A stretch of DNA of 63,819 bases, counting the filler, from Theionarchaea archaeon (GTDB lineage: Archaea; Methanobacteriota_B; Thermococci; Methanofastidiosales; SZ-28-30): assembly GCA_018992565.1 (NCBI GenBank). It is 3 parts of 3 records of this genome, joined end to end, with 100 filler letters (N's around TTAATTAATTAA, not from the genome) between each part and the next. Parts side by side here need not be neighbours in the genome. Positions count along the whole stretch, not along the records: positions 44,018 to 63,819 come from JACVGW010000053.1; 2 more parts are not named here. One strand, given 5' to 3'. Under the pieces are notes generated by a model, which ran no database searches, was not told where the DNA came from, and saw nothing but the letters and a program-made list of their open reading frames with translations. The position numbers and the translations under genes were made by a program. This document shows, piece by piece, positions 1-63,819 of this stretch (position 1 is its first letter; each line of letters begins with the position of its first letter).

Positions 1-318
1 TGTCCTAGACATCCAGTTATACCGATACTCGTTCTAACAGCCTTTCAGTTCTGCTATCTCTTTTCTCAGTTGTCGATTCTCATTTTCCAATTGTCCCATA
101 TCCAATGAGATCCTGTAGTTCTCCTTTTTCAATTCTTCGATTACACTATCCTTAAATCTAGTCTTTTCCCATAATTCCTCTTTTTCCAAGTGTTCTTTCA
201 ATCCATGTACAACATTATCAAATTCACCTTCAGAAGATACTTCTGCGCGGAGGACTGTCTTCTCATGTATTCTCTTGATCCTTGTCCCTGCTTACTAGTG
301 CTACCCATGTCCCACTCA

Positions 319-1407
319 TTACACTTCAAGTCTGTGCAGCACCTTCTTGAATGCCAATGATTCACGCAGATCATCAAAAGCTTTTTCAGTCTGCAACTTG
401 TTGTAGAATTCTCTTTTGTCCTGTACGATCTCAACCGCTGCAGATAACCGTTCAAGAGCCAGATCATATTCCCTCATGATTGCAAAAGCAGAGGCAGCAT
501 AAAAATTGTAGCTACTTGATAGAGGGTTATTTTCCTTTTCACTTAATGCAATCGCTCTCTTGAACCAAAAGACGGCTTCTTCAGGGTTGTGCAATTCAGT
601 CAAGTAATAATACCCAGAAAACAGGTCATTCTGTAACGACTCATATAAAAACCCGAAGTAAAAGTATTCATCACATAAATACTCAAATCCTACTTTTTGA
701 TTTGTCTTAATAGAAGCTACATTCCTGTGGTAGCATTCCCAAATAGTGGTTAATCCTTTCTTGAGAGCTTCTTCAGCCGTTGCACAGGCCACCAATGTGG
801 CAAATCCTCTCCTCCTGTACTGTTCATGAGTCCCCACAGCGAGTTCACACCCAGTAGATGTACAAAATTTCGTGATGCACCCTGAGACAATCTTGTGGGT
901 TGCATCTTCTTCCACATAGTACGCAAACCCATCCTTCAGGAACTGCTCAAAAGATTTCCAGGACGTTAGCTTATCAAAGGCTGAGACACCTGTTGTGGTG
1001 AATACATCATCTGTCTGTACACGGTGTACTGTGAATCCAGGAGGAACAGTCTCTCTCCACCGTGATTGCAGTGTTTCAAATGCAGCAGCATTTAGTACGT
1101 AGTAAGAATCTCTATCTTTGAAAGTGGTTTTACCTTTAAAAATCTCCCGCAATGCTGGCTCCCACGTGCTGCTACAGTACGTCTGGAAAGCATCTAGCCC
1201 TTGGGTAATACTTTCAGGCCTAATCGTATTAACAAAGTAGTCGTGTAACTCTGAATTAAAAGAGGAATTNNNNNNNNNNNNNNNNNNNNNNNNNNNNNNN
1301 NNNNNNNNNNNNNNNNNNNNNNNNNNNNNNNNNNNNNNNNNNNNNNNNNNNNNNNNNNNNNNNNNNNNNTCTGAAGCTCTCCAGAATTCATTGACTTTGT
1401 CTCTCAT
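319..1407 (-). CDS. GNAT-family acetyltransferase with C-terminal TPR-like helices (spans an N gap)
   Basis: Acetyl-CoA motif THEQYRRRGFAT and NVASIKTNQKVGF. Likely ATG at 1407 (MRDKVNEF) lies about 23 nt after a minus-strand TTTATATA box. Continuity across the gap 1270-1369 is unproven. Confidence 0.75.
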   Translation of the reverse strand: MRDKVNEFWRASXXXXXXXXXXXXXXXXXXXXXXXXXXXXXXXXXXNSSFNSELHDYFVNTIRPESITQGLDAFQTYCSSTWEPALREIFKGKTTFKDRDSYYVLNAAAFETLQSRWRETVPPGFTVHRVQTDDVFTTTGVSAFDKLTSWKSFEQFLKDGFAYYVEEDATHKIVSGCITKFCTSTGCELAVGTHEQYRRRGFATLVACATAEEALKKGLTTIWECYHRNVASIKTNQKVGFEYLCDEYFYFGFLYESLQNDLFSGYYYLTELHNPEEAVFWFKRAIALSEKENNPLSSSYNFYAASAFAIMREYDLALERLSAAVEIVQDKREFYNKLQTEKAFDDLRESLAFKKVLHRLEV

Positions 1408-1631
1408 GAAAAAACATAATAGATAGCCATATATAAATACCGGGCAAAATACGTGGGTTGAACCAGGAATTTCCTGACAGATAGAAGAATAGTGAATTGA
1501 ACTTTTCCTCTTTTTTTCTTTCTGAATTATCCACCGTAACCTTGGCTTGGATAAGTAATCTGAAAGGTGGGCTGTCAACGCGGAGGAAAAGAGACTTAAG
1601 TATCGCTATCTCATTGAGGTCAAGAGGAGAT

Positions 1632-2069
1632 ATGATGATATCAAGAAAAGTAGAGAAAATCTGCATAATCTGGCTGATATTTGTGGGACTTGTGGCAACT
1701 GGATGTATTGGCCAGAAGCCTGAGACCCTCATAGAAGGAGAAGAATCTCAAGAATGGTTTACCAGAGCAGGGCCCATGGCAGAAAACATTCTCACCTCCG
1801 TAGAGACTGGCGATTATCAATCGTTCATAAGAGATTTCTCAGAACAGATGGTCAAGGAAATACCAGAAAAGGAGTTTCTGGAAGTGAAAGAGAAATTATA
1901 TTCCCAAGCGGGTGCTTATCAATCCCTCAGTACCTGGAAAACTACAGAGCAAGGAGATTATGTTATCGTGTATTTCACGGCACACTATGAAAAGGAAGAC
2001 GTGACGGTAAAGCTCGTATACAGGAAGGGAGACACAGCCTACAAAATCGAGGGATTGTGGTTTGCCTGA
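1632..2069 (+). CDS. Lipoprotein, DUF3887-like
   Basis: GAGGAG RBS, hydrophobic signal with lipobox-like VATGC, and DUF3887-like C-terminus (KIEGLWF). Confidence 0.7.
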   Translation: MMISRKVEKICIIWLIFVGLVATGCIGQKPETLIEGEESQEWFTRAGPMAENILTSVETGDYQSFIRDFSEQMVKEIPEKEFLEVKEKLYSQAGAYQSLSTWKTTEQGDYVIVYFTAHYEKEDVTVKLVYRKGDTAYKIEGLWFA

Positions 2070-2192
2070 AAGCAGGTTAGCTTTCCCTTTGGCCATATAA
2101 GATACCGATCCATAGTGAGACCAGAAGGAGAGCCTTCAACTGATCAACTAGTGGCCCTAGTCATACTGACCCAACTATTGCCCACGTAACCC

Positions 2193-4724
2193 TCACAAGA
2201 CACAAAACTCCCTCTCCAGCCTGCTGAACTCAATATGAGTCAGCGTATCTTTGAAAAGAGGAACAATCAATATTGAATTGCTGGTCACGATAATGTCTTT
2301 TAAGGCCTGCAAATACTTGAGGAGGGTTTCAAAACTTGTCTGCGTTGCCAGATATTCAGCGCCGTCAAATAATATCACAGATTCCTCAGTTCTCTCCACA
2401 AACCCTCGAAGTATATAGTTCAATTTGGAGAGGTCATTGGGACTCATGGCACTGGGATCTTCTGATTGCGACAGCCAAAAGATGGGAGTCTTGGTCAGTC
2501 CGTGGTTTCTCCTGAGCTTCTGGGGATGTTCCCTGGAGATTATGAATCCAGGCACTCCGTGCGTAACTAACTCAATGAAGATCTCCAGAGACTTCTGGGG
2601 CTTGCTCTCCAGCACAATATACCCTTCAGAATTCTCCACGTTGTGTGTCCTCTTGGTTTTCAGCTGGTTTTCTGCAACAGGTTCAACCAGAATTCTCGTT
2701 CTGTCAATAAANNNNNNNNNNNNNNNNNNNNNNNNNNNNNNNNNNNNNNNNNNNNNNNNNNNNNNNNNNNNNNNNNNNNNNNNNNNNNNNNNNNNNNNNN
2801 NNNNNNNNNNNCCCAGGTTCACCATACTTTCCACAATAGTTCGCATCCCTTTCTCCCAGTTCCTCTCACTCTGAAGGTTCTGTCGCGTGTCCAGGAGTAT
2901 CTCTATTCTCTTTGACCTCTTCTGGATTCTCAATTCCAGCTCCCGATTCAATGATTTCACTTCATCATATAATCGTGAATTCCTGACAGCTGAAGAGATC
3001 ACTTCACTCAAGGGTCTGAGCACCTCGATATCCTTTTGATCATACGCACCTTCCACCGATTTCGAGATATGTAATGCTCCCACGCATTTCTTTTCCACTA
3101 TCAGAGGGACCAGTATCTGGGATACACACACTTCCGTCCCGGGAATCCACTTCCCCCTCTCGTCTGTGCCTGCATTGTCCAGGAGCAAGATACTCTGAGT
3201 TTCAATGGAGTGCCCCACCAGCCCTTCTCCACTTTTCAGAATTGCACCTCTCATAGCTTCTCGAAGTCCCTTAGAAACATATGCTGGGTATATCTCCTTT
3301 CTGTCATCAGAGACCAGGAAGATAATAAAATTGTCAAATCCAATTAAATCTTGAACGGAATCAGATACAAATTTATATATTTCCTGTATATCCATGGAAG
3401 AATTCAGCAGCTTGCTAGCTTCAAAAAGACTTCTGAGCTGCTTCTCAGCTCGCTTGAGTTCCGTAATATCAGTGAGAATTCCTTCAAGATACTTCACCCG
3501 GGAATTCTCGTCCTTGACAAGGCGCCCGCTCTCAAGTACTGTTATTTGATGCCCGTTCCTGCACTTCAGAACGAGCTCAACATTTCTCACAAGTCCCTCT
3601 CTTTCCAGTCTTTCAATATTCTTCTCTCTCTGGTCAGGGTCCACGTACAGATCAGTAGCAATATTCAGGCCCAGAAGCTCTGCTTCAGATTCATATCCGA
3701 GCATTTGTACAAGAGCAGGATTCGCACTGAGAAGTCTTCCATCAGGAGTTGTCTGATATATCCCCTCAAGTACATTTTCAAAAAACTCTCTCAATCTCTT
3801 TTCGGAAGCACGCAGCTCTTCCTCTGCCTTTTTGCGGTCTGTGATGTCTCGAGTTGTGGCAATGAAGCCCACTGGTTCTCCCTTTGGACTCTTGATGACT
3901 GAAGCATTGAGTTCCCCTATGAAGTACGATCCATCTCTTCTCACGCAGGCATACTCTAAGTCTTTCACAGATCCTTCTTTCAAGGCATTCTGAAAGTTCT
4001 CTTTCGCTCTCCGACGATCACTGGATGCAACAAGTTCGAAAACACTTCTTCCCAGCAGATCGTGGATGTTCTCAACTTTATACTGCTCCAAAGTACGAGA
4101 AGAAACGAAGGTAATCTTTCCCTCGAGGTCAGTTGCAGTAATCGCCTCTGGAGAGGTATCAACCAATGTTCTGTATATTTCTTGAATTCCCTTTTGTTCT
4201 TCAAACAAGTTCGCAGTTTCCAGAGCAATTGAGGCATAAAATGCCAGAATCTCAAGAAGTGTCTTGTCCCCTTCAGAGAAGGCATTCACCTTCTTGCTTT
4301 CAGCATCCAGAACACCAAGAGTCTTGTCCATGATCTTCAAAGGTACACAGAGTTCTGACCTCGCATTTTTCAACCCCAGGATATATCTCTTATCTTTTCT
4401 CACGTCTCCTATGTTTAGAGGACTCTGAGTTCTGGCAACATACGCAGTAATTCCTTTCACACCATCAAGGGGGATTACTGTCTCCATCTCAGGTTCCTTG
4501 AGACCTCTGCATTCAAAGAGATAAAGTTCACGTTTCTTCTCATCCACCAGGTACAGGTCAATATTTCCGAAATTGAGGACCTTTTCTGCCGCATCCAGAA
4601 CAGCATGACATATGAGGTCCTTATCCAGTGCCAAGGCAATTTCCTTGGAAAGACTGTGGAGAGCTGAAAGTTTTTCCTCATAACTGATTGTTTCTTCTTT
4701 CTTTTCGTGTTCTTCTTCATGCAT
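2193..4724 (-). CDS. GAF-PAS-PAS-GAF sensor with C-terminal DUF835 (inactive KaiC-like ATPase) domain; spans an N gap
   Basis: GAF motifs (RSELCVPLKI..LGVLDAES, FSEGD), PAS/PAC motifs (RDITDRKKAEE, DITELKRAE) and DUF835-type ISREHP..IFWLS..ILFDGAEYL. Whether both sides of the gap 2712-2811 are one gene is unproven. Confidence 0.8.
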   Translation of the reverse strand: MHEEEHEKKEETISYEEKLSALHSLSKEIALALDKDLICHAVLDAAEKVLNFGNIDLYLVDEKKRELYLFECRGLKEPEMETVIPLDGVKGITAYVARTQSPLNIGDVRKDKRYILGLKNARSELCVPLKIMDKTLGVLDAESKKVNAFSEGDKTLLEILAFYASIALETANLFEEQKGIQEIYRTLVDTSPEAITATDLEGKITFVSSRTLEQYKVENIHDLLGRSVFELVASSDRRRAKENFQNALKEGSVKDLEYACVRRDGSYFIGELNASVIKSPKGEPVGFIATTRDITDRKKAEEELRASEKRLREFFENVLEGIYQTTPDGRLLSANPALVQMLGYESEAELLGLNIATDLYVDPDQREKNIERLEREGLVRNVELVLKCRNGHQITVLESGRLVKDENSRVKYLEGILTDITELKRAEKQLRSLFEASKLLNSSMDIQEIYKFVSDSVQDLIGFDNFIIFLVSDDRKEIYPAYVSKGLREAMRGAILKSGEGLVGHSIETQSILLLDNAGTDERGKWIPGTEVCVSQILVPLIVEKKCVGALHISKSVEGAYDQKDIEVLRPLSEVISSAVRNSRLYDEVKSLNRELELRIQKRSKRIEILLDTRQNLQSERNWEKGMRTIVESMVNLXXXXXXXXXXXXXXXXXXXXXXXXXXXXXXXXXXFIDRTRILVEPVAENQLKTKRTHNVENSEGYIVLESKPQKSLEIFIELVTHGVPGFIISREHPQKLRRNHGLTKTPIFWLSQSEDPSAMSPNDLSKLNYILRGFVERTEESVILFDGAEYLATQTSFETLLKYLQALKDIIVTSNSILIVPLFKDTLTHIEFSRLEREFCVL

Positions 4725-4838
4725 GATATCCCTTCCAATCTGAAGACTGGATTCCTGAGAGAAATACTCTTTTTTCCCAAAGCTTACATACTCGGAGAAT
4801 CATACGTATACGGTATTCTCTATTCCCGGGATCACCTC

Positions 4839-5144
4839 TCAGTGATCCAGTTCCTGACTCACTATAGTGGTTAAGAGAGCCATTTCAACATCCTGTGAGG
4901 CTACAACCCCCAGCTCATATGAGTTGTGAAAGAGAATGAAGAACCTGTCGCTTTCTGCAGTGCTGACACTACAGCCAGCTCCTTGGTTACCATACATACC
5001 TTTGAACAGGCAGTAGACAGTCCTGTCAAGAAATCTCCTGTTCTCATGGCAGTTCAGGTCTACAGTCAGTATCTTTCTATCCCTGGTGAGGAGGACTCCT
5101 CTTATTCCTGGCACATGCTTCCTCAGTGAACTCATTTCGTACAT
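4839..5144 (-). CDS. Small protein, Roadblock/LC7-like
   Basis: VPGIRGVLLTRDRKIL beta-hairpin pattern, about 100 aa, TATA upstream, co-oriented with the sensor gene. Confidence 0.45.
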   Translation of the reverse strand: MYEMSSLRKHVPGIRGVLLTRDRKILTVDLNCHENRRFLDRTVYCLFKGMYGNQGAGCSVSTAESDRFFILFHNSYELGVVASQDVEMALLTTIVSQELDH

Positions 5145-5597
5145 TTCATTTGCATCCCTGCTGCTGCCTTATATATGTATTTGTGCACCTTTCACACGAA
5201 ATCACACACTATCTCACGTTTTTTCAGGAATCGCCAGATCATTTTGGCATGTTTGCACTTGCGCTTCATATCAGTTGCCTATTAATTGAAAAGACTCACT
5301 ATTACAATGCAAACAGGGATGTTATCTATCATTACTGTCCTTTTCATTCAATTTCCCCCTCCCATCTGTACAAAGCCACGCACCAACGCCACTCCAGAAC
5401 CAGGAGACTGCGCAGCACTGGGCGTCCTGAAACGTGACGTTTTTTCGTCCAGAAATTCTAGTTCATTGGATTCTCCACCTCCAAAATGAGATGCAATCTG
5501 AAAAGAGGGATATCATAGGGAGGACGAGTCCATGGTAAGCATCGTGACTGCAAATGGAGACCAACAGATTTATAGCTTTCATCACTTTACAGCACAC

Positions 5598-5870
5598 ATG
5601 ATGTGGATTGTACTCATCCTCGTGATTGTGCTCCTGATAGCAGGTGTCATCACCTTCTGGATAGACCGTAAGAACAAGCAGTCGGAAGAAACAAGAGAAC
5701 GCGGCAAATGGTCTATCGGCATGGGGTTAGGAGGAGCTTTCGGGGCAGTCATTGGAATACTGCTGGTGGAATATGGTGGTTATTCATACCCCCTTCCAGT
5801 TATCTTGTGGATGATGGGAATGGCAGCAGGTCAGGTGGTGGGAATCGTATACAGCAGGTATCGCAGGTGA
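5598..5870 (+). CDS. Small membrane protein (3 TM)
   Basis: Three hydrophobic, Gly-rich segments. TTTATAG box about 25 nt upstream of the ATG. Confidence 0.65.
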   Translation: MMWIVLILVIVLLIAGVITFWIDRKNKQSEETRERGKWSIGMGLGGAFGAVIGILLVEYGGYSYPLPVILWMMGMAAGQVVGIVYSRYRR

Positions 5871-5928
5871 TGGGTTACTGCTCCTCATGGTACAGAGCTT
5901 TGTTCATGAGATGATACTTCCGGGTATA

Positions 5929-6150
5929 TTAGTGCACCTCCTGCATGGGTTCATTCCGTTTTTCTTTGACCGATCTAATGAAGAACCCCACTGCAGCCAG
6001 TGCAAACAGTCCTGAAGCAAGTATATTGAGTCTGATCACTAGAACCTCCCGAGGAAATGAAGCATTGTATAAGAAAGCAGAGTAACCCTGAAGAATGGAG
6101 GCAGCAGCAAACAGGACAGCTGCAACCAGCAATTTTTTTGAGGGTTTCAT
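5929..6150 (-). CDS. Small membrane protein (2 TM)
   Basis: Two hydrophobic helices and a basic tail. Confidence 0.6.
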   Translation of the reverse strand: MKPSKKLLVAAVLFAAASILQGYSAFLYNASFPREVLVIRLNILASGLFALAAVGFFIRSVKEKRNEPMQEVH

Positions 6151-6357
6151 GTATACTCGTAGACTCTGTATGTTAAGAACATTCCTAGAAGAGTGCAGAA
6201 CCTGAGTTCAGTGCAGAAAAGAGGAGGATTATCGTCACCTTACTCTCAATCGGAAGTGTCACGAGGAACCTACTATCCGGCTGGTGACTTCCCAGAGCAA
6301 TACAAGAAGCACCAAGCTATCCTCAGTTTCACGATAGTTCATTTTTTTGAGCAGCAC

Positions 6358-6726
6358 TCAAAAGAGTCCACTCTCCAGCATGATATCATGAGGATCTTGT
6401 TTTTCATATTTCTCAACGCGTATTGGGGTCTTTCTACGGGGTTTTCTTTTCAGATCCTGGTATAGGAAATAATGAAACAACAGCAGAGCGCAATAGGCCA
6501 TGAAAATGAAAATGGCCGCGGGAAAGGATTCAGACTCTAAATAGCCCAGATGAAACAGAAGGAAGACGAGAACCCAGGCCACAACACTCAGAACTGCACC
6601 TGCTGGAAAGCAGGTCACTTCAAGATCTTTCATGAACTCTATGTGATCATCCATTTCTTTGAATAAAGGCTTCAGCCGGGGATAGTCCTTCTTCTTCAAT
6701 GGACGGCTCTGCTCAGTTGAAGGCAT
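6358..6726 (-). CDS. Hypothetical membrane protein (2 TM)
   Basis: GGTGG RBS-like element and two hydrophobic helices. Confidence 0.6.
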   Translation of the reverse strand: MPSTEQSRPLKKKDYPRLKPLFKEMDDHIEFMKDLEVTCFPAGAVLSVVAWVLVFLLFHLGYLESESFPAAIFIFMAYCALLLFHYFLYQDLKRKPRRKTPIRVEKYEKQDPHDIMLESGLF

Positions 6727-7031
6727 GGTACCACCAGATCACTTTTGCAGTCTGTATACTTAACCGTTCTGGGTTGCAGACTGATCCCGCATGCACTGCA
6801 GGTGTAGCAAGAGATCTCTACAGATGTGATCCATGCATCATGGTCCTGATAATAAGCTAGCATATTACACAAAAGTATCCATTTTCACGCTTAAAAACTA
6901 TAAATATACGGAACACAAAGAGGGTCACATCTCTCGATACTACCGGGGAGCATGATACATGCTCAATCCAATCGAGAGACAAGCCCTACCTGAATATAGT
7001 GGAGATTGAGGCAGGACTTGGAGGTGAAAAC

Positions 7032-7511
7032 ATGAATAAGAAGAAAATGGCTGCTTCCCTCTGTGTTATCGGTGCATTCTGCATCGTAGCACTCGCAACG
7101 GTCGGTCCTCTTGCAGCAGGATCCCCTTTGTACATCTTTAGAATGCAGCAGGTCAGCAATCAGAGAAACTTCTTTCCCGGGCACGTGGCAGGATTCACCT
7201 ATAGTACGGAGAGAGGATGTACCATGAATATGGGAGGTGTCACATGCTGCGGAGTGAGTCCTTTTGATATCAAGACTCAGCGTGACACAGAATGTAGTGA
7301 AACATGCTTCAGCACGTGTCCAATAACCTGCGAAACATGTTCTTCTACCTGTGATTACACCTGTCCTTCTACCTGTGACGACGAGACCTGTCCGTCTACG
7401 TGCTCCGAAACCTGTGGCAATACGTGCGAGTACACCTGTGATGATCCCACCTGCGAATCGACCTGTGAACAGACATGCCACTACACATGCGACAAGCCAT
7501 GTCAGCCCTGA
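7032..7511 (+). CDS. Secreted Cys-rich repeat protein with a (CxxT)n tail; candidate radical SAM/RiPP target
   Basis: GGAGGTGA RBS 4 nt before ATG 7032, signal peptide MNKKKMAASLCVIG..., 18 Cys in the C-terminal repeat, T-rich tract after the stop. Confidence 0.85.
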   Translation: MNKKKMAASLCVIGAFCIVALATVGPLAAGSPLYIFRMQQVSNQRNFFPGHVAGFTYSTERGCTMNMGGVTCCGVSPFDIKTQRDTECSETCFSTCPITCETCSSTCDYTCPSTCDDETCPSTCSETCGNTCEYTCDDPTCESTCEQTCHYTCDKPCQP

Positions 7512-7520
7512 ACAAGTATG

Positions 7521-7570
7521 TCTTTTCCTCCCTCTCTTTTCCTTTTCCTTTTTCATTTCACCTTTTTCTG
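7521..7570 (+). terminator. Pyrimidine/T-rich archaeal terminator
   Basis: Repeated TTTTCC and TTTT tracts right after the stop at 7511. Confidence 0.5.
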
Positions 7571-7666
7571 TGAGGTTCCATAGACATGCTCTTTTGTCTC
7601 TTCCTGTGAAGGACCACCCCTGAAAGTCTGAAAAGGGGCAGCGAATCAACAATTCTTGCCATAATG

Positions 7667-7715
7667 TCACAACAAATCACATGAGATCACATCTATTCAC
7701 AAAAAGATTTTTAAA
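7667..7715 (+). promoter_or_regulatory. Four TCACA direct repeats at 10-bp period abutting a BRE/TATA
   Basis: TCACA at 7667, 7677, 7687 and 7697, then AAAAGA-TTTTTAAA (TATA at 7708-7715). Confidence 0.55.
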
Positions 7716-8027
7716 CTGTAAAATTCCTCGTTAAAGTGGTCCGGGATTTCTCGGTAGGGAGGTTTCTCGGCCTAATAGGAAAGAAAACAGCTCGATCAGG
7801 AGGAAGTGCTCCCTCAGGATGACAGAGAAAGGCTGGAGAGAGGGAATTACAGACTCTCCATAGGTAGTTCACCTCAAGACCCTCTCCAGCCTTAGATTTT
7901 TGTGTTGAGAATTGCAGTATTCCTGTCAGTGAAATGAGAACCTCTTGTATTCTCACAGGGGTTGACAACCCATATCATTTTATAGACTTACCCCCATGAA
8001 GGGATGGTTTAGTCATGAGGGAACCCA

Positions 8028-9128
8028 ATGAACAAAAAGGTCGGAATCATTGCAGACAGGCTCAACAGGACTCTAACTGGTGTAGGAACCTATGTGTACC
8101 ACCTGGTAAGAGAACTCTCAAAGACAGAAGATATCTCTCTCATTACCTATGAGGACCCCTCACTGCCCTTTGACGTGCCCACGGTGATCATGAATCCGTT
8201 GGGGCTTTTTTCCAGTAAGTCTCTTTACCTCTGGCACTTCTATGTGAATGGGGCTCTACGCCGTACAACTGAATTTGACATACTCCATTCACCTGAGAAT
8301 GCGGCTCTGGTGGCTCCAGTGAAGTGCAGGAAGGTGGTGACCATTCATGATCTGATCCTGTACCTGTTTCCCCAGTATACGGGCCTCCTTCATAGCATTC
8401 GGTATAGAATGCTTCCCTGGACCATAAAGACTGCAGATCGTATTATTGCTGTGTCCCAGAGCACGAAACAGGATCTTGTAACACGGGTTGGGGTACCCCA
8501 GCACAAAATCACGGTTATCTACCCCGGAGTGGGCCCAGAATTCAGGCCCTGTGATCCTGATATCGTGAAGAAGACAAGAGATAAATATCATCTCAACACA
8601 CCAGTTATCTTGTACACGGGCACACTGGCTCCTCACAAGAATGTTTCAACACTGGTCACATCCTTCAAGAGACTGAAGGAATCCGGGATGCCTCACTCCC
8701 TGGTCCTGACAGGAGTAAAAGGGTGGAGGTACAAGCCGGTGCTCGAGACAATTCAGAGACTGCACCTGGAAAAGGATGTTCTTTTCACAGGATACATTCC
8801 GTATGAAGATATGCCAGGCATGTACAGTGCTGCAGATCTGTATGTCTATCCTTCACTGTATGAGGGGTTCGGGCTCCCTGTGGTTGAAGCCATGGCCTGC
8901 GGATGTCCGGTAGTGGCGTCCAACGTGTCCTCGTTACCTGAAGTGGTGGGAGACGCGGGAGTCCTGGCCGCCCCAACAGTGGACGAGCTGGCTACCAGTA
9001 TGCAGGAGATACTCAGAGACGAGAGTCTGAGAAATGAGTTATCTCGAAAGGGACTGGACCGGGCCTCGAAGTTCACCTGGAAAAAAACAGCTGTTGAAAC
9101 AAGAAAGGTATATGAAGAATTAGTATAG
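8028..9128 (+). CDS. Glycosyltransferase family 4
   Basis: [30 protein letters not shown]. Confidence 0.95.
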
Positions 9129-9157
9129 AAGAATCGATTGGACTATGAGATGATACT

Positions 9158-10342
9158 GTGCATATATGTGATATTGCTCCCTTTGGTGTCTATCCTCCGC
9201 GTGGGGGAGGGCACAGCAGGATTCACTCTCTGAACCTGCAGGCATCACAGAGAGGGCACACTGTTTTTTTGTTTTCACAGGGTATCAGGAAATTTGAACT
9301 TGAATTCCCCTTGAAATCATGGACTACCCAAATCAATGAGGGATATACTGAATATCGCTATGTCAGTATGCTTTCTCTGGCTGCAGCTTTCTTCACAGGA
9401 AGTGCGGGTGCTCCCCCCCTCTTCGCGGGAGATGTGCTTGGTATTATGCGCCCGTCTATTTTGAGGAGAGAGGTCTTGAAGAGTGATGTGGTGAAGGTGG
9501 AACACCCCTGGCAGGTGGACTATGTGAAGAGTATTGCAGGGGATCTGCCGGTAGTAGTAGTTGAGGCGAATGTGGAATGTGACTTGCTGCAGCAGACATT
9601 GAATAGAAGAGTCGCCTATTCTGAATATCTGTACAGAAAAGCAGTGGACAAGGAGCAATCTGCTCTTTCCCTGGCTGATGCCGTGGTAGTAACCTCTTCA
9701 CAGGACAAAGAGACTATCAAGCAGGAATTTGACATAAAGGGTGAAGTCCATGTTATACCTAATGGGGTTGATGTATCTTTGATTCACCCTGTATCTACAC
9801 CTGAGAGGCAGAGGGAAAAGGAAAGACTGGGATTCTCCAGTAGAAAGGTTGTACTGTTCACGGGATCTGGCCATCCGCCCAATCGAGAAGCAGTCCAGCA
9901 CATAGTGAAGATGGCTCGTGAGTTGCCAGATGTCCTCTTTGTAGTGGCAGGAAGGGTAGGAGATTTTTTCACTAGTAAAAGAAATGTTCTTTTCACAGGA
10001 TATGTGGAGGATATTACTCCATTCTTGGGAGCTGCAGATATTGCTGTGAACCCTGTAACGTCAGGGAGTGGAACGAACCTTAAGATGCTGGAGTATATGG
10101 CGGCCGGTCTCCCCGTGGTATCTACTGTGACAGGTGTGAGAGGGCTGCAGGTGGAGCCAGGAGTTCATGCCCTGATCCGGGACCTTGGAGAATTCTCTTC
10201 TGCATTCAGTACTATCCTGGAAGATGATGACCTCAGAGAGACTCTGAGCAAAAACGGGAGAACTCTTGTAGAGGAGACGTATGACTGGAAAAAGATTGGT
10301 GGAAGAGAGCTGGACATCCTACACCAGCTCATGAGGTCTTGA
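9158..10342 (+). CDS. Glycosyltransferase family 4
   Basis: VIPNGVD, SGSGTNLKMLEYMAAGLPVVST. Confidence 0.93.
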   Translation: MHICDIAPFGVYPPRGGGHSRIHSLNLQASQRGHTVFLFSQGIRKFELEFPLKSWTTQINEGYTEYRYVSMLSLAAAFFTGSAGAPPLFAGDVLGIMRPSILRREVLKSDVVKVEHPWQVDYVKSIAGDLPVVVVEANVECDLLQQTLNRRVAYSEYLYRKAVDKEQSALSLADAVVVTSSQDKETIKQEFDIKGEVHVIPNGVDVSLIHPVSTPERQREKERLGFSSRKVVLFTGSGHPPNREAVQHIVKMARELPDVLFVVAGRVGDFFTSKRNVLFTGYVEDITPFLGAADIAVNPVTSGSGTNLKMLEYMAAGLPVVSTVTGVRGLQVEPGVHALIRDLGEFSSAFSTILEDDDLRETLSKNGRTLVEETYDWKKIGGRELDILHQLMRS

Positions 10343-10996
10343 ATACAGCATCTTTAATCCCATGCAGAATTGATTTGACTACAGGAGCCTTTCCCTTCAG
10401 AGTATAAACAATGAGCTTCCTCTTAACCCACCCTGCGTAAAATAGTGATGCTGTTATCCTCTTGAGGCCCTCACAGTACTTTCTGATGAATATATACCTG
10501 TTTCTCACAAAATAGTATGCCATATGAGGACTGAACTCTCCTCCCGTGCTCCGGGCAATCTTGTGCCATGCCTTACCTTGAGGGATATACACACTGGTAA
10601 ATCCTTTCCTGGAACATCGCGCGCAAAAGTCTGTTTCCTCAAAATAGGCAAAATACATTGGATCAAGAACACCCACCGTCTCAAGGACTTCTCTCTTTAT
10701 CAGGAAAGCACACCCTGAAATATAATCCACTTCCCCCTCGTCATATTTCTCGTCAACGCAACCTCGCCCTCGTTCTCTGGTCTTTCCCGTCCACCAGTTG
10801 ATAACACCTCCTGCGGCCTGTATTCTGGTGGGATCAGTATAGTAGTACAGGGTAGGGCCTGCAATGCCTGCTTTCTCGTGATGGTTCACCCCATTAACCA
10901 GCTCAGAGAGAAGAGAAGGGTCAACCACAGTGTCATTATTCAACAGGAAGACATAATCTGCCTCGCAGGTGTGAAGAGCGAATTGAATGCCAATGT
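10329..10996 (-). CDS. Glycosyltransferase family 2, 5' end lost in gap
   Basis: LLNNDTVVD, SGCAFLI, YFAYFEETDFC. The frame is open up to the gap at 10997. Confidence 0.9.
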
Positions 10997-11096
10997 NNNN
11001 NNNNNNNNNNNNNNNNNNNNNNNNNNNNNNNNNNNNNNNNNNNNNNNNNNNNNNNNNNNNNNNNNNNNNNNNNNNNNNNNNNNNNNNNNNNNNNNN

Positions 11097-12313
11097 TACA
11101 CCTCTTCATTTCTTGCCTTTCTGTAATGAAAAACTTTCCTCAGGAATTTCTCAGGCCAGCAGCAGGAATCAGCCTTGAAAATCCAGTGTTCCACCGTGTC
11201 TTTGTAGTGAGGTGATGTGTGAATGTATTGCCTTTCCATGAGGATCGCCTTTGTCTTTTTTATAAAGGAGCCAAGTGATTTCCTGGCCAACATATGATCA
11301 AGCCGTATGAATTGCAGCACCATGTACATATATGAAGGTAGAAACATCACAATATACCGTAAAGGGAAATACTTCAAAATGACATAGAGTTTGTTTCTGG
11401 TCTGGTAGTATCGTGTGGTGGCAGATAGATTTCCGGATACGCCTCGATTATGGTATGCTCGTGAGGTAGGTACCATGACCGCTTTGTGACCTGCCAGTCT
11501 GATTCGCCAGGAAAGGTCCACGTCCTCAAATATTAGAAAGAGATCGGGATCAAAGAGTCCTGCCTCCTCCAAGACATGCTTTTTTATAATCTCTGCTGCT
11601 GCACAGGCTCCAAATATTTCATGTACTGTATTAAACCGCCCATCATCCTTCTTACCGAAAAAGATATCTCGAATAGCTCCATCTGAGTATAATTCCTGAC
11701 CTACAGAATCGATGTAGTGAGGATCTGACTTTCTGAGTAGTTTGGGTTGAGCAACTCCTATGTCATGATTGTTTTCGCAGGTAACAACAAGTTCTGTGAG
11801 AAATGAGGGATCTACCACAATATCGTTATTTAACAGGAGGATATAGTCTGGGTTCATTCTTAGAGCAAACCGGATACCAATGTTATTCCCTTCTGCAAAC
11901 CCGTAGTTCTTCTCGTTGCTGATGATGGTTATACCTCGCGTCAGGTGTGGTGTGATGACTTCTGATTCTTCTCTGGTCAATATTTCAATGCTGAATGTCT
12001 TTGAGGCGTCAATGTGAGATGTTATACTACTTATGCAATCAAGTTCCGAGCTATTATCAACTAGAAGAATGGCTAGAGGGTCATAATTGGTATTATACAA
12101 AGATTGTAGACATTCTATGGTATCCTTCGGGCTGCCCCAGTGCAGGATCACCACCACGACTGAAGGGTTTTCATGGTAGCCTAATCCTGGTTTGGGAGTA
12201 TTGGTTGTGGATTTGTCCTCCTTTTTTCTGTCAAGACCCTCGGACACAGCATCAGGGTTGGTGTTCCCTTTATTGTCATGTGGTTCAGAATGACCCACGA
12301 CCTCACTGCACAT
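11097..12313 (-). CDS. Glycosyltransferase family 2, 3' end in gap
   Basis: VVVILHW, NYGFAEGNN, LLNNDIVVD, FEDVDLSWR. Confidence 0.92.
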
Positions 12314-12522
12314 GATTGTACCTCTCCGAGTGGATTCTTAAGGGTTTGGAGTCGTGTTGACTGCTCTTGTACTGCGATGACAGTTACCACAGGAATCCAC
12401 AGCTTTTGCCGTGTGGTCAAATCAAACATTCCTATTGATTGATCAGTCACAGGTTACGCCTCTCAATTCATATTTGCAGGACAGAAGACTGGAAGCACAA
12501 AAATTCAGGAGAATTCCATTCA

Positions 12523-13308
12523 TTAGAGGACTCCCATTCCGCTGGAATATCCCATTTTTCTCCTTGATGCTCTGCACCAGGATCCAGTTTTCGTTCCAAT
12601 GAAGAAGACTGAAATGAAGGTTAGTATAATGGGGAAAACCAGCAAGAATGCTCTTGAAGACATATGCCCTATGACGTATGTATAGCTCTTATAAAGGATA
12701 TAGATAGTATGACCTGCTGAGCTGAAAGTGACAAGTGATTTCGCTGAAGAGCTATTATCTCTCTCATGAAATGCTCCTGCATATACCCCTAAGAAAAATA
12801 ATCCCACAGAACCCAGGATAACTAACCGTAAGAACGTTGAAAGACGATCATAGGTGAGTAATTGAGTATATGCACAGCCGATGAAATTGTAGTCAACGAG
12901 AAGACTAGTTCCCCCTATGAGAACTATCCATTCCCAGGAATTCAAGTACAGTTCCTCTTTCTTCTTTTGAGTGACTATTCTCCTTATTATTGCACCTGTC
13001 ATGCCAAATAAAGCACAAAAAACACTAGAAAAAACAAGATCATAGAAGATCATGGGGAAGATGATGCCAATGAGAACTGTTATAATGGAGAATCCAGCAA
13101 AACAAACGATAAGTGCTCTTCTTGGAGAAAATCCTGAAATCATGCCTATGAACACACCGAGAAGTGTGACAAAGGTGGAGTGTCCTATAGGAATTAGGTG
13201 CTGAAATCCAATTAGCCACAAATACCATAGTGATGCGATCAAAAGAATCCAGAAAATCGAAAAAGCTGCTGATTTAATCTTCTGAAGATTGATTTTCATG
13301 ATAACCAC
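12523..13308 (-). CDS. Polytopic membrane protein, hypothetical
   Basis: About 8 hydrophobic helices; start overlaps the stop of the upstream ORF. Confidence 0.75.
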   Translation of the reverse strand: MVIMKINLQKIKSAAFSIFWILLIASLWYLWLIGFQHLIPIGHSTFVTLLGVFIGMISGFSPRRALIVCFAGFSIITVLIGIIFPMIFYDLVFSSVFCALFGMTGAIIRRIVTQKKKEELYLNSWEWIVLIGGTSLLVDYNFIGCAYTQLLTYDRLSTFLRLVILGSVGLFFLGVYAGAFHERDNSSSAKSLVTFSSAGHTIYILYKSYTYVIGHMSSRAFLLVFPIILTFISVFFIGTKTGSWCRASRRKMGYSSGMGVL

Positions 13309-14471
13309 TTCACATTTTCTATGCTAAACAGCAGTCTTCCTCTGTCAGTTCTGACTATAAGGGTTTGGGTTCCCTTTTCTCCGTGTTGTGTTTCGTTCAT
13401 AATGACTCGAGTTTCGTCCTTGTTTCTATTGTAGATGAGGTGAACCTTGCTTTTCTCAATAGTGAGAGACTGGTTGAGGATCACGACATTGTTATTCTCA
13501 ATGACATACTCGATCTTGAATGAATTACGAGGGGGAGTGGCTGGTTCGCCATTGTACTTTAGACCAGTGATTTCTAGTTCGAGATTATGATTGCTGTGGA
13601 TGATTTCAAGCGTGATTTCTGTGACATTTTCCGTATCATCAGTCAAAGTGTATTCCTGAATTTTTCTTCCTCTTCGCTCGCTCTCGATTACAGAAATATC
13701 AACAACGGAATCGAGATTATCTGTTGCCCTGATTATGAAGTTCTGACTTTCAGGATCAAAAAATATTTCACATTCAGGTGGTGTATGATCCAGTAGGTAG
13801 CTGATCTGGAGTTCATTGTTGAATTCACATGGTTCAGGGATAACATTTGTCGGATCAACAACTGCAGAGAAGGTATACAAACCCTCAGGTAGCGAAAAGC
13901 GCAGAGAAACGAACGCTGTCTTGCCAGAAGGTATTGTCACTAATTGTTCTCCCAACAGACTACCTTCATACGGCAACCCATCATAGAAGTAAATGGGAAC
14001 CATGGCTGCATCAACTAATCCCATGTTTGAAACAACTGCTGTCAGTGTAACATCTCCCTGACTATCTAGCACTTCAATATCCTCAATCACCAATTCAGAC
14101 CTGAAAGAAGCAATCAGATCCATGCTGGCTGTCAAAGTGTAGTCTTCCAGGCAAAATGCTTCAACCCGGATGCTGTAGTCCTGTTCCAGAAGTTCGACGG
14201 GGCTGGTCACTGTGAGAAGAATAGTTGCAGACTCGCCTGCATTCAGCATCATTGTGGTCTCTGAAAGTGTGTAGGACCAATCAGGCGGAACTCCTATGTC
14301 AATTGAGAAAGTCGACGGGTCTCCTTTGTTCTCAAGAAGCAGTTGATAGGTTATGTCTGTTCCTCTCTGTAGCGGTGTGTATTCTATTAATGTGCACCTA
14401 CTTAACCCTTTCGGTTTCATCCAACCAACAAATCCCGGCAGACCATTACTTCTTAAAACCGTTGATATCAA
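13296..14471 (-). CDS. Ig-like NEW3/CARDB-domain protein, probably a 5'-truncated remnant of a surface protein
   Basis: LENKGD..PPDWSY (NEW3-like) and VSNMG..AVVDPTNVIPEPCEFNN (CARDB). No convincing start or signal peptide. Confidence 0.7.
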   Translation of the reverse strand: MISTVLRSNGLPGFVGWMKPKGLSRCTLIEYTPLQRGTDITYQLLLENKGDPSTFSIDIGVPPDWSYTLSETTMMLNAGESATILLTVTSPVELLEQDYSIRVEAFCLEDYTLTASMDLIASFRSELVIEDIEVLDSQGDVTLTAVVSNMGLVDAAMVPIYFYDGLPYEGSLLGEQLVTIPSGKTAFVSLRFSLPEGLYTFSAVVDPTNVIPEPCEFNNELQISYLLDHTPPECEIFFDPESQNFIIRATDNLDSVVDISVIESERRGRKIQEYTLTDDTENVTEITLEIIHSNHNLELEITGLKYNGEPATPPRNSFKIEYVIENNNVVILNQSLTIEKSKVHLIYNRNKDETRVIMNETQHGEKGTQTLIVRTDRGRLLFSIENVKWLS

Positions 14472-14565
14472 CTGTAGAATTCACGAAGACCTCATCTTGG
14501 AGGATCAAACCCTTGAGACACACTTCAATGAGAACCTTATTAAGTGCAGGTCAAGAATCCTCCAC

Positions 14566-16167
14566 ATGGTACATGCCTTGGTCATTGGGCTGGATGGCGC
14601 TGCCTGGGATGTTCTCACCCCTTTGATACAGAAAGGAGAACTGCCCACCTTCAAGAACCTCATGAACGCATGTGTATATGGCCCCCTGACCTCCACCATC
14701 CCTCCCGTGACAGGCCCATCCTGGGTCTCGGTAGCTACTGGGAGAAACCCTGGAAAAACAGGCATCATTGACTTCATCAACAGGAAAGATTCATCTACCA
14801 GGTTGTTCCCCGTGAATGCATCCGACTTTAGGGGCATGTCTTTCTGGGACTACCTCAGCTCCAGAGGTTACAAAGTGGGGATCGTAAACTTCCCCATGCT
14901 GTGGCCCCCTTATCCTGTCAATGGATTCATGGTTTCAGGACTTCACCTCCTACCCTCTGACACCATAACCTATCCCCACTCCCTAAGAGAAGAAATTGAC
15001 CGCGTTACAGGAGGCTATGAGACCACTGTTGACTATCATCTAAAAAAATATAACGATAAAGACCTGTTATTCAATGATATAATGAGAGCCCTGGATAAGA
15101 GGGCAAGGACAGTCTACTATCTAATGGAGAACTATCCTGTGGACTTATTTGTTGCCATTTTTTCCTGTACCGACTGGATCCAGCATGTCTTCTGGAAGTA
15201 TTTCGATAAATCACATCCTGATTATAAAGAAAACTCCCCATACACTCACGATTTTGTCACCTTCTGGAAGAAGATAGATGAGATCGTTGGTTCCATGATA
15301 GCGCAGGCCGGACCTGATGCCACAGTAATAATCCTATCAGATCATGGGTTTGGACCCAATGACCAGTGTTTCAACCTGGCCCGATGGCTTCACGAGAAGA
15401 ATTACATGGTCATACGGGAGGGGGAACCTGTATCCTGGAATGCTGCTCTAGAAAAGACGAAAAATAGACTCAACAGAGGACCGGGGACTCTCATTATCAA
15501 GGGGGGGAGGTTACTACTCAGGGGAATTCGGGGTCTCAAGCGTAAGATCAATCCCTTGTGGGGACATGGTCACTCCCTGGTTTTCACAGGGTTGAACATT
15601 GATTTTGAAGCAAGCAGGGCATACTGCCTGGGACATACCATACCTTTTGGAGCAATCTACATTCCGGAAGGGCAGCATCATGAAGAGACCAAGACGAAGA
15701 TAATCCATGACCTGAATAGACTGGGCGAAGAGACAGGAAAAGATGTCACGGTGGAGATATTCTTACCAGAAAACCTCTTTGAGGGACCCAGGAAAAGAGG
15801 GCTACCTGATATCCTATTTTCCATTAACAACTGGAAGTGTGTCATAACTGAGACAGACATCAAGAAGCCCCTCTTCATTGAGAGACCATACTCAGAAAGG
15901 CATTCAGGTTCACACAGGATGAATGGAATACTGGCAGCATGCGGACCTCACATCAAGAAGGGTATTGTACATGCTTCTGTTTACGACATTGCTCCCACGT
16001 TACTCTCTCTATTTGGAATACCTGTACCAGATGACATGGACGGGACTGTAATATCTCAGATAGCGCCTGAGAAAGCTCAATTTCTGGGAGAAAAGCCCGA
16101 TACCAACCATGAAAAGGAAAAAATCCTGGAAAAGATAGCGAGGCTGAAAGAAGAAGATAAATTGTAG
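14566..16167 (+). CDS. Alkaline phosphatase superfamily (AlkP/phosphodiesterase-type) protein
   Basis: VIGLDGA, STIPPVTGPSW..TGRNPGKTG, SDHGF, SGSHRMNG, DIAPT. Confidence 0.92.
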   Translation: MVHALVIGLDGAAWDVLTPLIQKGELPTFKNLMNACVYGPLTSTIPPVTGPSWVSVATGRNPGKTGIIDFINRKDSSTRLFPVNASDFRGMSFWDYLSSRGYKVGIVNFPMLWPPYPVNGFMVSGLHLLPSDTITYPHSLREEIDRVTGGYETTVDYHLKKYNDKDLLFNDIMRALDKRARTVYYLMENYPVDLFVAIFSCTDWIQHVFWKYFDKSHPDYKENSPYTHDFVTFWKKIDEIVGSMIAQAGPDATVIILSDHGFGPNDQCFNLARWLHEKNYMVIREGEPVSWNAALEKTKNRLNRGPGTLIIKGGRLLLRGIRGLKRKINPLWGHGHSLVFTGLNIDFEASRAYCLGHTIPFGAIYIPEGQHHEETKTKIIHDLNRLGEETGKDVTVEIFLPENLFEGPRKRGLPDILFSINNWKCVITETDIKKPLFIERPYSERHSGSHRMNGILAACGPHIKKGIVHASVYDIAPTLLSLFGIPVPDDMDGTVISQIAPEKAQFLGEKPDTNHEKEKILEKIARLKEEDKL

Positions 16168-16174
16168 TGATTTT

Positions 16175-16957
16175 ATGGAATTCCATGGTATTATACCTGA
16201 CAGACCCCGCCACTATATAACCAGACAGCACATCATGCGATATGCATTCGCTTCCACATACGTTACGGGTAAGAAGGTGCTGGATATTGCCTGCGGGGCT
16301 GGATATGGGTCCAGTTATCTGGCGGGATGCGGAGCTTCCATGGTGGTGGGAATGGACATATCTGAGAGTGCACTCACATATGCCTGCAGCCACTACGTAA
16401 GAGATAACCTCCATTTCTTACAAGGCAACGCGGTACAGCTACCTTTTGAGAGTGATGAATTCGATGTGGTAGTATCCTTTGAAACCATAGAACACGTTAC
16501 TCAGGTTGAAGAATATATGAAGGAAATGAGGAGAGTTCTTTCACCGCATGGTGTATTCATATGCTCCACGCCACATGTCAAGTATACGCGACACCCTGCA
16601 TACCATGTGAAGGAGTTTTTTCCTGAGGAATTCTTCAGGTTACTTGAAGACAACTTCTATCATGTTGAGAGGTATGCCCAGTTCATTACTGTGGTGACAC
16701 GGATACATGACATCATCCCGATTACAGAGTATTTTAACAAGTTGACCACGCGAATAAAGCATTCACTGCCTTTCAAGAGCAGGTTAAAGACTATGAGAGA
16801 CAGAATAATCCCCTCTTCCTCATGTCAGCAGACGTATGAGATTACCTCAGCAGATACAGCAGCCTTCAGAAGAGAAAGGGTTACCTCTTTGAAAGAGAAA
16901 GGATACTCTGATCTGGTGAGGATCATGGTTGCTGTCTGCGGGAAAGGAGGTGAATAA
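16175..16957 (+). CDS. Class I SAM-dependent methyltransferase
   Basis: VLDIACGAGYG, FDVVVSFETIEH, STP. Confidence 0.93.
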   Translation: MEFHGIIPDRPRHYITRQHIMRYAFASTYVTGKKVLDIACGAGYGSSYLAGCGASMVVGMDISESALTYACSHYVRDNLHFLQGNAVQLPFESDEFDVVVSFETIEHVTQVEEYMKEMRRVLSPHGVFICSTPHVKYTRHPAYHVKEFFPEEFFRLLEDNFYHVERYAQFITVVTRIHDIIPITEYFNKLTTRIKHSLPFKSRLKTMRDRIIPSSSCQQTYEITSADTAAFRRERVTSLKEKGYSDLVRIMVAVCGKGGE

Positions 16958-18168
16958 TGAAGGTAGGGATTATCACTGATGGACTGGAATATGCCCCCTT
17001 GAGCATTCGAAGTTACATTGAAAACCTGGCAAGGGCCCTCCTGAAAATCCATGGTGATGACATCATACTCCTTCACAGACAGAAGAGCTCTCATCCTCTC
17101 TACAGAGAAGGTAAAGAAATACTCCTCCCCGTGATTGATAAGGGGTCATTATATAATCCTGTGTCATTTGTGAGAAGAAGAATACATGATTTCTTCTACT
17201 ATGTGAAGATACGTGACTCACTGGAAGAACAGGGGATTGATGTGCTGCACTTTCCGGATCTGGGAAGGCCTGCTCCTCCTTTGTGTGCAGCTACACTCCC
17301 CCTGAGAATAGTGGTGACAAATCACGGCATGGCCCAGTTGTCACTCCCTGCCAGGTTATGTTACGGGAGAACAGTGAGTATGCAGCAGGTTATTGAACTG
17401 AAAGAATTCTTGAAGTGGAGACTCATCTTCGCCAAAAGATGTGAGGCCCTTATTACTGTTTCTGAAAGTGAAAAGAGGATTCTGTGTGAAAAGGGTTCTT
17501 TCCCTGAAGAGAAAGTGCATGTTATCTACCATGGTGTCTCCCCAGACTTTGGCCCGCAACCTATAACCACGGTTGAAATTGTGCTTAAGAAGTACGGAAT
17601 TGAACGCCCCTATGTACTCCACACCAGTGCGTATCAACCCAAAAAGAATACGAAAAGAGTGGTCAAGGCCTTTGACACCCTTGAAACAGATCACTCACTG
17701 GTGATAGTTGGACCTGAACAGGCTATTCAAACAATCGGTGAGGTGAAAAAGAAAGATAAAGTAATCATGGTTGGATTTGTGGACAAGAAGGATTTGATTT
17801 CGTTATACAGTGGAGCTGAGGCATTTGTATTTCCTTCTCTTCACGAGAGTTTTGGAATGCCCATAGTAGAGGCCATGGCGTGTGGGTGCCCGGTGGTTAC
17901 CTCCCACGAGTTTTCAATGCCAGAAGTGGCAGGAGATGCAGCTGTCCTGGTTAACCCATACTCTCTTGAGGATATCACATCTGGACTGAGAAAGGTTCTG
18001 ACTGACCTCACCTTTCGAGAAGAATTGAGAGAAAGAGGACTGAAAAGGGTGCAGAAGTTCTCCTGGGAAAGAAGTGCAGAAGAACACTGGAAAGTCTATG
18101 AAAAGGTTTGTTATAATGATCATGGATGCGCCCAGGATTTAAATAGGCAAAGCGTAAGAAGGACATAA
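16957..18168 (+). CDS. Glycosyltransferase family 4
   Basis: [33 protein letters not shown]; translationally coupled to the upstream gene. Confidence 0.94.
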   Translation: MKVGIITDGLEYAPLSIRSYIENLARALLKIHGDDIILLHRQKSSHPLYREGKEILLPVIDKGSLYNPVSFVRRRIHDFFYYVKIRDSLEEQGIDVLHFPDLGRPAPPLCAATLPLRIVVTNHGMAQLSLPARLCYGRTVSMQQVIELKEFLKWRLIFAKRCEALITVSESEKRILCEKGSFPEEKVHVIYHGVSPDFGPQPITTVEIVLKKYGIERPYVLHTSAYQPKKNTKRVVKAFDTLETDHSLVIVGPEQAIQTIGEVKKKDKVIMVGFVDKKDLISLYSGAEAFVFPSLHESFGMPIVEAMACGCPVVTSHEFSMPEVAGDAAVLVNPYSLEDITSGLRKVLTDLTFREELRERGLKRVQKFSWERSAEEHWKVYEKVCYNDHGCAQDLNRQSVRRT

Positions 18169-18227
18169 TAATATGGATAAAGGGTGAATTCACATCCTGA
18201 CAACCGTGAGGAATTTGAGGTGGTACC

Positions 18228-18935
18228 ATGAAGGAACATGAATCCTCTGAAGAGCTTGGATGGAGAGCGATCCTCCGATTCGTGATGTATTTGCTGCTGA
18301 TGCCCCTGATTCTATTCATTGCTGCAGGTACTGTACACTGGACCATGGGCTGGATGTACATACTTCTGTCTTATGCCTTCACTGCAGTCAGTAGAATAGT
18401 CGTTTTTTACAGGAATCCTGAAACACTGAGAGAGCGTGGAAGATTTCTTGAAGCAGAAAATGTCAGGAACTGGGACAAAGTGCTCCTCCTATGTGCTGCA
18501 CTACTTGGCCCTCTCTTCATGTTCATTGTGGCAGGGCTTGACTTCAGATTTTCCCTGTCACCAGATATTCCCAGTTCGATTCAATCATTGGCTGTCATCC
18601 TTGTCATCGTAGGATATGTGATCGCGGGCTGGGCTATGATCGTTAATAGGTTCTTTTCTGCTGTGGTCAGAATTCAGAGAGAACGGAATCAGACTGCTGT
18701 GAGAGATGGACCTTACAAATTCGTGCGTCATCCGGGGTATCTCGGAGGAATACTGAGCATACTTTCAATACCTGTGATGCTCGGTTCTCTATGGGCACTG
18801 CTACCAGCAGCATTTGTCGCAGGTCTAACCATTATACGAACATCCTTCGAGGACAAAGCTTTGAAAGAGGAACTTGATGGGTACAAAGAGTACTCCCAGG
18901 AGGTAAAGTACCGGTTGCTTCCCGGCATCTGGTAG
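18228..18935 (+). CDS. Isoprenylcysteine carboxyl methyltransferase (ICMT/PEMT) family membrane protein
   Basis: GPYKFVRHPGY, RT..ED..L, YRLLPGIW. Confidence 0.92.
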   Translation: MKEHESSEELGWRAILRFVMYLLLMPLILFIAAGTVHWTMGWMYILLSYAFTAVSRIVVFYRNPETLRERGRFLEAENVRNWDKVLLLCAALLGPLFMFIVAGLDFRFSLSPDIPSSIQSLAVILVIVGYVIAGWAMIVNRFFSAVVRIQRERNQTAVRDGPYKFVRHPGYLGGILSILSIPVMLGSLWALLPAAFVAGLTIIRTSFEDKALKEELDGYKEYSQEVKYRLLPGIW

Positions 18936-18971
18936 GTGCTATGGCGACTATTACATGACGTCCAGTACTGA

Positions 18972-19895
18972 CTAGTGCACCTCTTCTTTCACTTTTTTCA
19001 TTTTTCTGTACACGAGTGCTACAAGTATGATAAGTGCAACAGCAGAAATCGCAAACAAGAAACCAGAAAGTGACCCAGGAGAAGTCCCTTTGGTGACTGG
19101 TTGGGGTTCTTCCGGTTCTGTGACCTCACCTGGCGATTCAGATTCCTCTGGTTCTTCAGCAGCTTTCTTAGGAAAGAGTCTGAATGCATCATACGAATGG
19201 TTTCCCTTTTCCAGTTCTTCCTTCAGGTCAAATACAGCAACATCCTCGAAATTTTGCTTGTTATAGAAGTAGGCGGTTCTGTGAACTGGATCATAAATCG
19301 TGGAATACGTTGTGCCCTGGTTGCAGGTAGCTCTTACAACTTCCAGAAAGTACTCCACAGTCAGATGATCCTCACTCTTGATGTATGACAGCATCTCTGA
19401 CGCAGTATTATACCTCCAGCAAGGATATCCCTGGTTTCTTTGAAGAAGGTTGAAGTTGGTGGTTACCTGGTATACACCTGCCTTGCTGACTACCTTCATC
19501 TTCCCATCAGTACCAGGACACAACGCCATGGAGTTTCCTTCTGCATCAGCAAACAAGAATTGCATGTCACCAAGTGAAGACAGATCATACTGCTCAATGA
19601 ACTGCATTGCCTCGTCAACATTTTTGCAGTTCCTCAGAACGGTTTCACCAAAGACTCCGCCATTGACTATCGGNNNNNNNNNNNNNNNNNNNNNNNNNNN
19701 NNNNNNNNNNNNNNNNNNNNNNNNNNNNNNNNNNNNNNNNNNNNNNNNNNNNNNNNNNNNNNNNNNNNNNNNNATAGAAGCAGTAAAGACAGTGCAGGAT
19801 TCGGGAGTCATTTCTGCGAAATTGAGATTTTCACTGGAATGGTCTACCATGATTATTAAAACGAAAATCCATAATATCGCTATTATTCTCTTCAT
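18972..19895 (-). CDS. Membrane-anchored secreted Ntn-hydrolase (choloylglycine hydrolase/C45-like); spans an N gap
   Basis: Signal peptide, putative N-terminal nucleophile SCTVFTAS, ADAEG, TNF, CWRY, TYSTIYD, Pro/Glu linker and C-terminal TM. Confidence 0.8.
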   Translation of the reverse strand: MKRIIAILWIFVLIIMVDHSSENLNFAEMTPESCTVFTASXXXXXXXXXXXXXXXXXXXXXXXXXXXXXXXXXXPIVNGGVFGETVLRNCKNVDEAMQFIEQYDLSSLGDMQFLFADAEGNSMALCPGTDGKMKVVSKAGVYQVTTNFNLLQRNQGYPCWRYNTASEMLSYIKSEDHLTVEYFLEVVRATCNQGTTYSTIYDPVHRTAYFYNKQNFEDVAVFDLKEELEKGNHSYDAFRLFPKKAAEEPEESESPGEVTEPEEPQPVTKGTSPGSLSGFLFAISAVALIILVALVYRKMKKVKEEVH

Positions 19896-20173
19896 TTGGA
19901 TTCCTCAGTTCTTTGGTGCTCTCTGGCTCTTTTAAACCTTGTCGTCAAGGAGAGATATGCCTGGGGCTTCTGTACGGAGGCTGGTCAACGAGAGAGTGTA
20001 TGAGCTCATTGGAGAACCTGCAAAAGGTTTCCATCCACCTGCAGCCATCCGGAGCATTTAAATAGATGACAGAGAAAGATCATGGTATGACTGACCAGGA
20101 CAGAGATAGATTCATATTCCGGCTGGGATACTGTGAGGCTGGCAGCGTGGCGGAGTCATGGTAAGGTGTTGAT

Positions 20174-20647
20174 ATGGGGTTATTCGACCAGCTGGCAATA
20201 AGAGATTCGATAGAGATAAGAACAACGCCCGAAAAGATTTGGGAATTCTTCTACAACCTTGAACAGAATTACACGAGCTGGCATCCTGAACATGTGGTAT
20301 TCAAGTGGACGGAGGGACCCCCAATGGAATCGGGTTCTGCCTGGTATGCTGAAGAGGTTTCTCTGGGGAAGTTGAAAAAGCTCAAAGGGACTATCGATGA
20401 AGTCATTCCAAACAGGAAAATCGTATTCAAGAATGTTTTCCCGGTATCTCTGGTTTCACCGAGGTTTGAATGGCACATTGAACCCACGGGTTCAAACTCG
20501 GTCTTCACTGCCATCAACTATCTGAGGGCTGAAGGATTGTATCGTACGATTGCCAGGGAGACAATGGAAACTGCAATTAAGGCTTCCAGGAAGCATATGA
20601 AAGAAGAAGGAGAGAACCTCAGGAAGATACTGGAACATCAAGAGTAA
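20174..20647 (+). CDS. SRPBCC/START-domain protein
   Basis: IEIRTTPEKIWEFF..WHPEH; C-terminal helix ENLRKILE. Confidence 0.85.
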   Translation: MGLFDQLAIRDSIEIRTTPEKIWEFFYNLEQNYTSWHPEHVVFKWTEGPPMESGSAWYAEEVSLGKLKKLKGTIDEVIPNRKIVFKNVFPVSLVSPRFEWHIEPTGSNSVFTAINYLRAEGLYRTIARETMETAIKASRKHMKEEGENLRKILEHQE

Positions 20648-20679
20648 GTCATTCTCATCTTTTGACAATACTTCCAGCC

Positions 20680-22077
20680 TCAATTACTCTTCTGGTGTTG
20701 CAGATTTTCTTTCTTGAACTTGTATGTGCCCACAACAAAACAGAGTGCCGCTATAACCAAATAACTATACCCCAATGGAGACACAACCCAAAGGACAATG
20801 ACACCACCTGCAGCCCACAACATGCCGGCTACAAGGAAGAATAGTCCCCGTCTCTTTCTGTTCAATCCTACAAATACTACTCCAGCTGAAGAAGTGAGAA
20901 GTATAACAATGAAGGGGGTACCTAATTCTTCCCACAGTGACCTCTTCTCCGGGATGAACTCTTCCTGCAGGACATGTGCTGGCAGCTGCTGTGCCGTGGT
21001 GATGGTACCCTTTCGTACTGCTGCAACAACAGAGTTTACGGCATCTTCTGCAGGAATCCACACATCAGGGGAAAATCCTCTTTCTTCCCTTAATTCTAAA
21101 TTGAGAGGTATATTCAGGCTGATAGGGAGCCTGACTGAAAGGGCAGAATGCGGGAGCTTATGGAGAGTCATCTGCCCAAAGACGAGAGCACCCATAGTAT
21201 TTTCTCCTACAAGAACAACGTTTTCCACCTGCTGGAGATAAATAAGGAATCCCTCTGCAGCAGAGGCAACACTGCCATTTATCACAACAATCAAGGTGGT
21301 ATCACTGGGGATAGCTCTAGAACTCTCAGAAAAGGGGCCTGTCCAGTGGGGATTCATGTACTTGTTCTCGAAGGCTTCCGCCTGTGCTTCAAAATGTTCA
21401 AGATCTGTGTGATATGTGTAGGTATCTGGATAGAGGTCCAAAAGGTATTCAAAATAGTTGTGACGCCCCATCATCGTTGTCTTGCTGATGAATTCAGTGA
21501 AATAGCGATTGCTGGATGGTTCCTGGCCAGTGAATCGTGTTACCCATTTTTTTGGCCACTGTTCATTACCGCCTCCATTACCTCGCAGATCAATGATGAG
21601 ACACGGGGCTCCTCTATACTTTTGAGCAGTTGAAAGAAACGTCGTGAGGTAATCACTGTGATGATCAGAAAAGGAACGGATACGTACCACAGGGATTCCA
21701 CCTACTGTATCCTCCTGAAAGATATCTCTCGAAAAAGAGTCGAAATCAGAACGAGATAACACGACCTGGAACTGGGTCTGCTCCTGGCCATGCTGCGCTA
21801 CCACCACGACAGGGGAAGGGGAGGATTGTGAAAGTGTTCCTATCCTGTAAATGGGGTCTCCTCCTGCATTGAGAGAGGGGAATATGTATTCATCTGGGCA
21901 TTCTCCATTAATTGACACAATGCTGTATGTGGTACCATCCAAAATGAAAGAGTACGCTCCCTGAGCTTTCCATAATTCAAGATCTGTGTCATACCAGAAA
22001 TGCTTGTGATCCCCGTATGTGTACTCTCCTATTCTGAGATGGCAGTCATGAATAAAGGCAAGGTTATCATGTATCAA
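20680..22077 (-). CDS. S41-family peptidase with C-terminal TM helices, 5' truncated
   Basis: IIDLRGNGGG, ASAAE (catalytic Ser), VGENTMG, GFSPDVW. Confidence 0.88.
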   Translation of the reverse strand: MIHDNLAFIHDCHLRIGEYTYGDHKHFWYDTDLELWKAQGAYSFILDGTTYSIVSINGECPDEYIFPSLNAGGDPIYRIGTLSQSSPSPVVVVAQHGQEQTQFQVVLSRSDFDSFSRDIFQEDTVGGIPVVRIRSFSDHHSDYLTTFLSTAQKYRGAPCLIIDLRGNGGGNEQWPKKWVTRFTGQEPSSNRYFTEFISKTTMMGRHNYFEYLLDLYPDTYTYHTDLEHFEAQAEAFENKYMNPHWTGPFSESSRAIPSDTTLIVVINGSVASAAEGFLIYLQQVENVVLVGENTMGALVFGQMTLHKLPHSALSVRLPISLNIPLNLELREERGFSPDVWIPAEDAVNSVVAAVRKGTITTAQQLPAHVLQEEFIPEKRSLWEELGTPFIVILLTSSAGVVFVGLNRKRRGLFFLVAGMLWAAGGVIVLWVVSPLGYSYLVIAALCFVVGTYKFKKENLQHQKSN

Positions 22078-22177
22078 NNNNNNNNNNNNNNNNNNNNNNN
22101 NNNNNNNNNNNNNNNNNNNNNTTAATTAATTAANNNNNNNNNNNNNNNNNNNNNNNNNNNNNNNNNNNNNNNNNNNN
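22078..22177. other. Artificial scaffold linker (N...TTAATTAATTAA...N)
   Basis: Six-frame-stop 12-mer at 22122-22133 inside Ns. Confidence 0.95.
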
Positions 22178-22276
22178 TCAAAGGCGCTGGACTTAAGATC
22201 ACAGAAAAAGGGTTTAAGCCTTTGATAAGAAATCCAGTTCAGAAGTGATGCGTGGGTTCAAATCCCATCCCCCGCA
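22178..22276 (+). tRNA. tRNA-Leu(TAA) with a 34-nt canonical 37/38 intron (22198-22231); 5' end lost in gap
   Basis: Anticodon stem CTGGA/TCCAG with anticodon TAA at 22194-22196. BHB motif: CTTA/TAAG helix, two 3-nt bulges, TCA/TGA outer helix. Long variable arm, T-arm GTGGG-TTCAAAT-CCCAT, acceptor CCCCCGC-A. Confidence 0.93.
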
Positions 22277-22745
22277 TACCTTGTTCTGATTTGGCTGCAT
22301 CTCAAGTAAACAGCAGGTGGATTCGTTCCTGGCATTTTAGGTTTTCAAAAAGAAAAGCAGACCCAAACCATAAGAAGTCACATCCTCTATTTGATATAAC
22401 ACTGCTGCCCCCACAAAGATCCCCTTTCAGGGGCTGTGATGTGGGTTTCCCATCCGAGTCTACGCTTCACCCTTCGATTAGTCCGCAGTTTGCATACTTC
22501 AATGGCAGGGTGTGCACTGTGAAGCGTTCCGAAGGCCACCTTCAAGTTGTCGTTCTCTCTTAAAGCTTATTTGAATGGTAAAAGACAAAACCTAGATAAG
22601 TGTCATTAACGCACATATCCTCTTTTCTGGAAAATCGTGAGAATCACAAACCTGCGTACAATTAACCCTGATCTGTCTCCTCTTCATGTCGCAGATTGGG
22701 AAACAGCACCAAACCTATATAAGCCCTTTCGACAGAATCATTCTG

Positions 22746-24149
22746 ATGGATATCTGCGAAAAGTATCTGCAGGATGCACGAAGAGCCCTCAAGAGTTCAA
22801 TGTTTTCAAAGCCCGACCCTGTGGAAGCTATTAGAAGCTATGAAGGAGCTGCCCAATGTTTTGAGAACGCCCGCAACTTTGAGAGGGCAGCTGAGTGCTA
22901 CGTGGAGACTGCTGAAATGGTACAGCGTCAGGATCCATTGAAGGCGGCTGAGATGCATGAGAGAGCAGCTGCTTGCATGGAACGAGCAGGAGCTTCTCCC
23001 AAAGAGTATTACCTCCGCGCAGCCGACGTTTTTAAAGATCATGCCGTTACTATCTACAGGGACAATCCTGATAAAGGACTCCAGTTGCTCCAGAGAGCAG
23101 CGGATGACTTTGAAAAGGGAGGGGACACTGATACAGCTGTTCAGTGCTATGAAGTCGGAGCTAAGGCATCATTGAACCGGAAGGACTATTTGAATGCAGT
23201 GGTATTTTATGGTATTGCAGGCCAGCACTTTGAAAAACGTAAAGAGTATAAGAAGGCAGTAAAATACTACCATGAGGTAGCAAAACTTTGGGATATCCAA
23301 AAAGTGCCCGAAAATGTGGCTGAAAACTATCTGAGAATGGCTTCATGTCTGGAAGCGCTCAAAGAGTTGAAATATGCCAGTCAATTCTATACAAATGCAG
23401 GAGAGAAGTACGAACAGGCCCGTGAGATATACAAGGCTGCCAAAGCACATGAAAAAGCGGCGGAATCAAGAGAATCGGAGGAAGGTTTTCTAGATGCATC
23501 TCAATCTTATAAGACGGCCGCCGAATTAATAAAATCCTTGAAAAACATGGAGAAGTTCGAGGAACTCTATGGCAAGGCAGCTGACTGCTACGTGAAGGCA
23601 GGAAAACCGTCTGAAGCAGTTGAGCTGCGGCTGGCACTGACAGAGATCTTTGCTGATGATTCGTACCGGTGCAGCAAGCACTTCGAGAAAGCCATAGCGT
23701 CTGTTGAAGATGATCCTCATTTGAAGGGTGAACTTTTGCGGAAACAGGGAGATGTTCTCCTTGGTATCCATGACTACCTGAGAGCAGCCAGGAGTTACAA
23801 GGAGGGTGCTGAACTTCTGGAACGTATGGGGGAACCTGCCAAAGATGCCTTCAAGAAGGCTGGAGACAGCTACGTTCTCTATTTCAAAAGCATGGCCAAG
23901 GTAAAGAACCAGGAAATGATGCAGGAAGGACAGGAAAGTGCTGCCTATTGCTACGAGAAGGCTGGGCTGACAGAAGAGGTAGAAAAAGTTCGTCAGCAGG
24001 CCAGGCCTGACACGAAGGAACGTGAGAAGCAGATCGCAGAAGAGCTAGAAAGGTTGCGAGAGGACTTTGAGAAAGGTCTGCTCAATCGCTTGCACTACCA
24101 GCAAATACGAGAAGCGTATCAAGACCTCCTGAAAAACCTCAAGCAGTAA
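22746..24149 (+). CDS. TPR/alpha-SNAP-like repeat protein with SHOCT-like C-terminus
   Basis: Repeated A..Y..AA..F/Y helices (FERAAECYVETAE, KAAEMHERAA). TATATAA about 24 nt upstream suggests a leaderless ATG at 22746. Confidence 0.75.
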   Translation: MDICEKYLQDARRALKSSMFSKPDPVEAIRSYEGAAQCFENARNFERAAECYVETAEMVQRQDPLKAAEMHERAAACMERAGASPKEYYLRAADVFKDHAVTIYRDNPDKGLQLLQRAADDFEKGGDTDTAVQCYEVGAKASLNRKDYLNAVVFYGIAGQHFEKRKEYKKAVKYYHEVAKLWDIQKVPENVAENYLRMASCLEALKELKYASQFYTNAGEKYEQAREIYKAAKAHEKAAESRESEEGFLDASQSYKTAAELIKSLKNMEKFEELYGKAADCYVKAGKPSEAVELRLALTEIFADDSYRCSKHFEKAIASVEDDPHLKGELLRKQGDVLLGIHDYLRAARSYKEGAELLERMGEPAKDAFKKAGDSYVLYFKSMAKVKNQEMMQEGQESAAYCYEKAGLTEEVEKVRQQARPDTKEREKQIAEELERLREDFEKGLLNRLHYQQIREAYQDLLKNLKQ

Positions 24150-25464
24150 TGCCCATGTCTTCAACTCGCATATGTGGGAGAACCATTCTGGGGAATCGAG
24201 CTCTGTCTTTGGAGATAGCTGTTATCTTGGTGAGGAGTTCATAGACATTTCCGGCTATTGCCACTTCTTTTACTGGATTCTTGATTTCTCCTGAAGAAAT
24301 GAGTTGAGCTCCTTTCAGTGCGCCAGAGAAATCTCCTGAAATGTGATCAGCAGTCCCGCTGAACCGGGGCACCAGCAGTCCTTTTTCGGTTTCTTCAACT
24401 AGAGCATCCACATCGTGCATCCCGGGACTGATGAGGAAATTCGTGATTCCAATTTTTGGAGTCTCCCTGAAGGTGCCTATTGCATTCCCCGTAGACACAG
24501 TGGTTTCTCTGTGAGCAGCAAGGGCGTCATACAGGAACGTGGTGAGAACACCTCGTTCAACCAGGGTTACAGCTTGATGAGGAGAACCTTCTCTATCAAA
24601 TGCACTGGAATTAAAGTCTCCCTTCACGGTAGCATCATCCTTGATGGTCACCACCTCAGATGTGAGAACGTCTCCCTTCCTTCCTGCAAGCACAGACTGT
24701 CCTCTCTGTGCATTGTTGGCATTGAGAGCAGAGATGAGGGGGTCCCCAACAAGAGCAGAAACAGCATCAGGGCCCAAAATGATGTCACCTCGAAACGGCT
24801 CCACTTTCTGGGGAGAGAGGTTGGCTGCTGCCCGATGGCTCAATTCACTTCCTGAATCTTCCACGTATATGTCTCTTACCCGAGGCGTACATCCATACAC
24901 GTATTCAAATGATCCCACATCTCTGTTTTTTCTTGCGATTCCAATCATATACCAGGAAACAGCAGATTTCTTCTCTATAGCAGAAATACCTCGGGAGGTA
25001 CATACTGCCTGGGTTCGAAGGGTTACATTGAATTCCCCGCTGTCTACAGTGACTTGAGGATCTTCTGCTGCAGCGTGTATCATCCGCTGCGCAGCAGAAA
25101 TGGCGTCTTCTTCACTGAAGGAAAGCATTTCATCATCAAACAATCCCTCTATTTCAGGATAACTGCCCGGAACAGCCAATGGACTCCAGAGAAGTGGATT
25201 ACTCCTCTTGGACATCTTTACGGACGTTTCTACTGCCTCTGTGATGGCAGCAAAGTCTAGTGTGTTACAGCATGAAAATCCCACACTCCGATCCACTACC
25301 GTCCTCACTCCGATACCTGCTGATTTCTGCTTAATGCAAAGCATTATATCATTTCTTTCTACTGTAACAATAATCTCCTGTCTTTCCACACCATATACCT
25401 CTCCCTCAGCACCTTTTTTTTCACAAAGAACTAGAGTTTTTTCCAAAGTGTCCTGCATATCCAT
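24139..25464 (-). CDS. pmbA: TldE/PmbA-family protein
   Basis: GIGVRTV, FDREGSP, STGNA, SGDFSG, IAGNVYELL; directly downstream of tldD. Confidence 0.9.
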   Translation of the reverse strand: MDMQDTLEKTLVLCEKKGAEGEVYGVERQEIIVTVERNDIMLCIKQKSAGIGVRTVVDRSVGFSCCNTLDFAAITEAVETSVKMSKRSNPLLWSPLAVPGSYPEIEGLFDDEMLSFSEEDAISAAQRMIHAAAEDPQVTVDSGEFNVTLRTQAVCTSRGISAIEKKSAVSWYMIGIARKNRDVGSFEYVYGCTPRVRDIYVEDSGSELSHRAAANLSPQKVEPFRGDIILGPDAVSALVGDPLISALNANNAQRGQSVLAGRKGDVLTSEVVTIKDDATVKGDFNSSAFDREGSPHQAVTLVERGVLTTFLYDALAAHRETTVSTGNAIGTFRETPKIGITNFLISPGMHDVDALVEETEKGLLVPRFSGTADHISGDFSGALKGAQLISSGEIKNPVKEVAIAGNVYELLTKITAISKDRARFPRMVLPHMRVEDMGITA

Positions 25465-25465
25465 G

Positions 25466-26830
25466 CTATCGCCCTCCAACCAAGACCTGGCAGCGCAGCA
25501 GAGGACCACCTCCATCCACCTTTGCCAGCTGCTGCTTTCCGCATGCCCCAAATCCCATGTCAAACACCACTCTTGAACCTGCAGCATCAACTGTTCCAAG
25601 TACATCGAAGGCATTTCCTGTCATAGATACGCTGCGCAGCAATTCCTTCTCTTCCCCTCCGTCAATGGTGTAGGCTTCCTTTACCTGAAACATGAATTCT
25701 CCATTGGAGTCTGCCTGACCTGATCCCGCTCCCTTCAACATATATCCCGTTTTGGTGTCTTGGAGAATTTCTTCCTCTTTCCAATCTCCTTTTTGAATAT
25801 ACGTATTTCTCATCCTGATCAAGGGCTCAAAATCATACTCCCACGCCCGCGCATTGCCGGTGGGCTCTGTGTCCATGAGATATGCTGTCTCTCTGTTATG
25901 CATGAAGTTTCTCAAGAATCCGTGGTCTATCAACACAACATCTCGGCACTCAACACCTTCATCATCCACGGGAGTCCATCCCCCTGCATGGGTCTGGCCA
26001 GAGTCTATCATAGTCACCAGCTCTGACGCCACCTTCTCACCTACCAGATCTTTGGTTACAGCACCACTCAGAGCAAAATCTGCTTCCATAGTATGACCCA
26101 CTGCTTCGTGACATAAGAGCCCGACCAGCCCGTGATCCAGGATCACTGTGGTTTTTCCCCCTTTGGGATAGTGTGCGTTCATCAGCTCCTTAGCTGTATT
26201 CACAGCTTTATCTACCATCAATTCGGGCGACCGCTCAATTATGATCTCCCATCCTCCAGTATTACCCACTGCGTCTGTGTAGGAAACCAGGTTACTCCCT
26301 GTACCTGCTACTGCACCAACGTAGAATTGCACTTTGGAATCTGTGACAAGAGCATGCGACCCGTGAGATGTGATGACTTCCTTGCTGTCAACCAGTTCCT
26401 GATAGTGAATGAAAGAGCTCTTGATTTTCTCATGTGAGAGGACTGCAGTGTCTGTGCTCTTGCAGAGGTCAATCTTCTCTTCAAGGCTGTGGTCTAGGAC
26501 TGAATCTTGAACGCGAGCTTCAAAGGTGCCAGTTACAGGGACAGCCTCTTTCAGGTAGGTCTGTTGATTCTTCTTCCTGGAAGCAGCCTCAGCCATTTCC
26601 ACTGCTACGCACAATGCGTCATGGAGAGCCTTCCCCTCGGTGGAATTCACAGATGAGAAGCCCCACGCACCGAGATGAAGAACCCGAATACCCACTCCAG
26701 AATATAGTTCACTGGTAATATCTTCAAATTCACCCTTTCGAATGGTAATCTGGTTCTTCTTTCTCTGATGGAAGCGGGCCTCCGTGTAGTTTGCAGGTGA
26801 TGTATCCACCACTCTTTCCAGTGCATCCAT
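25466..26830 (-). CDS. tldD: TldD-family metalloprotease
   Basis: HEAVGHTMEAD, DDEGV, TGNARA, IRMRNTY, CGK.Q. Confidence 0.95.
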   Translation of the reverse strand: MDALERVVDTSPANYTEARFHQRKKNQITIRKGEFEDITSELYSGVGIRVLHLGAWGFSSVNSTEGKALHDALCVAVEMAEAASRKKNQQTYLKEAVPVTGTFEARVQDSVLDHSLEEKIDLCKSTDTAVLSHEKIKSSFIHYQELVDSKEVITSHGSHALVTDSKVQFYVGAVAGTGSNLVSYTDAVGNTGGWEIIIERSPELMVDKAVNTAKELMNAHYPKGGKTTVILDHGLVGLLCHEAVGHTMEADFALSGAVTKDLVGEKVASELVTMIDSGQTHAGGWTPVDDEGVECRDVVLIDHGFLRNFMHNRETAYLMDTEPTGNARAWEYDFEPLIRMRNTYIQKGDWKEEEILQDTKTGYMLKGAGSGQADSNGEFMFQVKEAYTIDGGEEKELLRSVSMTGNAFDVLGTVDAAGSRVVFDMGFGACGKQQLAKVDGGGPLLRCQVLVGGR

Positions 26831-26877
26831 GTGGTAAGGGAGTACCATCGGGTATAAAACATTTGTGATGACTGTTG

Positions 26878-28350
26878 TTACTGCCCAACTCGTGCCAGTA
26901 CTGACTCTATCACATTTCTGAGTTCAGTCACCTGGAAGGGTTTGATAATGCACTCGTCCACCCCTGGCGGTGGGGAGCGGATTTCTTCAGAGTCTTCTTC
27001 AGGAACCAGGAGTACAACAGGGATCTTACGTGTGGCTGCATCAGCTTTGAGCTGGGAGCACACCTCAATTCCATTCATTCTGGGGAGTGTTAGATTGAGC
27101 ACGATGACGCTGGGGTTTTGATGTGCCTTCTTTACCACATCGTAACCATCTTGAGCATCCAGTATCTCATACTCAGGTTCCAGTTCATACTTGAGGGAGA
27201 GCAGGGATTCAAGCTTTTCTTCCCCAATGAGAAGTCTGGGTTTCTCCTTCTTCACAGGAGATGTCTTGAACACCAGCATGTTTTCCGCCACTTCCAGTGA
27301 AAGGACTAGACTTGCCTGCTGCAAAATCTCGGTGAGGATCCCTCCTAACTTTCTCGCAGACCCAGGATCGTCATACGAGTGAAAGAAGACTATTCTGTTG
27401 TCCTCAAGTTCCATCTTCTCGTAAAGGTGAGCAATTTTGTTTATTTCATCCAAAGCCTGAAGAAATTCCTCTGGGGGAAGCTCAGAGATAGACTTTCCTT
27501 TGTGTCTCTGAATGAGCTTGAGGAAAAACAGAGAGAACTGCCCGCTGAGCAAGTCTTCCATGTACTCTGCAGGAAAAACAGCAACATCGTAGTTGAACTC
27601 CTGGACCAGCACGGCCAGTCCTGAAAGCAGTGCTCTTCTCTTCTGAAAAAGTTCATACAGTTCTTTCTGTACATGAAAGGCATTTTCCAGGTTCACTGCT
27701 GCTTCTTTCTGGGACGAACACTTCTTGAACGTGATAGTGACCAGAGGAAGGTACTCCTCCAGCTTCATTACAGCGTAGGGGGGATCCTGGAAAGCCAGTC
27801 TTACAGCCAGAACCATCTGGGCCAGGCGGTTGATCTCGGGATCGAGTCCGCTGAAGCTCACCACCAGCTGCGAATCATTGGGTTTCATTACAATTTTGAC
27901 CTCCCAGCCCAGCTGAGGATATAATTCGTTGAGGAGGGCCTGCCACTGAGTACAGGTTTCTGGAGTGATGGCCAGTGATAGACCTCTGGACTGTGCCAGT
28001 GCATCATGCACTGGAGTGACAAGAGTACTCTTGGGGGGCAAGAATCCATCCAGGAGCCTCAGTCCCCATTGAACCAGAGAGTATGGAAGGAGAATGCCAT
28101 ACCTGTTTTCCACCAGCTCTTGAGGCAGGCTCTTCTTGGGATGCAGTTCGCGGATAGCCTCTTCCGTGGTCCCGAACCGAGAAGTGAGAGTATCTCCCAG
28201 AGCAATGAGCTCTCGTACTGCTGCAGAAAAATTCCCATTATGCTTCTCCAAGATGGGAGTAAGCTTTTGCATGTCCCCTTTTGAGAGAGAAAGCGTTTTC
28301 CTATATGCCATTACACTTATTTCTGCAGGAGCCATTATAAGCTTTTTCAT
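26878..28350 (-). CDS. RHH-like N-terminus plus central unknown domains plus atypical receiver domain
   Basis: RKTLSLS..NGNFSAAVRELI (ribbon-helix-helix-like); C-terminal REC with VIVLNLTLPRMNG..KPF. Start may be ATG 28311. Confidence 0.75.
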   Translation of the reverse strand: MKKLIMAPAEISVMAYRKTLSLSKGDMQKLTPILEKHNGNFSAAVRELIALGDTLTSRFGTTEEAIRELHPKKSLPQELVENRYGILLPYSLVQWGLRLLDGFLPPKSTLVTPVHDALAQSRGLSLAITPETCTQWQALLNELYPQLGWEVKIVMKPNDSQLVVSFSGLDPEINRLAQMVLAVRLAFQDPPYAVMKLEEYLPLVTITFKKCSSQKEAAVNLENAFHVQKELYELFQKRRALLSGLAVLVQEFNYDVAVFPAEYMEDLLSGQFSLFFLKLIQRHKGKSISELPPEEFLQALDEINKIAHLYEKMELEDNRIVFFHSYDDPGSARKLGGILTEILQQASLVLSLEVAENMLVFKTSPVKKEKPRLLIGEEKLESLLSLKYELEPEYEILDAQDGYDVVKKAHQNPSVIVLNLTLPRMNGIEVCSQLKADAATRKIPVVLLVPEEDSEEIRSPPPGVDECIIKPFQVTELRNVIESVLARVGQ

Positions 28351-28397
28351 ACTATGTGTGGTTTGTTATGATATTTTCATACTTCTTGGCGAGACGA

Positions 28398-28423
28398 TCA
28401 TAACCACATTTTTATGGTTATGA
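28398..28423. promoter_or_regulatory. 9-bp inverted repeat flanking a TATA-like element
   Basis: TCATAACCA-cattttta-TGGTTATGA. Confidence 0.5.
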
Positions 28424-28604
28424 CTTCCTATCATTTTCTGAGAACGCGGTTCCTTACCACCGGAAAGGAACTCTGGACGAAAGATGAAGTTCTCCCTCTC
28501 GAGACCAAATCTAAATCCGCGCCGCGAAAAAACGGATCGCCTTAGGCAGGGAAGTTCTATCTTCCCTGTCACTTCTGATTTTTTTTGTTTACTACGAAAG
28601 AATG

Positions 28605-29801
28605 TTATGGTACAATAGACTGTATGACACGATGTAGATGCAAGAGAAGGCTTAAAAGAAAGGCATCATATCTGATTTCTTCCTTCAGCAACAGGACCGC
28701 TTGTTCTCTGACCCATGAGTTCTTCTCGATGGATTTGACAAGCAATTCCTGTCCTATGTCCTTATTAAGAAACAATCTTCTCATGACCCGCCCCCATTTC
28801 ATGTCTGCTCCAATTTTCATGTTAACCCGTCTTTCGTACGCTTTCAAAAATCTTTTTGAAAAATCTCTTTTTTTCAGGGCTTCTGCTGCTACTTCTCCCG
28901 CTATTTTGCCCGAAGTTAGTGCATAGTACAGCCCTCCTCCAGTGGCGTAGGACGTGAATCCTCCTGCATCACCTGCGATCAAGAAATGATCACCATATAC
29001 TGACTTGACTATGCCTGGAAAGGCCAGCAGATGTGATTGTGAGTACACTATCTCAGCTCCTTCCAGTGTTTTTCTTGCAACAGGATGCTGCTGTATGAAC
29101 TTGTCAAGGAGTGGCTTGAGGGTCACTTTCTGAGCTTTCATGATAGACAGCCAGGTAGCATTCCCCACCGTTATCCCACCATGTTTAGGAAAAACCCAGG
29201 TATAGCCCCGTGGAACCCACTGATTTCCGAAGTACATTTCCAGAACGCCCCCTATTCGTTCTTCTACTAATGAATCTTTCAGATTCATCTGGTACTGGAA
29301 GGCTGCAGCCTGATTATCGTCGCCCCCCACGTATAGGCCCATCTTCCTTGCAAAGCTGCATAGAGCACCATCACAAATAATGACAAGGGGGGCACGATAG
29401 ACATGTTCCCCCGCCTTGACACCTTTCAGAGTTCCCTCTTCAATTAAAGGAGATGCAGCTAGATTCTCTTTGATACATGCCCCTGCCTTCTGAGCTTCCT
29501 GCATGAGGTAGTAATCAAAGTCTGCACGATACGCGCTGATACCTGCTCTGGATGGTTGGGAGAGATCTATGATGTTGTTATGAGGAGAGCACAGGCGCAC
29601 TCCATACACGGGCTTCCCTTTGGTGAAATTGATAGAGAATTCTCTCAGTGCAATTTCAGGTATCCCTCCACCACAGGGCTTTTCTCGAATGAGGGGACCT
29701 TTTTCGAAACAGGTGACACTGTATCCCTGTTCAGCCAGAATCCTGGAAGCCATACTTCCCGCAGGTCCCGCCCCAACGACCAAAACGTCTTCCATCATCA
29801 A
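28605..29801 (-). CDS. Geranylgeranyl reductase family FAD oxidoreductase
   Basis: VVGAGPAGS, KPCGGG, RADFD, GYTWVFPK, GDAGG. Confidence 0.92.
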   Translation of the reverse strand: MMMEDVLVVGAGPAGSMASRILAEQGYSVTCFEKGPLIREKPCGGGIPEIALREFSINFTKGKPVYGVRLCSPHNNIIDLSQPSRAGISAYRADFDYYLMQEAQKAGACIKENLAASPLIEEGTLKGVKAGEHVYRAPLVIICDGALCSFARKMGLYVGGDDNQAAAFQYQMNLKDSLVEERIGGVLEMYFGNQWVPRGYTWVFPKHGGITVGNATWLSIMKAQKVTLKPLLDKFIQQHPVARKTLEGAEIVYSQSHLLAFPGIVKSVYGDHFLIAGDAGGFTSYATGGGLYYALTSGKIAGEVAAEALKKRDFSKRFLKAYERRVNMKIGADMKWGRVMRRLFLNKDIGQELLVKSIEKNSWVREQAVLLLKEEIRYDAFLLSLLLHLHRVIQSIVP

Positions 29802-29858
29802 AAGGTGCGACTCAATTATGTGTTAATGATGTGCTGTGCTATGACTGAAAGGTGAACA

Positions 29859-30818
29859 TCATGAGGTCTGCCCCATGCGCTTCACAAAGATTTCCTCCAG
29901 AGTAGGGGCAGTTGTTCTCAAGTCTTTGATATTGATATTATTATGTTCTACAATTGTGAGTATTTCCTTTAATGTCTGGGCAATATTGGTGGAGGTGATT
30001 TCTACAAGATATTCATTGATAACCTGAGCGCTCTCAATGAGTGAAAACCAATGGCTTTCTCCTGAATCTACCACAAGAGTAATCCTTTCGTATTCCAGGT
30101 CCTGCTTTTTGATTTCTTCAGGTGTTCCCTCCAGGACGATGTGTCCATGGTTGATCATGGCAATTCGGTCACAGATTTCGTCAATCTCGTAGAGGTTATG
30201 GGAGGTCCACAGGATTGTCTTCTCACGCAGTTCGTTCTTTACCAGCTTCTTAATCTCATAGCTGGCTTTGGGATCAATTCCAGTGGTGGGTTCGTCCAGG
30301 AGCAGCACGGGAGGGTCGTTCAGTAATGCCCTGGCGAGGGCGAGTTTGTGTTTCATTCCTGTAGAGTACCGCATGAGCAGCTCATCTTCCCATTCTTTGA
30401 GGCCAAATAGCTCGATGAGGGAGTCAATCCGGGAAGTATCTCGAATGCCATAGAGCTCAGAAAAGAATTTGAGGTTTTGTCTCCCTGTCAACCTCCAGTA
30501 TAGAGATCGAGAGAATTCTCCGGGGAGCACCCCAATTTGACTTCTCACTACTGCATCCTGCGAGACAACATTGCGGCCGTTGATGAAGGCAGTGCCCCCA
30601 TCAGGGAGAATGAGTGTAGACAGGACTTTGACCAAGGTGGTCTTCCCTGCACCGTTGGGACCGATAAGACCGAATACTTCTCCCTGCTTGACGGTGAGAT
30701 TGATGTGATCTACTGCTTTGACCAGTTCTCTGCTTCTTCTGGATAATCTGCTGAGAATACTCATGCCGGAACGGCGCTTGGAAAAGTATTTGCACAGATC
30801 GTGAGTCTCGATCATCAT
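29859..30818 (-). CDS. ABC transporter ATP-binding protein (DrrA/CcmA-like)
   Basis: GPNGAGKTT, YSTGMK, LLDEPT, TSH. Confidence 0.95.
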   Translation of the reverse strand: MMIETHDLCKYFSKRRSGMSILSRLSRRSRELVKAVDHINLTVKQGEVFGLIGPNGAGKTTLVKVLSTLILPDGGTAFINGRNVVSQDAVVRSQIGVLPGEFSRSLYWRLTGRQNLKFFSELYGIRDTSRIDSLIELFGLKEWEDELLMRYSTGMKHKLALARALLNDPPVLLLDEPTTGIDPKASYEIKKLVKNELREKTILWTSHNLYEIDEICDRIAMINHGHIVLEGTPEEIKKQDLEYERITLVVDSGESHWFSLIESAQVINEYLVEITSTNIAQTLKEILTIVEHNNINIKDLRTTAPTLEEIFVKRMGQTS

Positions 30819-30994
30819 CCGTGTGTAGTGAAGTACTCTTAAAAGGTTATTGGTTGATATGAAGTAACAGTTGGAAAGAGCAGTGACTATGAGTACGAGG
30901 ACATTCGAGATTTTTTGCAAGGATATTTGGATCACGAAGGCATCTGTTGATGAGAAGAGAGTTCATGAACAAAACAGAGAGTTCCACGTGCTTC

Positions 30995-31780
30995 TTATGC
31001 TGTCCTTATCTCGTCTGAGGTTAAAACTCTCCTGAATTCTCTACCGAGAGCCAACACCAGTATGGAAAGCAAAATCCATGCAGGCAAATACCGAGACAAA
31101 ATCGACATTTTCAAAGTAATGAAGTCCCAGTTGTCTGAGAATATCCACATACGAGGACTCGTATACAAAATCATAATTATTACCAAGAAACTCCATATGG
31201 ACCATGCTATTCCTGCGCTCGATATGCAATTTCTTACAGAGGACTCTCTGTATTTCAAGAGGATAAATCCAGGAAGAGCGAGCAAGAGAAATGATATCAC
31301 GGAGATCACAACATCATAAGCTGGGGGAACTCCATATTTTCCTGATAATGCCCAGGGGAATGCTGCTATCAACCCTCCAAAAAGTCCTGCCTTTTGAACG
31401 GGAGTACTCTTTCTCTCGGCCAAGAGCCACAACGTCAGTGTCAGATATAAAGCTACCACGCCAAAGAAGACTCCAACGAGCCAATTCTGTACCCCAGTAT
31501 ACACTGTTATTTCTCCAGATTCTGTGGATATCCAGGTCTTGAAGGTAAGGAAAGGAGATCTCAGACTTCCGACAGTGAGGATTAGTATGGCACACAATGC
31601 AGTCACAAGGCTGTTTCTCACATGCAATGCCCGTCTCTTAAAAGCAATGAGAGATAACCCCACCACAACACCCAGGCTGGGAAACAAGACATGTGCAATC
31701 CTCACAAAGGAGCTTGGAAAAAGAAGAGCAAATGCAGCATAAGGCAAACCAATGGCAAATCCAAAGTATGGTATCTTCAC
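30995..31780 (-). CDS. Polytopic membrane protein, hypothetical
   Basis: About 8 TM segments; AGGTGA RBS before GTG. Confidence 0.75.
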   Translation of the reverse strand: MKIPYFGFAIGLPYAAFALLFPSSFVRIAHVLFPSLGVVVGLSLIAFKRRALHVRNSLVTALCAILILTVGSLRSPFLTFKTWISTESGEITVYTGVQNWLVGVFFGVVALYLTLTLWLLAERKSTPVQKAGLFGGLIAAFPWALSGKYGVPPAYDVVISVISFLLLALPGFILLKYRESSVRNCISSAGIAWSIWSFLVIIMILYTSPRMWIFSDNWDFITLKMSILSRYLPAWILLSILVLALGREFRRVLTSDEIRTA

Positions 31781-31843
31781 GAGTTCTCACCTGTCACCTT
31801 TTACATATGTAGCACAGAAAAAAGGAGAGATAACTCTCCTTGA

Positions 31844-33058
31844 TTAGGGGTTTTCAGTTACAAAGTGCTGAGTCGCATCGACATCGCATGCAAAGCACAA
31901 TCCGCAGTGAGTATTGCACCAGCGGTAAAGCGGACCACCGCAGCATGAAAGATATCTTTGGCATACACCACCACTTGAGTAGCAGATGATTTCGTAATCG
32001 TCATTACTTGGATTCGTTGTATCGTATGATGCATACGTGTACCACTCGGTAGTTGCATTCTTGTTTCCTTCCCAGATTAAATCATGAGTCTCTTCATCGT
32101 AGTCACAAGTTGCTGTGTAGAACCACTTAATCTGAATAGATTCAGTGTCTTGATCTCGATTCTGCGCAATATTCCAGTAATAGGTCATGGATGTTGTGAA
32201 ATAGCTGGTGCAGAACTGGTCTATCATATGATCTATATCAGGTTCGTCAGTGTCGTATATCCCCACCCAGACATTTGTTTTGACAAAACTGGAGAAACCA
32301 TGAGTTCCATTCGGAAGGAAGGGGTCAGGTGATGAGCATTCGCTAAAAATGATGTTCTTGCCTTCTGAAAGCTCTTTAACTGCACTTAGTCGTACATATT
32401 CGTCTCCTCTTTGCCAGGCCACGATTTCTGCCAACTCTATTTCTTCCTCGACCTTTCTGATTTTATTCCATGAAGATTCTCCTTTTCTTGCTCTCATGAA
32501 CAATTGCTCGAGTTCCTCACCCTTCGATGACAAATCCCTGCACGATTCTTCCAGAAATGCACGTGCTCGAGAGATCTCAAGGCTATCAACAGGTTGTATG
32601 ACTTCCATTAGTATTACTATTTCGCCGTTATCTCCTTTTTTTGTGAATTCTTGGAAAACGGTCAAAGCGATCATTCTATCCTTTTTTAAGGCTTTTTCTC
32701 TGTTCAAAGATTCAATGTCCCACTTGATTTGGTAAATTTCGTTCCAAACGTCCTCTGTGCTTTCTGCCATTTTGTAAAGATCTTTCAGCCTTTTCCTTTC
32801 CGTTTTTATTTCTTCGTCTAGTGCTCGTATGTCTTTCTCTAATTGCGCAATCTGAGAAGAGAGGTTCTCAGGATACTTGTCGCTCTTACCTATGCTGCAT
32901 TGATTACAATCTTCTCCCGAAAGTGTCCTGTGTTGTGCCAATTCGATTTCATCTCTTGCAGCCGTATCAATTGGCGAATTTGTAGTTGAGGTTGCAAAGG
33001 TTCCTGCAATTAAAAAAAATAAGGCAAATGCAGACAACCCAATTTCTATTTTTCCCAT
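31844..33058 (-). CDS. Secreted protein with coiled-coil pro-region and Cys-rich C-terminal domain
   Basis: GGTGA RBS, signal peptide, E/K heptads, C-terminal ICYSSGGVC..SCCGG..WCNTHCGLCFAC. Confidence 0.75.
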   Translation of the reverse strand: MGKIEIGLSAFALFFLIAGTFATSTTNSPIDTAARDEIELAQHRTLSGEDCNQCSIGKSDKYPENLSSQIAQLEKDIRALDEEIKTERKRLKDLYKMAESTEDVWNEIYQIKWDIESLNREKALKKDRMIALTVFQEFTKKGDNGEIVILMEVIQPVDSLEISRARAFLEESCRDLSSKGEELEQLFMRARKGESSWNKIRKVEEEIELAEIVAWQRGDEYVRLSAVKELSEGKNIIFSECSSPDPFLPNGTHGFSSFVKTNVWVGIYDTDEPDIDHMIDQFCTSYFTTSMTYYWNIAQNRDQDTESIQIKWFYTATCDYDEETHDLIWEGNKNATTEWYTYASYDTTNPSNDDYEIICYSSGGVCQRYLSCCGGPLYRWCNTHCGLCFACDVDATQHFVTENP

Positions 33059-33203
33059 ATTATCACCACTGTCTATTTTATTAGCTCAGTCTCTATTGTA
33101 TCCCAAGATAATAAATAATAGGAAACTGAGATATATAAAGTTTTTCTCAAAAAGTTTATATTGTTATAATTCTAGAACATTCACCCGAAAAGAAGATGAA
33201 CAT

Positions 33204-34511
33204 ATGAAGATGAACGAGAAGACTGGAGTGATAATTGTAGGAGTGTTGTTATTAACAGCATCTCCTCTTGGAAGTTCAAGAATGCTTCAGCTTACGTCAG
33301 ATCAAGATGATCAGCAACTGCCCGCAATTTGTGGGGATATCGTTGTGTGGCAAGATGAGGAACTAGGGAGGCAGAACATTTGCGGGGCTGATCTCAAGAC
33401 TAAAGAAGAGTTCCAGGTTACCTCAGATGCCAACAGTCAACGTGAACCTGCAATTTACGGAGACATCATAGTCTGGACAGATACGAGGCACGGCAATCAG
33501 GATATTTATGGATATAACCTGGCAACTCAAGAGGAGTTCCAGATTACCACAGACATAAACAATCAACATGAACCCGCAATTTACGGAGACATCGTGGTCT
33601 GGACAGATGAGAGGAATTGTAACGAAGGCATTTATTGTGAAAACAACGATATTTACGGGTTTGATCTCAAGACCAAAGAAGAGTTCCAGATTACCTCAGA
33701 TGCCAACAGTCAACGTGAACCTGCAATTTACGGAGACATCGTGGTCTGGACAGATACGAGGCACGGCAATCAGGATATTTATGGATATGACCTGGCAGCT
33801 CAAGAGGAGTTCCAGATTACCACAGACACAAGTAATCAGTGGGGTCCTGCAGTTTACGGAGACATCATAGTCTGGACAGATTCGAGACAGGGCAATCTAG
33901 ATGTTTATGGATATAACCTGGCAGCTCAAGAGGAGTTCCAGATTACCTCAGATGTTAGTGGCCAGGCAAGTCCTGCAATCTATGGAGACATCGTAGTCTG
34001 GCTGACAAGAGCAGACGGTAGTTGGGACATTTATGGATTCAACCTCGCTACACATGAAGGGTTGCAGATTCTGGCTACCCCAAGTGAGCACATTTCCATC
34101 GCAATTTATGACGACATTATCGTCTGGGATGATAGCAGAAATGGAAACTGGGATATTTATGGATATGACCTGGCAACCCAAAAAGAGTTTCAGATTACGG
34201 ATAGGGGCTTCGAACAAACTGAATCCTCCTCTAAAATTCCACCACTGCGGTCGCTGCCTGTGTCGTACATGGGATTAATTGTCGTGGCTTTTCTTGTATC
34301 ATCCGTTCTTGCAGTGTACTTTTTACGTAAATTCGTCACCCAAAGCTCTGTTATCTCACTCGTATGGAGTAGTGGGTTTTTCCTCTTTATTGTAGGAATA
34401 GCAACCTGTGTTCATGCAGAAATATCAGGATCTGGAGTAGGAAACAAATCAATACTGGTAGTGGGACTACTGCTTATCATATTTTCCGCATACAATGATT
34501 CAGGGAATTAG
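33204..34511 (+). CDS. Archaeal beta-propeller repeat surface protein with C-terminal TM helices
   Basis: Seven ~42-aa repeats PAIYGDIVVWTD.R.GN.DIYGY.L. Confidence 0.9.
   Translation: MKMNEKTGVIIVGVLLLTASPLGSSRMLQLTSDQDDQQLPAICGDIVVWQDEELGRQNICGADLKTKEEFQVTSDANSQREPAIYGDIIVWTDTRHGNQDIYGYNLATQEEFQITTDINNQHEPAIYGDIVVWTDERNCNEGIYCENNDIYGFDLKTKEEFQITSDANSQREPAIYGDIVVWTDTRHGNQDIYGYDLAAQEEFQITTDTSNQWGPAVYGDIIVWTDSRQGNLDVYGYNLAAQEEFQITSDVSGQASPAIYGDIVVWLTRADGSWDIYGFNLATHEGLQILATPSEHISIAIYDDIIVWDDSRNGNWDIYGYDLATQKEFQITDRGFEQTESSSKIPPLRSLPVSYMGLIVVAFLVSSVLAVYFLRKFVTQSSVISLVWSSGFFLFIVGIATCVHAEISGSGVGNKSILVVGLLLIIFSAYNDSGN
33390..33828 (+). repeat. Intragenic near-identical direct repeat (about 33390-33555 vs 33663-33828)
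   Basis: GATCTCAAGAC..AAAGAAGAGTTCCAG..CCTCAGATGCCAACAGTCAACGTGAACCTGC... repeated at an offset of 273 nt. Confidence 0.85.
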
Positions 34512-34887
34512 ACATATTCTATCTGTGAATCATTCGGGGAATCGGAATAGTATATCGCGACCTCAAGATGCAGGTCACCAGTGAATACATCGCGCTGAGA
34601 GAGTGGAAAAGGCATTCTGAAGGTCATTACTGATGACAGGCATGAGCAGGAGAGCGAGATCTCGGAATGTATCTTGAGATTCCACTTGCACCTGTGACTC
34701 ACTCATCTGAAAACGAATTATGGGAAAGCCTGCTTTTGAGAAATCCGTTTACTCATATGAATTAACGATTAAGAGGAGGTGCCACGAGTGACTGGGCCTT
34801 ATTTGCTTTCTTGGGGCACGTGAAGGATCACCAGGATGTCTGAACCTGGAAGGAGAGTTTATAAATGGCAGAGAAAGTGGACAACTG

Positions 34888-35545
34888 ATGAAGAGTCCAG
34901 GAGATGACAGACCCCTGTCCAAGTATGATGATAGAAGCAAAGTCAAGGCTTCCACAGTTAGTGTTGAAGAGAACGAGTCACTGAAAGGAAGAAGCAAAAA
35001 GATGCAGCTGCCCAAATGGTTTGTCATTACACGAAACGAGTATCGCGTACGCACAAGCAGCATACGGGGGATACGACCGTATTTTCCCTTCATCGTGGTA
35101 GGAGTACTGGCAGTCTATGTGGTTGTTATTGCACCCGCAATCATTGGCCTCATGGTCAGTGATCCTGTGGCGTTCTTGTTATCTCAGGTTGCTGCGGTCT
35201 TGATACGGTTTGCCCTGTTCATCGCCTTTTTCATGTTCATAACGTTTCCAATCAGCTACACATTGAGAGATGTCAGGACTGCACAGCAAGAAATCTACCT
35301 TTCAGCTCCCATAAAGCCCAGGGGACGTATTATTTGCTTCAGGTCTCTTCTTGTTGATGCCAGCCTACACTGAAAGGGGAGGAGAGTTTCTCCTGGATGT
35401 TATGGCAATAGTCATGATTTCATTGGGGTTGTTCGCTGTATCACTCAGCATACTGAAGGAGATTGTGATTCTGCCATTCTTGCATTGTGGAATAGGAATT
35501 GTGGTTCTGTTCCTGGGAAAGAGAAATCTGAGCAGAATCGAGTAG
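34888..35545 (+). pseudogene. Fragmented membrane (ABC-permease-like) gene: N- and C-terminal pieces in different frames
   Basis: ITRNEYRV..two TMs..LSAPIKP, then a short frame with GEFLL..TM..LSRIE. Too short for the family, consistent with an internal deletion. Confidence 0.5.
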
Positions 35546-35726
35546 GGAAGACCAGAGTGCCTGCTATACCCTCTTGCCAGATTATTGCAATGATTTCTTA
35601 TGGACTGGAAATATTGACAAAGAGAATGCAGAAAACAGAGAGGTTGACACACACTGGATAGGACCTGTGGGTGTACAATACCTGTCCTGGGAAACCCTTT
35701 TATACAATTACATGCTCTCAGCTAGT

Positions 35727-36719
35727 ATGGGCGTTAACCTCGCGGACCTGGTGGAACGAGAAGCCATTGATCTTTCCCAACTGAGGGGAAAACCAGTAGC
35801 TATTGATGCATTGAATATCCTCTATCAATTTCTTGCCATCATCAGACAGAGGGATGGAGAACTCTTGAAAGACACCCAGGGAAGAGTAACGTCCCATTTA
35901 TCAGGGCTGTTCTATAGATCTATAAACCTCCTGGAAGAAGGTGTCAAACCCGTCTATGTCTTTGATGGAAAACCCCCCTCCCTCAAACATGAAACCCTCG
36001 CCAAGAGGCGAGATGTTAAGAGAGAGGCAAGACGGGAATGGCAAGCTGCAGTAGAAGAGGGACGCACAGAGGACATCAAGAAGTTCGCTCAGCAGACTTC
36101 TAAGCTCACAGACGAGATGCTCAGTGACGCAAGAGTCGTTCTGGACAGTATGGGAATCCCCTACGTCCAGGCACCTTCAGAAGGGGAGGCACAGGCAGCC
36201 TATCTAGCCAGAAAGAAAGATGCCTATGCTGCTGCTTCCCAGGATTATGATTCGTTACTTTTTGGAGCGCCTCGCCTTGTCAGAAACCTCACCCTGACTG
36301 GAAAGAGAAAACTGCCTGGAAAAGATGTTTACGTGACCATTACTACCGAGCAGGTCATCCTGGATGCTGTTCTGCAATGCCTCTCTCTTACCAGAGAACA
36401 ACTCGTAGAGGTTGCCCTCCTGATCGGGACTGATTACAATCCAGGTATCACTGGAATAGGTCCGAAGACGGCTCTAAGAATTGTCAAAGAAGGAAAATTC
36501 TCTGAATATGGACTGGATGAACTCAAAGAGCTATTCCTATCTCCCGATGTTACTGATGACTATGAAATACGGTTTGGCACACCTTCTCCGGAACATATCT
36601 CGGAGATTCTGTGTGAAGAACATGATTTCTCCGAAACACGTGTGGAAAGTGCAGTAGAAAGACTCGTGAAAGCGACTGAGACTACCATTAAGCAGACTTC
36701 TCTTGATGCATTTTTCTGA
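35727..36719 (+). CDS. fen: Flap endonuclease 1
   Basis: AIDALN.LYQFL, TSHLSGLFYR, APSEGEAQAA, SQDYD, GTDYN, PIP box KQTSLDAFF. Confidence 0.98.
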   Translation: MGVNLADLVEREAIDLSQLRGKPVAIDALNILYQFLAIIRQRDGELLKDTQGRVTSHLSGLFYRSINLLEEGVKPVYVFDGKPPSLKHETLAKRRDVKREARREWQAAVEEGRTEDIKKFAQQTSKLTDEMLSDARVVLDSMGIPYVQAPSEGEAQAAYLARKKDAYAAASQDYDSLLFGAPRLVRNLTLTGKRKLPGKDVYVTITTEQVILDAVLQCLSLTREQLVEVALLIGTDYNPGITGIGPKTALRIVKEGKFSEYGLDELKELFLSPDVTDDYEIRFGTPSPEHISEILCEEHDFSETRVESAVERLVKATETTIKQTSLDAFF

Positions 36720-36802
36720 TCAATGTTTTAGAGTGTTGCTGTTTTCTGGTACAAAAGGAAAGGCTTATATTCCTCAAGTAAAAGAAATGATGAGGTGATT
36801 GG

Positions 36803-37399
36803 TTGAACGAAGAGAAAGACACGGAATCTGAGCCTTTGCTTAACACGATCATTATCGGTCTTCTTGTTTTGCTCACTTTTGCCATGCTTGTGATTGCTAC
36901 GGGGTTACTGGTGCCACTTCCGGAGGAAATTGTGATACCTCCCTATATCCTTCTTTACGCTTTCCTGGGCAGCCTTGCATATCTCCTCACTTCTTCAATC
37001 GCTGAATGTGAGAAGTTGCTGAAGAGCAAGGAATACCAAGAAGTCAATACAGAACTTGAAGAATTGAAGCATAAGCTCGAATCCACAGATGTGACCGATA
37101 GTTCACTTACTGATGACATTGCAGAACATCAAAGGAGGAGGTCAGAGCTGGTGGCAATCTGGAAGAAAGTCGAACTCAGGTTGTGGGTCAAGTTGGCTAG
37201 AATTCCCTTTGGAATGGTGCTAGCTGTTGGATTCTATTTGCTGATTCCCCTGGTTGTCTCCAGTTCATTAGTAGACACCAGCAGTCTCCGTCTTATGGCA
37301 GGTGTTGCTTTTGTAGTCGCTCTGTTTCCGAAAGTGGCAATGAATGGACTCACCGGGCTGGCAAGTAGGCTGATTAGTTCTAATTCCGCAGGTAAGTAG
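36803..37399 (+). CDS. Membrane protein with internal coiled coil
   Basis: GAGGTGA RBS before TTG; 4 TM segments around a charged heptad region. Confidence 0.7.
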   Translation: MNEEKDTESEPLLNTIIIGLLVLLTFAMLVIATGLLVPLPEEIVIPPYILLYAFLGSLAYLLTSSIAECEKLLKSKEYQEVNTELEELKHKLESTDVTDSSLTDDIAEHQRRRSELVAIWKKVELRLWVKLARIPFGMVLAVGFYLLIPLVVSSSLVDTSSLRLMAGVAFVVALFPKVAMNGLTGLASRLISSNSAGK

Positions 37400-37516
37400 G
37401 AAGGACTCTGATGAAGCAGGCAAATGGCGCTTCGTGTGCACAGAATTGTAAGTCCCTGCACCTTGAGTGAAAGGGTGAACCGCAAAAGGTATAAGGCGAC
37501 TCGTACAGGGATATTC

Positions 37517-37930
37517 ATGGAAGAAGTGGTACGATTCGGTGTTTCCATGCCCGTTGCCTTGCTGGAACGGTTTGACAGAATCATTAGAATGAAAGGGTAC
37601 ACAAACAGATCAGAGGCTATCAGGGACATGATTAGGGATGCCATTGTAGAACATGAGTGGATGGAGAATAAGGAAGTGGTAGGAACAATAACCATTGTAT
37701 ACGACCATCACAAGAAGGGTGTCATGGAAAAACTCACTGATCTGCAGCATACTCATCATGAAGGGATAGCATCCTCAACTCACATTCACCTGGATCATGA
37801 GAACTGCCTGGAGGTCATTGTTGTAAGGGGGAAACCCACAGAAATTAAAGAACTTGCAGACAACATGATAGCGCTTAGAGGAGTAAAGCACGGCAAGCTG
37901 GTAGTGACTTCCGCACTCGATGGGAAGTAA
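37517..37930 (+). CDS. nikR: Nickel-responsive regulator
   Basis: [35 protein letters not shown]. Confidence 0.97.
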
Positions 37931-37968
37931 GCAAGCAGAGAAATAGGTATAATGGAGCAAAGACATAA

Positions 37969-37991
37969 AACCCCTGTGGCAAGCAGGGGTT
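37969..37991. terminator. Hairpin between convergent genes
   Basis: AACCCCTG-tggcaag-CAGGGGTT. Confidence 0.4.
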
Positions 37992-38024
37992 CAGTCTCAT
38001 CGGGCACGCAGGAATGTACCCTTC

Positions 38025-38240
38025 TTAACCTGTCGCTTCTGAGGCAACTGAATACAGCTTGAGTCGTCTGTCTCTGGAGGTCTTTCTGATATTTATGAGC
38101 TCATGGTTCAAGAGATCCTCAAGTATGTACCTCACTGCACGTTCAGTCATACCAGATCTCTTGATAATCTCTTTCTGAGATAGCTCTCGACCTCGCAGCA
38201 TGTCCAAGATTTTTCTCGCCGATTTAGTCATCGTACTCAT
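38025..38240 (-). CDS. Small winged-HTH protein
   Basis: KILDML..LSQKEIIKRSGMTERAVRYILEDL..DRRLKLY. Confidence 0.8.
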   Translation of the reverse strand: MSTMTKSARKILDMLRGRELSQKEIIKRSGMTERAVRYILEDLLNHELINIRKTSRDRRLKLYSVASEATG

Positions 38241-38279
38241 GGTCTTATTTCTGGAGATTGGATTTAAGTAACTTTCTGA

Positions 38280-39428
38280 TTACCGACCGTACTCGACTTC
38301 ATCTATTCCCAGATATTCATAGATGTTGTGGGAACCGCCCAAGTCTGGTCGGGGGGAGAACATGTCTGAAATGGAATAACTTCCACCATCCGCTGGTCTG
38401 CGACCAGAGATATAGGGGGAATTGACACCAGTCACAATGAGCATGACCCGCATAGAGTCCTTTAATGACTCATCAATGCGTGCTCCCCAGATAATCCTGG
38501 AATTCTCGTCACCAACTAACCTGTTAATGTACTCTCCCACAGCTGATGCTTCTGACAACTTCATGCTCGGCCCACCAGATACATGAACCAGAGCTCCTTT
38601 TGCATTGGTATAGTCAACTTCCAGCAGTCTGTTTCTCAGAGCTTCTTCTACTGCTTCCTGCGCCCTGTTGTTGGTGTTGGATTCTCCAACGCCTACCATG
38701 GCCACACCACCGTCAATCATCACTGAGCGCACATCTGCATAGTCTAGGTTTACCAGAGATGGTTCCAGGATAGTCTCCGAGATACCCTTCACCATTTCTG
38801 CCAGCACTTCATCAGAAACGGAAAAAGCGTAGTCCAAGGGAGCGTGAGGGCATAATTCCATGAGTTTGTTGTTGTCAAGGGTGATGACAGTGTCTGCAGC
38901 CCGTTGTAGTGCTTTCAGTCCCAGTTGAGCTTTTTCATGTCGGTGTTTGCCTTCCATTTGAAAAGGAAGGGTCACAACTCCAATGACTAAAGCATCCAGC
39001 TCATGAGCAATGTCCGCCACTACGGGAGCTGCTCCAGTACCAGTTCCGCCACCCATGCCTGCGGCGACGAATACCATGTTTGCGCCTCTGAGGATTTCTT
39101 TTAGGTCTCTTCTGTCCTCTTCTGCTGATTGATATCCTAGGCTTGGATCTCCTCCCGCGCCAAGGCCCTTGGTGATTCCTCGTCCTATGAGAATGTGCTT
39201 GTCTGCTTGTGTGACTTCCAGGTGCTGTCGGTCTGTATTGACGGCAATGGTCTCTGCTCCGTTGATGCCTCCAATCTTCTCCAATCGATTAATGGTGTTG
39301 TTGCCTGCGCCACCACATCCTACCACAAGAATTCGAGCTTTTCCTAAGGTCTCTTCAATATCGAGTTTCGTTTCAAATGGCTTGTCTTTCCTAATATGTT
39401 GTTCAGCGTTCATTAAGATGCTTTTCAT
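38280..39428 (-). CDS. ftsZ: Cell division protein FtsZ (FtsZ2-like by context)
   Basis: GCGGAGNN, GGGTGTGAAP, NLDYAD, WGARID, C-terminal GID. GGAGG RBS before ATG 39428. Confidence 0.97.
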   Translation of the reverse strand: MKSILMNAEQHIRKDKPFETKLDIEETLGKARILVVGCGGAGNNTINRLEKIGGINGAETIAVNTDRQHLEVTQADKHILIGRGITKGLGAGGDPSLGYQSAEEDRRDLKEILRGANMVFVAAGMGGGTGTGAAPVVADIAHELDALVIGVVTLPFQMEGKHRHEKAQLGLKALQRAADTVITLDNNKLMELCPHAPLDYAFSVSDEVLAEMVKGISETILEPSLVNLDYADVRSVMIDGGVAMVGVGESNTNNRAQEAVEEALRNRLLEVDYTNAKGALVHVSGGPSMKLSEASAVGEYINRLVGDENSRIIWGARIDESLKDSMRVMLIVTGVNSPYISGRRPADGGSYSISDMFSPRPDLGGSHNIYEYLGIDEVEYGR

Positions 39429-39429
39429 C

Positions 39430-39618
39430 TCAACGCCTCCTACCTCTGAATTGGTCATCAACTCTCTTGCGGGGTCCTATACTACCGAGTTCGTTCTTGA
39501 TCATGTCGCGCACTGCGGCTCTAATTGCTTCACTCTTGTTGGGATAGTAACCATAGCTCACCAGTTCGTCCAAGCTATCTAAGTAAGCATCTGGCAGGTT
39601 CACTGATACTAGTTTCAT
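39430..39618 (-). CDS. cdrS: Ribbon-helix-helix regulator, CdrS-like
   Basis: VSVNLP..LDELV..GYYPNKSEAIRAAVRD, directly upstream of ftsZ as in the conserved cdrS-ftsZ2 arrangement. Confidence 0.82.
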   Translation of the reverse strand: MKLVSVNLPDAYLDSLDELVSYGYYPNKSEAIRAAVRDMIKNELGSIGPRKRVDDQFRGRRR

Positions 39619-39931
39619 GACGACCCCTCCGTTATCATAGTAATATACAGGTAATACCCCTATATAAGCTTTACGGTTTACTGATAGTATCCACGTATTA
39701 TCTTGATATGTTGGAGGTACTACCTGGAAATCATAGTAGTACTACCCACAACCTATTAGTATATTATCTTGTGTCGCTTTCCACGCTTCTTTTTCCATAC
39801 AAATCTTGTATTTTAAATAATAGTTTAAATACTTTTCGGTTAGTATCTTATTTCCTCTAATTACCCCTCTATGAAGGTTTTGTATAGAGGGGACCGCTAC
39901 CCTTTTAAACAAGCCATACAGATTAAAGAAT

Positions 39932-40372
39932 ATGTTCGCAGCTTTCAGGCAAAGGGTTGACGATCCTTCAAATTTGTTAAACATATATGGGGGCGAAGCT
40001 GCTCTTTTTAACCCACTCTTTGTAGCAGGATATCCTCATCTGGAGTTTGCTCGAGTTCACACTGACAGGGCTTTTAAAAGAGGAACAAATATTGCCCGGG
40101 ACTATCCTATTGAATTTCTGGTTAGACTTTCTGCCTCGAAACAGATAGAACGTGCTCTGAAAATGGGAATAGGAAGGGGAACTCTTGTGGGAGTAAGAGC
40201 AGAACCCTCTGTTATTGAGAAGTTGGAGACCTTTTTGGGAACTCGAGAGGATTCTCTTCTGGATCTTTCTTTGGATAAAGAGAAAGAGATCAGAGACTTT
40301 TTTGAAGTTTCGGGCTCAGGAAAAAGTCTTCAAAAGAATATTTTCGAGAAAATCGCTTTGATAGACATTTAA
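39932..40372 (+). CDS. cgi121: KEOPS complex subunit Cgi121
   Basis: HLEFA..RAFKRGTNIARD..IEFLVRLSASKQIERALKMG; C-terminal EKIAL. Confidence 0.85.
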   Translation: MFAAFRQRVDDPSNLLNIYGGEAALFNPLFVAGYPHLEFARVHTDRAFKRGTNIARDYPIEFLVRLSASKQIERALKMGIGRGTLVGVRAEPSVIEKLETFLGTREDSLLDLSLDKEKEIRDFFEVSGSGKSLQKNIFEKIALIDI

Positions 40373-40444
40373 TACCAATCATGAAACAACATTGAGACGG
40401 TATCATCTCGAAGCAACTATACTGATCAAAAAAGGGAGAGAAAA

Positions 40445-41713
40445 TTAATGAATTCTGCTTAACAGAAATCCCAGTGCAACGAGAATGGCGAGCATGAATG
40501 TTCCTGTGCAAAATCCCTGCTGGGGGCATCCACTATTGCTTCGGGGTCCCTGCTGATTCGGGCAGTTGTCTTCACAGTCATTGAGGCCATCACTATCAGA
40601 ATCTAGGGGACAGCCTCTGGAGTCCACCCGATTGCATCCGGGATTATAGCAATTATCCAGGTCATCGGTGACCCCATCATTATCGGAATCCTGTGGGGCT
40701 TCGACGGGACATCCTTCGTTCTGCCTCTCTCCATATTCTGAAGGACATGCATCCTTACAGTCATTCAGCCCATCTTCATCCGAGTCCTTGGGACATCCAT
40801 GGGAATCTACCACGTCACAGTCAGGATTGTAGCATGCATCCTCATCATCTGTGACTCCATCTTCGTCCTTGTCTTCAACAGGGCATCCGTCATTGGCAGC
40901 AGTTCCTTTTTGACGAGGGCAGTCATCCTCGCAGTCATTGAGGCCGTCATTGTCGGTGTCTTTTGGGCATCCTCTGGAATCAACGAGATTACAATCTGGA
41001 TTGTAGCATCCATCTTCACTGTTGGGCACTCCGTCACCATCATCGTCTGTTTCTTCTTCCTCTTGCTCCTCACCACAAATCATGGACACGTGGATTGAAG
41101 TGGTGGTTCCACTGAGTATAGTGACTGTCTCTTCGATATCCTCGCAGTCAGACTTGGTCAACCGCACGTGGTGTATCCCTACAGGTATATTGGACACAGT
41201 TACCGTCGATGTGAGTGCAGTAGCCCAGTAAGATCCATCGATATAGATATCATATCCTGCTGTATTATTGTAAATGCGCAAAGACCCGGCGCCTGAGCCA
41301 GAACCCATCCCAATAGTGAAGGTGGTACTCCAGGTACCCACTCCTGAGATACTGACTTCTGCCTTGTATGTTGCTGCATCGATAGTGACCATGGCGTTGC
41401 TGGTCTGTCCCCAACTCCAGGTCTTGGAGCTTCCTGGGCCCAGTGTCCAGTTCTGCAAAGCAATTCCAGGCACGTATGCTGTCTGCCACGTAACACCTGA
41501 TCTCTTGTAGATAGTCCACGGATTATTGACAGTGGCGTTAATGTTGGTAGCACCAGTATTGGTTAGAGTGAAGTACACTGTTTCTCCCAGTGCGAAGTCA
41601 GGCTTGCTTGTGGTGAGTATTGCGGAAGCAGTTGGCACAACAGCTAAGAGAGGTACCAATCCCAGACTGCTTAGTACCACAATCACCAGAGTTTTCGTTA
41701 TCGTCGATTTCAT
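40445..41713 (-). CDS. Surface protein: Ig-like + PEGA + thrombospondin type-3 Ca-binding repeats + C-terminal anchor
   Basis: Signal peptide, IYIDG..GIHHVRLTK (PEGA), repeated D.DGV.D..D.C / DGLNDC.D.CP, GFCTGT followed by a TM segment. Confidence 0.88.
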   Translation of the reverse strand: MKSTITKTLVIVVLSSLGLVPLLAVVPTASAILTTSKPDFALGETVYFTLTNTGATNINATVNNPWTIYKRSGVTWQTAYVPGIALQNWTLGPGSSKTWSWGQTSNAMVTIDAATYKAEVSISGVGTWSTTFTIGMGSGSGAGSLRIYNNTAGYDIYIDGSYWATALTSTVTVSNIPVGIHHVRLTKSDCEDIEETVTILSGTTTSIHVSMICGEEQEEEETDDDGDGVPNSEDGCYNPDCNLVDSRGCPKDTDNDGLNDCEDDCPRQKGTAANDGCPVEDKDEDGVTDDEDACYNPDCDVVDSHGCPKDSDEDGLNDCKDACPSEYGERQNEGCPVEAPQDSDNDGVTDDLDNCYNPGCNRVDSRGCPLDSDSDGLNDCEDNCPNQQGPRSNSGCPQQGFCTGTFMLAILVALGFLLSRIH

Positions 41714-41957
41714 TAAGTACTCCTCCTTTGACAGGTGAGAAGGATGAAAAAATCTATAGATATAAACTTTTGCACGAATTCATAGACATGGACGTCTGCA
41801 CAACAGAACGGACATTCAGGAATAGTGACTCCAGATAAGATAGAAGAAAATATGAAGCTCAGTGCAAAGCAGAGTCCTCAACTCCACGCAGATAGCATTC
41901 ATTGTAGACTGCTAGAATGTATCAGCTCAAGATAACCTTTTTAATCCATGATTTTAC

Positions 41958-42497
41958 ATGAGGTTCATGATTCTATCATTTGAAGGCAAGACGCCACACA
42001 TAGATGAGACAGCTTTCATAGCAGGAAATGCGACGATAGTGGGCGACGTCGTTGTTGGAGCCCACTCCAGCATATGGCCAGGAGCTGTGCTGCGAGGTGA
42101 CTTCTCTTCTATCACCATCGGAAGGTACAGTAGTATACAGGATAATTGTGTTATTCATGTAGAAGGAACGTTTAATCCAGCAGATGCCGAGTTCCCAACA
42201 GTCATAGGCGATTACTGCACAATAGGACATGGAGCAATGCTCCATGGATGTCACATCGAGGACAGGACTCTGGTGGGTGCTATGGCTGTTGTCTTTAATA
42301 ATGCCACAATAGGAAAAGGTTCTATTGTGGGAATGGGCTCTGTAATCCCTGATAACAAGAAAATTGCAGCTAGAAAAGTGGTGGTGGGAGTTCCTGGGCG
42401 CGCAGTACGAGACGTCACAGATGAAGAATGGAAGAGATCCAAAGCTCATGCTCTGTTGTATGCTGAGCTTGCTGAGAAGTACAGGCACATCTTGTAG
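41958..42497 (+). CDS. Gamma-class carbonic anhydrase family protein
   Basis: Hexapeptide repeats, LRGD, IQDNCVIH, TIGHGAMLHGC. Confidence 0.95.
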   Translation: MRFMILSFEGKTPHIDETAFIAGNATIVGDVVVGAHSSIWPGAVLRGDFSSITIGRYSSIQDNCVIHVEGTFNPADAEFPTVIGDYCTIGHGAMLHGCHIEDRTLVGAMAVVFNNATIGKGSIVGMGSVIPDNKKIAARKVVVGVPGRAVRDVTDEEWKRSKAHALLYAELAEKYRHIL

Positions 42498-42834
42498 GAA
42501 TTGTCTGTGCTCTCGGGAGAGGCTGGATGCTGATGGTTGAAGGGGAAGAAGTGGCTCCTTAGGACTCTTCTTCCTATCAGTATTCAGAATGTCTGGAAAT
42601 ACAAGACTCCTGTGAGATTCGTGAAAATGATTATAAGCTCTCCAACAAGATGGAGCTGTTTGCAGGTGGATGAGAATTGGGTTTGTCAATTTGCAATATC
42701 AGCAATGGGTTTGGCGATATTCATCAAAAAAAGAATTCCGAAATTGAGTATATTGTAGAATTTACAAACTAGGCGAAAGATTTATATAGGAGTTCGCACA
42801 TTTCACAATTATAAGTTCACTTGAGGTGAAACCT

Positions 42835-43563
42835 ATGAAGAGAGCAATCATCTTAGTCATGGTAGGTCTGGCACTGTCGCTGGTTCCAGTGTTTGCTGGA
42901 GTTCCCATCGTGCAGATTCAAGCACCGAGGCAGGTCACCGAGGGAGATGAGGTGACACTCAAAATCATGATCACCCACGAGGCAAATGACAGTGACCATC
43001 ACATAAATTATGTGTGGCTTTACCAGAACGACAGAATAGTCAAGGAATGGGTATGGACAACGAGCGATTTCATCAAGGATGATCAGTTCACGCTGGAATA
43101 TACTACTGTCCTGACTGAAGACACAGTATTCATCGCCAAAGCTCACTGCACATTGCACGGAGATAAGAAAATCACGTTCAAGATTGAAGTTGAGCCTTAT
43201 GTTGCCCTGCCAAGGGCAATCATTGTGGCCAATGACATTGATTTCAGTAGAGCAGGTTCGCTGGTAGAGTTCCTGGAGGATAATGGATTTGAAGCCATTC
43301 GAGTCACAGCCTCAGAGTTCGAGGAATATAAGGCAGAGGAACTCATTATCATCCTGGGAGGTGCCGATGCTCTCGATGGAATCGGCGAGATTGTGAGATC
43401 TGTCCTTGATGAAAGAGAACAGGAACTGACACGGCTAGGAATCCGATACTTCACAGAGACCGACGTGTGGGCTCCCAACCAGAGAGTATTCGTCTTTTCA
43501 GGAAGAGACAGAGACGAGACAAAGGAAGCACATACGCAGCACAGAGACAAAATTCTAAAATAG
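42835..43563 (+). CDS. Secreted protein: superoxide-reductase-like (desulfoferrodoxin) domain plus S-layer-associated domain
   Basis: GAGGTGA RBS, signal peptide, H..HHI.YV..HCTLHG; C-terminal VANDID..IIILGG..SGRDR.ET. Confidence 0.65.
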   Translation: MKRAIILVMVGLALSLVPVFAGVPIVQIQAPRQVTEGDEVTLKIMITHEANDSDHHINYVWLYQNDRIVKEWVWTTSDFIKDDQFTLEYTTVLTEDTVFIAKAHCTLHGDKKITFKIEVEPYVALPRAIIVANDIDFSRAGSLVEFLEDNGFEAIRVTASEFEEYKAEELIIILGGADALDGIGEIVRSVLDEREQELTRLGIRYFTETDVWAPNQRVFVFSGRDRDETKEAHTQHRDKILK

Positions 43564-43838
43564 GTTTTCATTTTTTTCATTTTTTGATATTTCTCTTTCT
43601 GACTTCTTCACATTGATCGGGTTCTAGCAGGATTTTAGTCACGACGTCTCTTAGTCTCTGATTATTGCGGCACTACTTAGCAACTTTTGCTGTAGCACCA
43701 TCCATACCACGGTATTTCTTCTCTCAATGCGCTGTCCATCTCTATTCTTTCCCCTGCTGCCTCTCTCCATGTTCAGAGCTCAACGCAGGGCTCAGTTGAA
43801 ACCTTTATATAGAACCTCTATATGTAGACTTGATATAT

Positions 43839-43917
43839 ATGTTGTCATTTCACGAGAACCTCATATTGATGATGCTGGTCCCCAAGGAGATGTACGGGTA
43901 CGAAATAATGAAAAACC
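43839..43917 (+). CDS. PadR-family regulator, 5' fragment (not in ORF track)
   Basis: MLSFHENLILMMLVPKEMYGYEIMKN runs into the gap; TTTATATA at 43804-43811. Confidence 0.7.
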
Positions 43918-44017
43918 NNNNNNNNNNNNNNNNNNNNNNNNNNNNNNNNNNNNNNNNNNNNTTAATTAATTAANNNNNNNNNNNNNNNNNNNNNNNNNNN
44001 NNNNNNNNNNNNNNNNN
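43918..44017. other. Artificial scaffold linker (N...TTAATTAATTAA...N)
   Basis: Six-frame-stop 12-mer at 43962-43973. Confidence 0.95.
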
Positions 44018-46072
44018 CAATGTGCAGAAAAATTGTCACATCAGAATAAGACAGTTGAAGTCCTGGATACCATAAAGGGTGAGGAATTGTTGGGAAAAAC
44101 CTGCGTTGCCCCTGGAATAGACAGAGAGATATTAATATTACCTTCTGGATTTTGCGATCCAAATAAGGGGACAGGTCTCGTGACCTCTGTTCCTTCAGAC
44201 GCTCCTGATGACTGGATGGGCCTTTACGATCTACAGGAGGATCCAGAATTGTGCAAGAAATTCGGACTGGATAGAGAACAGGTGAGAAAGGTACAACCTA
44301 TAGCGATTATCACCTCAAAGGGATGGGGAGATTTCCCAGCAGTCGAGATATGTAAGAAAATGCGCATTGAAAGCCAGTATGACAGGGAGAATCTGGAAAA
44401 GGCAAAGAAAGAGATCTACAAGTCTGGCTTCTACACTGGCAGGATGAACAAGAGCTGTGGGAAGTACGCTGGCATGAAAGTAGAAGATGCCAAGGACCTG
44501 ATAAAACAGGAGCTCATCAATGAGGGGAAAGCAGATATCATGTACGAACCCTCAGGGCATGTAGTGTGCAGGTGTCTGACCCCCAGTATTGTCAAAATTG
44601 TCAAGAACCAGTGGTTCATAACATATGGTAATTCTCTGTGGAAGGAGAAAGCTCACCAGGCTGTGGAAAAGATGACTTACTACCCTGAAACGGTGAGAAA
44701 GCAGTTTCACTACGTGGTGGACTGGCTCAATGACTGGGCATGTACCAGGGAGTTTGGACTGGGAACCAGGCTGCCCTGGGACCAGAAGTGGGTTATTGAA
44801 TCTCTCAGTGATTCTACCATTTACATGGCTTTCTACACCTTCTATCACCTGATAAAGGATGTGAACCCGGAAAAGATAACTGATGATGTCTACGACTACG
44901 TCTTGCTGGGAAAGGGTGATCCAGTCTCCATTGCAGAAAAGATGGGAATCCCCTACGATGTCCTGAAGAAGTCAAGAAAAGAGTTCGATTACTGGTACCC
45001 CTTTGATATCAGGACCAGTGGCAAGGATCTGGTACAGAACCATATGACTTTCTGCATCTTCAACCATGTGGCCCTCTTTCCTGAAGAGAAGTGGCCTCTG
45101 GGATTTGCAGTGAATGGATGGGTCATGCTGGATATGCAGAAAATGAGCACATCCAGGGGGATCTCTCTGTTCCTGCGAGAGGCTCTGGATACCTACGGAG
45201 CAGATACCACCAGGATCACGTTGATGTATGGTGGAGAGGGAATAGATGATTCCAACTGGGATACTCAGTTTGCTGACACCATCTGGTCAAAGCTTGAAGC
45301 CTGGCAGAAGTTTGCAGTTGAAACCTGCAGAACAGGGAGAAAAGACATGAAATACATAGATCGCTGGTTTGAGTCAGTAGTCCATGCCATACTGGTGGAG
45401 GTGACAGAAGCCTACCGTCAGATGAACTTCAGGACAGCCCTCCAGAAGGGATTCTTTGACATGCAGCGTTACCTGAGATGGTATCTGAGGCGATGTGATG
45501 AGCCCAACAGCCAGGTGATCTCAGACTTCATTGAGATACAGACCAAGGTGCTGGCCCCCATTGTCCCCCATGTGTGTGAAGAAATCTGGGAGCGTCTCCA
45601 TAAGGAGGGGTTCATCTCACAGGCAGAGTGGTGCTTCCCCGACCAGGAGAAGATTGATCGCACAGTCATCCAGGTGGAGGAATTTGTGGAGCAGGTCATT
45701 GATGATCTCCAGGAGATTGTGAGAGTGGCCAAAATCGAGAATGCTCAGAAAGCATACCTCTACACTACAGAAGACTGGAAATGGGAGGTTATCAACCTGG
45801 TGAGAGACGAGCGTGACGTGAAGTCTGCGATGCAGAAGGCCATGCAGTCAGAAATTGTGAGACAGCACGGAAAAGAAGCCGCCAAGTTCATTCCCAAAGT
45901 TGTACAGGAGAGGATCTTTCCACAGCAGGTCAATGAGGAAGACATTCTGAAAGAGGCAAGAGACTTCATTTCCAGGGAGGTTGGCATGGAAATAGAAATC
46001 AATTCAGTCTATGATCCACAGAACAAGAAAAAAGCAGCATTTCCGGGAAAACCTGGAATCTATATTGAGTGA
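44018..46072 (+). CDS. leuS: Leucine-tRNA ligase, archaeal type, 5' truncated
   Basis: GTGLVTSVPSDAPDD, GLGTRLPWD, ESLSDSTIY, SGKDL..NH, KMSTS, PGKPGIYIE. Confidence 0.96.
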   Translation, partial: QCAEKLSHQNKTVEVLDTIKGEELLGKTCVAPGIDREILILPSGFCDPNKGTGLVTSVPSDAPDDWMGLYDLQEDPELCKKFGLDREQVRKVQPIAIITSKGWGDFPAVEICKKMRIESQYDRENLEKAKKEIYKSGFYTGRMNKSCGKYAGMKVEDAKDLIKQELINEGKADIMYEPSGHVVCRCLTPSIVKIVKNQWFITYGNSLWKEKAHQAVEKMTYYPETVRKQFHYVVDWLNDWACTREFGLGTRLPWDQKWVIESLSDSTIYMAFYTFYHLIKDVNPEKITDDVYDYVLLGKGDPVSIAEKMGIPYDVLKKSRKEFDYWYPFDIRTSGKDLVQNHMTFCIFNHVALFPEEKWPLGFAVNGWVMLDMQKMSTSRGISLFLREALDTYGADTTRITLMYGGEGIDDSNWDTQFADTIWSKLEAWQKFAVETCRTGRKDMKYIDRWFESVVHAILVEVTEAYRQMNFRTALQKGFFDMQRYLRWYLRRCDEPNSQVISDFIEIQTKVLAPIVPHVCEEIWERLHKEGFISQAEWCFPDQEKIDRTVIQVEEFVEQVIDDLQEIVRVAKIENAQKAYLYTTEDWKWEVINLVRDERDVKSAMQKAMQSEIVRQHGKEAAKFIPKVVQERIFPQQVNEEDILKEARDFISREVGMEIEINSVYDPQNKKKAAFPGKPGIYIE

Positions 46073-46248
46073 TTTTCTCTCCTCACTCTTTTTCTCACAG
46101 GTTAGTATACTCTCAACACTGTGAGCTTACACGCCTGCATCGCTGCTCATTTTTGCACATTTCACGAAGGTTTTTCACATTTTTCTCTATTCACTTCCTT
46201 TTCATCCTTAAAGATACTATTACAATCGAAAGATTTATATAGTAGTGT

Positions 46249-46264
46249 TAATCAATATTGATTA
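46249..46264. promoter_or_regulatory. Perfect 16-bp palindrome over the predicted TSS/start
   Basis: TAATCAATATTGATTA, downstream of GAAAGA-TTTATATA (TATA at 46234-46241). Confidence 0.6.
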
Positions 46265-46416
46265 TGAAAAACTTCGACGACATCATTAAGCTAATACAGG
46301 AAGAAGCTGCAGATGGATTTTCCAACAGGGCAGATCTGGAGTTCTGTAAACTCCTGAACTATGGCTATGAGTTCAGAAAAGAATTCATGATGAAAAGGTT
46401 GCAGGAGACCTCATAA
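46264..46416 (+). CDS. Small 50-aa protein, probably leaderless (not in ORF track)
   Basis: MKNFDDIIKLIQEEAADGFSNRADLEFCKLLNYGYEFRKEFMMKRLQETS; consensus BRE/TATA 22 nt upstream. Confidence 0.65.
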   Translation: MKNFDDIIKLIQEEAADGFSNRADLEFCKLLNYGYEFRKEFMMKRLQETS

Positions 46417-46431
46417 ACCAGTTCAAGAATT

Positions 46432-46818
46432 CTACAGGACTACGATCCTCCCTTTCCTTTTCGATTCTTTCAATGCTTTTTTTGCCAGATGAAAATCTTT
46501 CAATGCCTTTACAGGGACATCCGGTGTGATATGTGCAATTCCCACACTGAGAGTCGTTTCACTGAGGTTCCTGATCTCTCTTCTCATAGTCTCCAGGTCT
46601 GTCACTATTGCGTCCATATCTGGATGTGAGCAGTACAGCTGAGCTTCCTCTGTTCCCCGTTCAACGTCCAGCCCATATAAGATGGTGGCCTGATGAATTT
46701 CGGCGAAATCTGCCACTGCATGGCTCAAGTATCGGGTCACAGGGTTCGGAGAATATTCTGTCCATCCCATCTTCCGGGTGAGATCACCGAATTTATCCAG
46801 ATCAAGAGCAATAACCAC
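46432..46818 (-). CDS. Small nucleotide-cyclase/GGDEF-like (GTP cyclohydrolase IIa-like) fold protein
   Basis: IALDLDKF, acidic turn RGTEEA, TLSVGIA, AKKALKESK. Matches the GGDEF/cyclase palm topology but lacks GGDEF. Confidence 0.5.
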   Translation of the reverse strand: MVIALDLDKFGDLTRKMGWTEYSPNPVTRYLSHAVADFAEIHQATILYGLDVERGTEEAQLYCSHPDMDAIVTDLETMRREIRNLSETTLSVGIAHITPDVPVKALKDFHLAKKALKESKRKGRIVVL

Positions 46819-46820
46819 TG

Positions 46821-47426
46821 CTATAGTCTCCCCTCCAGGAACGGTATTTCGTCAAGGGATGTCCATGCCAGATCGCGTTCACATATCTGGGGAAATCCCA
46901 TGTTCTGGGGGAAGTGAGCATCAGATCCCAGCGTTAGAGGGATGTGGCGTCGCTGCGCTTCTTCGTAGAGCCACTGGGGGAGATAGACAAGGGCTTTCTC
47001 AGAAAGTTCCAGGCAGATATTCTCGTCTTTGAATTGTTCCAGCTGGCAAGGCGAACATGAAGCCCCATATGCACAAGGGTGAGCAATAATATCAATATTC
47101 TTCTGGCGGGCCATTGTGAACGCCTCTTCAAGGCTGTATCTCTGTCTGACATGAGCCAGGGAGTAATCAAAGTACTTGGGAATCACAGTATTCGAAGGCA
47201 CATGGATTTCAGCCCCATAGAATACAGGGATATCTGCATGGTCTTTCAGATATTCTACCTTCTCCCTGATCTTCTGCACATTCTTTACTCTATAAGGATA
47301 GTGATCCACAAATCCCAGAGCTTCCAGTCCCAGCAGTTCAGCCTGCAGCATATAGCTATCGATGTATGCAGAATAATCTCTTTGTATGGTATCATGGCCG
47401 ATAATATGGACGTGGAGATCATACAT
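46821..47426 (-). CDS. PHP-domain phosphoesterase
   Basis: DLHVH, FVDH, GAE, IIAHP, LGSDAH. Confidence 0.92.
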   Translation of the reverse strand: MYDLHVHIIGHDTIQRDYSAYIDSYMLQAELLGLEALGFVDHYPYRVKNVQKIREKVEYLKDHADIPVFYGAEIHVPSNTVIPKYFDYSLAHVRQRYSLEEAFTMARQKNIDIIAHPCAYGASCSPCQLEQFKDENICLELSEKALVYLPQWLYEEAQRRHIPLTLGSDAHFPQNMGFPQICERDLAWTSLDEIPFLEGRL

Positions 47427-47616
47427 GGATCAACCTCTGATCCCCTTCTTAAATCAATTTCTCTCTTCTAATGCAGTTAATCATTACGGTTTATCGTTAT
47501 ATGGTTGTACTGTGAAGTTCATTACCAGTAAAAAATGGTGCTTTATTGTGTAATTTATCGAAAGGTTTTTATAGTGTTGATCAACAATACGAGTAGGTGC
47601 GGAGAATACTGATAAG

Positions 47617-47930
47617 GTGATCACTATTCTGATCGATGACAAGGCTCAGGAGATCTTCTGGTTCTTGTGGAGGAACAGGAAGGAACCGTATACTATCAGG
47701 GAAATTGCGCGAGAAACTGAGGTTTCTTATGGGTCTACCTGGGCTATCCTCAAGGAATTTGATGACTTGCAGCTGGTATACGGAATCGAAAAGCGAAGAG
47801 CACATCTGTATGTCCTGAATTTTGATCATCCTTTGTGTTTTCATGTGTGGTCTCTCTTGAACGCTCTCAAACGGGAGAACGTGACTGATCGCAAAGCACG
47901 GGAGACAGTGAATGTGGCAAGAGATGGGTT
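47617..47930 (+). CDS. Winged-HTH protein, 3' end in gap (possibly an HTH-nucleotidyltransferase fusion)
   Basis: PYTIREIARETEVSYGSTWAILKEF..LYVLNFDHP. Confidence 0.65.
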
Positions 47931-48030
47931 NNNNNNNNNNNNNNNNNNNNNNNNNNNNNNNNNNNNNNNNNNNNNNNNNNNNNNNNNNNNNNNNNNNNNN
48001 NNNNNNNNNNNNNNNNNNNNNNNNNNNNNN

Positions 48031-49954
48031 AGGGTTTTTTGTGTCAGATTCACAGCCACGTGCTGTCATTGTGGTGGGGGATACAGCATGCGCCGAGGAC
48101 GTAATTTCAGCCACCCTGCTGGCCACCAGGATAGCTGATATGACGGCACAGACCAGAACACAGGTCACAGAAGTGGTCACCTCTGAGACTGAACACATAG
48201 CTTTTGATATGGTTCCCTTTGTATGGGCCAACTATCATTTTTTGTTTGACCTTACTGAAGATGTGCTGTGGCACTATGACTACCATCTGGAGAATCTCAG
48301 AGATACTATACCGGGAGGGTTTATCCCCACCTGGGGAAGGACATGGGCTTCCCGGACCACAGCCATTAACCTACTGGCAGACTACTACAGCATGCTGGAA
48401 ATCAGGCAGTATGACAGCTCTTCATGGTGGTACATGTTCCATGGAATTCCCTGGAATTTTGAGCACCAGTGCATCAAGAAGGGAGAATCCAGGAAGTATG
48501 GCAGGTATCTGGTTACTGTACTCGACGTGGATGTGGACGAGCTGGAAGTCACTTTGGCCTTGGCCAGTGACACTATGAATGAGAGGATTATTCTCCCGGT
48601 TTACTGCAAGGACTGCAAGCATGTTGTAGGAGAGCTCTTCTGCAATGCCACTGATCCCCTGCCCCCTCTGGAAGCAGCAGACACGCTTCAAGCAGAGTAT
48701 CCTGGGGTTTTTATCAACCTCAAGTACTTCGTGGGTGGGCCTCTTGCACTGCCTGAGGCAGTCACTCGTGCCCAGTGGTACTGGAATGCTACCATCCCCG
48801 CAACTCCTGATACATATATTGATGGCGAATTCACAATTCCTACACCGCAGCTCGACTACTACCTGGAGTATGTGCGCGCATTCTCTGCTTCAATGAGAAA
48901 AGGTGTTCCTTTGAGGGTGTACACCACAGGCGTTTTGACGCATGAGAATGGGCAGGTTAATGTGTTCTTGTCCAGTGACTACTCGTTTGACACTCTCGTC
49001 ATGTACATGGTCCTCTTTGAAAGACGAGTTCAGAGTGGCGGTACTACATATTTGAATGTGGTGCGGATGATATCAGACCCCGTCTATCTCTCTATGAGAG
49101 AAGGGTCCACCTTTGAGTACTCCTACGCCTTTTCAATTCCTGGAGTTGTCACAGATCCAGCTCCTGAGAACATGGGAGCAGTAGTGTTCGTCCAGGACAC
49201 ACTGACCAGGAGGATATACCAGGCAGATGTCCTGGACGTGAAGGAGAAGCAATATGTCTATGAGGTTGATGTGGATGCAGATTTTGATGGTGAACCAAGT
49301 GAGGTGGAATTTGCCATTGAATGCACAAAAATACCATTCCGGGGTGTTCAGGGAAACGCATGGGCCCAGTTCAATGTGTACTGCTTGCAGGACTATGGTG
49401 TCTTATTCCCCATGTGTTGTGATACTCCTTTTTTCAAGGATGAGAGTGCATCGTGGGATCTTGAGATTGAAAAACGGGGGAACCTGGGATATATCCTGGT
49501 GAAGGTGTGCAACCCCTTTGACATTAGCTGCTTGAAGCCGGGTGATGTGATTTATGGACCGCGGCACTTAACTCGTATCGAAATAATCGAAGTTACTGAT
49601 ACATACGTGGAATTCTCTTTTCAGTTCATGAAAATCCAGGAAATGGAAACTGGGAAGGAGCGCATTGTTGAACCCTCCTCATTGGTCTGCCTGGCCCGGG
49701 ATGTGACACAGGAGGAATTCCGGCACAAGAACCTTGTCCTGGTGGGAGGTCCTGCAGTCAATGTCCATACCAGGAGACTGGTGGAAGCAGGAGTATCTCA
49801 GATACTGTGGAGCACCTCCGAGGGTGAATGGGAATTAATCAGAGACGCTTTTGGATTCGGGAATGATGTCCTTATTGTAGCAGGAAAGGACAGAAAAGCC
49901 ACCAAGTTCGCATCTCGAAAGCTGTACTATGCTCTGGAAATGTACGAACAATGA
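48031..49954 (+). CDS. S-layer family protein with inserted Omp28-like domain, 5' end in gap
   Basis: VIVVGDTA.AEDVISA (S-layer N), NLVLVGGPAVN..LIVAGKDRKAT (S-layer C), internal TPDTYIDG..NVVR..GAVVFVQD..IYQA. Confidence 0.8.
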
Positions 49955-50139
49955 TCAGCAGTGGCTACCAGTGCCACAATGAGCATCTTTACTAGGGGTC
50001 TCAGAACCGTACTTCGCAAAAGTGCGAAAACACAAAAACGCTAAATAGAACATATTTTTTCAATTTAAAACACATATTAGCATTTCTCATAAAAAAAGTT
50101 TAAATATCACCTTTTTTATTGCTGGTCGAGGTGATTACA

Positions 50140-50211
50140 ATGTTTATGGAATACACCATAGCACGAACACGGATGGAAGACATCCAGAGAACGTACCAGA
50201 AAAAGGATTGA
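50140..50211 (+). CDS. Putative 23-aa small peptide
   Basis: MFMEYTIARTRMEDIQRTYQKKD; GAGGTGA RBS at 50128-50134; TTTAAATA at 50099-50106. Confidence 0.4.
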   Translation: MFMEYTIARTRMEDIQRTYQKKD

Positions 50212-50366
50212 GAAGATCTCAGGATCTTCATTTCTCTTCTTGCATTTCTGCTGTTATTATGAGATTNNNNNNNNNNNNNNNNNNNNNNNNNNNNNNNNNN
50301 NNNNNNNNNNNNNNNNNNNNNNNNNNNNNNNNNNNNNNNNNNNNNNNNNNNNNNNNNNNNNNNNNN

Positions 50367-51188
50367 ACAGGTGGTGTCCAGTCCAATTTCACCAGGGCCA
50401 CTACCGCATGCTGCACAAAATTGGGATTGAAGCCCGTTCTGGTGTTAATTGGTGATGAACCCGAAGAATACAGGGGGAATCTTCTTCTGGAAAAATTGAT
50501 GGGAGCTGAAATTCATTTCATTTCTGCAGATTCCATGGATGATGGAGCCAGAAAGGCAGATGAATTGATGGGAACACTGGCTCAGAACCTGAAAGCTCAG
50601 GGCCACACGGGTTATGTCCTGCCTGTAGGCGGATCTACTCCTGTGGGTATGGCAGGGTTTGTGAGAGGATTTCTTGAACTCATTCAACAGACGGAGGCTC
50701 TGAATATTTCTCCACAGTACATCATTGTGGCTACAGGGTCTGGAGGAACTCAGGCAGGGTTGCTGGTAGGAAAGATATGGAAAGAATCTACTATCAGAAT
50801 AGTAGGTATCCGAGTAGGGAAGATGTTTGAGCCATTTTGTGAGATGGTCTTGGGGAAGGCAAATGATACAGCACAGGCTCTGGGAATTGGGAAGTCAATC
50901 AGCAGAGAGGATGTTATTTGTTATGATGATTTTATTGGGGAAGGGTATGATATTCCTACCAGAGAGGCAAATGAGGCAATTAAACTGGTGGCCCGGACAG
51001 AAGCTGTTTTCTTGGACCCTGTCTACACGGGAAAGGCTATGGCAGGGTTAGTGGGGCTGGTAGAGCGCGGTGAGATATCACGGGATGATACTATCATCTT
51101 CTGGCATACAGGGGGTGACCCGGCACTATTTGCGGGTGAAGAACTGCTGGGAAGGGAATTCGTGGAATCTCTCAAGACTCCCCGCTGA
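50367..51188 (+). CDS. D-cysteine desulfhydrase/ACC deaminase family PLP enzyme, 5' end in gap
   Basis: GGVQSN, GNLLL, PVGGS, ATGSGGTQAG, LDPVYTGK, WHTGG. Confidence 0.93.
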   Translation, partial: TGGVQSNFTRATTACCTKLGLKPVLVLIGDEPEEYRGNLLLEKLMGAEIHFISADSMDDGARKADELMGTLAQNLKAQGHTGYVLPVGGSTPVGMAGFVRGFLELIQQTEALNISPQYIIVATGSGGTQAGLLVGKIWKESTIRIVGIRVGKMFEPFCEMVLGKANDTAQALGIGKSISREDVICYDDFIGEGYDIPTREANEAIKLVARTEAVFLDPVYTGKAMAGLVGLVERGEISRDDTIIFWHTGGDPALFAGEELLGREFVESLKTPR

Positions 51189-51205
51189 GCGCAAGAGGTG
51201 AGTTG

Positions 51206-51676
51206 ATGCACATTGTCTCAGCCGGACCTCAGCACGTTCCTGACATCATCGAGATCTGGAAGGAGTTGATGGATTTTCATGAGAAGATTGACCCGGGGCT
51301 TGGAAGGGGGGAGAAGGGACACATCCATTACCAGAAGCATATCGAAAGGATGATGGACTCAGAGAGAGCACAGGTCCTGGTGGCTGTAGACCAGGGGGAA
51401 GTACTGGGTTATTCTCTGGCCATACTCTTGGAAATTCCACCAATTCTCACATACTCGAAGCGGGGATTCATATCGGAGATAGCGGTAAGGTCAGCATACA
51501 GAAGGAAAGGCATTGGGACTGAAATGGTGGCCAGGATACTTGAATGGTTTGATTCTCAGGATATTAATCAGATTCAGGTACAGGTATCCTGCAAGAATGA
51601 AATTGGTTATAACTTCTGGAAGGCCCAGGGATTCAAGGAAAACCTGTACGTTATGCGGAAATTAAAGCCAGAATAA
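51206..51676 (+). CDS. GNAT acetyltransferase
   Basis: AYRRKGIG, N..GYNFWKAQGF. Confidence 0.9.
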   Translation: MHIVSAGPQHVPDIIEIWKELMDFHEKIDPGLGRGEKGHIHYQKHIERMMDSERAQVLVAVDQGEVLGYSLAILLEIPPILTYSKRGFISEIAVRSAYRRKGIGTEMVARILEWFDSQDINQIQVQVSCKNEIGYNFWKAQGFKENLYVMRKLKPE

Positions 51677-51768
51677 CTCCCTGATCTCCTACCTGACAAG
51701 CGGACTGAAGGAAGTCTCCTGGTGCAAAACATTCAAAAATCTTCAGGTCTCAAAGAAAGAGGTGTCAC

Positions 51769-53298
51769 ATGAAAAGCAGAGTTGTCATCCTCCATAACAT
51801 TCATGTAGTCTTCAACTTTCTGGGGTCAACCTTCCTGGTATTAAGCGGTATCCTGCTCATTCCTCTGCTGGTGGCAATACTCACTGGTGAGATAGAGGAC
51901 ATTCAGATAGTGAAAGCCTTTGTGTACCCTGCTGGCCTCTCCCTGACTGCTGGAATCACATTGCGAGGTGTATTTAGAGGAGGCTCAATATCACCAGTCC
52001 AAGCCCTGTTCATTTGCACCTTGGGGTGGCTGGGCTTTTCTGCTGTGGGGGGTATCCCTTTTGTGATAGCTGTGGACCACTCGTATATTGACAGTGTATT
52101 CGAAGCAATGAGTGGGTTTACTACTACAGGAATGACGTTATTTACGGGGCTGGACGCCCTCCCCAGGACAATTCTATTCTGGAGGAGTTTCACCCAGTTT
52201 CTGGGCGGCCTGGGCATTCTGACCTTCTTTCTGGCGATTACTTACCAGGGAGAGAGTTACCACAGGCTATTTGGAGCAGAATCCCACAAGATCGACGTGC
52301 GCCGCCCTGTGCCTGGATTAGCCAACACCGTTTCTATTCTGTGGAGTATTTACACAGGACTTACCATATGCATTGCGCTGGCCTTAATGGCAGCAGGAAT
52401 GAGTCCATTTGATAGTGTGTGCCACAGTTTTACCACACTATCTACAGGAGGGTTTTCTCCCCACGATGCCAGTATTGGATACTACGCCATGATTCATCAT
52501 CCCCATTCAGTACTCATTGAATATATCCTGATTTTCGGGATGATTCTGGGGGGAATCAACTTCCTGGTTCATTACCGGGTTCTCAAGAAGGATGTCAAGG
52601 CACTCTGGGATAATGTTGAAATGAAATACTGGTGGGGATTTATTCTTCTCTTTTGCGGTATAATTCTTGCAGAAAGGATGCATGCTGTCTCCTTCACGGA
52701 ACTTGAAGGGTTAGGGTCAATTGAAGAACATCTCAGAAAGGTCTTATTCCAGGTGACAGCTATTATTACTACTACCGGGTTTTCTACAGTCGATATTGGG
52801 TCATCTTTTTTCGGAGAGGTGGCCAGGCAGCTTTTTCTGGTATTGATGGTGGTAGGAGGATGTGTGGGATCAACAGGAGGGGGATTCAAGGTGCTGCGGG
52901 TGGCAATCCTGAGGAACCTGATAGGACGGGAAGTATTCCGGTTGAGGACTCCGAGACCGGCAATTTCCTCGGTGGTGATTGATGGGAAGCCAGTGGGCAT
53001 TGACGAAATCCAGAGAGTTGGAGGGCTGTTTTTTGCATGGATAATCCTGATTGTGGTGGGAGGAGTGATAACTGCATTCCTTTCAGGACTTTCAGGATAT
53101 GAATCTTTTTCAGGCATGTTCAGTGCTATGGGAAATGTTGGACCTTCCTTTATTTCGGTGCAGGCAATGGCTTCATTCAGCCCCATACTGAAGGTAGTGT
53201 ATATTGGTGCGATGCTGGCAGGTCGCCTGGAAATTCTCCCTGTTCTTCTCTTGCTGAGTCCTCGGGCCTGGAGTTCAAAGGGAATAATGAGGAGGTAG
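51769..53298 (+). CDS. trkH: Trk potassium uptake membrane subunit
   Basis: SGFTTTG, LSTGGFS, ITTTGF, GSTGGGFK, MGNVGP, AGRLE. Confidence 0.96.
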   Translation: MKSRVVILHNIHVVFNFLGSTFLVLSGILLIPLLVAILTGEIEDIQIVKAFVYPAGLSLTAGITLRGVFRGGSISPVQALFICTLGWLGFSAVGGIPFVIAVDHSYIDSVFEAMSGFTTTGMTLFTGLDALPRTILFWRSFTQFLGGLGILTFFLAITYQGESYHRLFGAESHKIDVRRPVPGLANTVSILWSIYTGLTICIALALMAAGMSPFDSVCHSFTTLSTGGFSPHDASIGYYAMIHHPHSVLIEYILIFGMILGGINFLVHYRVLKKDVKALWDNVEMKYWWGFILLFCGIILAERMHAVSFTELEGLGSIEEHLRKVLFQVTAIITTTGFSTVDIGSSFFGEVARQLFLVLMVVGGCVGSTGGGFKVLRVAILRNLIGREVFRLRTPRPAISSVVIDGKPVGIDEIQRVGGLFFAWIILIVVGGVITAFLSGLSGYESFSGMFSAMGNVGPSFISVQAMASFSPILKVVYIGAMLAGRLEILPVLLLLSPRAWSSKGIMRR

Positions 53299-53302
53299 TC
53301 TA

Positions 53303-53977
53303 ATGTTTGTAATTGTCGCAGGTGCAGGTATAATTGGAAAGGAAATAGTCAAAATGCTGGTAAAGAAGAAACATGATGTTGTAGTCATCGACAGAGACAG
53401 GGAGGTCTGTGAAATGTTGTATGCAGAGACTGGAGCAATGGTTATTCATGGCAATGCTTCAGATATCCTGGTTCTGGAAGAAGCAGGCGCAGCTCAAGCT
53501 GATGTCATTGTCTGCCTCATGCAGAGCCACGCTGATAATATTGCATGTTCACTACTGGCCAAGAGCCTGGGGATTCCGAGAATTATTGCCAGGTTGAAAG
53601 ATCCCAGATATGAGCAGGCGTACCTGGAAGCGGGAGTCACCACAGTTGCCAGTGTGGCTGACTTGTTGATAAATAGGATCATTATGGGAGTAGAGCAGCC
53701 CAAGGTAAAGAGGATTATGTCTCTGAGTGGGGGAGCAGAGATTTACGCTGTTAATATACCAGAAAAGGCACAAGTTTCTGGTATGAGGATTAGAGAGGTG
53801 ACAAGTCAATCCAAGTTCCCCAGAGAAGTTGTTTTCATGGGAATCTATGACGAAAATCAAGGGAGTTTCCAGATTCCAAGGGGGGACTACATCATGCAGC
53901 CAGGGTATACAGTATTCCTGGTCTCGAAGCCAGAAGACATCGGAAAGGCCACAGATATTCTGACCAGAGAGAAGTAG
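53303..53977 (+). CDS. trkA: Trk NAD-binding regulatory subunit
   Basis: AGAGIIG RCK-N domain and RCK-C (IPRGD). Confidence 0.93.
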   Translation: MFVIVAGAGIIGKEIVKMLVKKKHDVVVIDRDREVCEMLYAETGAMVIHGNASDILVLEEAGAAQADVIVCLMQSHADNIACSLLAKSLGIPRIIARLKDPRYEQAYLEAGVTTVASVADLLINRIIMGVEQPKVKRIMSLSGGAEIYAVNIPEKAQVSGMRIREVTSQSKFPREVVFMGIYDENQGSFQIPRGDYIMQPGYTVFLVSKPEDIGKATDILTREK

Positions 53978-54520
53978 TCTGATGGGAACCCGTGATCTGT
54001 CAGACAATGGGCTTCAATTCATAATGGATATTCTGTACAATTTTTACATTTCCACAAATTGAAAAGTCGATATCTATAAAGCAAGGTGGGCCTGTTTTGG
54101 AGTTTTCCTTCTTTTGGAAGGTCTTTCCTTCGATCTCTTTCGAGTTCGAATTCCGCTCGCATCAACACGAAGTCTTTGCGTGCACTCCTTACAGACCCAT
54201 CCTTTATATTCTGCCTTGATATATAAATCTTTCGGTTCAATGCTGTTAGAGTTAATTAATACTAAAAAGAAATTTCCACTGGAACTTTCCTGGCTATTGC
54301 TGTATGTAAATAAAGTTGATTTAGATTATCTTTCATTATTCCTATTTTCGATTGAATTGTCACAGAAATATCTTTTTGACAAGCGAAAAGATGTGTTGTT
54401 CCCATTTCTTTCTTGATACTTGGATGCACAGAAAGAGATTCTCAGATCACGATCTCGAGTGGTGCAGCCCTCATTTTGTATCAGTGAATGATAAGAGAGA
54501 GGAAGAAAAAACCTCACTTG

Positions 54521-55780
54521 CTAGAGCTCCTTCCACTTAGTGATCTTCACTGCAATAACCATCATCACTGCTGCAAAGCATCCCAGCACCACAAACGCCA
54601 TACCTGCATTTCCGGGGTTCTCATACACCATGATCTGAAGCAGCCCATCGTGGAAGTAGTGAAGAGGAAGCACCCTGGCAACTTCCTGTAAATATCCCGG
54701 CATCTGTTCAATAGGCCAGAAGGCACCAGACAAGAACATCATGGGAAAAGCAATTGCATTGCCCGCGCCCGAAGCAGCTTCCACATCCTTAATCACACCT
54801 CCCAGAACCATACCCACACTGCAGAACGCCACAGCACCCACGAGAATTAACAACAACGCATATGCGTCAGGTATGAGCCTCACATCAAAAATAATCCAGC
54901 CCAGAGCAATCATCACTCCAGTCAGAATAAACGCCAGCACTGTCTGTTCCAGCACATTTGCGAGGATCCAGCTGATCTTGGGCAAAGGAGTTGTAGCCAG
55001 CCGTTTCACCTGACCGTTTCTCCGGTATTCAGAGATTGTGGTGGTGGCCCCAATGATCCCATTGGTCATGATAAAGGCAGCGATAAATCCGGGTAGAAAA
55101 TAGTCCACTACCTTCATCGTCCTCTGCTCCAGCGGCATTCCCTCAATTGTAAGGACTTCCTCACTTCCCACCAGCCCATTACTGAAAGCATTTGCCACCC
55201 CGTGTATGATTCCCAATAAAGCAGGGGCTGCCATGTCCTGTTCATCCATTAGCAATACCAGCTGAGGACTCTCTCCTCCTTGACTGCCCAGCATAGTCTG
55301 AAGCGCCAGTTCACCTCTCTGTATCCCTTCAATATCCTCAGGGCTCATGTATGCTGCAAACTCTTCTCCCACAACCTCAAGCGTACTCACTGTTACCTTG
55401 ACCTTAACAGACACCGTCTTTTCAGCCGCCTGTTCATGGAACCCTTTTGGGATCATGAGAATTCTGTATCTGAACGAAAAAGAAGGATTCAACCTCACAT
55501 ATTCCTTAATATCCACATCATGCTCCAGGCTCCTTACATCAAAAGCACCAGTTGCCTTCAAAGCCTCCACGAATCCCTGAGACAATTCAGTGGGATTATC
55601 GTTGCTATCCACGTCCAGGTTCTGAACAAAGAGCACATACTGGCTGTTCCCTCCTCCGCCAAATACAGTACTAAAAATGATCAGCAGCATTATGGGAAAC
55701 AGGAACGAAAAGAATATACCTGCCTTGCTCCTCATCCAGCTTTTTAACAAAGCAGAAAACACTGCCATGACTCCTCTCAT
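54521..55780 (-). CDS. ABC-2 type exporter permease
   Basis: FFSFLFP, DYFLPG, KRLATTP, FLSGAFWP. Confidence 0.93.
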   Translation of the reverse strand: MRGVMAVFSALLKSWMRSKAGIFFSFLFPIMLLIIFSTVFGGGGNSQYVLFVQNLDVDSNDNPTELSQGFVEALKATGAFDVRSLEHDVDIKEYVRLNPSFSFRYRILMIPKGFHEQAAEKTVSVKVKVTVSTLEVVGEEFAAYMSPEDIEGIQRGELALQTMLGSQGGESPQLVLLMDEQDMAAPALLGIIHGVANAFSNGLVGSEEVLTIEGMPLEQRTMKVVDYFLPGFIAAFIMTNGIIGATTTISEYRRNGQVKRLATTPLPKISWILANVLEQTVLAFILTGVMIALGWIIFDVRLIPDAYALLLILVGAVAFCSVGMVLGGVIKDVEAASGAGNAIAFPMMFLSGAFWPIEQMPGYLQEVARVLPLHYFHDGLLQIMVYENPGNAGMAFVVLGCFAAVMMVIAVKITKWKEL

Positions 55781-56700
55781 ATTAATTCACCTCGCTCATC
55801 AACCCGTCCGCCTGCAAGCCGGGAGAACACATTGTCCATACTGGGCTCAACAATATCCAAGCGATATTTCTCATCCAGCTGGTACAGGGCGGCCAGAGTT
55901 TTTGCCACCTGAGTCCTCTCTTGGAAAACACCCTCCATGGCGCTGTCTTCTGTGATAACTCTCTGTGCAGTCTCCATTAGAATCGTCTCTATTTCCTCAT
56001 TGCAGGGCGATACTCTGATCCTGATTCCTCCACCATATGCAGAAATCAATTCGTCAATGCTCCCCTGGGCAATAATCTCGCCACCAAACATAACTGCCGC
56101 CCGATCACTCAACTGCTCCACTTCTTCCATATAGTGGGATGTCAACACCACCGTCTTCCCCATGCTCTTCAACCGTCTGATGACCTCCCACGTTTCCTTT
56201 CTGGCTTGAGGATCCAATCCGGTGGTAGGTTCATCCAGGAATAGGAGGACAGGGTCATTGATTAATGCCATACAGATACCTACTCGTCTTTTCATTCCTC
56301 CAGATAACGACTCAAAGTGTCGGTCTCTGGCCTCCCACATTCCCAGTTCCTCAAGGACACTGCGCAGATCAGGGTTCACCTGATAGATGCTGGCGATCAA
56401 TTCCACATTCTCTCTCACAGTCAATCTCTCAAAAGCATTGAAGTCCTGGGGCATGACCCCGATCCTCTTCTTGATTTCATCCTCTTCCCGGGTGACATCA
56501 TATCCCAGAACGGAGGCTTTTCCACTGGTGGGTGCCCTCAAACACTCCAGAATTTCCACAGTAGTAGTCTTGCCTGCTCCATTAGGTCCCACAAGAGAGA
56601 AAATCTCTCCCTTATTGACGGTGAATGAAACGTCATGTACTGCTATGACTGGTTTGTATTTCTTTACCAGGTTCTCAACGCATATGACTTCTTCAGACAT
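55777..56700 (-). CDS. ABC exporter ATP-binding protein
   Basis: GPNGAGKTT, LSGG, FLDEPT, TSH. Confidence 0.96.
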   Translation of the reverse strand: MSEEVICVENLVKKYKPVIAVHDVSFTVNKGEIFSLVGPNGAGKTTTVEILECLRAPTSGKASVLGYDVTREEDEIKKRIGVMPQDFNAFERLTVRENVELIASIYQVNPDLRSVLEELGMWEARDRHFESLSGGMKRRVGICMALINDPVLLFLDEPTTGLDPQARKETWEVIRRLKSMGKTVVLTSHYMEEVEQLSDRAAVMFGGEIIAQGSIDELISAYGGGIRIRVSPCNEEIETILMETAQRVITEDSAMEGVFQERTQVAKTLAALYQLDEKYRLDIVEPSMDNVFSRLAGGRVDERGELI

Positions 56701-57117
56701 ACTAACTCATCTCCTCAGCCAATCAAATCCTGTGCTCCTGTTGATTCAAAGGTGATTATCCCTTTTTTTCCGAACTGAACTACACTATATAAAGACTTTG
56801 ATGCGAAAATAGGTAGTTTTTTTTGTGCCCACCTTCTCGTCAATGCAAGGTTCTTCTACATCATCTCTTATCTGCTGAAAGGCTTCAGTTGGGTTAGTGC
56901 TCCAGGAGAATATCAGGAACCTCATGCTGCGACTTTGAAGGAGTGATATTGGATACTGTCCCTCACCATGGGGGAGCTCTCATCGATTTTAAGACTGTGG
57001 AGAGCTGTCAATAGCTACGCATTTCAAAATGCAGCAAGATTTTCTGTGTATTCTATAACGTACAGGGCAAATCAAAAAAGAGCATACCTTTAAATAACCA
57101 CTGGGGCATGTGAAGGT

Positions 57118-58254
57118 ATGGATGAACCTGCTTCTTTCGTTGAAGCACCTGGCTCGGATATTTCTGGACATCCTTTCACCATGCAGTTTGAAATCACAAG
57201 CAGGTGCAACCTGAGATGTACTCACTGCTATGATGAATCTGAGTCCCATAAGGACATGCCGCTTTCCCAGGTCAAGAGCGTCATAGAAAGGTTGCTGGGC
57301 TTCTGCAGGCGGTGGAAGAGGACACCCATTTTGTGGCTCACTGGAGGTGAACCCACACTCCATCATCACTTCTGGCAGATACTTGATTATATTGAGACCC
57401 AGAAATCAGGTACTCAAGTTGCCCTCCTGTCCAATGGAATCAACCTTACCAGTGACATGGTAGATGCTCTAACGGATTATCCAGCCCTGCAGTACATACA
57501 GATCAGTATTGATGGGGCCTGTGCTGAAACCCATGATGCTATCAGAGGTACAGGTTCATTTGACAAAGCCACAGAAGCCCTGAAACTACTTGCATCAACC
57601 CCTATAGAAACCCATATCCACTATGTGGTGCACAAGAAAAACTACCACGATGCATTCAAGATGACTGATCTTGCAAGGGTGTTGCAGGCAGATGTCCTGA
57701 CTGTCACCAGGCTTGTTCCCTGGGGAAGGGGAAAGGACCTCTTTCAGCACATGCTGAGCCCAGAGCAGGTTTACACTCTTTTCAGGAAGTTGAGTGACGA
57801 TTTTGATGCCATATCCTCTGAGAGCCCACCAAGGCCCCATATTGCACGCAGTCGATGTGACTGGCCTGTGATTTATTCCGACCCATCCACTCCTGAAGCA
57901 CTTACTAAGAACGGATCGAGATGCTGCGCAATCCATTCTTACATTAATGTCACAGAGACCGGAGACGTCTATCCCTGCCGGAGATTGCCCATCACAATAG
58001 GTAACATCTTGACCCAGGACCTTTCACAGATCTGGCAACATCCCCTGTTGTGGAAACTCCGTCAGAAAGACAAATTCGTCCAGGGCAAGTGCAGGGATTG
58101 TTACTTCTGTGTAAAAGCTCCTGAGGTGTGCAGTGGCGGTGCATCCTGCATTGCATATGCAGTGTACAATGATCCTTTCCAACCAGACCCACAGTGTCCT
58201 GTAACGCCATCTGAAGGACCTGCAAGTCTCGGCAGCGTATCAGGAGATCCATGA
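57118..58254 (+). CDS. Radical SAM/SPASM protein (paralog A)
   Basis: CNLRCTHC, TGGEP, SPASM C..GDVYPC..CRDC..CSGGASC..DPQC. Confidence 0.95.
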   Translation: MDEPASFVEAPGSDISGHPFTMQFEITSRCNLRCTHCYDESESHKDMPLSQVKSVIERLLGFCRRWKRTPILWLTGGEPTLHHHFWQILDYIETQKSGTQVALLSNGINLTSDMVDALTDYPALQYIQISIDGACAETHDAIRGTGSFDKATEALKLLASTPIETHIHYVVHKKNYHDAFKMTDLARVLQADVLTVTRLVPWGRGKDLFQHMLSPEQVYTLFRKLSDDFDAISSESPPRPHIARSRCDWPVIYSDPSTPEALTKNGSRCCAIHSYINVTETGDVYPCRRLPITIGNILTQDLSQIWQHPLLWKLRQKDKFVQGKCRDCYFCVKAPEVCSGGASCIAYAVYNDPFQPDPQCPVTPSEGPASLGSVSGDP

Positions 58255-58278
58255 GCACTCCATCCAAGAAAGGTCACG

Positions 58279-59667
58279 TTATTTCTGTAATTCGAGAATT
58301 TTCCTGACGAAAAATGGTACTCCATACGAAACAAAAGCCTTATAATTGTCACAATCAGCCCTGTAGATGTCTCCATGTTCCAAATACGCCCTGTAGGCAC
58401 AGCCTCCCCCACATAACAGTGCCAGTTCACATTCTCTGCACTCTGGAATGGACAAAACATCACGGTTGAACCACTGGTGATACTTTTCGTTGAACTCCAG
58501 CTGGGGTACAAATCGTCCTATTGAGAACTCAGTGTCTCCCACAGCTCTGGGACAGGAATAGATGTCCCCAAATAAATCAAATCCAAACCCCTTACAATGT
58601 GCAGAGCAGTAGAATGGGCGTGGGACAATATCCTCCCCTGTAGTCAGGGCATGGGATAGGAACCCCTTTTTCATGTACGTCCATTCATACAGCATCACCT
58701 CGAACACCCGTGGCTCTTTCTCTCTCAAATCGAGAATCCTCCTTGCCATCTCAGTGTAGGAAAGAAAGGAAGGAGAACTCATGCCTTTCCCCTCAAGAAC
58801 AAGGGCGATGGAGAACGTGATGTTGTCACGGTGTGCCCATCCGTGGGAAGTTATCCATTCAGCAAATTTCGGGAGATGTGAGAGGTTGTCTTCATCTACA
58901 TTGACTCTCACTCCTATTCGAATGCCTGCATCGAGGGCTTCCTCAATTCCCCTGACGATGTTGTCAAATGTTCCACTCCCATCTTTTTTTCTGCGCCTTT
59001 GATCATGCACCTCTTTGCATCCATCAAGTGTAACGCCCAGTCCGGTAACCTCATGTGAAGAAAGGAGTGGCACAAACTGCTCCAGGAAGTATCCATTGGT
59101 ATTTGCATGGAAGGTATAGTCCTTCTTATCTCCGTGATCAAGTATGTATTGTACTATAGACAATGTTGAAGGCAAGAATGGTTCTCCACCATAGAGAGAA
59201 AGCAGAGTGACACCTTCTAGTTCAGGTATGTTCTCAATGGCGCGAAAAGCAGCATTTACAGTTTTTTCATCAATTACAGCATTCATCCACTTTGCGCCTC
59301 TCGAGAGGAGATGATCAGTCCAGCAGTAGGTGCAGCGCATGTTACACTGGTAGGTTACACTAATGGAAGCAGTCGGCTCTCCTGAAGCCTTCTGGGCATT
59401 GTATTTTTCCATTAGAAGTTCCTTTTCCTCCAGTTCTGTCAGTGAGGTAATGAATCCATATTCTTTCAGTAATGAGAGGGTTGAGGGAGTCCCACAAGGA
59501 AAGGATGCGAGAGTGCTGTATTCTTTCTCCTCCAGTATTGCCACTTTCCCACTGAGAGGATTACAGATAAGATAGAGTGGATCTTCTGACGCGGTAATTT
59601 CAGAGGAAAGAGGAATAACAACATTGTGACTGCTAGTCCTAGCCATGGAGATGTCTTTCACCTTCAA
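58279..59667 (-). CDS. Radical SAM/SPASM peptide maturase with N-terminal RRE-like region
   Basis: N-terminal YLICNPLSGKVAIL..LKEYGFI, CNMRCTYC, YGGEP, SPASM YC..GDIYSC..CRECELALLCGGGC..C. Confidence 0.93.
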   Translation of the reverse strand: MKVKDISMARTSSHNVVIPLSSEITASEDPLYLICNPLSGKVAILEEKEYSTLASFPCGTPSTLSLLKEYGFITSLTELEEKELLMEKYNAQKASGEPTASISVTYQCNMRCTYCWTDHLLSRGAKWMNAVIDEKTVNAAFRAIENIPELEGVTLLSLYGGEPFLPSTLSIVQYILDHGDKKDYTFHANTNGYFLEQFVPLLSSHEVTGLGVTLDGCKEVHDQRRRKKDGSGTFDNIVRGIEEALDAGIRIGVRVNVDEDNLSHLPKFAEWITSHGWAHRDNITFSIALVLEGKGMSSPSFLSYTEMARRILDLREKEPRVFEVMLYEWTYMKKGFLSHALTTGEDIVPRPFYCSAHCKGFGFDLFGDIYSCPRAVGDTEFSIGRFVPQLEFNEKYHQWFNRDVLSIPECRECELALLCGGGCAYRAYLEHGDIYRADCDNYKAFVSYGVPFFVRKILELQK

Positions 59668-59910
59668 CAGATCACCTTGCAGGTACGGATATGACTATGA
59701 GGTACTGTGTACATGGAATATTTAAGTATTAGCATTGACGAGAGTGCCGCTTGTGATCGCAGACACGTGCATTGCACATTTCATTTGAGGACGACTACCT
59801 TCTCATGCGCTGAAATAAGTGAGAAAAGCTTTCCGAATATCATTGGAAAAAGAGAACGCCAGCGTTGTTCGAGAAGGTATTGTTTGTAAATCTTCCTCAG
59901 TCTGAAACCA

Positions 59911-59922
59911 AAAGATTTATAT
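59911..59922 (+). promoter_or_regulatory. BRE/TATA for the candidate precursor gene
   Basis: AAAGATTTATAT, the same motif seen at the promoters near 42777 and 46229. Confidence 0.6.
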
Positions 59923-59957
59923 GGTTGTTGAGTACATATAAGACAGAAACAGAGGAG

Positions 59958-60113
59958 GTGAGATGTACGCACGTAATACCCAAGGTCTGGAAAGGAATTG
60001 TCGTCACCACGGGTGAAGTACAAACCAATGCCGTTATTCAGAACCCACGCGGTTACTGCTGTGGCGGCTGTGGTAGCGGCTGCAGTTTTGCTGGTGCAAC
60101 TGGATGTAAGTAA
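59958..60113 (+). CDS. Candidate RiPP precursor peptide (~48-51 aa) with Cys/Gly-rich core
   Basis: (M)RCTHVIPKVWKGIVVTTGEVQTNAVIQNPRGYCCGGCGSGCSFAGATGCK; own TATA and GGAGGTGA element; flanked by rSAM/SPASM genes. Start codon ambiguous. Confidence 0.75.
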   Translation: MRCTHVIPKVWKGIVVTTGEVQTNAVIQNPRGYCCGGCGSGCSFAGATGCK

Positions 60114-60386
60114 CGACAGCTGAGCGGTATCCAGTTGACGTTGGTAGAGAAGAAATGGAACCTACACTCTAATGGAGAGACTACTCCATGTAGCAGGTTC
60201 TGCTTCAGCTTAGGGGAACTTCTGGAGGGAAAATCCTCCCGGAATGATGCCACGTTAATGGGTATTTGATCCCTAACTTCGAATGGTAGTCTAACAAAGG
60301 TTCCAGAGGAGGACTCTGAACACTGATGTAGTGGACAATTCGAGTCTTCTAAAGGGGGAATTCATAGAGGTCTTCAGACGAGCTAT

Positions 60387-61025
60387 TCATTTCCTCCGTG
60401 AGGCCAGTACTCTGATCAAGTCGTGTGCATGGGGGTCGCCGTGTGTAACATCCTCTTGCCGGAACCTTTCTATTTCTTCCAGATACATAGGGGCCAAGAG
60501 GTCCTCCAACTCATTCATGGTATAGTAGTGAAGGCAGAGCCCATCAGGATGTCTGACATTGTGATTTCCCATAGGTGTTCCTCCTGTCATTCCTTCATCA
60601 TCATCAGATAAAACCATGAAGAGCATAATACCGTCTTTCTCAACTACTCTGAAAATCTCCGAAAACGCGTGCTTTCTCTCAGGTTCATCGATGAAGAAAT
60701 TCATCATCATGAGACTGGTGGCAGCCCCAAAGCTTTCATCACGGAACGGAAGGAAGAGAGCATCTGCACAGACGACATCCATGTGACCGCGGATGAGGAT
60801 CCTTGAGGCTTCCTTGAGGTATTGAACAGCTTCTGAGGAATAGTCCGCACAGGTTACTCTGAATCCAAGCTGGGCGAGACTCCTGGAAGAGGAACCGTAG
60901 CCACTCCCTATATCCAGGATTGTGCTAATGCTGTTTTCAAGCAGTCTTCGTAGAAACCGCATATCGACTCCTGGCTCCTCTTTCTTGAGTGTGCTCAGCC
61001 AGTGATCCCAGTACGTCCGGGTCAT
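60387..61025 (-). CDS. Class I SAM-dependent methyltransferase
   Basis: ILDIGSGYG, ADYS, ADALFLPFRDESF. Confidence 0.92.
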   Translation of the reverse strand: MTRTYWDHWLSTLKKEEPGVDMRFLRRLLENSISTILDIGSGYGSSSRSLAQLGFRVTCADYSSEAVQYLKEASRILIRGHMDVVCADALFLPFRDESFGAATSLMMMNFFIDEPERKHAFSEIFRVVEKDGIMLFMVLSDDDEGMTGGTPMGNHNVRHPDGLCLHYYTMNELEDLLAPMYLEEIERFRQEDVTHGDPHAHDLIRVLASRRK

Positions 61026-61164
61026 AAAGAATCTACTTCAGGGCACTTAATAAACATAATGAAATGATCTCGCAAGAGCCTTCTACCCCTTCGTCTTCAG
61101 CAGAAAGGGCATTTAGAACCAAACGTTTTTATTCATTCTTTTAGATACCCTTTCAGGTGATACC

Positions 61165-61614
61165 ATGGAACCTCATGACCTNNNNNNNNNNNNNNNNNNN
61201 NNNNNNNNNNNNNNNNNNNNNNNNNNNNNNNNNNNNNNNNNNNNNNNNNNNNNNNNNNNNNNNNNNNNNNNNNNNNNNNNNGTAACCTCCATGATACAGA
61301 GCCTCTCTCAAGATGGGTTTCTGGTCCTGCATGAGACTCCCACTGTGGTGGATTTGGATCTTGAAGGGACTGCTTTCCCCTGGCGCAGCGACGATGCTAT
61401 CGCCAACGTAGTGGAAGACAACTTCGTGATCATGAATATGCTCACCAGTGAAGCTTTTTCTTTCGAAAGAGATGTTGAGACTCTATGGAATATTTGTGAT
61501 GGTCATCATGCTGTAGATGACATTCTATCTGCCGCTGCAAGTACTGCTGACGTTGAATATCTCATCAAGTTTCTTCTTAAGCTGGGATTGATTGAACTGA
61601 GACCCGCTGAATAG
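61165..61614 (+). CDS. PqqD/RRE-domain protein (spans an N gap)
   Basis: VVEDNFVIMNMLTSEAFSF..LWNICDGHHAVDDIL..FLLKLGLIE. A preceding LSQDGFL segment suggests a tandem RRE. Confidence 0.75.
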   Translation: MEPHDXXXXXXXXXXXXXXXXXXXXXXXXXXXXXXXXXXVTSMIQSLSQDGFLVLHETPTVVDLDLEGTAFPWRSDDAIANVVEDNFVIMNMLTSEAFSFERDVETLWNICDGHHAVDDILSAAASTADVEYLIKFLLKLGLIELRPAE

Positions 61615-61624
61615 AGATGATGGC

Positions 61625-62740
61625 ATGAATGATTCATCTTCTCCACAAGAGGTTCACCCCCAAGGAGGTGAATACTATCATCAGTTCTCTCTTCAATTTG
61701 AGATTACGGGCAGATGCAACCTGAGATGTCTCCATTGCTATGATGAATCTGAACCCCACAGGGATATGTCACTTTCTAAGGTTAAGACCGTGATTGACAA
61801 GTTTCTTGCATTTTGCTGGAGATGGAAGAGGCTTCCTGCTCTGTGGCTCACTGGAGGTGAACCCACACTGCATCCTCACTTCTGGGAGATTCTGGACTAC
61901 ATACAGGAGCATATGCCTGAGGGGTACGTGGCAATTCTCACCAATGGAGTTGTCGTGACGGAGGAATTTGTGAAGAATCTCCAGACATATGATATGAGTA
62001 CCTGTGTGCAGATCAGCATTGATGGGGCCTGTGCTGAAACCCACGATGCTATCAGAGGCACAGGTTCATTTGACAAAGCTACAGAAGCCCTGAAACTACT
62101 TGCATCAACCCCTATAGAGACCCATATCCACTATGTGGTGCATAAGAAAAACTACCACGATGCATTCAAGATGACTGATGTAGCTCGTATCATGGGGGCA
62201 GATGTCCTGACTGTCAGCCGGCTTGTCCCGTTGGGAAGAGGGGAGGCATTGGTTGATGCCATGCTGAGTCCTGAGCAAATCAAGATCCTCTACCGAAAAT
62301 TGAGTGATGACCTGGATTGTATCCTGATGCAGAACCCTCCAAAACCCTATATCGCACGCCATCGATGTGATTGGCCTGTCATCTACTCTGACTCCTCCAG
62401 TCCTGAAGCACTTGCTAAGAATGGGCATGCCTGTGCGGCAGGGCAGTCTTACATTAATGTCATGGAAACAGGAGATGTCTGTGCATGCAGGCGAATGCCC
62501 ATCCGTGTGGGGAATATCTTTGAAGAAGATTTCATGCAGATCTGGCAGCACCCCCTGTTATGGAAGCTCCGTCAGAAGCGATTATTCGTCCAGGGTAAAT
62601 GCAGGGATTGTTTCTTCAGCATGAATGCTCCCAGTATCTGCAACGGAGGTGCATCCTGCATTGCGTATGCCGTATACAATGATCCTTTCCAGCCAGACCC
62701 ACAGTGTGCAGTTCAACCCTCATCATCGGGAGGTGAATAA
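61625..62740 (+). CDS. Radical SAM/SPASM protein (paralog B)
   Basis: CNLRCLHC, TGGEP, SPASM C..GDVCAC..CRDC..CNGGASC..DPQC; close paralog of 57118-58254. Confidence 0.95.
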   Translation: MNDSSSPQEVHPQGGEYYHQFSLQFEITGRCNLRCLHCYDESEPHRDMSLSKVKTVIDKFLAFCWRWKRLPALWLTGGEPTLHPHFWEILDYIQEHMPEGYVAILTNGVVVTEEFVKNLQTYDMSTCVQISIDGACAETHDAIRGTGSFDKATEALKLLASTPIETHIHYVVHKKNYHDAFKMTDVARIMGADVLTVSRLVPLGRGEALVDAMLSPEQIKILYRKLSDDLDCILMQNPPKPYIARHRCDWPVIYSDSSSPEALAKNGHACAAGQSYINVMETGDVCACRRMPIRVGNIFEEDFMQIWQHPLLWKLRQKRLFVQGKCRDCFFSMNAPSICNGGASCIAYAVYNDPFQPDPQCAVQPSSSGGE

Positions 62741-63367
62741 ATGGAAGTACGTCATGCAATACAAGAGAGAAGAAGTATCAGGAGGTTTAAATCGGATGCC
62801 GTCCCTGTTGCAGATATTGAGAAAATGGTATATGCTGCCTCCCTGGCACCCAGTGGAGGGAATATGCAACCATGGCAATTTCTGGCTATTACCAACAAGG
62901 AATGCAGAGACGCTCTGGCCCGGATCATCCATGATGAGGGCGTGAAGTTCTCTCATGATATGGGCCAGGCAATGCCGCACTTCATTGTAACATCTCTGGT
63001 CTTTACCACAGCGCCCCTGGTCTTTGCAGTCATGATGACGCCCTTCCCACTGGAAGAAGACAGCTGGTTTCAGGCATTCAGGAAACGCAAAAACCTTGAG
63101 GGACGCAGCATTGACAGGTATGGCGGGTTTGTCAGCGTGATGGGAGTAGCAGCAGCCATTGAGAATCTATTGCTGACAGCTTATGACCTCGGGTATGGTT
63201 CATGCTGGGTTCGTATTCCATACTATGCCAAGGATGCGCTGGAGAGGTTTCTTAACATTGAAGCTCCTCGAGAACTTGTAGCATTACTACCTGTAGGCAT
63301 TGCAGATACCAATCCTAGAATGCCTCCCAGGAAGCCTATTCAGGATATTTTCGCCCTGGTAGAGTAG
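62741..63367 (+). CDS. Nitroreductase-family flavoprotein
   Basis: RRSIRRF, APSGGNMQPWQF, ENLLLTAYDLGYGSCW; GGAGGTGA RBS; abuts the rSAM B stop. Confidence 0.93.
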   Translation: MEVRHAIQERRSIRRFKSDAVPVADIEKMVYAASLAPSGGNMQPWQFLAITNKECRDALARIIHDEGVKFSHDMGQAMPHFIVTSLVFTTAPLVFAVMMTPFPLEEDSWFQAFRKRKNLEGRSIDRYGGFVSVMGVAAAIENLLLTAYDLGYGSCWVRIPYYAKDALERFLNIEAPRELVALLPVGIADTNPRMPPRKPIQDIFALVE

Positions 63368-63399
63368 GGTATCATTGCCGCTGTTCTGCTCTTTGCGGA

Positions 63400-63819
63400 T
63401 CATTCTTCCTGTAGGGCTCTCAGCCTGTATGGGATATACGTACTGAGGATTCGAGGATAGTCTTCACAAATACCATTGAAAAGAGATCCGCGTTCCAGAC
63501 TCTCTGCAGGGCAGCCCCCTCTACAAATCAGGGCATACTCACATTCCATGCATGAAGGTATATTGAGAACTGTGCGGGACTTCAATATACCAAGTTGATT
63601 CTCATTTGCTGAATACTCTGGGAAGAACCTGCCAATGGGATATGAATTCATTCGTATGCAGGGATATATCAGTCCATCCGGGCTGAAAAAGAAATTCCTA
63701 TCCAGCCTGCATCTATATCTCGATATTTCTGGTGTCTTCCCTGAAAGAATATCGTCAAAATATTCTGATCCAGGAAAAAACACATCAAAGTATGATAGAA
63801 GGTTGTGCCTCTCCAGCAT
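63400..63819 (-). CDS. Radical SAM/SPASM protein, C-terminal part (truncated at window edge)
   Basis: C..PDGLIYPC..IGRFFP..CMECEYALICRGGC..C; resembles the 58279-59667 SPASM domain. Confidence 0.85.
   Translation of the reverse strand: MLERHNLLSYFDVFFPGSEYFDDILSGKTPEISRYRCRLDRNFFFSPDGLIYPCIRMNSYPIGRFFPEYSANENQLGILKSRTVLNIPSCMECEYALICRGGCPAESLERGSLFNGICEDYPRILSTYIPYRLRALQEE

Follow-up and report, generated by a model that had tools for sequence, protein, structure and literature searches.

A gene cluster at the end of a 63,819-nucleotide stretch of archaeal DNA (the window) likely makes a peptide that is produced on ribosomes and modified after translation (a RiPP). Peptide maturation as such is well supported. 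The more specific reading favoured here, a thioether-type pathway acting on a 51-residue substrate encoded within the cluster, is given a probability of about 0.6. The first-pass annotation of this DNA had already proposed a multi-enzyme thioether-type RiPP pathway. Its peptide-maturation part is well supported by the analysis, whereas the thioether part would follow from likeness to two characterised enzymes, CteB and CrpC. Since none of the enzymes reaches a curated family cut-off (NCBIfam), their chemistry can be assigned by analogy only.

Genomic setting

The window consists of three contigs of a metagenome-assembled genome with N spacers between them, and the cluster lies entirely on contig C140 (window positions 44018-63819). 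The host is an uncultured sediment archaeon of the Theionarchaea type. Its 2.8-Mb genome carries many radical SAM/SPASM genes, the cluster being one among several paralogous sets. All genes listed in the first-pass annotation were recovered at their positions by sequence and by Pfam and NCBIfam profiles. The cluster had also been described as running off the edge of the window: position 63819 is indeed the end of C140, and a contig from sequencing run X4 continues for at least 891 nt. With the cluster cut at this contig end, a second precursor beyond 63819 is possible.

Next to the cluster lie genes for an ABC-2 type transporter permease (54521-55780, minus strand, 419 aa; PF12698 141.4 bits, PF01061 100.3 bits) and an ABC transporter ATPase (55777-56700, minus strand, 307 aa; PF00005 120.4 bits), which overlap by 4 bases. 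The best NCBIfam match of the ATPase is the DrrA-type model TIGR01188, at 264.8 bits below the cut-off of 312. No such transporter pair was seen at the homologous loci L110, L113 or L026. The permease may serve as an exporter, and its membership of the cluster is uncertain.

Radical SAM/SPASM enzymes

The cluster encodes radical SAM/SPASM enzymes of two types. The A-type enzymes A1 (57118-58254, plus strand, 378 aa) and A2 (61625-62740, plus strand, 371 aa) are the close paralogs that had been recognised from the outset, with 72% identity over 348 aa. Both score above the Pfam cut-offs for Radical_SAM (80.5 and 82.1 bits) and SPASM (42.2 and 37.0 bits), and, outside the CX3CX2C motif, eight cysteines of the A-type enzymes are invariant (17 relatives). 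A1 has no N-terminal peptide-binding domain, and A2 is likewise devoid of an RRE of its own. The A2 gene starts 10 nt past the stop codon of a PqqD gene, and fusions of PqqD with an A-type enzyme occur among relatives (P0043 and P0044). All the best NCBIfam matches fall below cut-off: rSAM_ACGX (A1 165.2 bits, A2 158.5; cut-off 400), TIGR04053 (A1 162.5; cut-off 395), AhbD (155.7 and 147.7; cut-off 500) and MftC (129.8 and 142.9; cut-off 265). For the PqqE model TIGR02109, the scores are 84.0 and 65.9 bits against a cut-off of 381. A2 nevertheless aligns with the MftC model (TIGR03962) from end to end, residues 22-364 on 13-334 of 339. By sequence, the solved structures closest to the A-type profile are SkfB, CteB and PqqE.

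The two A-type genes also share a near-identical DNA tract, at 57499-57665 in A1 and 62009-62175 in A2 (about 96% identity). In-register sliding identity is 0.93-1.00 within this tract versus mostly 0.3-0.9 elsewhere in the gene, and Logan contigs break there. Judging from this pattern, gene conversion between the paralogs is likely.

The second type comprises B1 and B2, which the first-pass annotation had also set apart. B1 (58279-59667, minus strand; Radical_SAM 63.9 bits) has 462 aa when read from the TTG at 59667; the public gene call starts at a Met codon 7 codons further in and gives 455 aa. It has a radical SAM motif CX3CX2C and a 7-Cys SPASM domain, as in SCIFF/ranthipeptide maturases, and these cysteines (C108, C112 and C115; C354, C372, C410, C413, C419, C423 and C439) do not vary among 18 B-type sequences. 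It also carries about 100 additional N-terminal residues, of which 16-95 form three strands and three helices in an AlphaFold2 model (pLDDT 91.2). The best structural match of this model is CteB (5WGG; Z 26.4 over 397 aligned residues, with 12-457 of the model on 1-450 of the chain), including the RRE domain of CteB, on which the N-terminal region superposes; the RRE-like character suggested earlier for this region thus holds. anSME superposes on B1 only from residue 96; in the catalytic part its likeness to B1 is nearly as close as that of CteB (Z 26.1 against 26.4), which speaks against the thioether-type reading. Other structural matches are TigE (Z 21.4) and SuiB. By sequence, the closest solved structures are again CteB (E 2.5e-21) and anSME. 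The best NCBIfam models are TIGR04463 (124.0 bits, cut-off 525), CefB (118.1) and PapB (117.9; NF047865, cut-off 340), and the SCIFF maturase model TIGR03974 reaches 86.3 bits (cut-off 425). B2 (63400-63819, minus strand) is cut by the contig end, leaving the C-terminal 139 aa, which match TIGR04085 (45.0 bits, cut-off 27) and are 37% identical to the C-terminus of B1 over 102 aa. Both B-type enzymes have the three-domain build of CteB with an N-terminal RRE of their own, the visible portion of B2 being the SPASM part only.

PqqD, methyltransferase and nitroreductase

Directly upstream of A2 lies the gene for a probable two-domain protein of the PqqD family (peptide chaperone/RRE; 61165-61614, plus strand), which spans a run of N at 61182-61281. 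This 100-N gap, pointed out in the first-pass annotation, stands for 250 bases, since it is closed by 250 letters in contigs from two independent DNA runs. The gene then measures 17+250+333 nt = 600 nt, or 200 codons in frame, and encodes 199 aa. With the N-terminal domain inside the gap, the visible C-terminal part scores 15.0 bits for PF05402 against a cut-off of 23.4; all five full-length PqqD paralogs are above it (39.8-76.3 bits). The closest ortholog, at L110, has 200 aa, is 45% identical to the visible part and scores 52.9 bits.

A class I SAM-dependent methyltransferase of 212 aa is encoded at 60387-61025 (minus strand). Its Pfam scores (PF08241 67.2 bits, PF13649 62.1 bits) are well above the cut-offs, and no NCBIfam model scores above cut-off. 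Methyltransferases are likewise encoded at the homologous loci L110, L113 and L026, and on C13, another contig of this genome. The third accessory gene (62741-63367, plus strand) abuts A2 with a spacer of 0 nt and encodes a nitroreductase-fold flavoprotein of 208 aa (PF00881 109.3 bits, well above cut-off), which, among PDB sequences, comes closest to 3EO8, a BluB-like flavoprotein (E 1.3e-23). A nitroreductase gene also lies directly 3' of an A-type gene at L110, L113 and L026, and the order PqqD, A, nitroreductase, with spacers of 10 and 0 nt in the window, is common to L110.

These genes bear on a second reading, which we regard as rather unlikely. In it, a leader still guides maturation, but the central reaction yields something other than a thioether. 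The PqqD-A-nitroreductase module could, for instance, act like MftB-MftC-MftD or PqqD-PqqE, with part of the peptide becoming a small redox-active or metal-binding product, or with C-C or other cross-links being formed. Chaperone, SPASM enzyme and flavoenzyme do lie in one apparent operon, and mycofactocin genes likewise combine the three. The end-to-end alignment of A2 with the MftC model (142.9 bits), the alignment of A1 and A2 with PqqE and the existence of PqqD-A fusions point in the same direction, and metal binding would suit Cys/Gly cores. Moreover, CteB-like SPASM enzymes also form cyclopropylglycine (TigE) and C-C links (SuiB). However, the MftC and PqqE scores are far below their cut-offs, the peptide has neither the C-terminal Val-Tyr of MftA nor the Glu/Tyr pair of PqqA, and the flavoprotein has a nitroreductase fold and is not of the MftD type, while the closest characterised relatives of the B-type enzymes form thioethers.

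Candidate precursor and the LNKKLW peptide family

The thioether-type reading would take as its substrate the product of a 51-codon ORF at 59958-60113 (plus strand), which begins with GTG and ends in the Cys/Gly-rich core GYCCGGCGSGCSFAGATGCK; an alternative start, TTG at 59865, would give 82 codons. B1 and the methyltransferase are separated by a gap of 719 nt, which contains the ORF and in which neither a Cys-count screen of small ORFs nor peptide-profile searches revealed another candidate. Elsewhere in the genome, a peptide family with LNKKLW in the leader and Cys/Gly in the core has six clear members, scoring 44-85 bits each, all with GGTGA 4-6 nt ahead of the start codon. Among 5.8 billion proteins the family forms 13 clusters, all unnamed or 'hypothetical'. 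Against NCBIfam, five of the six clear members have no match at E up to 10, and the sixth has one chance match (rumA, E 0.27).

The product of the window ORF resembles this family in its Trp at position 11 and in a core with CGG/CGSGC. At least five Cys and four Gly within 20 residues are found in 16 of the 31,738 small ORFs of the genome, this one included, in what was a post hoc test. The sequence is unchanged across contigs of three independent DNA runs, and a contig from an RNA library covers 60005-60218, that is, the 3' two thirds of the ORF, a weak hint given that DNA can occur in RNA libraries. TTTATAT at 59916-59922 (plus strand), about 40 nt upstream, could be an archaeal TATA box. 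In a leave-one-out family profile the ORF scores 12.0 bits (E 0.26), ranking 8 of 31,738 small ORFs and below one chance match, and BLASTP gave no alignment of its product with the most similar family member. Its product has no NCBIfam match at E up to 10, and Asp, Asn and Thr, the usual acceptors in ranthipeptides, are scarce in its core. The start is awkward: unlike in the six clear members, GGTGA does not stand 4-6 nt before it. The in-frame GTG shares bases with GGAGGTGA, after which comes an ATG in another frame (59963) that starts a reading frame of 17 codons only. The ORF may be a divergent, statistically unproven member of the LNKKLW family. A central Cys/Gly precursor of about 50 aa had been proposed in the first-pass annotation; the ORF is there, but its match to the family is weak, and it is the weak point of the reading as a whole.

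The enzymes themselves recur in company. The set of an A-type enzyme with its nitroreductase, a methyltransferase, a pair of B-type enzymes and a PqqD of two domains is found again in a related genome and in metagenome contigs, at L113 (again as L114-L116) and L026, as well as on C13. Family peptides adjoin the full set at L113 and C13, two of three such loci, and none was detected beside the set at L026. On a further contig of the genome, C29, a clear family member and a B1 paralog with 54% identity are 1.6 kb apart. A conserved family of small peptides is thus present beside the enzymes at homologous loci, as the first-pass annotation had asked to be checked, and the cluster is a recurrent lineage-specific system rather than a unique one.

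It is nonetheless conceivable, if improbable, that the maturases are real but that 59958-60113 is an ORF in decay or one that arose by chance, and that their actual precursor is encoded past the end of the contig or at another place in the genome. The weak leave-one-out score, the lack of a BLASTP match and the anomalous start region would fit, as would the continuation of the cluster past 63819, the location of the six clear members on other contigs and the lack of a detected family peptide next to the full set of enzymes at L026. Against this stand the absence of another candidate from the 719-nt gap in the screens above, Trp 11, the CGG/CGSGC core and the rarity of such ORFs, together with the identical sequence in three independent assemblies and, as a weak hint, the RNA-library contig.

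Proposed pathway

That the radical SAM enzymes instead serve cofactor or protein maturation, making haem or a sirohaem-type tetrapyrrole (AhbD, NirJ) or formylglycine (anSME), is very improbable: although A1, A2 and B1 do match these models and anSME is structurally close to the catalytic core of B1, the enzymes fall outside the cofactor and anSME families, with scores far below the curated cut-offs (AhbD as given above; NirJ 125.2 and 119.1 against 515; anSME TIGR03942 68.1 for A1, 64.8 for A2 and 75.8 for B1 against 349), none of the 85 matches to the AhbD model in the genome is above cut-off, which marks them as general superfamily matches, anSME has no counterpart of the RRE domain of B1, and the enzymes are accompanied by PqqD genes and conserved small peptides.

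In the thioether-type RiPP pathway favoured here, the RRE domains and PqqD would bind the N-terminal leader of the 51-residue substrate, around its Lys-x-Trp region. The B-type enzymes would then join cysteines of the core to other residues through thioethers, with 2 Da lost per bridge, and the PqqD-dependent A-type enzyme would introduce another radical modification, to be oxidised or reduced further by the flavoprotein. Methyl groups would be added by the methyltransferase. No protease gene lies within the visible cluster, and the leader would be removed by a protease encoded elsewhere; the product could be exported, perhaps by the adjacent ABC-2 transporter.

Comparison with known systems

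The kind of pathway is known. The combination of enzymes, which the first-pass annotation took to be undescribed, is absent from the literature and family libraries searched, and so is the peptide family. One of the closest characterised systems is CteB with the SCIFF peptide CteA of Clostridium thermocellum (5WGG/5WHY). B1 shares with CteB an N-terminal RRE, a radical SAM core and a 7-Cys SPASM domain, CteB is its best match by both sequence and structure, and the substrate is Cys-rich in both. Identity is only about 19%, however, and the peptides described here match no SCIFF NCBIfam model. In addition, the CteB system has one enzyme, whereas here two B-type and two A-type enzymes are found with PqqD, nitroreductase and methyltransferase.

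The nearest curated family of B1 is that of CrpC (TIGR04463), from the CrpC/CrpA system of Methanococcus voltae; the match extends from residue 32, the N-terminal domain included, at a score far below the cut-off. The passages drawn on here from the report on this system describe CrpC as an archaeal SPASM enzyme with a predicted RRE and a Cys-rich substrate, for which ranthionine thioethers were shown experimentally, CrpA as a protein of roughly 29 kDa that contains ten repeats of 17 residues, and the immediate cluster as CrpA, CrpB and CrpC only (PMC13692751). Compared with that description, the candidate substrate here is a 51-residue peptide instead of a large repeat protein, and the A-type enzymes, PqqD, nitroreductase and methyltransferase have no counterpart in the immediate Crp cluster.

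The A-type enzymes point to other systems. No model fits A1 and A2 better than the ACGX model TIGR04340, a 'hypothetical equivalog', which they match over their full length; it also ranks first for 9 of the 10 tested relatives that are more distant. A1 and A2 nevertheless remain below its cut-off, and the peptides here match no NCBIfam model. Partner peptides of the ACGX system are also Cys/Gly repeats. The system is uncharacterised, and no paper on it appeared among the matches listed in a full-text literature search. In the mycofactocin (MftB-MftC-MftD) and PQQ (PqqD-PqqE) systems, as here, a stand-alone PqqD-type chaperone is encoded directly upstream of an RRE-less SPASM enzyme, with a flavoenzyme after it. 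Besides the low MftC and PqqE scores of A1 and A2, the cluster differs from both in that its PqqD has two domains (about 200 aa), its flavoenzyme has a nitroreductase fold, and its precursor, devoid of the residues that those systems modify, is rich in Cys and Gly.

Genomic setting of the cluster

At 22078-22177 and 43918-44017 the window has spacers in which 12 bases are flanked on either side by 44 N. They show that the window strings together three distinct MAG contigs, and genes across a spacer are not shown to be neighbours. The cluster lies entirely within one of these contigs, C140 (44018-63819), whose end is also the end of the window. The source MAG comprises 2.80 Mb in 154 contigs, with a completeness of 88%. 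Upstream of the cluster, C140 carries ordinary genes, encoding a class I tRNA ligase, an S-layer protein, a PLP enzyme, a GNAT protein and TrkH/TrkA. The closest homologs carry names from Theionarchaea or Methanofastidiosia. DNA near-identical to 57118-61181 is found in 19 public sequencing runs from 7 studies (marine sediment, estuary, mangrove, soil and sediment metagenomes), one of which may be the source run, and contigs of other public runs extend at least 891 bases beyond 63819.

The genes listed by the first-pass annotation, namely the radical SAM/SPASM set, a PqqD-like protein, a methyltransferase, a nitroreductase and a small Cys/Gly-rich ORF, are all present in the sequence (Pfam, NCBIfam). 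No YcaO gene was found by Pfam in the visible cluster.

A-type enzymes and their partners

A1 (57118-58254) and A2 (61625-62740) are radical SAM/SPASM enzymes without an N-terminal peptide-binding domain. Both match Radical_SAM and SPASM above the Pfam cut-offs, and they are 72% identical over 348 residues. Within them, a tract of about 165 nt (57499-57665 versus 62009-62175) reaches a DNA identity of about 96%, against mostly 30-90% elsewhere in 30-nt windows, a pattern that suggests gene conversion as its likely origin. Because Logan contigs of other runs break exactly at this tract, contiguity across it rests on the MAG scaffold. The best NCBIfam model for A1 and A2 is rSAM_ACGX (165 and 159 bits, cut-off 400), followed by TIGR04053, AhbD, SbtM and MftC. 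Among ten more distant A relatives from bacteria and archaea, none reaches a curated family cut-off, and ACGX is the best model in nine. The solved structures nearest to the A profile by sequence are SkfB, CteB and PqqE. The nitroreductase gene, which immediately follows the A2 stop codon, has a clear Pfam match, and its product is nearest to BluB-like and other nitroreductase-fold flavoproteins; the methyltransferase likewise has a clear Pfam match.

The PqqD-like ORF is broken by the N run at 61182-61281. Contigs of two independent DNA runs link 61181 to 61282 via 250 letters, which gives 17+250+333 nt, that is 200 codons in frame. The ortholog at L110, the metagenome locus holding the nearest relative of A1 and A2, is of matching length (200 residues), with 45% identity to the visible PqqD part and a PF05402 score of 52.9 bits. 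Five PqqD paralogs in the window's genome measure 203-231 residues, all with PF05402 in the N-terminal half. Taken together, the gap length, the ortholog and the paralogs indicate that the visible fragment is a second, C-terminal domain, which accounts for its weak PqqD score of 15.0 bits. In two natural fusion proteins of about 600 aa from Theionarchaea MAGs (P0043 and P0044), an A-type radical SAM/SPASM enzyme is preceded by a PqqD domain in the same chain.

B-type enzymes and the chemistry they may perform

Both B-type genes lie on the minus strand. B1 (58279-59667) carries a Radical_SAM domain. The fragment of B2 (63400-63819) scores above the cut-off of the SPASM model TIGR04085 and shows 37% identity with the C-terminus of B1; a tblastn search for its missing half on the other contigs of the genome gave no fitting B-type match. 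The solved structures nearest to B1 by sequence are CteB and anSME. CteB, a thioether-forming maturase, is also the top Foldseek match (E 1.1e-21) of the B1 AlphaFold2 model (pLDDT 91.2). Residues 12-457 of the model can be superposed on CteB (Z 26.4, rmsd 4.4, 397 aligned), a span that includes the N-terminal domain, whereas the alignment with anSME begins only at residue 96 (Z 26.1). The RRE-like region first proposed for B1 is thereby confirmed at the level of the predicted fold.

A first rival keeps the same leader-guided logic and supposes a different chemistry. None of the cluster radical SAM enzymes compared with NCBIfam (A1, A2 and B1) reaches a curated family cut-off. For B1 the best model, TIGR04463, scores 124 against a cut-off of 525, followed by CefB, PapB and the geopeptide maturase. 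On the side of thioether formation stand the CteB-like fold and this same best model: a study of 2026 showed that CrpC, a TIGR04463 member, forms ranthionine thioethers in a Cys-rich protein of Methanococcus voltae (PMC13692751). A prediction of the complex between B1 and the window's peptide, from alignments of 18 and 7 rows respectively and run without controls, gave a score of 0.02 against a mark of 0.32 and is uninformative either way.

Conserved peptides beside homologous enzyme sets

At metagenome locus L113 (found again as L114-L116), one strand encodes an A-type enzyme and then a nitroreductase. The other encodes a methyltransferase, two B-type enzymes, a PqqD with two domains and a family peptide of 54 residues; another SPASM protein and a B12 radical SAM enzyme come next. 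The same set of enzymes occurs at L026, in a Theionarchaea MAG, where no family peptide was detected beside it. L110, whose A-type enzyme is 66% identical to A1/A2, combines PqqD, A, nitroreductase and methyltransferase. Upstream of this closest PqqD-A-nitroreductase ortholog lies a 692-residue subtilase (Peptidase_S8; 1811-3889, plus strand), a possible leader protease; the visible window cluster has no counterpart of it.

Alignment of the small ORFs beside A and B paralogs reveals a common leader, M-K-x-x-x-L/V-N-K-K-L-W-T-D, followed by a Cys/Gly-rich core. When all 31,738 small ORFs in the genome are searched with the family profile, the ORFs with the LNKKLW leader are recovered and nothing else, and in all six clear family members GGTGA lies 4-6 nt 5' of the start codon. 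Among 5.8 billion public proteins, 13 clusters match the profile, all unnamed or called 'hypothetical protein', and their named members come from Theionarchaea or Methanofastidiosia MAGs. Within the order, the profile matches two of 34 genomes (the window's own and one congeneric), although absence from these incomplete genomes is not proof. An NCBIfam search with seven peptides, that of the window and the six clear members (E up to 10), gave no meaningful match. The objection that homologous loci might lack a conserved small peptide thus fails, since L113 carries its 54-residue member and the paralogs on contig C13 adjoin family ORFs.

The remaining genome is rich in related enzymes. Paralogs of A1, A2 and B1 are found by tblastn on dozens of contigs, and the Pfam SPASM model exceeds its cut-off at 30 places, though it misses B1. 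Close paralogs on C13 comprise two A, six B, a nitroreductase 63% identical to that of the window, a methyltransferase and two PqqD; A- and B-type paralogs cluster on C30, and B-type and PqqD genes on C29, C62 and C97. The AhbD model matches 85 stretches of the genome, none of them above the cut-off. This result, like the conserved peptides beside the enzyme sets, speaks against a third reading, in which these radical SAM enzymes serve cofactor maturation.

A pair of paralogs of about 320 residues, 53% identical and each with a winged-helix DNA-binding domain at the N-terminus, are possible cluster regulators in the C13 peptide island; one is encoded within the island and the other at its right edge (L003, G000:C13, 9476-10447, minus strand; L004, 851-1816, plus strand). 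Directly upstream of two tandem B-type genes, a 58-codon ORF (L011, G000:C128, 5549-5725, minus strand) bears four exact C-terminal copies of CALEVQPTF and looks like a multi-core precursor of a different family. A 38-codon ORF with four Cys (L014, G000:C154, 3190-3306, plus strand; …GSWCCKICHPYV) overlaps by a few bases the start of a radical SAM gene, which is followed by a second one, and is a further candidate precursor.

The candidate substrate of the cluster

Read from its GTG, the ORF at 59958-60113 (plus strand) encodes 51 residues; position 11 is Trp, as it is in family members, and the core reads GYCCGGCGSGCSFAGATGCK. It is the sole candidate in the 719-nt gap between B1 and the methyltransferase by both a Cys-count screen and peptide-profile searches, and only 16 of the 31,738 small ORFs are as Cys/Gly-dense (a post hoc test). 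That the cluster acts on a different substrate is the second rival. A profile built without the window's peptide gives it 12.0 bits (E 0.26, rank 8 of 31,738, under one chance ORF), BLASTP finds no alignment with the most similar member (the C13 38944 peptide), and Pfam finds no match. A metatranscriptome-library contig spans 60005-60218; as DNA can occur in such libraries, this cover is a weak hint in favour of the ORF. Where run X20 yields no RNA-library contig, silence of that part of the stretch does not follow. The product of 59958-60113 is treated here as a likely but unproven substrate.

This ORF has an odd start. A strong GGAGGTGA overlaps its GTG and has right behind it an out-of-frame ATG (59963), which opens just 17 codons (59963-60016) that overlap the candidate precursor start in another frame. 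A sequencing frameshift was rejected as the cause: the site is free of indels and changes in contigs from three independent runs, so that the odd start is not an assembly error. A 44-codon ORF at 60135-60269 (TTG start, 'EKKW' near the N-terminus, two Cys) was rejected as a second precursor, having no ribosome-binding site and being listed by neither peptide-profile search at E up to 10. A Sigma-70 promoter scan of 59600-60450 gave no sites; in any case, its pattern is not suited to archaea.

Proposed pathway and comparison with known systems

What the sequences show is gene content, homologies and conservation; the five-step pathway proposed here is inferred, every chemical step included. PqqD and the RRE domains of the B enzymes would bind the leader of the peptide, and the B enzymes would make thioether bridges from core cysteines. 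The A enzyme, which lacks an RRE and would depend on PqqD, could add a second radical modification, further processed by the flavoprotein. The methyltransferase would methylate the peptide, and a protease encoded elsewhere and a transporter would finish it. We regard as rather improbable a bolder proposal, in which PqqD, the A-type enzyme and the nitroreductase make up a conserved module complete in itself (with PqqD and A fused in some relatives). This module would put on Cys/Gly-rich cores a modification new to modified peptides, such as a heterocycle or an unsaturated cross-link made without YcaO, and Theionarchaea, with dozens of SPASM enzymes in less than 3 Mb, would use the peptides for metal or sulfur handling and not as antibiotics.

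To our knowledge, peptides modified by radical SAM enzymes are familiar from bacteria, but there has been hardly any work on archaeal ones. The cluster is part of a lineage-restricted system in which SPASM enzymes of two types occur together with PqqD as a chaperone, a flavoprotein and a methyltransferase. The putative substrate peptide family of this system is absent from the family libraries searched. If worked out, its chemistry could yield new cross-linking enzymes and explain why a sediment archaeon retains so many such genes in a small genome. A full-text literature search found no paper on this cluster system, and passages of two papers name Theionarchaea in other contexts only (PMC9635834, PMC9258230). 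In the literature searched, CrpC, published in 2026, is the sole archaeal SPASM thioether enzyme found (PMC13692751). The present cluster is not unique: it belongs to the known rSAM-RiPP kind and is one more, divergent copy of a system specific to its lineage.

Follow-up and report, generated by a model that had tools for sequence, protein, structure and literature searches.

Peptides modified by radical-SAM enzymes have been well studied in bacteria, but hardly in archaea. Known ranthisynthases use acceptor residues of the Asp/Gln/Thr type. Chemistry other than thioether formation is exemplified by SbtM-type enzymes, which convert Cys to thio-oxazole. SCIFF peptides are bacterial (Clostridia), and their thioether synthase is CteB (ranthipeptides; PDB 5wgg/5why). 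In ranthipeptides, the thioether runs from a Cys sulfur to the beta or gamma carbon of an acceptor residue.

One report treats the radical-SAM RiPPs of archaea as predictions that await characterisation (PMC12144867). In 2026, CrpC of Methanococcus voltae, which belongs to family TIGR04463, was shown to form ranthionine links in CrpA, a large Cys-rich protein that comprises ten repeats of 17 residues each and has C-x-x-Q/D motifs (PMC13692751). CrpC and CrpA constitute the only worked archaeal thioether case in the literature that we searched, and no link of Theionarchaea to biosynthetic gene clusters was found there; the one paper in it that brings together Theionarchaea, radical SAM, and peptides is concerned with methanogenesis.

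Here, we analyze a locus from a Theionarchaea archaeon in which a small Cys- and Gly-rich reading frame lies beside a radical-SAM gene. All positions refer to the window, by which we mean the whole stretch of DNA that was analyzed (63,819 bases; G+C = 45.7%). Our preferred reading, to which we assign a probability of about 0.65, is that the frame encodes a member of a precursor family with its own promoter and ribosome-binding site, that this precursor is modified, probably through thioether chemistry, by the CteB-like radical-SAM enzyme that we designate rSAM-B, and that the window copy carries ACG in place of the start codon of its relatives. Table 1 lists the features on which the analysis is based.

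Table 1 Features of the window that bear on the peptide gene and its putative maturation
Feature	Position	Strand	Basis or remark
rSAM-A1, radical-SAM/SPASM	57118..58254	+	Best model TIGR04340 (ACGX system), below cut-off
rSAM-B, radical-SAM/SPASM with N-terminal RRE-like domain, proposed maturase	58279..59667	-	Motif, predicted structure, NCBIfam alignments
Peptide gene frame	59865/59958..60113	+	82-aa reading from TTG 59865; 51-aa reading from GTG 59958
BRE (CCAAAAGA) and TATA box (TTTATATG) of peptide gene	59908..59923	+	Sequence; same element in relatives
Shine-Dalgarno-like GGAGGTG	59954..59960	+	Common to relatives; last three bases are GTG 59958-59960
Leader region	59958..60053	+	Family motif K-V-W-K-G-I 59982-59999; junction P-R-G 60045-60053
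Out-of-frame ATG with 17-codon ORF (MYARNTQGLERNCRHHG*)	59963..60016	+	Register against relatives
ACG codon aligned with start of relatives	59967..59969	+	Gap-free alignment with relatives
Core YCCGGCGSGCSFAGATGCK and TAA stop	60054..60113	+	Aromatic residue before first Cys, Phe after Cys cluster, penultimate Cys
SAM-dependent methyltransferase	60387..61025	-	Conserved in syntenic locus L072, 49% identity
PqqD-like (RRE) protein, 149 aa	61165..61614	+	48% identity to L072:3333-3929; N-terminal half masked by N 61182-61281
rSAM-A2, radical-SAM/SPASM	61625..62740	+	Paralogue of rSAM-A1, 72% identity
Nitroreductase-family flavoprotein	62741..63367	+	Conserved in L072, 63% identity
rSAM-C, third radical-SAM/SPASM type, C-terminal part	63400..63819	-	Cut by window end; 57-59% identical to L072:1-1287 and L073:1-1140

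Comparison of rSAM-B with described maturases

rSAM-B is 100% identical to a public protein named 'MAG: radical SAM protein [Theionarchaea archaeon]'. The public product of 455 amino acids covers 98% of the rSAM-B frame, which indicates that the public record starts seven codons later. Relatives of rSAM-B numbered 25 (48–62% identity; several named Theionarchaea), and alignment with rSAM-B itself gave a set of 26 orthologues. The CX3CX2C motif (C108, C112, C115) is invariant throughout this set, as are seven Cys of the SPASM region (C354, C372, C410-x2-C413-x5-C419-x3-C423, and C439). The Pfam model Radical_SAM matches rSAM-B at 2.6e-17, and the protein aligns along its full length to NCBIfam SPASM maturase models. 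None of the 26 orthologues matches the Pfam models for PqqD or SPASM; thus, both domains were assigned from the motif together with the predicted structure and the alignments to NCBIfam models.

The AF2 model of rSAM-B (pLDDT 86, pTM 0.85) contains an N-terminal domain (amino acids 16–93; pLDDT ~90) composed of three strands (16–20, 31–36, and 41–46) and three helices (47–54, 61–69, and 78–93). CteB is the closest solved structure by sequence (5wgg, 2.5e-21) and the first match of the model in Foldseek (8e-22). Superposition by VIA-align of model residues 12–458 on residues 1–448 of the CteB chain gave a Z score of 25.3 and an rmsd of 4.2 over 381 residues. The alignment with CteB includes residue 12 onward, whereas anSME, which is without an N-terminal RRE-like domain, aligns only from residue 97. 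This comparison predicts a protein built of an RRE, a radical-SAM barrel, and a two-cluster SPASM domain, which is the architecture of leader-dependent peptide maturases. The three strands and three helices superpose on the RRE end of CteB in the predicted structure, supporting identification of the N-terminal domain as an RRE. Such a domain had been proposed for the radical-SAM gene at 58279 from the sequence alone.

Among NCBIfam models, TIGR04463 gave the best match to rSAM-B (E 6.5e-36), although its score of 124 bits compares with a cut-off of 525. Next in rank were PapB/freyrasin and CefB 'Cys-every-fifth' (NF047865, NF038107), which scored ~118 bits each against cut-offs of 340 and 600, respectively. 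Scores for the geopeptide maturase (116 bits; cut-off 400) and the SCIFF maturase (TIGR03974; 86.3 bits; cut-off 425) were likewise below the mark. Because every score falls short of its cut-off, rSAM-B is a member of none of these families.

The system resembles CrpA/CrpC in several respects. Both are archaeal; both enzymes combine RRE, radical-SAM, and SPASM domains with three clusters, which on the side of rSAM-B is a prediction; and in both cases the substrate, here putative, begins with a leader-like segment, is rich in Cys at its C-terminus, and has its gene beside that of the enzyme. However, rSAM-B is not a TIGR04463 member, and the peptides described here are 44–57 amino acids long, carry CGCC-type runs, and have no C-x-x-Q/D motif. 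The SCIFF/CteB system offers the best solved relative of rSAM-B by both sequence and fold, together with a short precursor that has a leader and several Cys near its C-terminus. Yet the identity of CteB to rSAM-B is only 18–19%, and the present system differs in having several copies of the precursor gene and as many as four radical-SAM genes in one cluster. Moreover, none of 11 family peptides matched any NCBIfam or Pfam peptide model, including those for SCIFF and ACGX, at E values up to 10. An assignment of the peptide to the SCIFF type is not supported, and the maturase scores far below the cut-off of every named family. Substrates of PapB and CefB have regularly spaced Cys, whereas the family described here lacks Cys-x3-Asp or every-fifth spacing. 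The window system works like the SCIFF/CrpA type but belongs to none of the named families.

The peptide gene and its relatives

The peptide gene occupies a 719-base gap between the rSAM-B and methyltransferase genes. Its orientation is opposite to that of rSAM-B, and the coordinates bear out the divergent arrangement that had been claimed. The frame 59958–60113 ends in GYCCGGCGSGCSFAGATGCK (longer tail, ...NAVIQNPRGYCCGGCGSGCSFAGATGCK*), and its TAA stop lies at 60111–60113. Translation confirmed the composition reported in the sequence-only reading: the final 20 residues contain 5 Cys and 7 Gly, with CxxxCxxxC spacing (Cys3-x3-Cys7-x3-Cys11).

Stretches of 20 residues with at least four Cys are common in random frames of the window DNA; thus, Cys content alone would be insufficient to mark a gene. 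However, a tail with at least four Cys and at least four Gly in the final 20 residues occurs in only 1 of 752 stop-to-stop frames of at least 40 amino acids in the whole window, and that frame is the peptide's. Mononucleotide shuffles (n = 200) produced a mean of 0.055 such frames per shuffle, and none of the 200 yielded a tail with (5,5) or (5,7) Cys and Gly.

Direct searches with the peptide returned no relatives. No Pfam or NCBIfam model matches it, Rfam gave no match over the window, a word-index protein search with the 51-amino acid peptide found no relative, and neither the 82- nor the 51-amino acid reading is present in a collection of 5.8 billion proteins. phmmer against 1.84 billion representatives produced six matches, all of them long repeat proteins (493–2149 amino acids). 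These were rejected: they match the leader only, in 5–14 stretches, and the two best, when inspected, proved to be unrelated tandem-repeat sequences with summed weak matches.

Relatives emerged from the neighborhoods of rSAM-B orthologues. A contig scan with the single rSAM-B protein gave no match, and loci were retrieved from genome and metagenome collections by an alignment-based scan with the rSAM-B relatives. Twelve loci, including the window, contain an rSAM-B orthologue with at least 47% identity, and in seven of these (the window, L001, L072, L073, L075, L078, and L079) the sequence reaches upstream of the enzyme gene for 600 bases or more. Six of the seven have short ORFs, rich in Cys and with a common leader, near the orthologue (47–62% identity). 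The distance is at most 2 kb in the window, L001, L075, L078, and L079; in L072, a single intact copy, present too in the overlapping locus L080, lies 2.8 kb from the enzyme gene. Tandem copies occur in L075, which has four (e.g., MRRFRKSWKGIDIEETDGNPVHPAMIAIFCGCCGCCGCCCFVGWVGCM), and in L078, which has three; L079 and L001 have one copy each, that of L001 representing a sub-type that starts with MKALRVNKKLW. In the remaining locus, L073, the 2.6 kb upstream of the rSAM-B orthologue are free of family members and contain a ferredoxin gene instead.

A profile built from the family without the window sequence recovered the window frame among 25,306 six-frame ORFs with 28.3 bits (E 1.6e-6), whereas the best non-family frame reached only 9.7 bits. 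The family profile found no members in 139 other loci that contain radical-SAM relatives of at most 36% identity (best score, E 0.32). Applied to the 5.8 billion proteins, it detected 10 proteins of 32–57 amino acids at E ≤0.01; every one with a named organism is from Theionarchaea, and the named ones are all labelled 'hypothetical protein'.

The relatives were assembled into an alignment of 11 sequences and a wider one of 17 (A4). Family mini-genes span ~45–57 codons and encode a leader that reads M-x3-K-x-W-K-G-I... and, after it, a core rich in Cys and Gly with Cys-X at its end. In the wider alignment, the K and W of the leader are invariant (K-x-W, mostly K-[SV]-W-K-G-I) and K-G is nearly so. 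The junction P-x-G-[Y/F/V]-C occurs in 10 of 17 members, and the PRG/Y region, which the sequence-only reading had put forward as a possible site of leader cleavage, lies within this motif. Two core Cys are invariant and a third is nearly invariant; in most members the Cys cluster is followed by an aromatic residue, and all members carry a Cys at the penultimate position or a few residues from the end. In the 11-sequence alignment, the invariant columns take in three of the five core Cys of the window peptide. Length and Cys count of the core vary while three Cys columns and the leader are retained, the two-part build of a RiPP precursor. Many cores of relatives consist almost only of Cys and Gly, with up to 10 Cys in ~20 residues. 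The window core is the least Cys-rich in the family, and its sequence has the lowest profile score. CxxxCxxxC spacing is not kept as a family feature, the relatives reading CGCCGCCGCCC; the sequence-only reading had cited CxxxC spacing as marking substrates of ranthipeptide (SCIFF-type) maturases, a use that the family does not support.

All seven equal-length paralogue pairs have pN/pS values of 0.31–0.57; the peptide family is under purifying selection. Together with the alignment features, these values identify a conserved coding gene family. By these sequence criteria, the window frame is shown to be a true member of an undescribed, conserved family of Theionarchaeal mini-genes. The sequence-only reading had named a lack of homologues near orthologous radical-SAM genes, or of conserved Cys positions, as what would speak against it; we find homologues at six of seven loci and core Cys in invariant columns.

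Promoter and start region of the window copy

All 10 genes of the K-x-W-K-G-I type carry the element CC(A/G)AAA..TTATAT at the same distance, ~70 bases upstream when aligned on the Trp codon. The element in the window is one of two perfect matches to CCRAAARNNTTATAT. Allowing one mismatch, the window contains six matches to the promoter pattern versus 0.28 expected, a number that none of 100 shuffles reached, and each match that was checked (39662, 42773, and 59908) lies just upstream of an ORF start. As had been observed from the sequence, the BRE/TATA element is situated inside the 82-amino acid ORF call. The Shine-Dalgarno (SD) element, AGGAGGTG, is nearly invariant in the same 10 genes and precedes the start codon of the relatives by 5–6 bases. 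From the usual spacing of archaeal promoters, transcription presumably begins near 59946. The conserved positions of promoter and SD support the proposal that the peptide starts after about 59945 and render the 82-amino acid reading from TTG 59865 unlikely.

Inspection of the start codon revealed an anomaly of the window copy. In nine relatives, the start codon, which is located seven codons before the Trp, is ATG (eight genes) or GTG (one gene); in the window, the aligned codon is ACG. The window sequence T-H-V-I-P-K-V-W aligns with M-H-P-F-K-K-V-W of the relative P0132 (MHPFKKVWKGI), both having His after the start, and the distance of ACG from the SD equals that in copies a and b of L075. 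GTG 59958–59960 is the only in-frame canonical start after the promoter, and it overlaps the SD. Contigs from three DNA metagenome assemblies of three studies cover 59803–60333 with no substitution or indel. The agreement of these independent assemblies shows that ACG is truly fixed at this position and did not arise during assembly. Two other accounts of the out-of-frame ATG were set aside: a frameshift or assembly error, in view of the gap-free alignment of ACG on ATG, the equal SD spacing, and the agreement of the assemblies; and programmed +1 frameshifting, for which no supporting signal was found (an ATG that precedes the Cys frame by one base is common to the window and L072:4545-4682).

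With ACG at the aligned start, the window copy must start at the SD-buried GTG, start poorly at ACG, or be silent. The out-of-frame ATG ORF could compete with the peptide frame for ribosomes, and the combination of ACG, this ATG, and a GTG that overlaps the SD means that translation of the window copy is not assured. The 51-amino acid peptide proposed in the sequence-only reading thus retains its frame and the position of its promoter; its start is doubtful, the aligned start codon being ACG.

It is possible, although we consider it rather unlikely, that the window copy is a start-codon-disabled relic that is translated barely or not at all, and that the cluster acts on copies elsewhere in the genome; the family itself would be real. 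The state of the start region, fixed in three assemblies, is what such a relic would look like, and the window peptide has both the fewest core Cys and the lowest profile score of the family. In L072, the most syntenic locus, the position-equivalent ORF (4545-4682) also looks degenerate: a stop interrupts it five codons ahead of K-G-I, its ATG is in a different frame, and the intact copy of this locus is situated at a distance of 2.8 kb. The peptide copy next to rSAM-B may therefore be decaying in this lineage. On the other hand, the window frame remains open for 48 codons past ACG and keeps every family landmark (KVWKGI, PxGYC, the Phe that follows the cluster, and the Cys in penultimate position), its promoter matches the consensus perfectly, and a second copy was not seen in the 63.8-kb window. 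An RNA-library contig over the core also weighs against a relic. Contigs from a metatranscriptome library cover 60005–60218 (the core and 105 bases downstream), 60286–60461, and 58941–59096, leaving most of 58200–61100 uncovered; these gaps carry no weight. DNA can occur in RNA libraries, and the contig over 60005–60218 is accordingly a weak hint that the core region is transcribed.

Discussion

The evidence presented above supports the view that the peptide is a leader-plus-core precursor with its own promoter and that it is linked to rSAM-B. The gene neighborhood helps to identify the partner enzyme. The window and L072 have in common rSAM-B, the methyltransferase (49%), the PqqD-like protein (48%), rSAM-A (59%), the nitroreductase (63%), and rSAM-C (57%). 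L073 shares rSAM-B, rSAM-C (59%), and a PqqD-domain protein with the window. In L075 and L078, rSAM-B is the only one of these enzymes to accompany the peptides; L075 has, in addition, a YcaO gene next to its fourth peptide copy. This distribution marks rSAM-B as the constant partner and the other enzymes as lineage-specific additions. The PqqD protein claimed for the window could be corroborated through L072: its counterpart there, L072:3333-3929, matches Pfam PqqD at 2.6e-13, and the unmasked part of the window product has no Pfam match. An ABC-2 exporter pair is encoded at 54521-56700(-) in the window; none was seen in L072.

Analogy with CteB and CrpC suggests a model in which the leader would dock on the RRE of rSAM-B, with the core in the active site, where 5'-deoxyadenosyl radical chemistry would join the sulfur of a Cys to a carbon of a nearby residue. 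The resulting bridges would be thioethers of the ranthionine or sactionine type. In the window and L072, the same peptide is probably tailored by the further radical-SAM enzymes (two or three), the PqqD-like partner, the methyltransferase, and the nitroreductase-type flavoprotein. A complex prediction for rSAM-B (26-row alignment) and the peptide (11-row alignment) scored 0.02 versus a mark of 0.32, a value that carries no weight for or against binding. By analogy, the peptides are most likely cross-linked by the adjoining radical-SAM enzyme. The sequence-only reading had cast the peptide as a radical-SAM substrate; family linkage upholds the precursor part of that claim, whereas thioether bridging of the core is inferred from CteB and CrpC.

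Because many cores of the relatives consist almost only of Cys and Gly and offer few acceptors of the Asp/Gln/Thr type, there is room for a different chemistry. It is tempting to speculate, although we regard the idea as improbable, that the poly-Cys/Gly cores (CGCCGCCGCCC for relatives and CCGGCGSGC for the window) differ from the usual substrates of ranthipeptide or sactipeptide formation, and that the three radical-SAM classes, the methyltransferase, and the flavoprotein would convert them to a sulfur-dense product whose RiPP class is new and restricted to Theionarchaea. Such a product could be a ladder of bridges from Cys to the alpha-carbon of Gly, Cys-derived heterocycles, or a peptide scaffold for a metal-sulfur cluster. 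As a side case of this idea, the window copy may be translated from a non-AUG codon, either ACG or the GUG within its SD.

A somewhat less probable proposal is that the peptide serves mainly as substrate of rSAM-A acting with the PqqD-like partner, or of rSAM-C, and undergoes chemistry other than thioether formation. rSAM-A1 and rSAM-A2 find their best model in TIGR04340 of the ACGX-repeat system, with scores of 165 and 158 bits, respectively; SbtM (TIGR04082) is matched as well, at 136–137 bits. In addition, C-G steps are frequent in the cores, the gene of a free-standing PqqD-like protein lies ahead of rSAM-A2, and the window and L072 have the set of rSAM-A, PqqD, nitroreductase, and methyltransferase in common. 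However, all rSAM-A matches lie far below cut-off (400 bits for TIGR04340), and no family peptide matches the ACGX peptide model (0 of 11). Our literature search on the ACGX system returned nothing relevant, and as far as searched the system is uncharacterised. Furthermore, the peptides of L075, L078, and L079 are accompanied by rSAM-B, and the DNA retrieved for these loci contains no rSAM-A or PqqD gene.

We think it quite improbable that the peptide is an unmodified, metallothionein-like binder of metal or iron-sulfur that is merely co-located with radical-SAM genes. Such a role would suit the extreme Cys density of the relatives, but the conserved, Cys-poor leader of ~30 residues, the variable cores present in multiple copies, and the tight linkage to a maturase that bears an RRE are features typical of a modified precursor. 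A chance open frame in an intergenic spacer, which the frequency of Cys-rich stretches in random frames and the absence of the gene from the public protein collection might suggest, is refuted, as far as sequence data can show, by the single tail among 752 frames and the empty shuffles, the leave-window-out profile match, the conserved promoter and SD, and pN/pS values below 1.

The preferred reading, a family precursor matured by rSAM-B, adds a testable precursor family to the archaeal radical-SAM systems, which is defined by its 17 sequences, by motifs in the leader and at the junction, and by its partner enzyme. Its genes were missed by annotation or labelled 'hypothetical'. The high density of Cys in the cores poses the chemical question of which carbons accept sulfur, and the lost start codon of the window copy constitutes a natural test of non-canonical initiation in an archaeon. 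The source is an uncultured sediment lineage that is found in many metagenomes from sediments, mangroves, and estuaries.

Peptide genes and neighbouring genes at orthologous loci

At L072, one of the loci carrying an orthologue of the maturase candidate rSAM-B, a Cys-rich ORF lies where the window has its peptide gene. It carries a stop codon five codons ahead of K-G-I, and its ATG is offset from the Cys frame by one base ahead, an offset identical to that in the window's peptide gene. The ORF could be a degenerate copy of the peptide; alternatively, it could be decoded unconventionally. L073 is the sole orthologous locus without a peptide; the place divergent from rSAM-B is occupied there by a ferredoxin-like gene, the product of which may serve as electron donor to the radical-SAM enzymes. 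At L075, a YcaO-domain gene stands beside the fourth peptide copy, and the peptide family in this organism may also be subject to YcaO chemistry. The public gene call P0126 (ENA, 202 aa) fuses a tandem pair of L075-type peptide genes, together with the intervening spacer, into a single protein, an annotation artefact that masks the mini-genes.

Features of the peptide cluster, the wider window and orthologous loci
Feature	Location	Strand	Remarks
Cys-rich ORF	L072:4545-4682	-	sequence …TKGISSIVPTGPLSYCGADPPPPPICCVSCCCGCCSASCGLI; divergent from rSAM-B
Two-cluster ferredoxin-like domain gene	L073:2119-2568	-	divergent from rSAM-B
Fourth peptide copy	L075:6416-6547	-	start codon GTG
YcaO-domain gene	L075:6806-8836	-	676 aa; immediately upstream of fourth peptide copy
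TldD/PmbA-type metallopeptidase pair	window 24139-25614; 25466-26848	-; -
Second perfect promoter-pattern match	window 54221-54235	-	CCRAAARNNTTATAT
rSAM-A1 (radical-SAM/SPASM)	window 57118-58254		paralogue of rSAM-A2
rSAM-A2 (radical-SAM/SPASM)	window 61625-62740		paralogue of rSAM-A1

Paralogues, spacer and promoters in the window

rSAM-A1 and rSAM-A2, separated by 4,510 bases, share 72% protein identity, with DNA blocks of 75-84% identity. Their alignment contains a single run of ~56 identical residues, which suggests gene conversion between the two sequences.

The spacer of 274 bases from the peptide stop to the end of the methyltransferase gene (60114-60386) is covered in part by RNA-library contigs (60005-60218 and 60286-60461). 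It contains a short hairpin-like GGAGGG-AAAA-TCCTCC at ~60224-60240, and no T-run terminator is evident within it.

The second promoter match is directed into the gap between the TrkA and ABC permease genes. Neither a convincing ORF downstream nor an Rfam match was found, so an unannotated small RNA or mini-gene may be transcribed from it.

In bacteria, TldD/PmbA-type pairs process some modified peptides. The window's pair lies ~33 kb from the cluster along the joined records.
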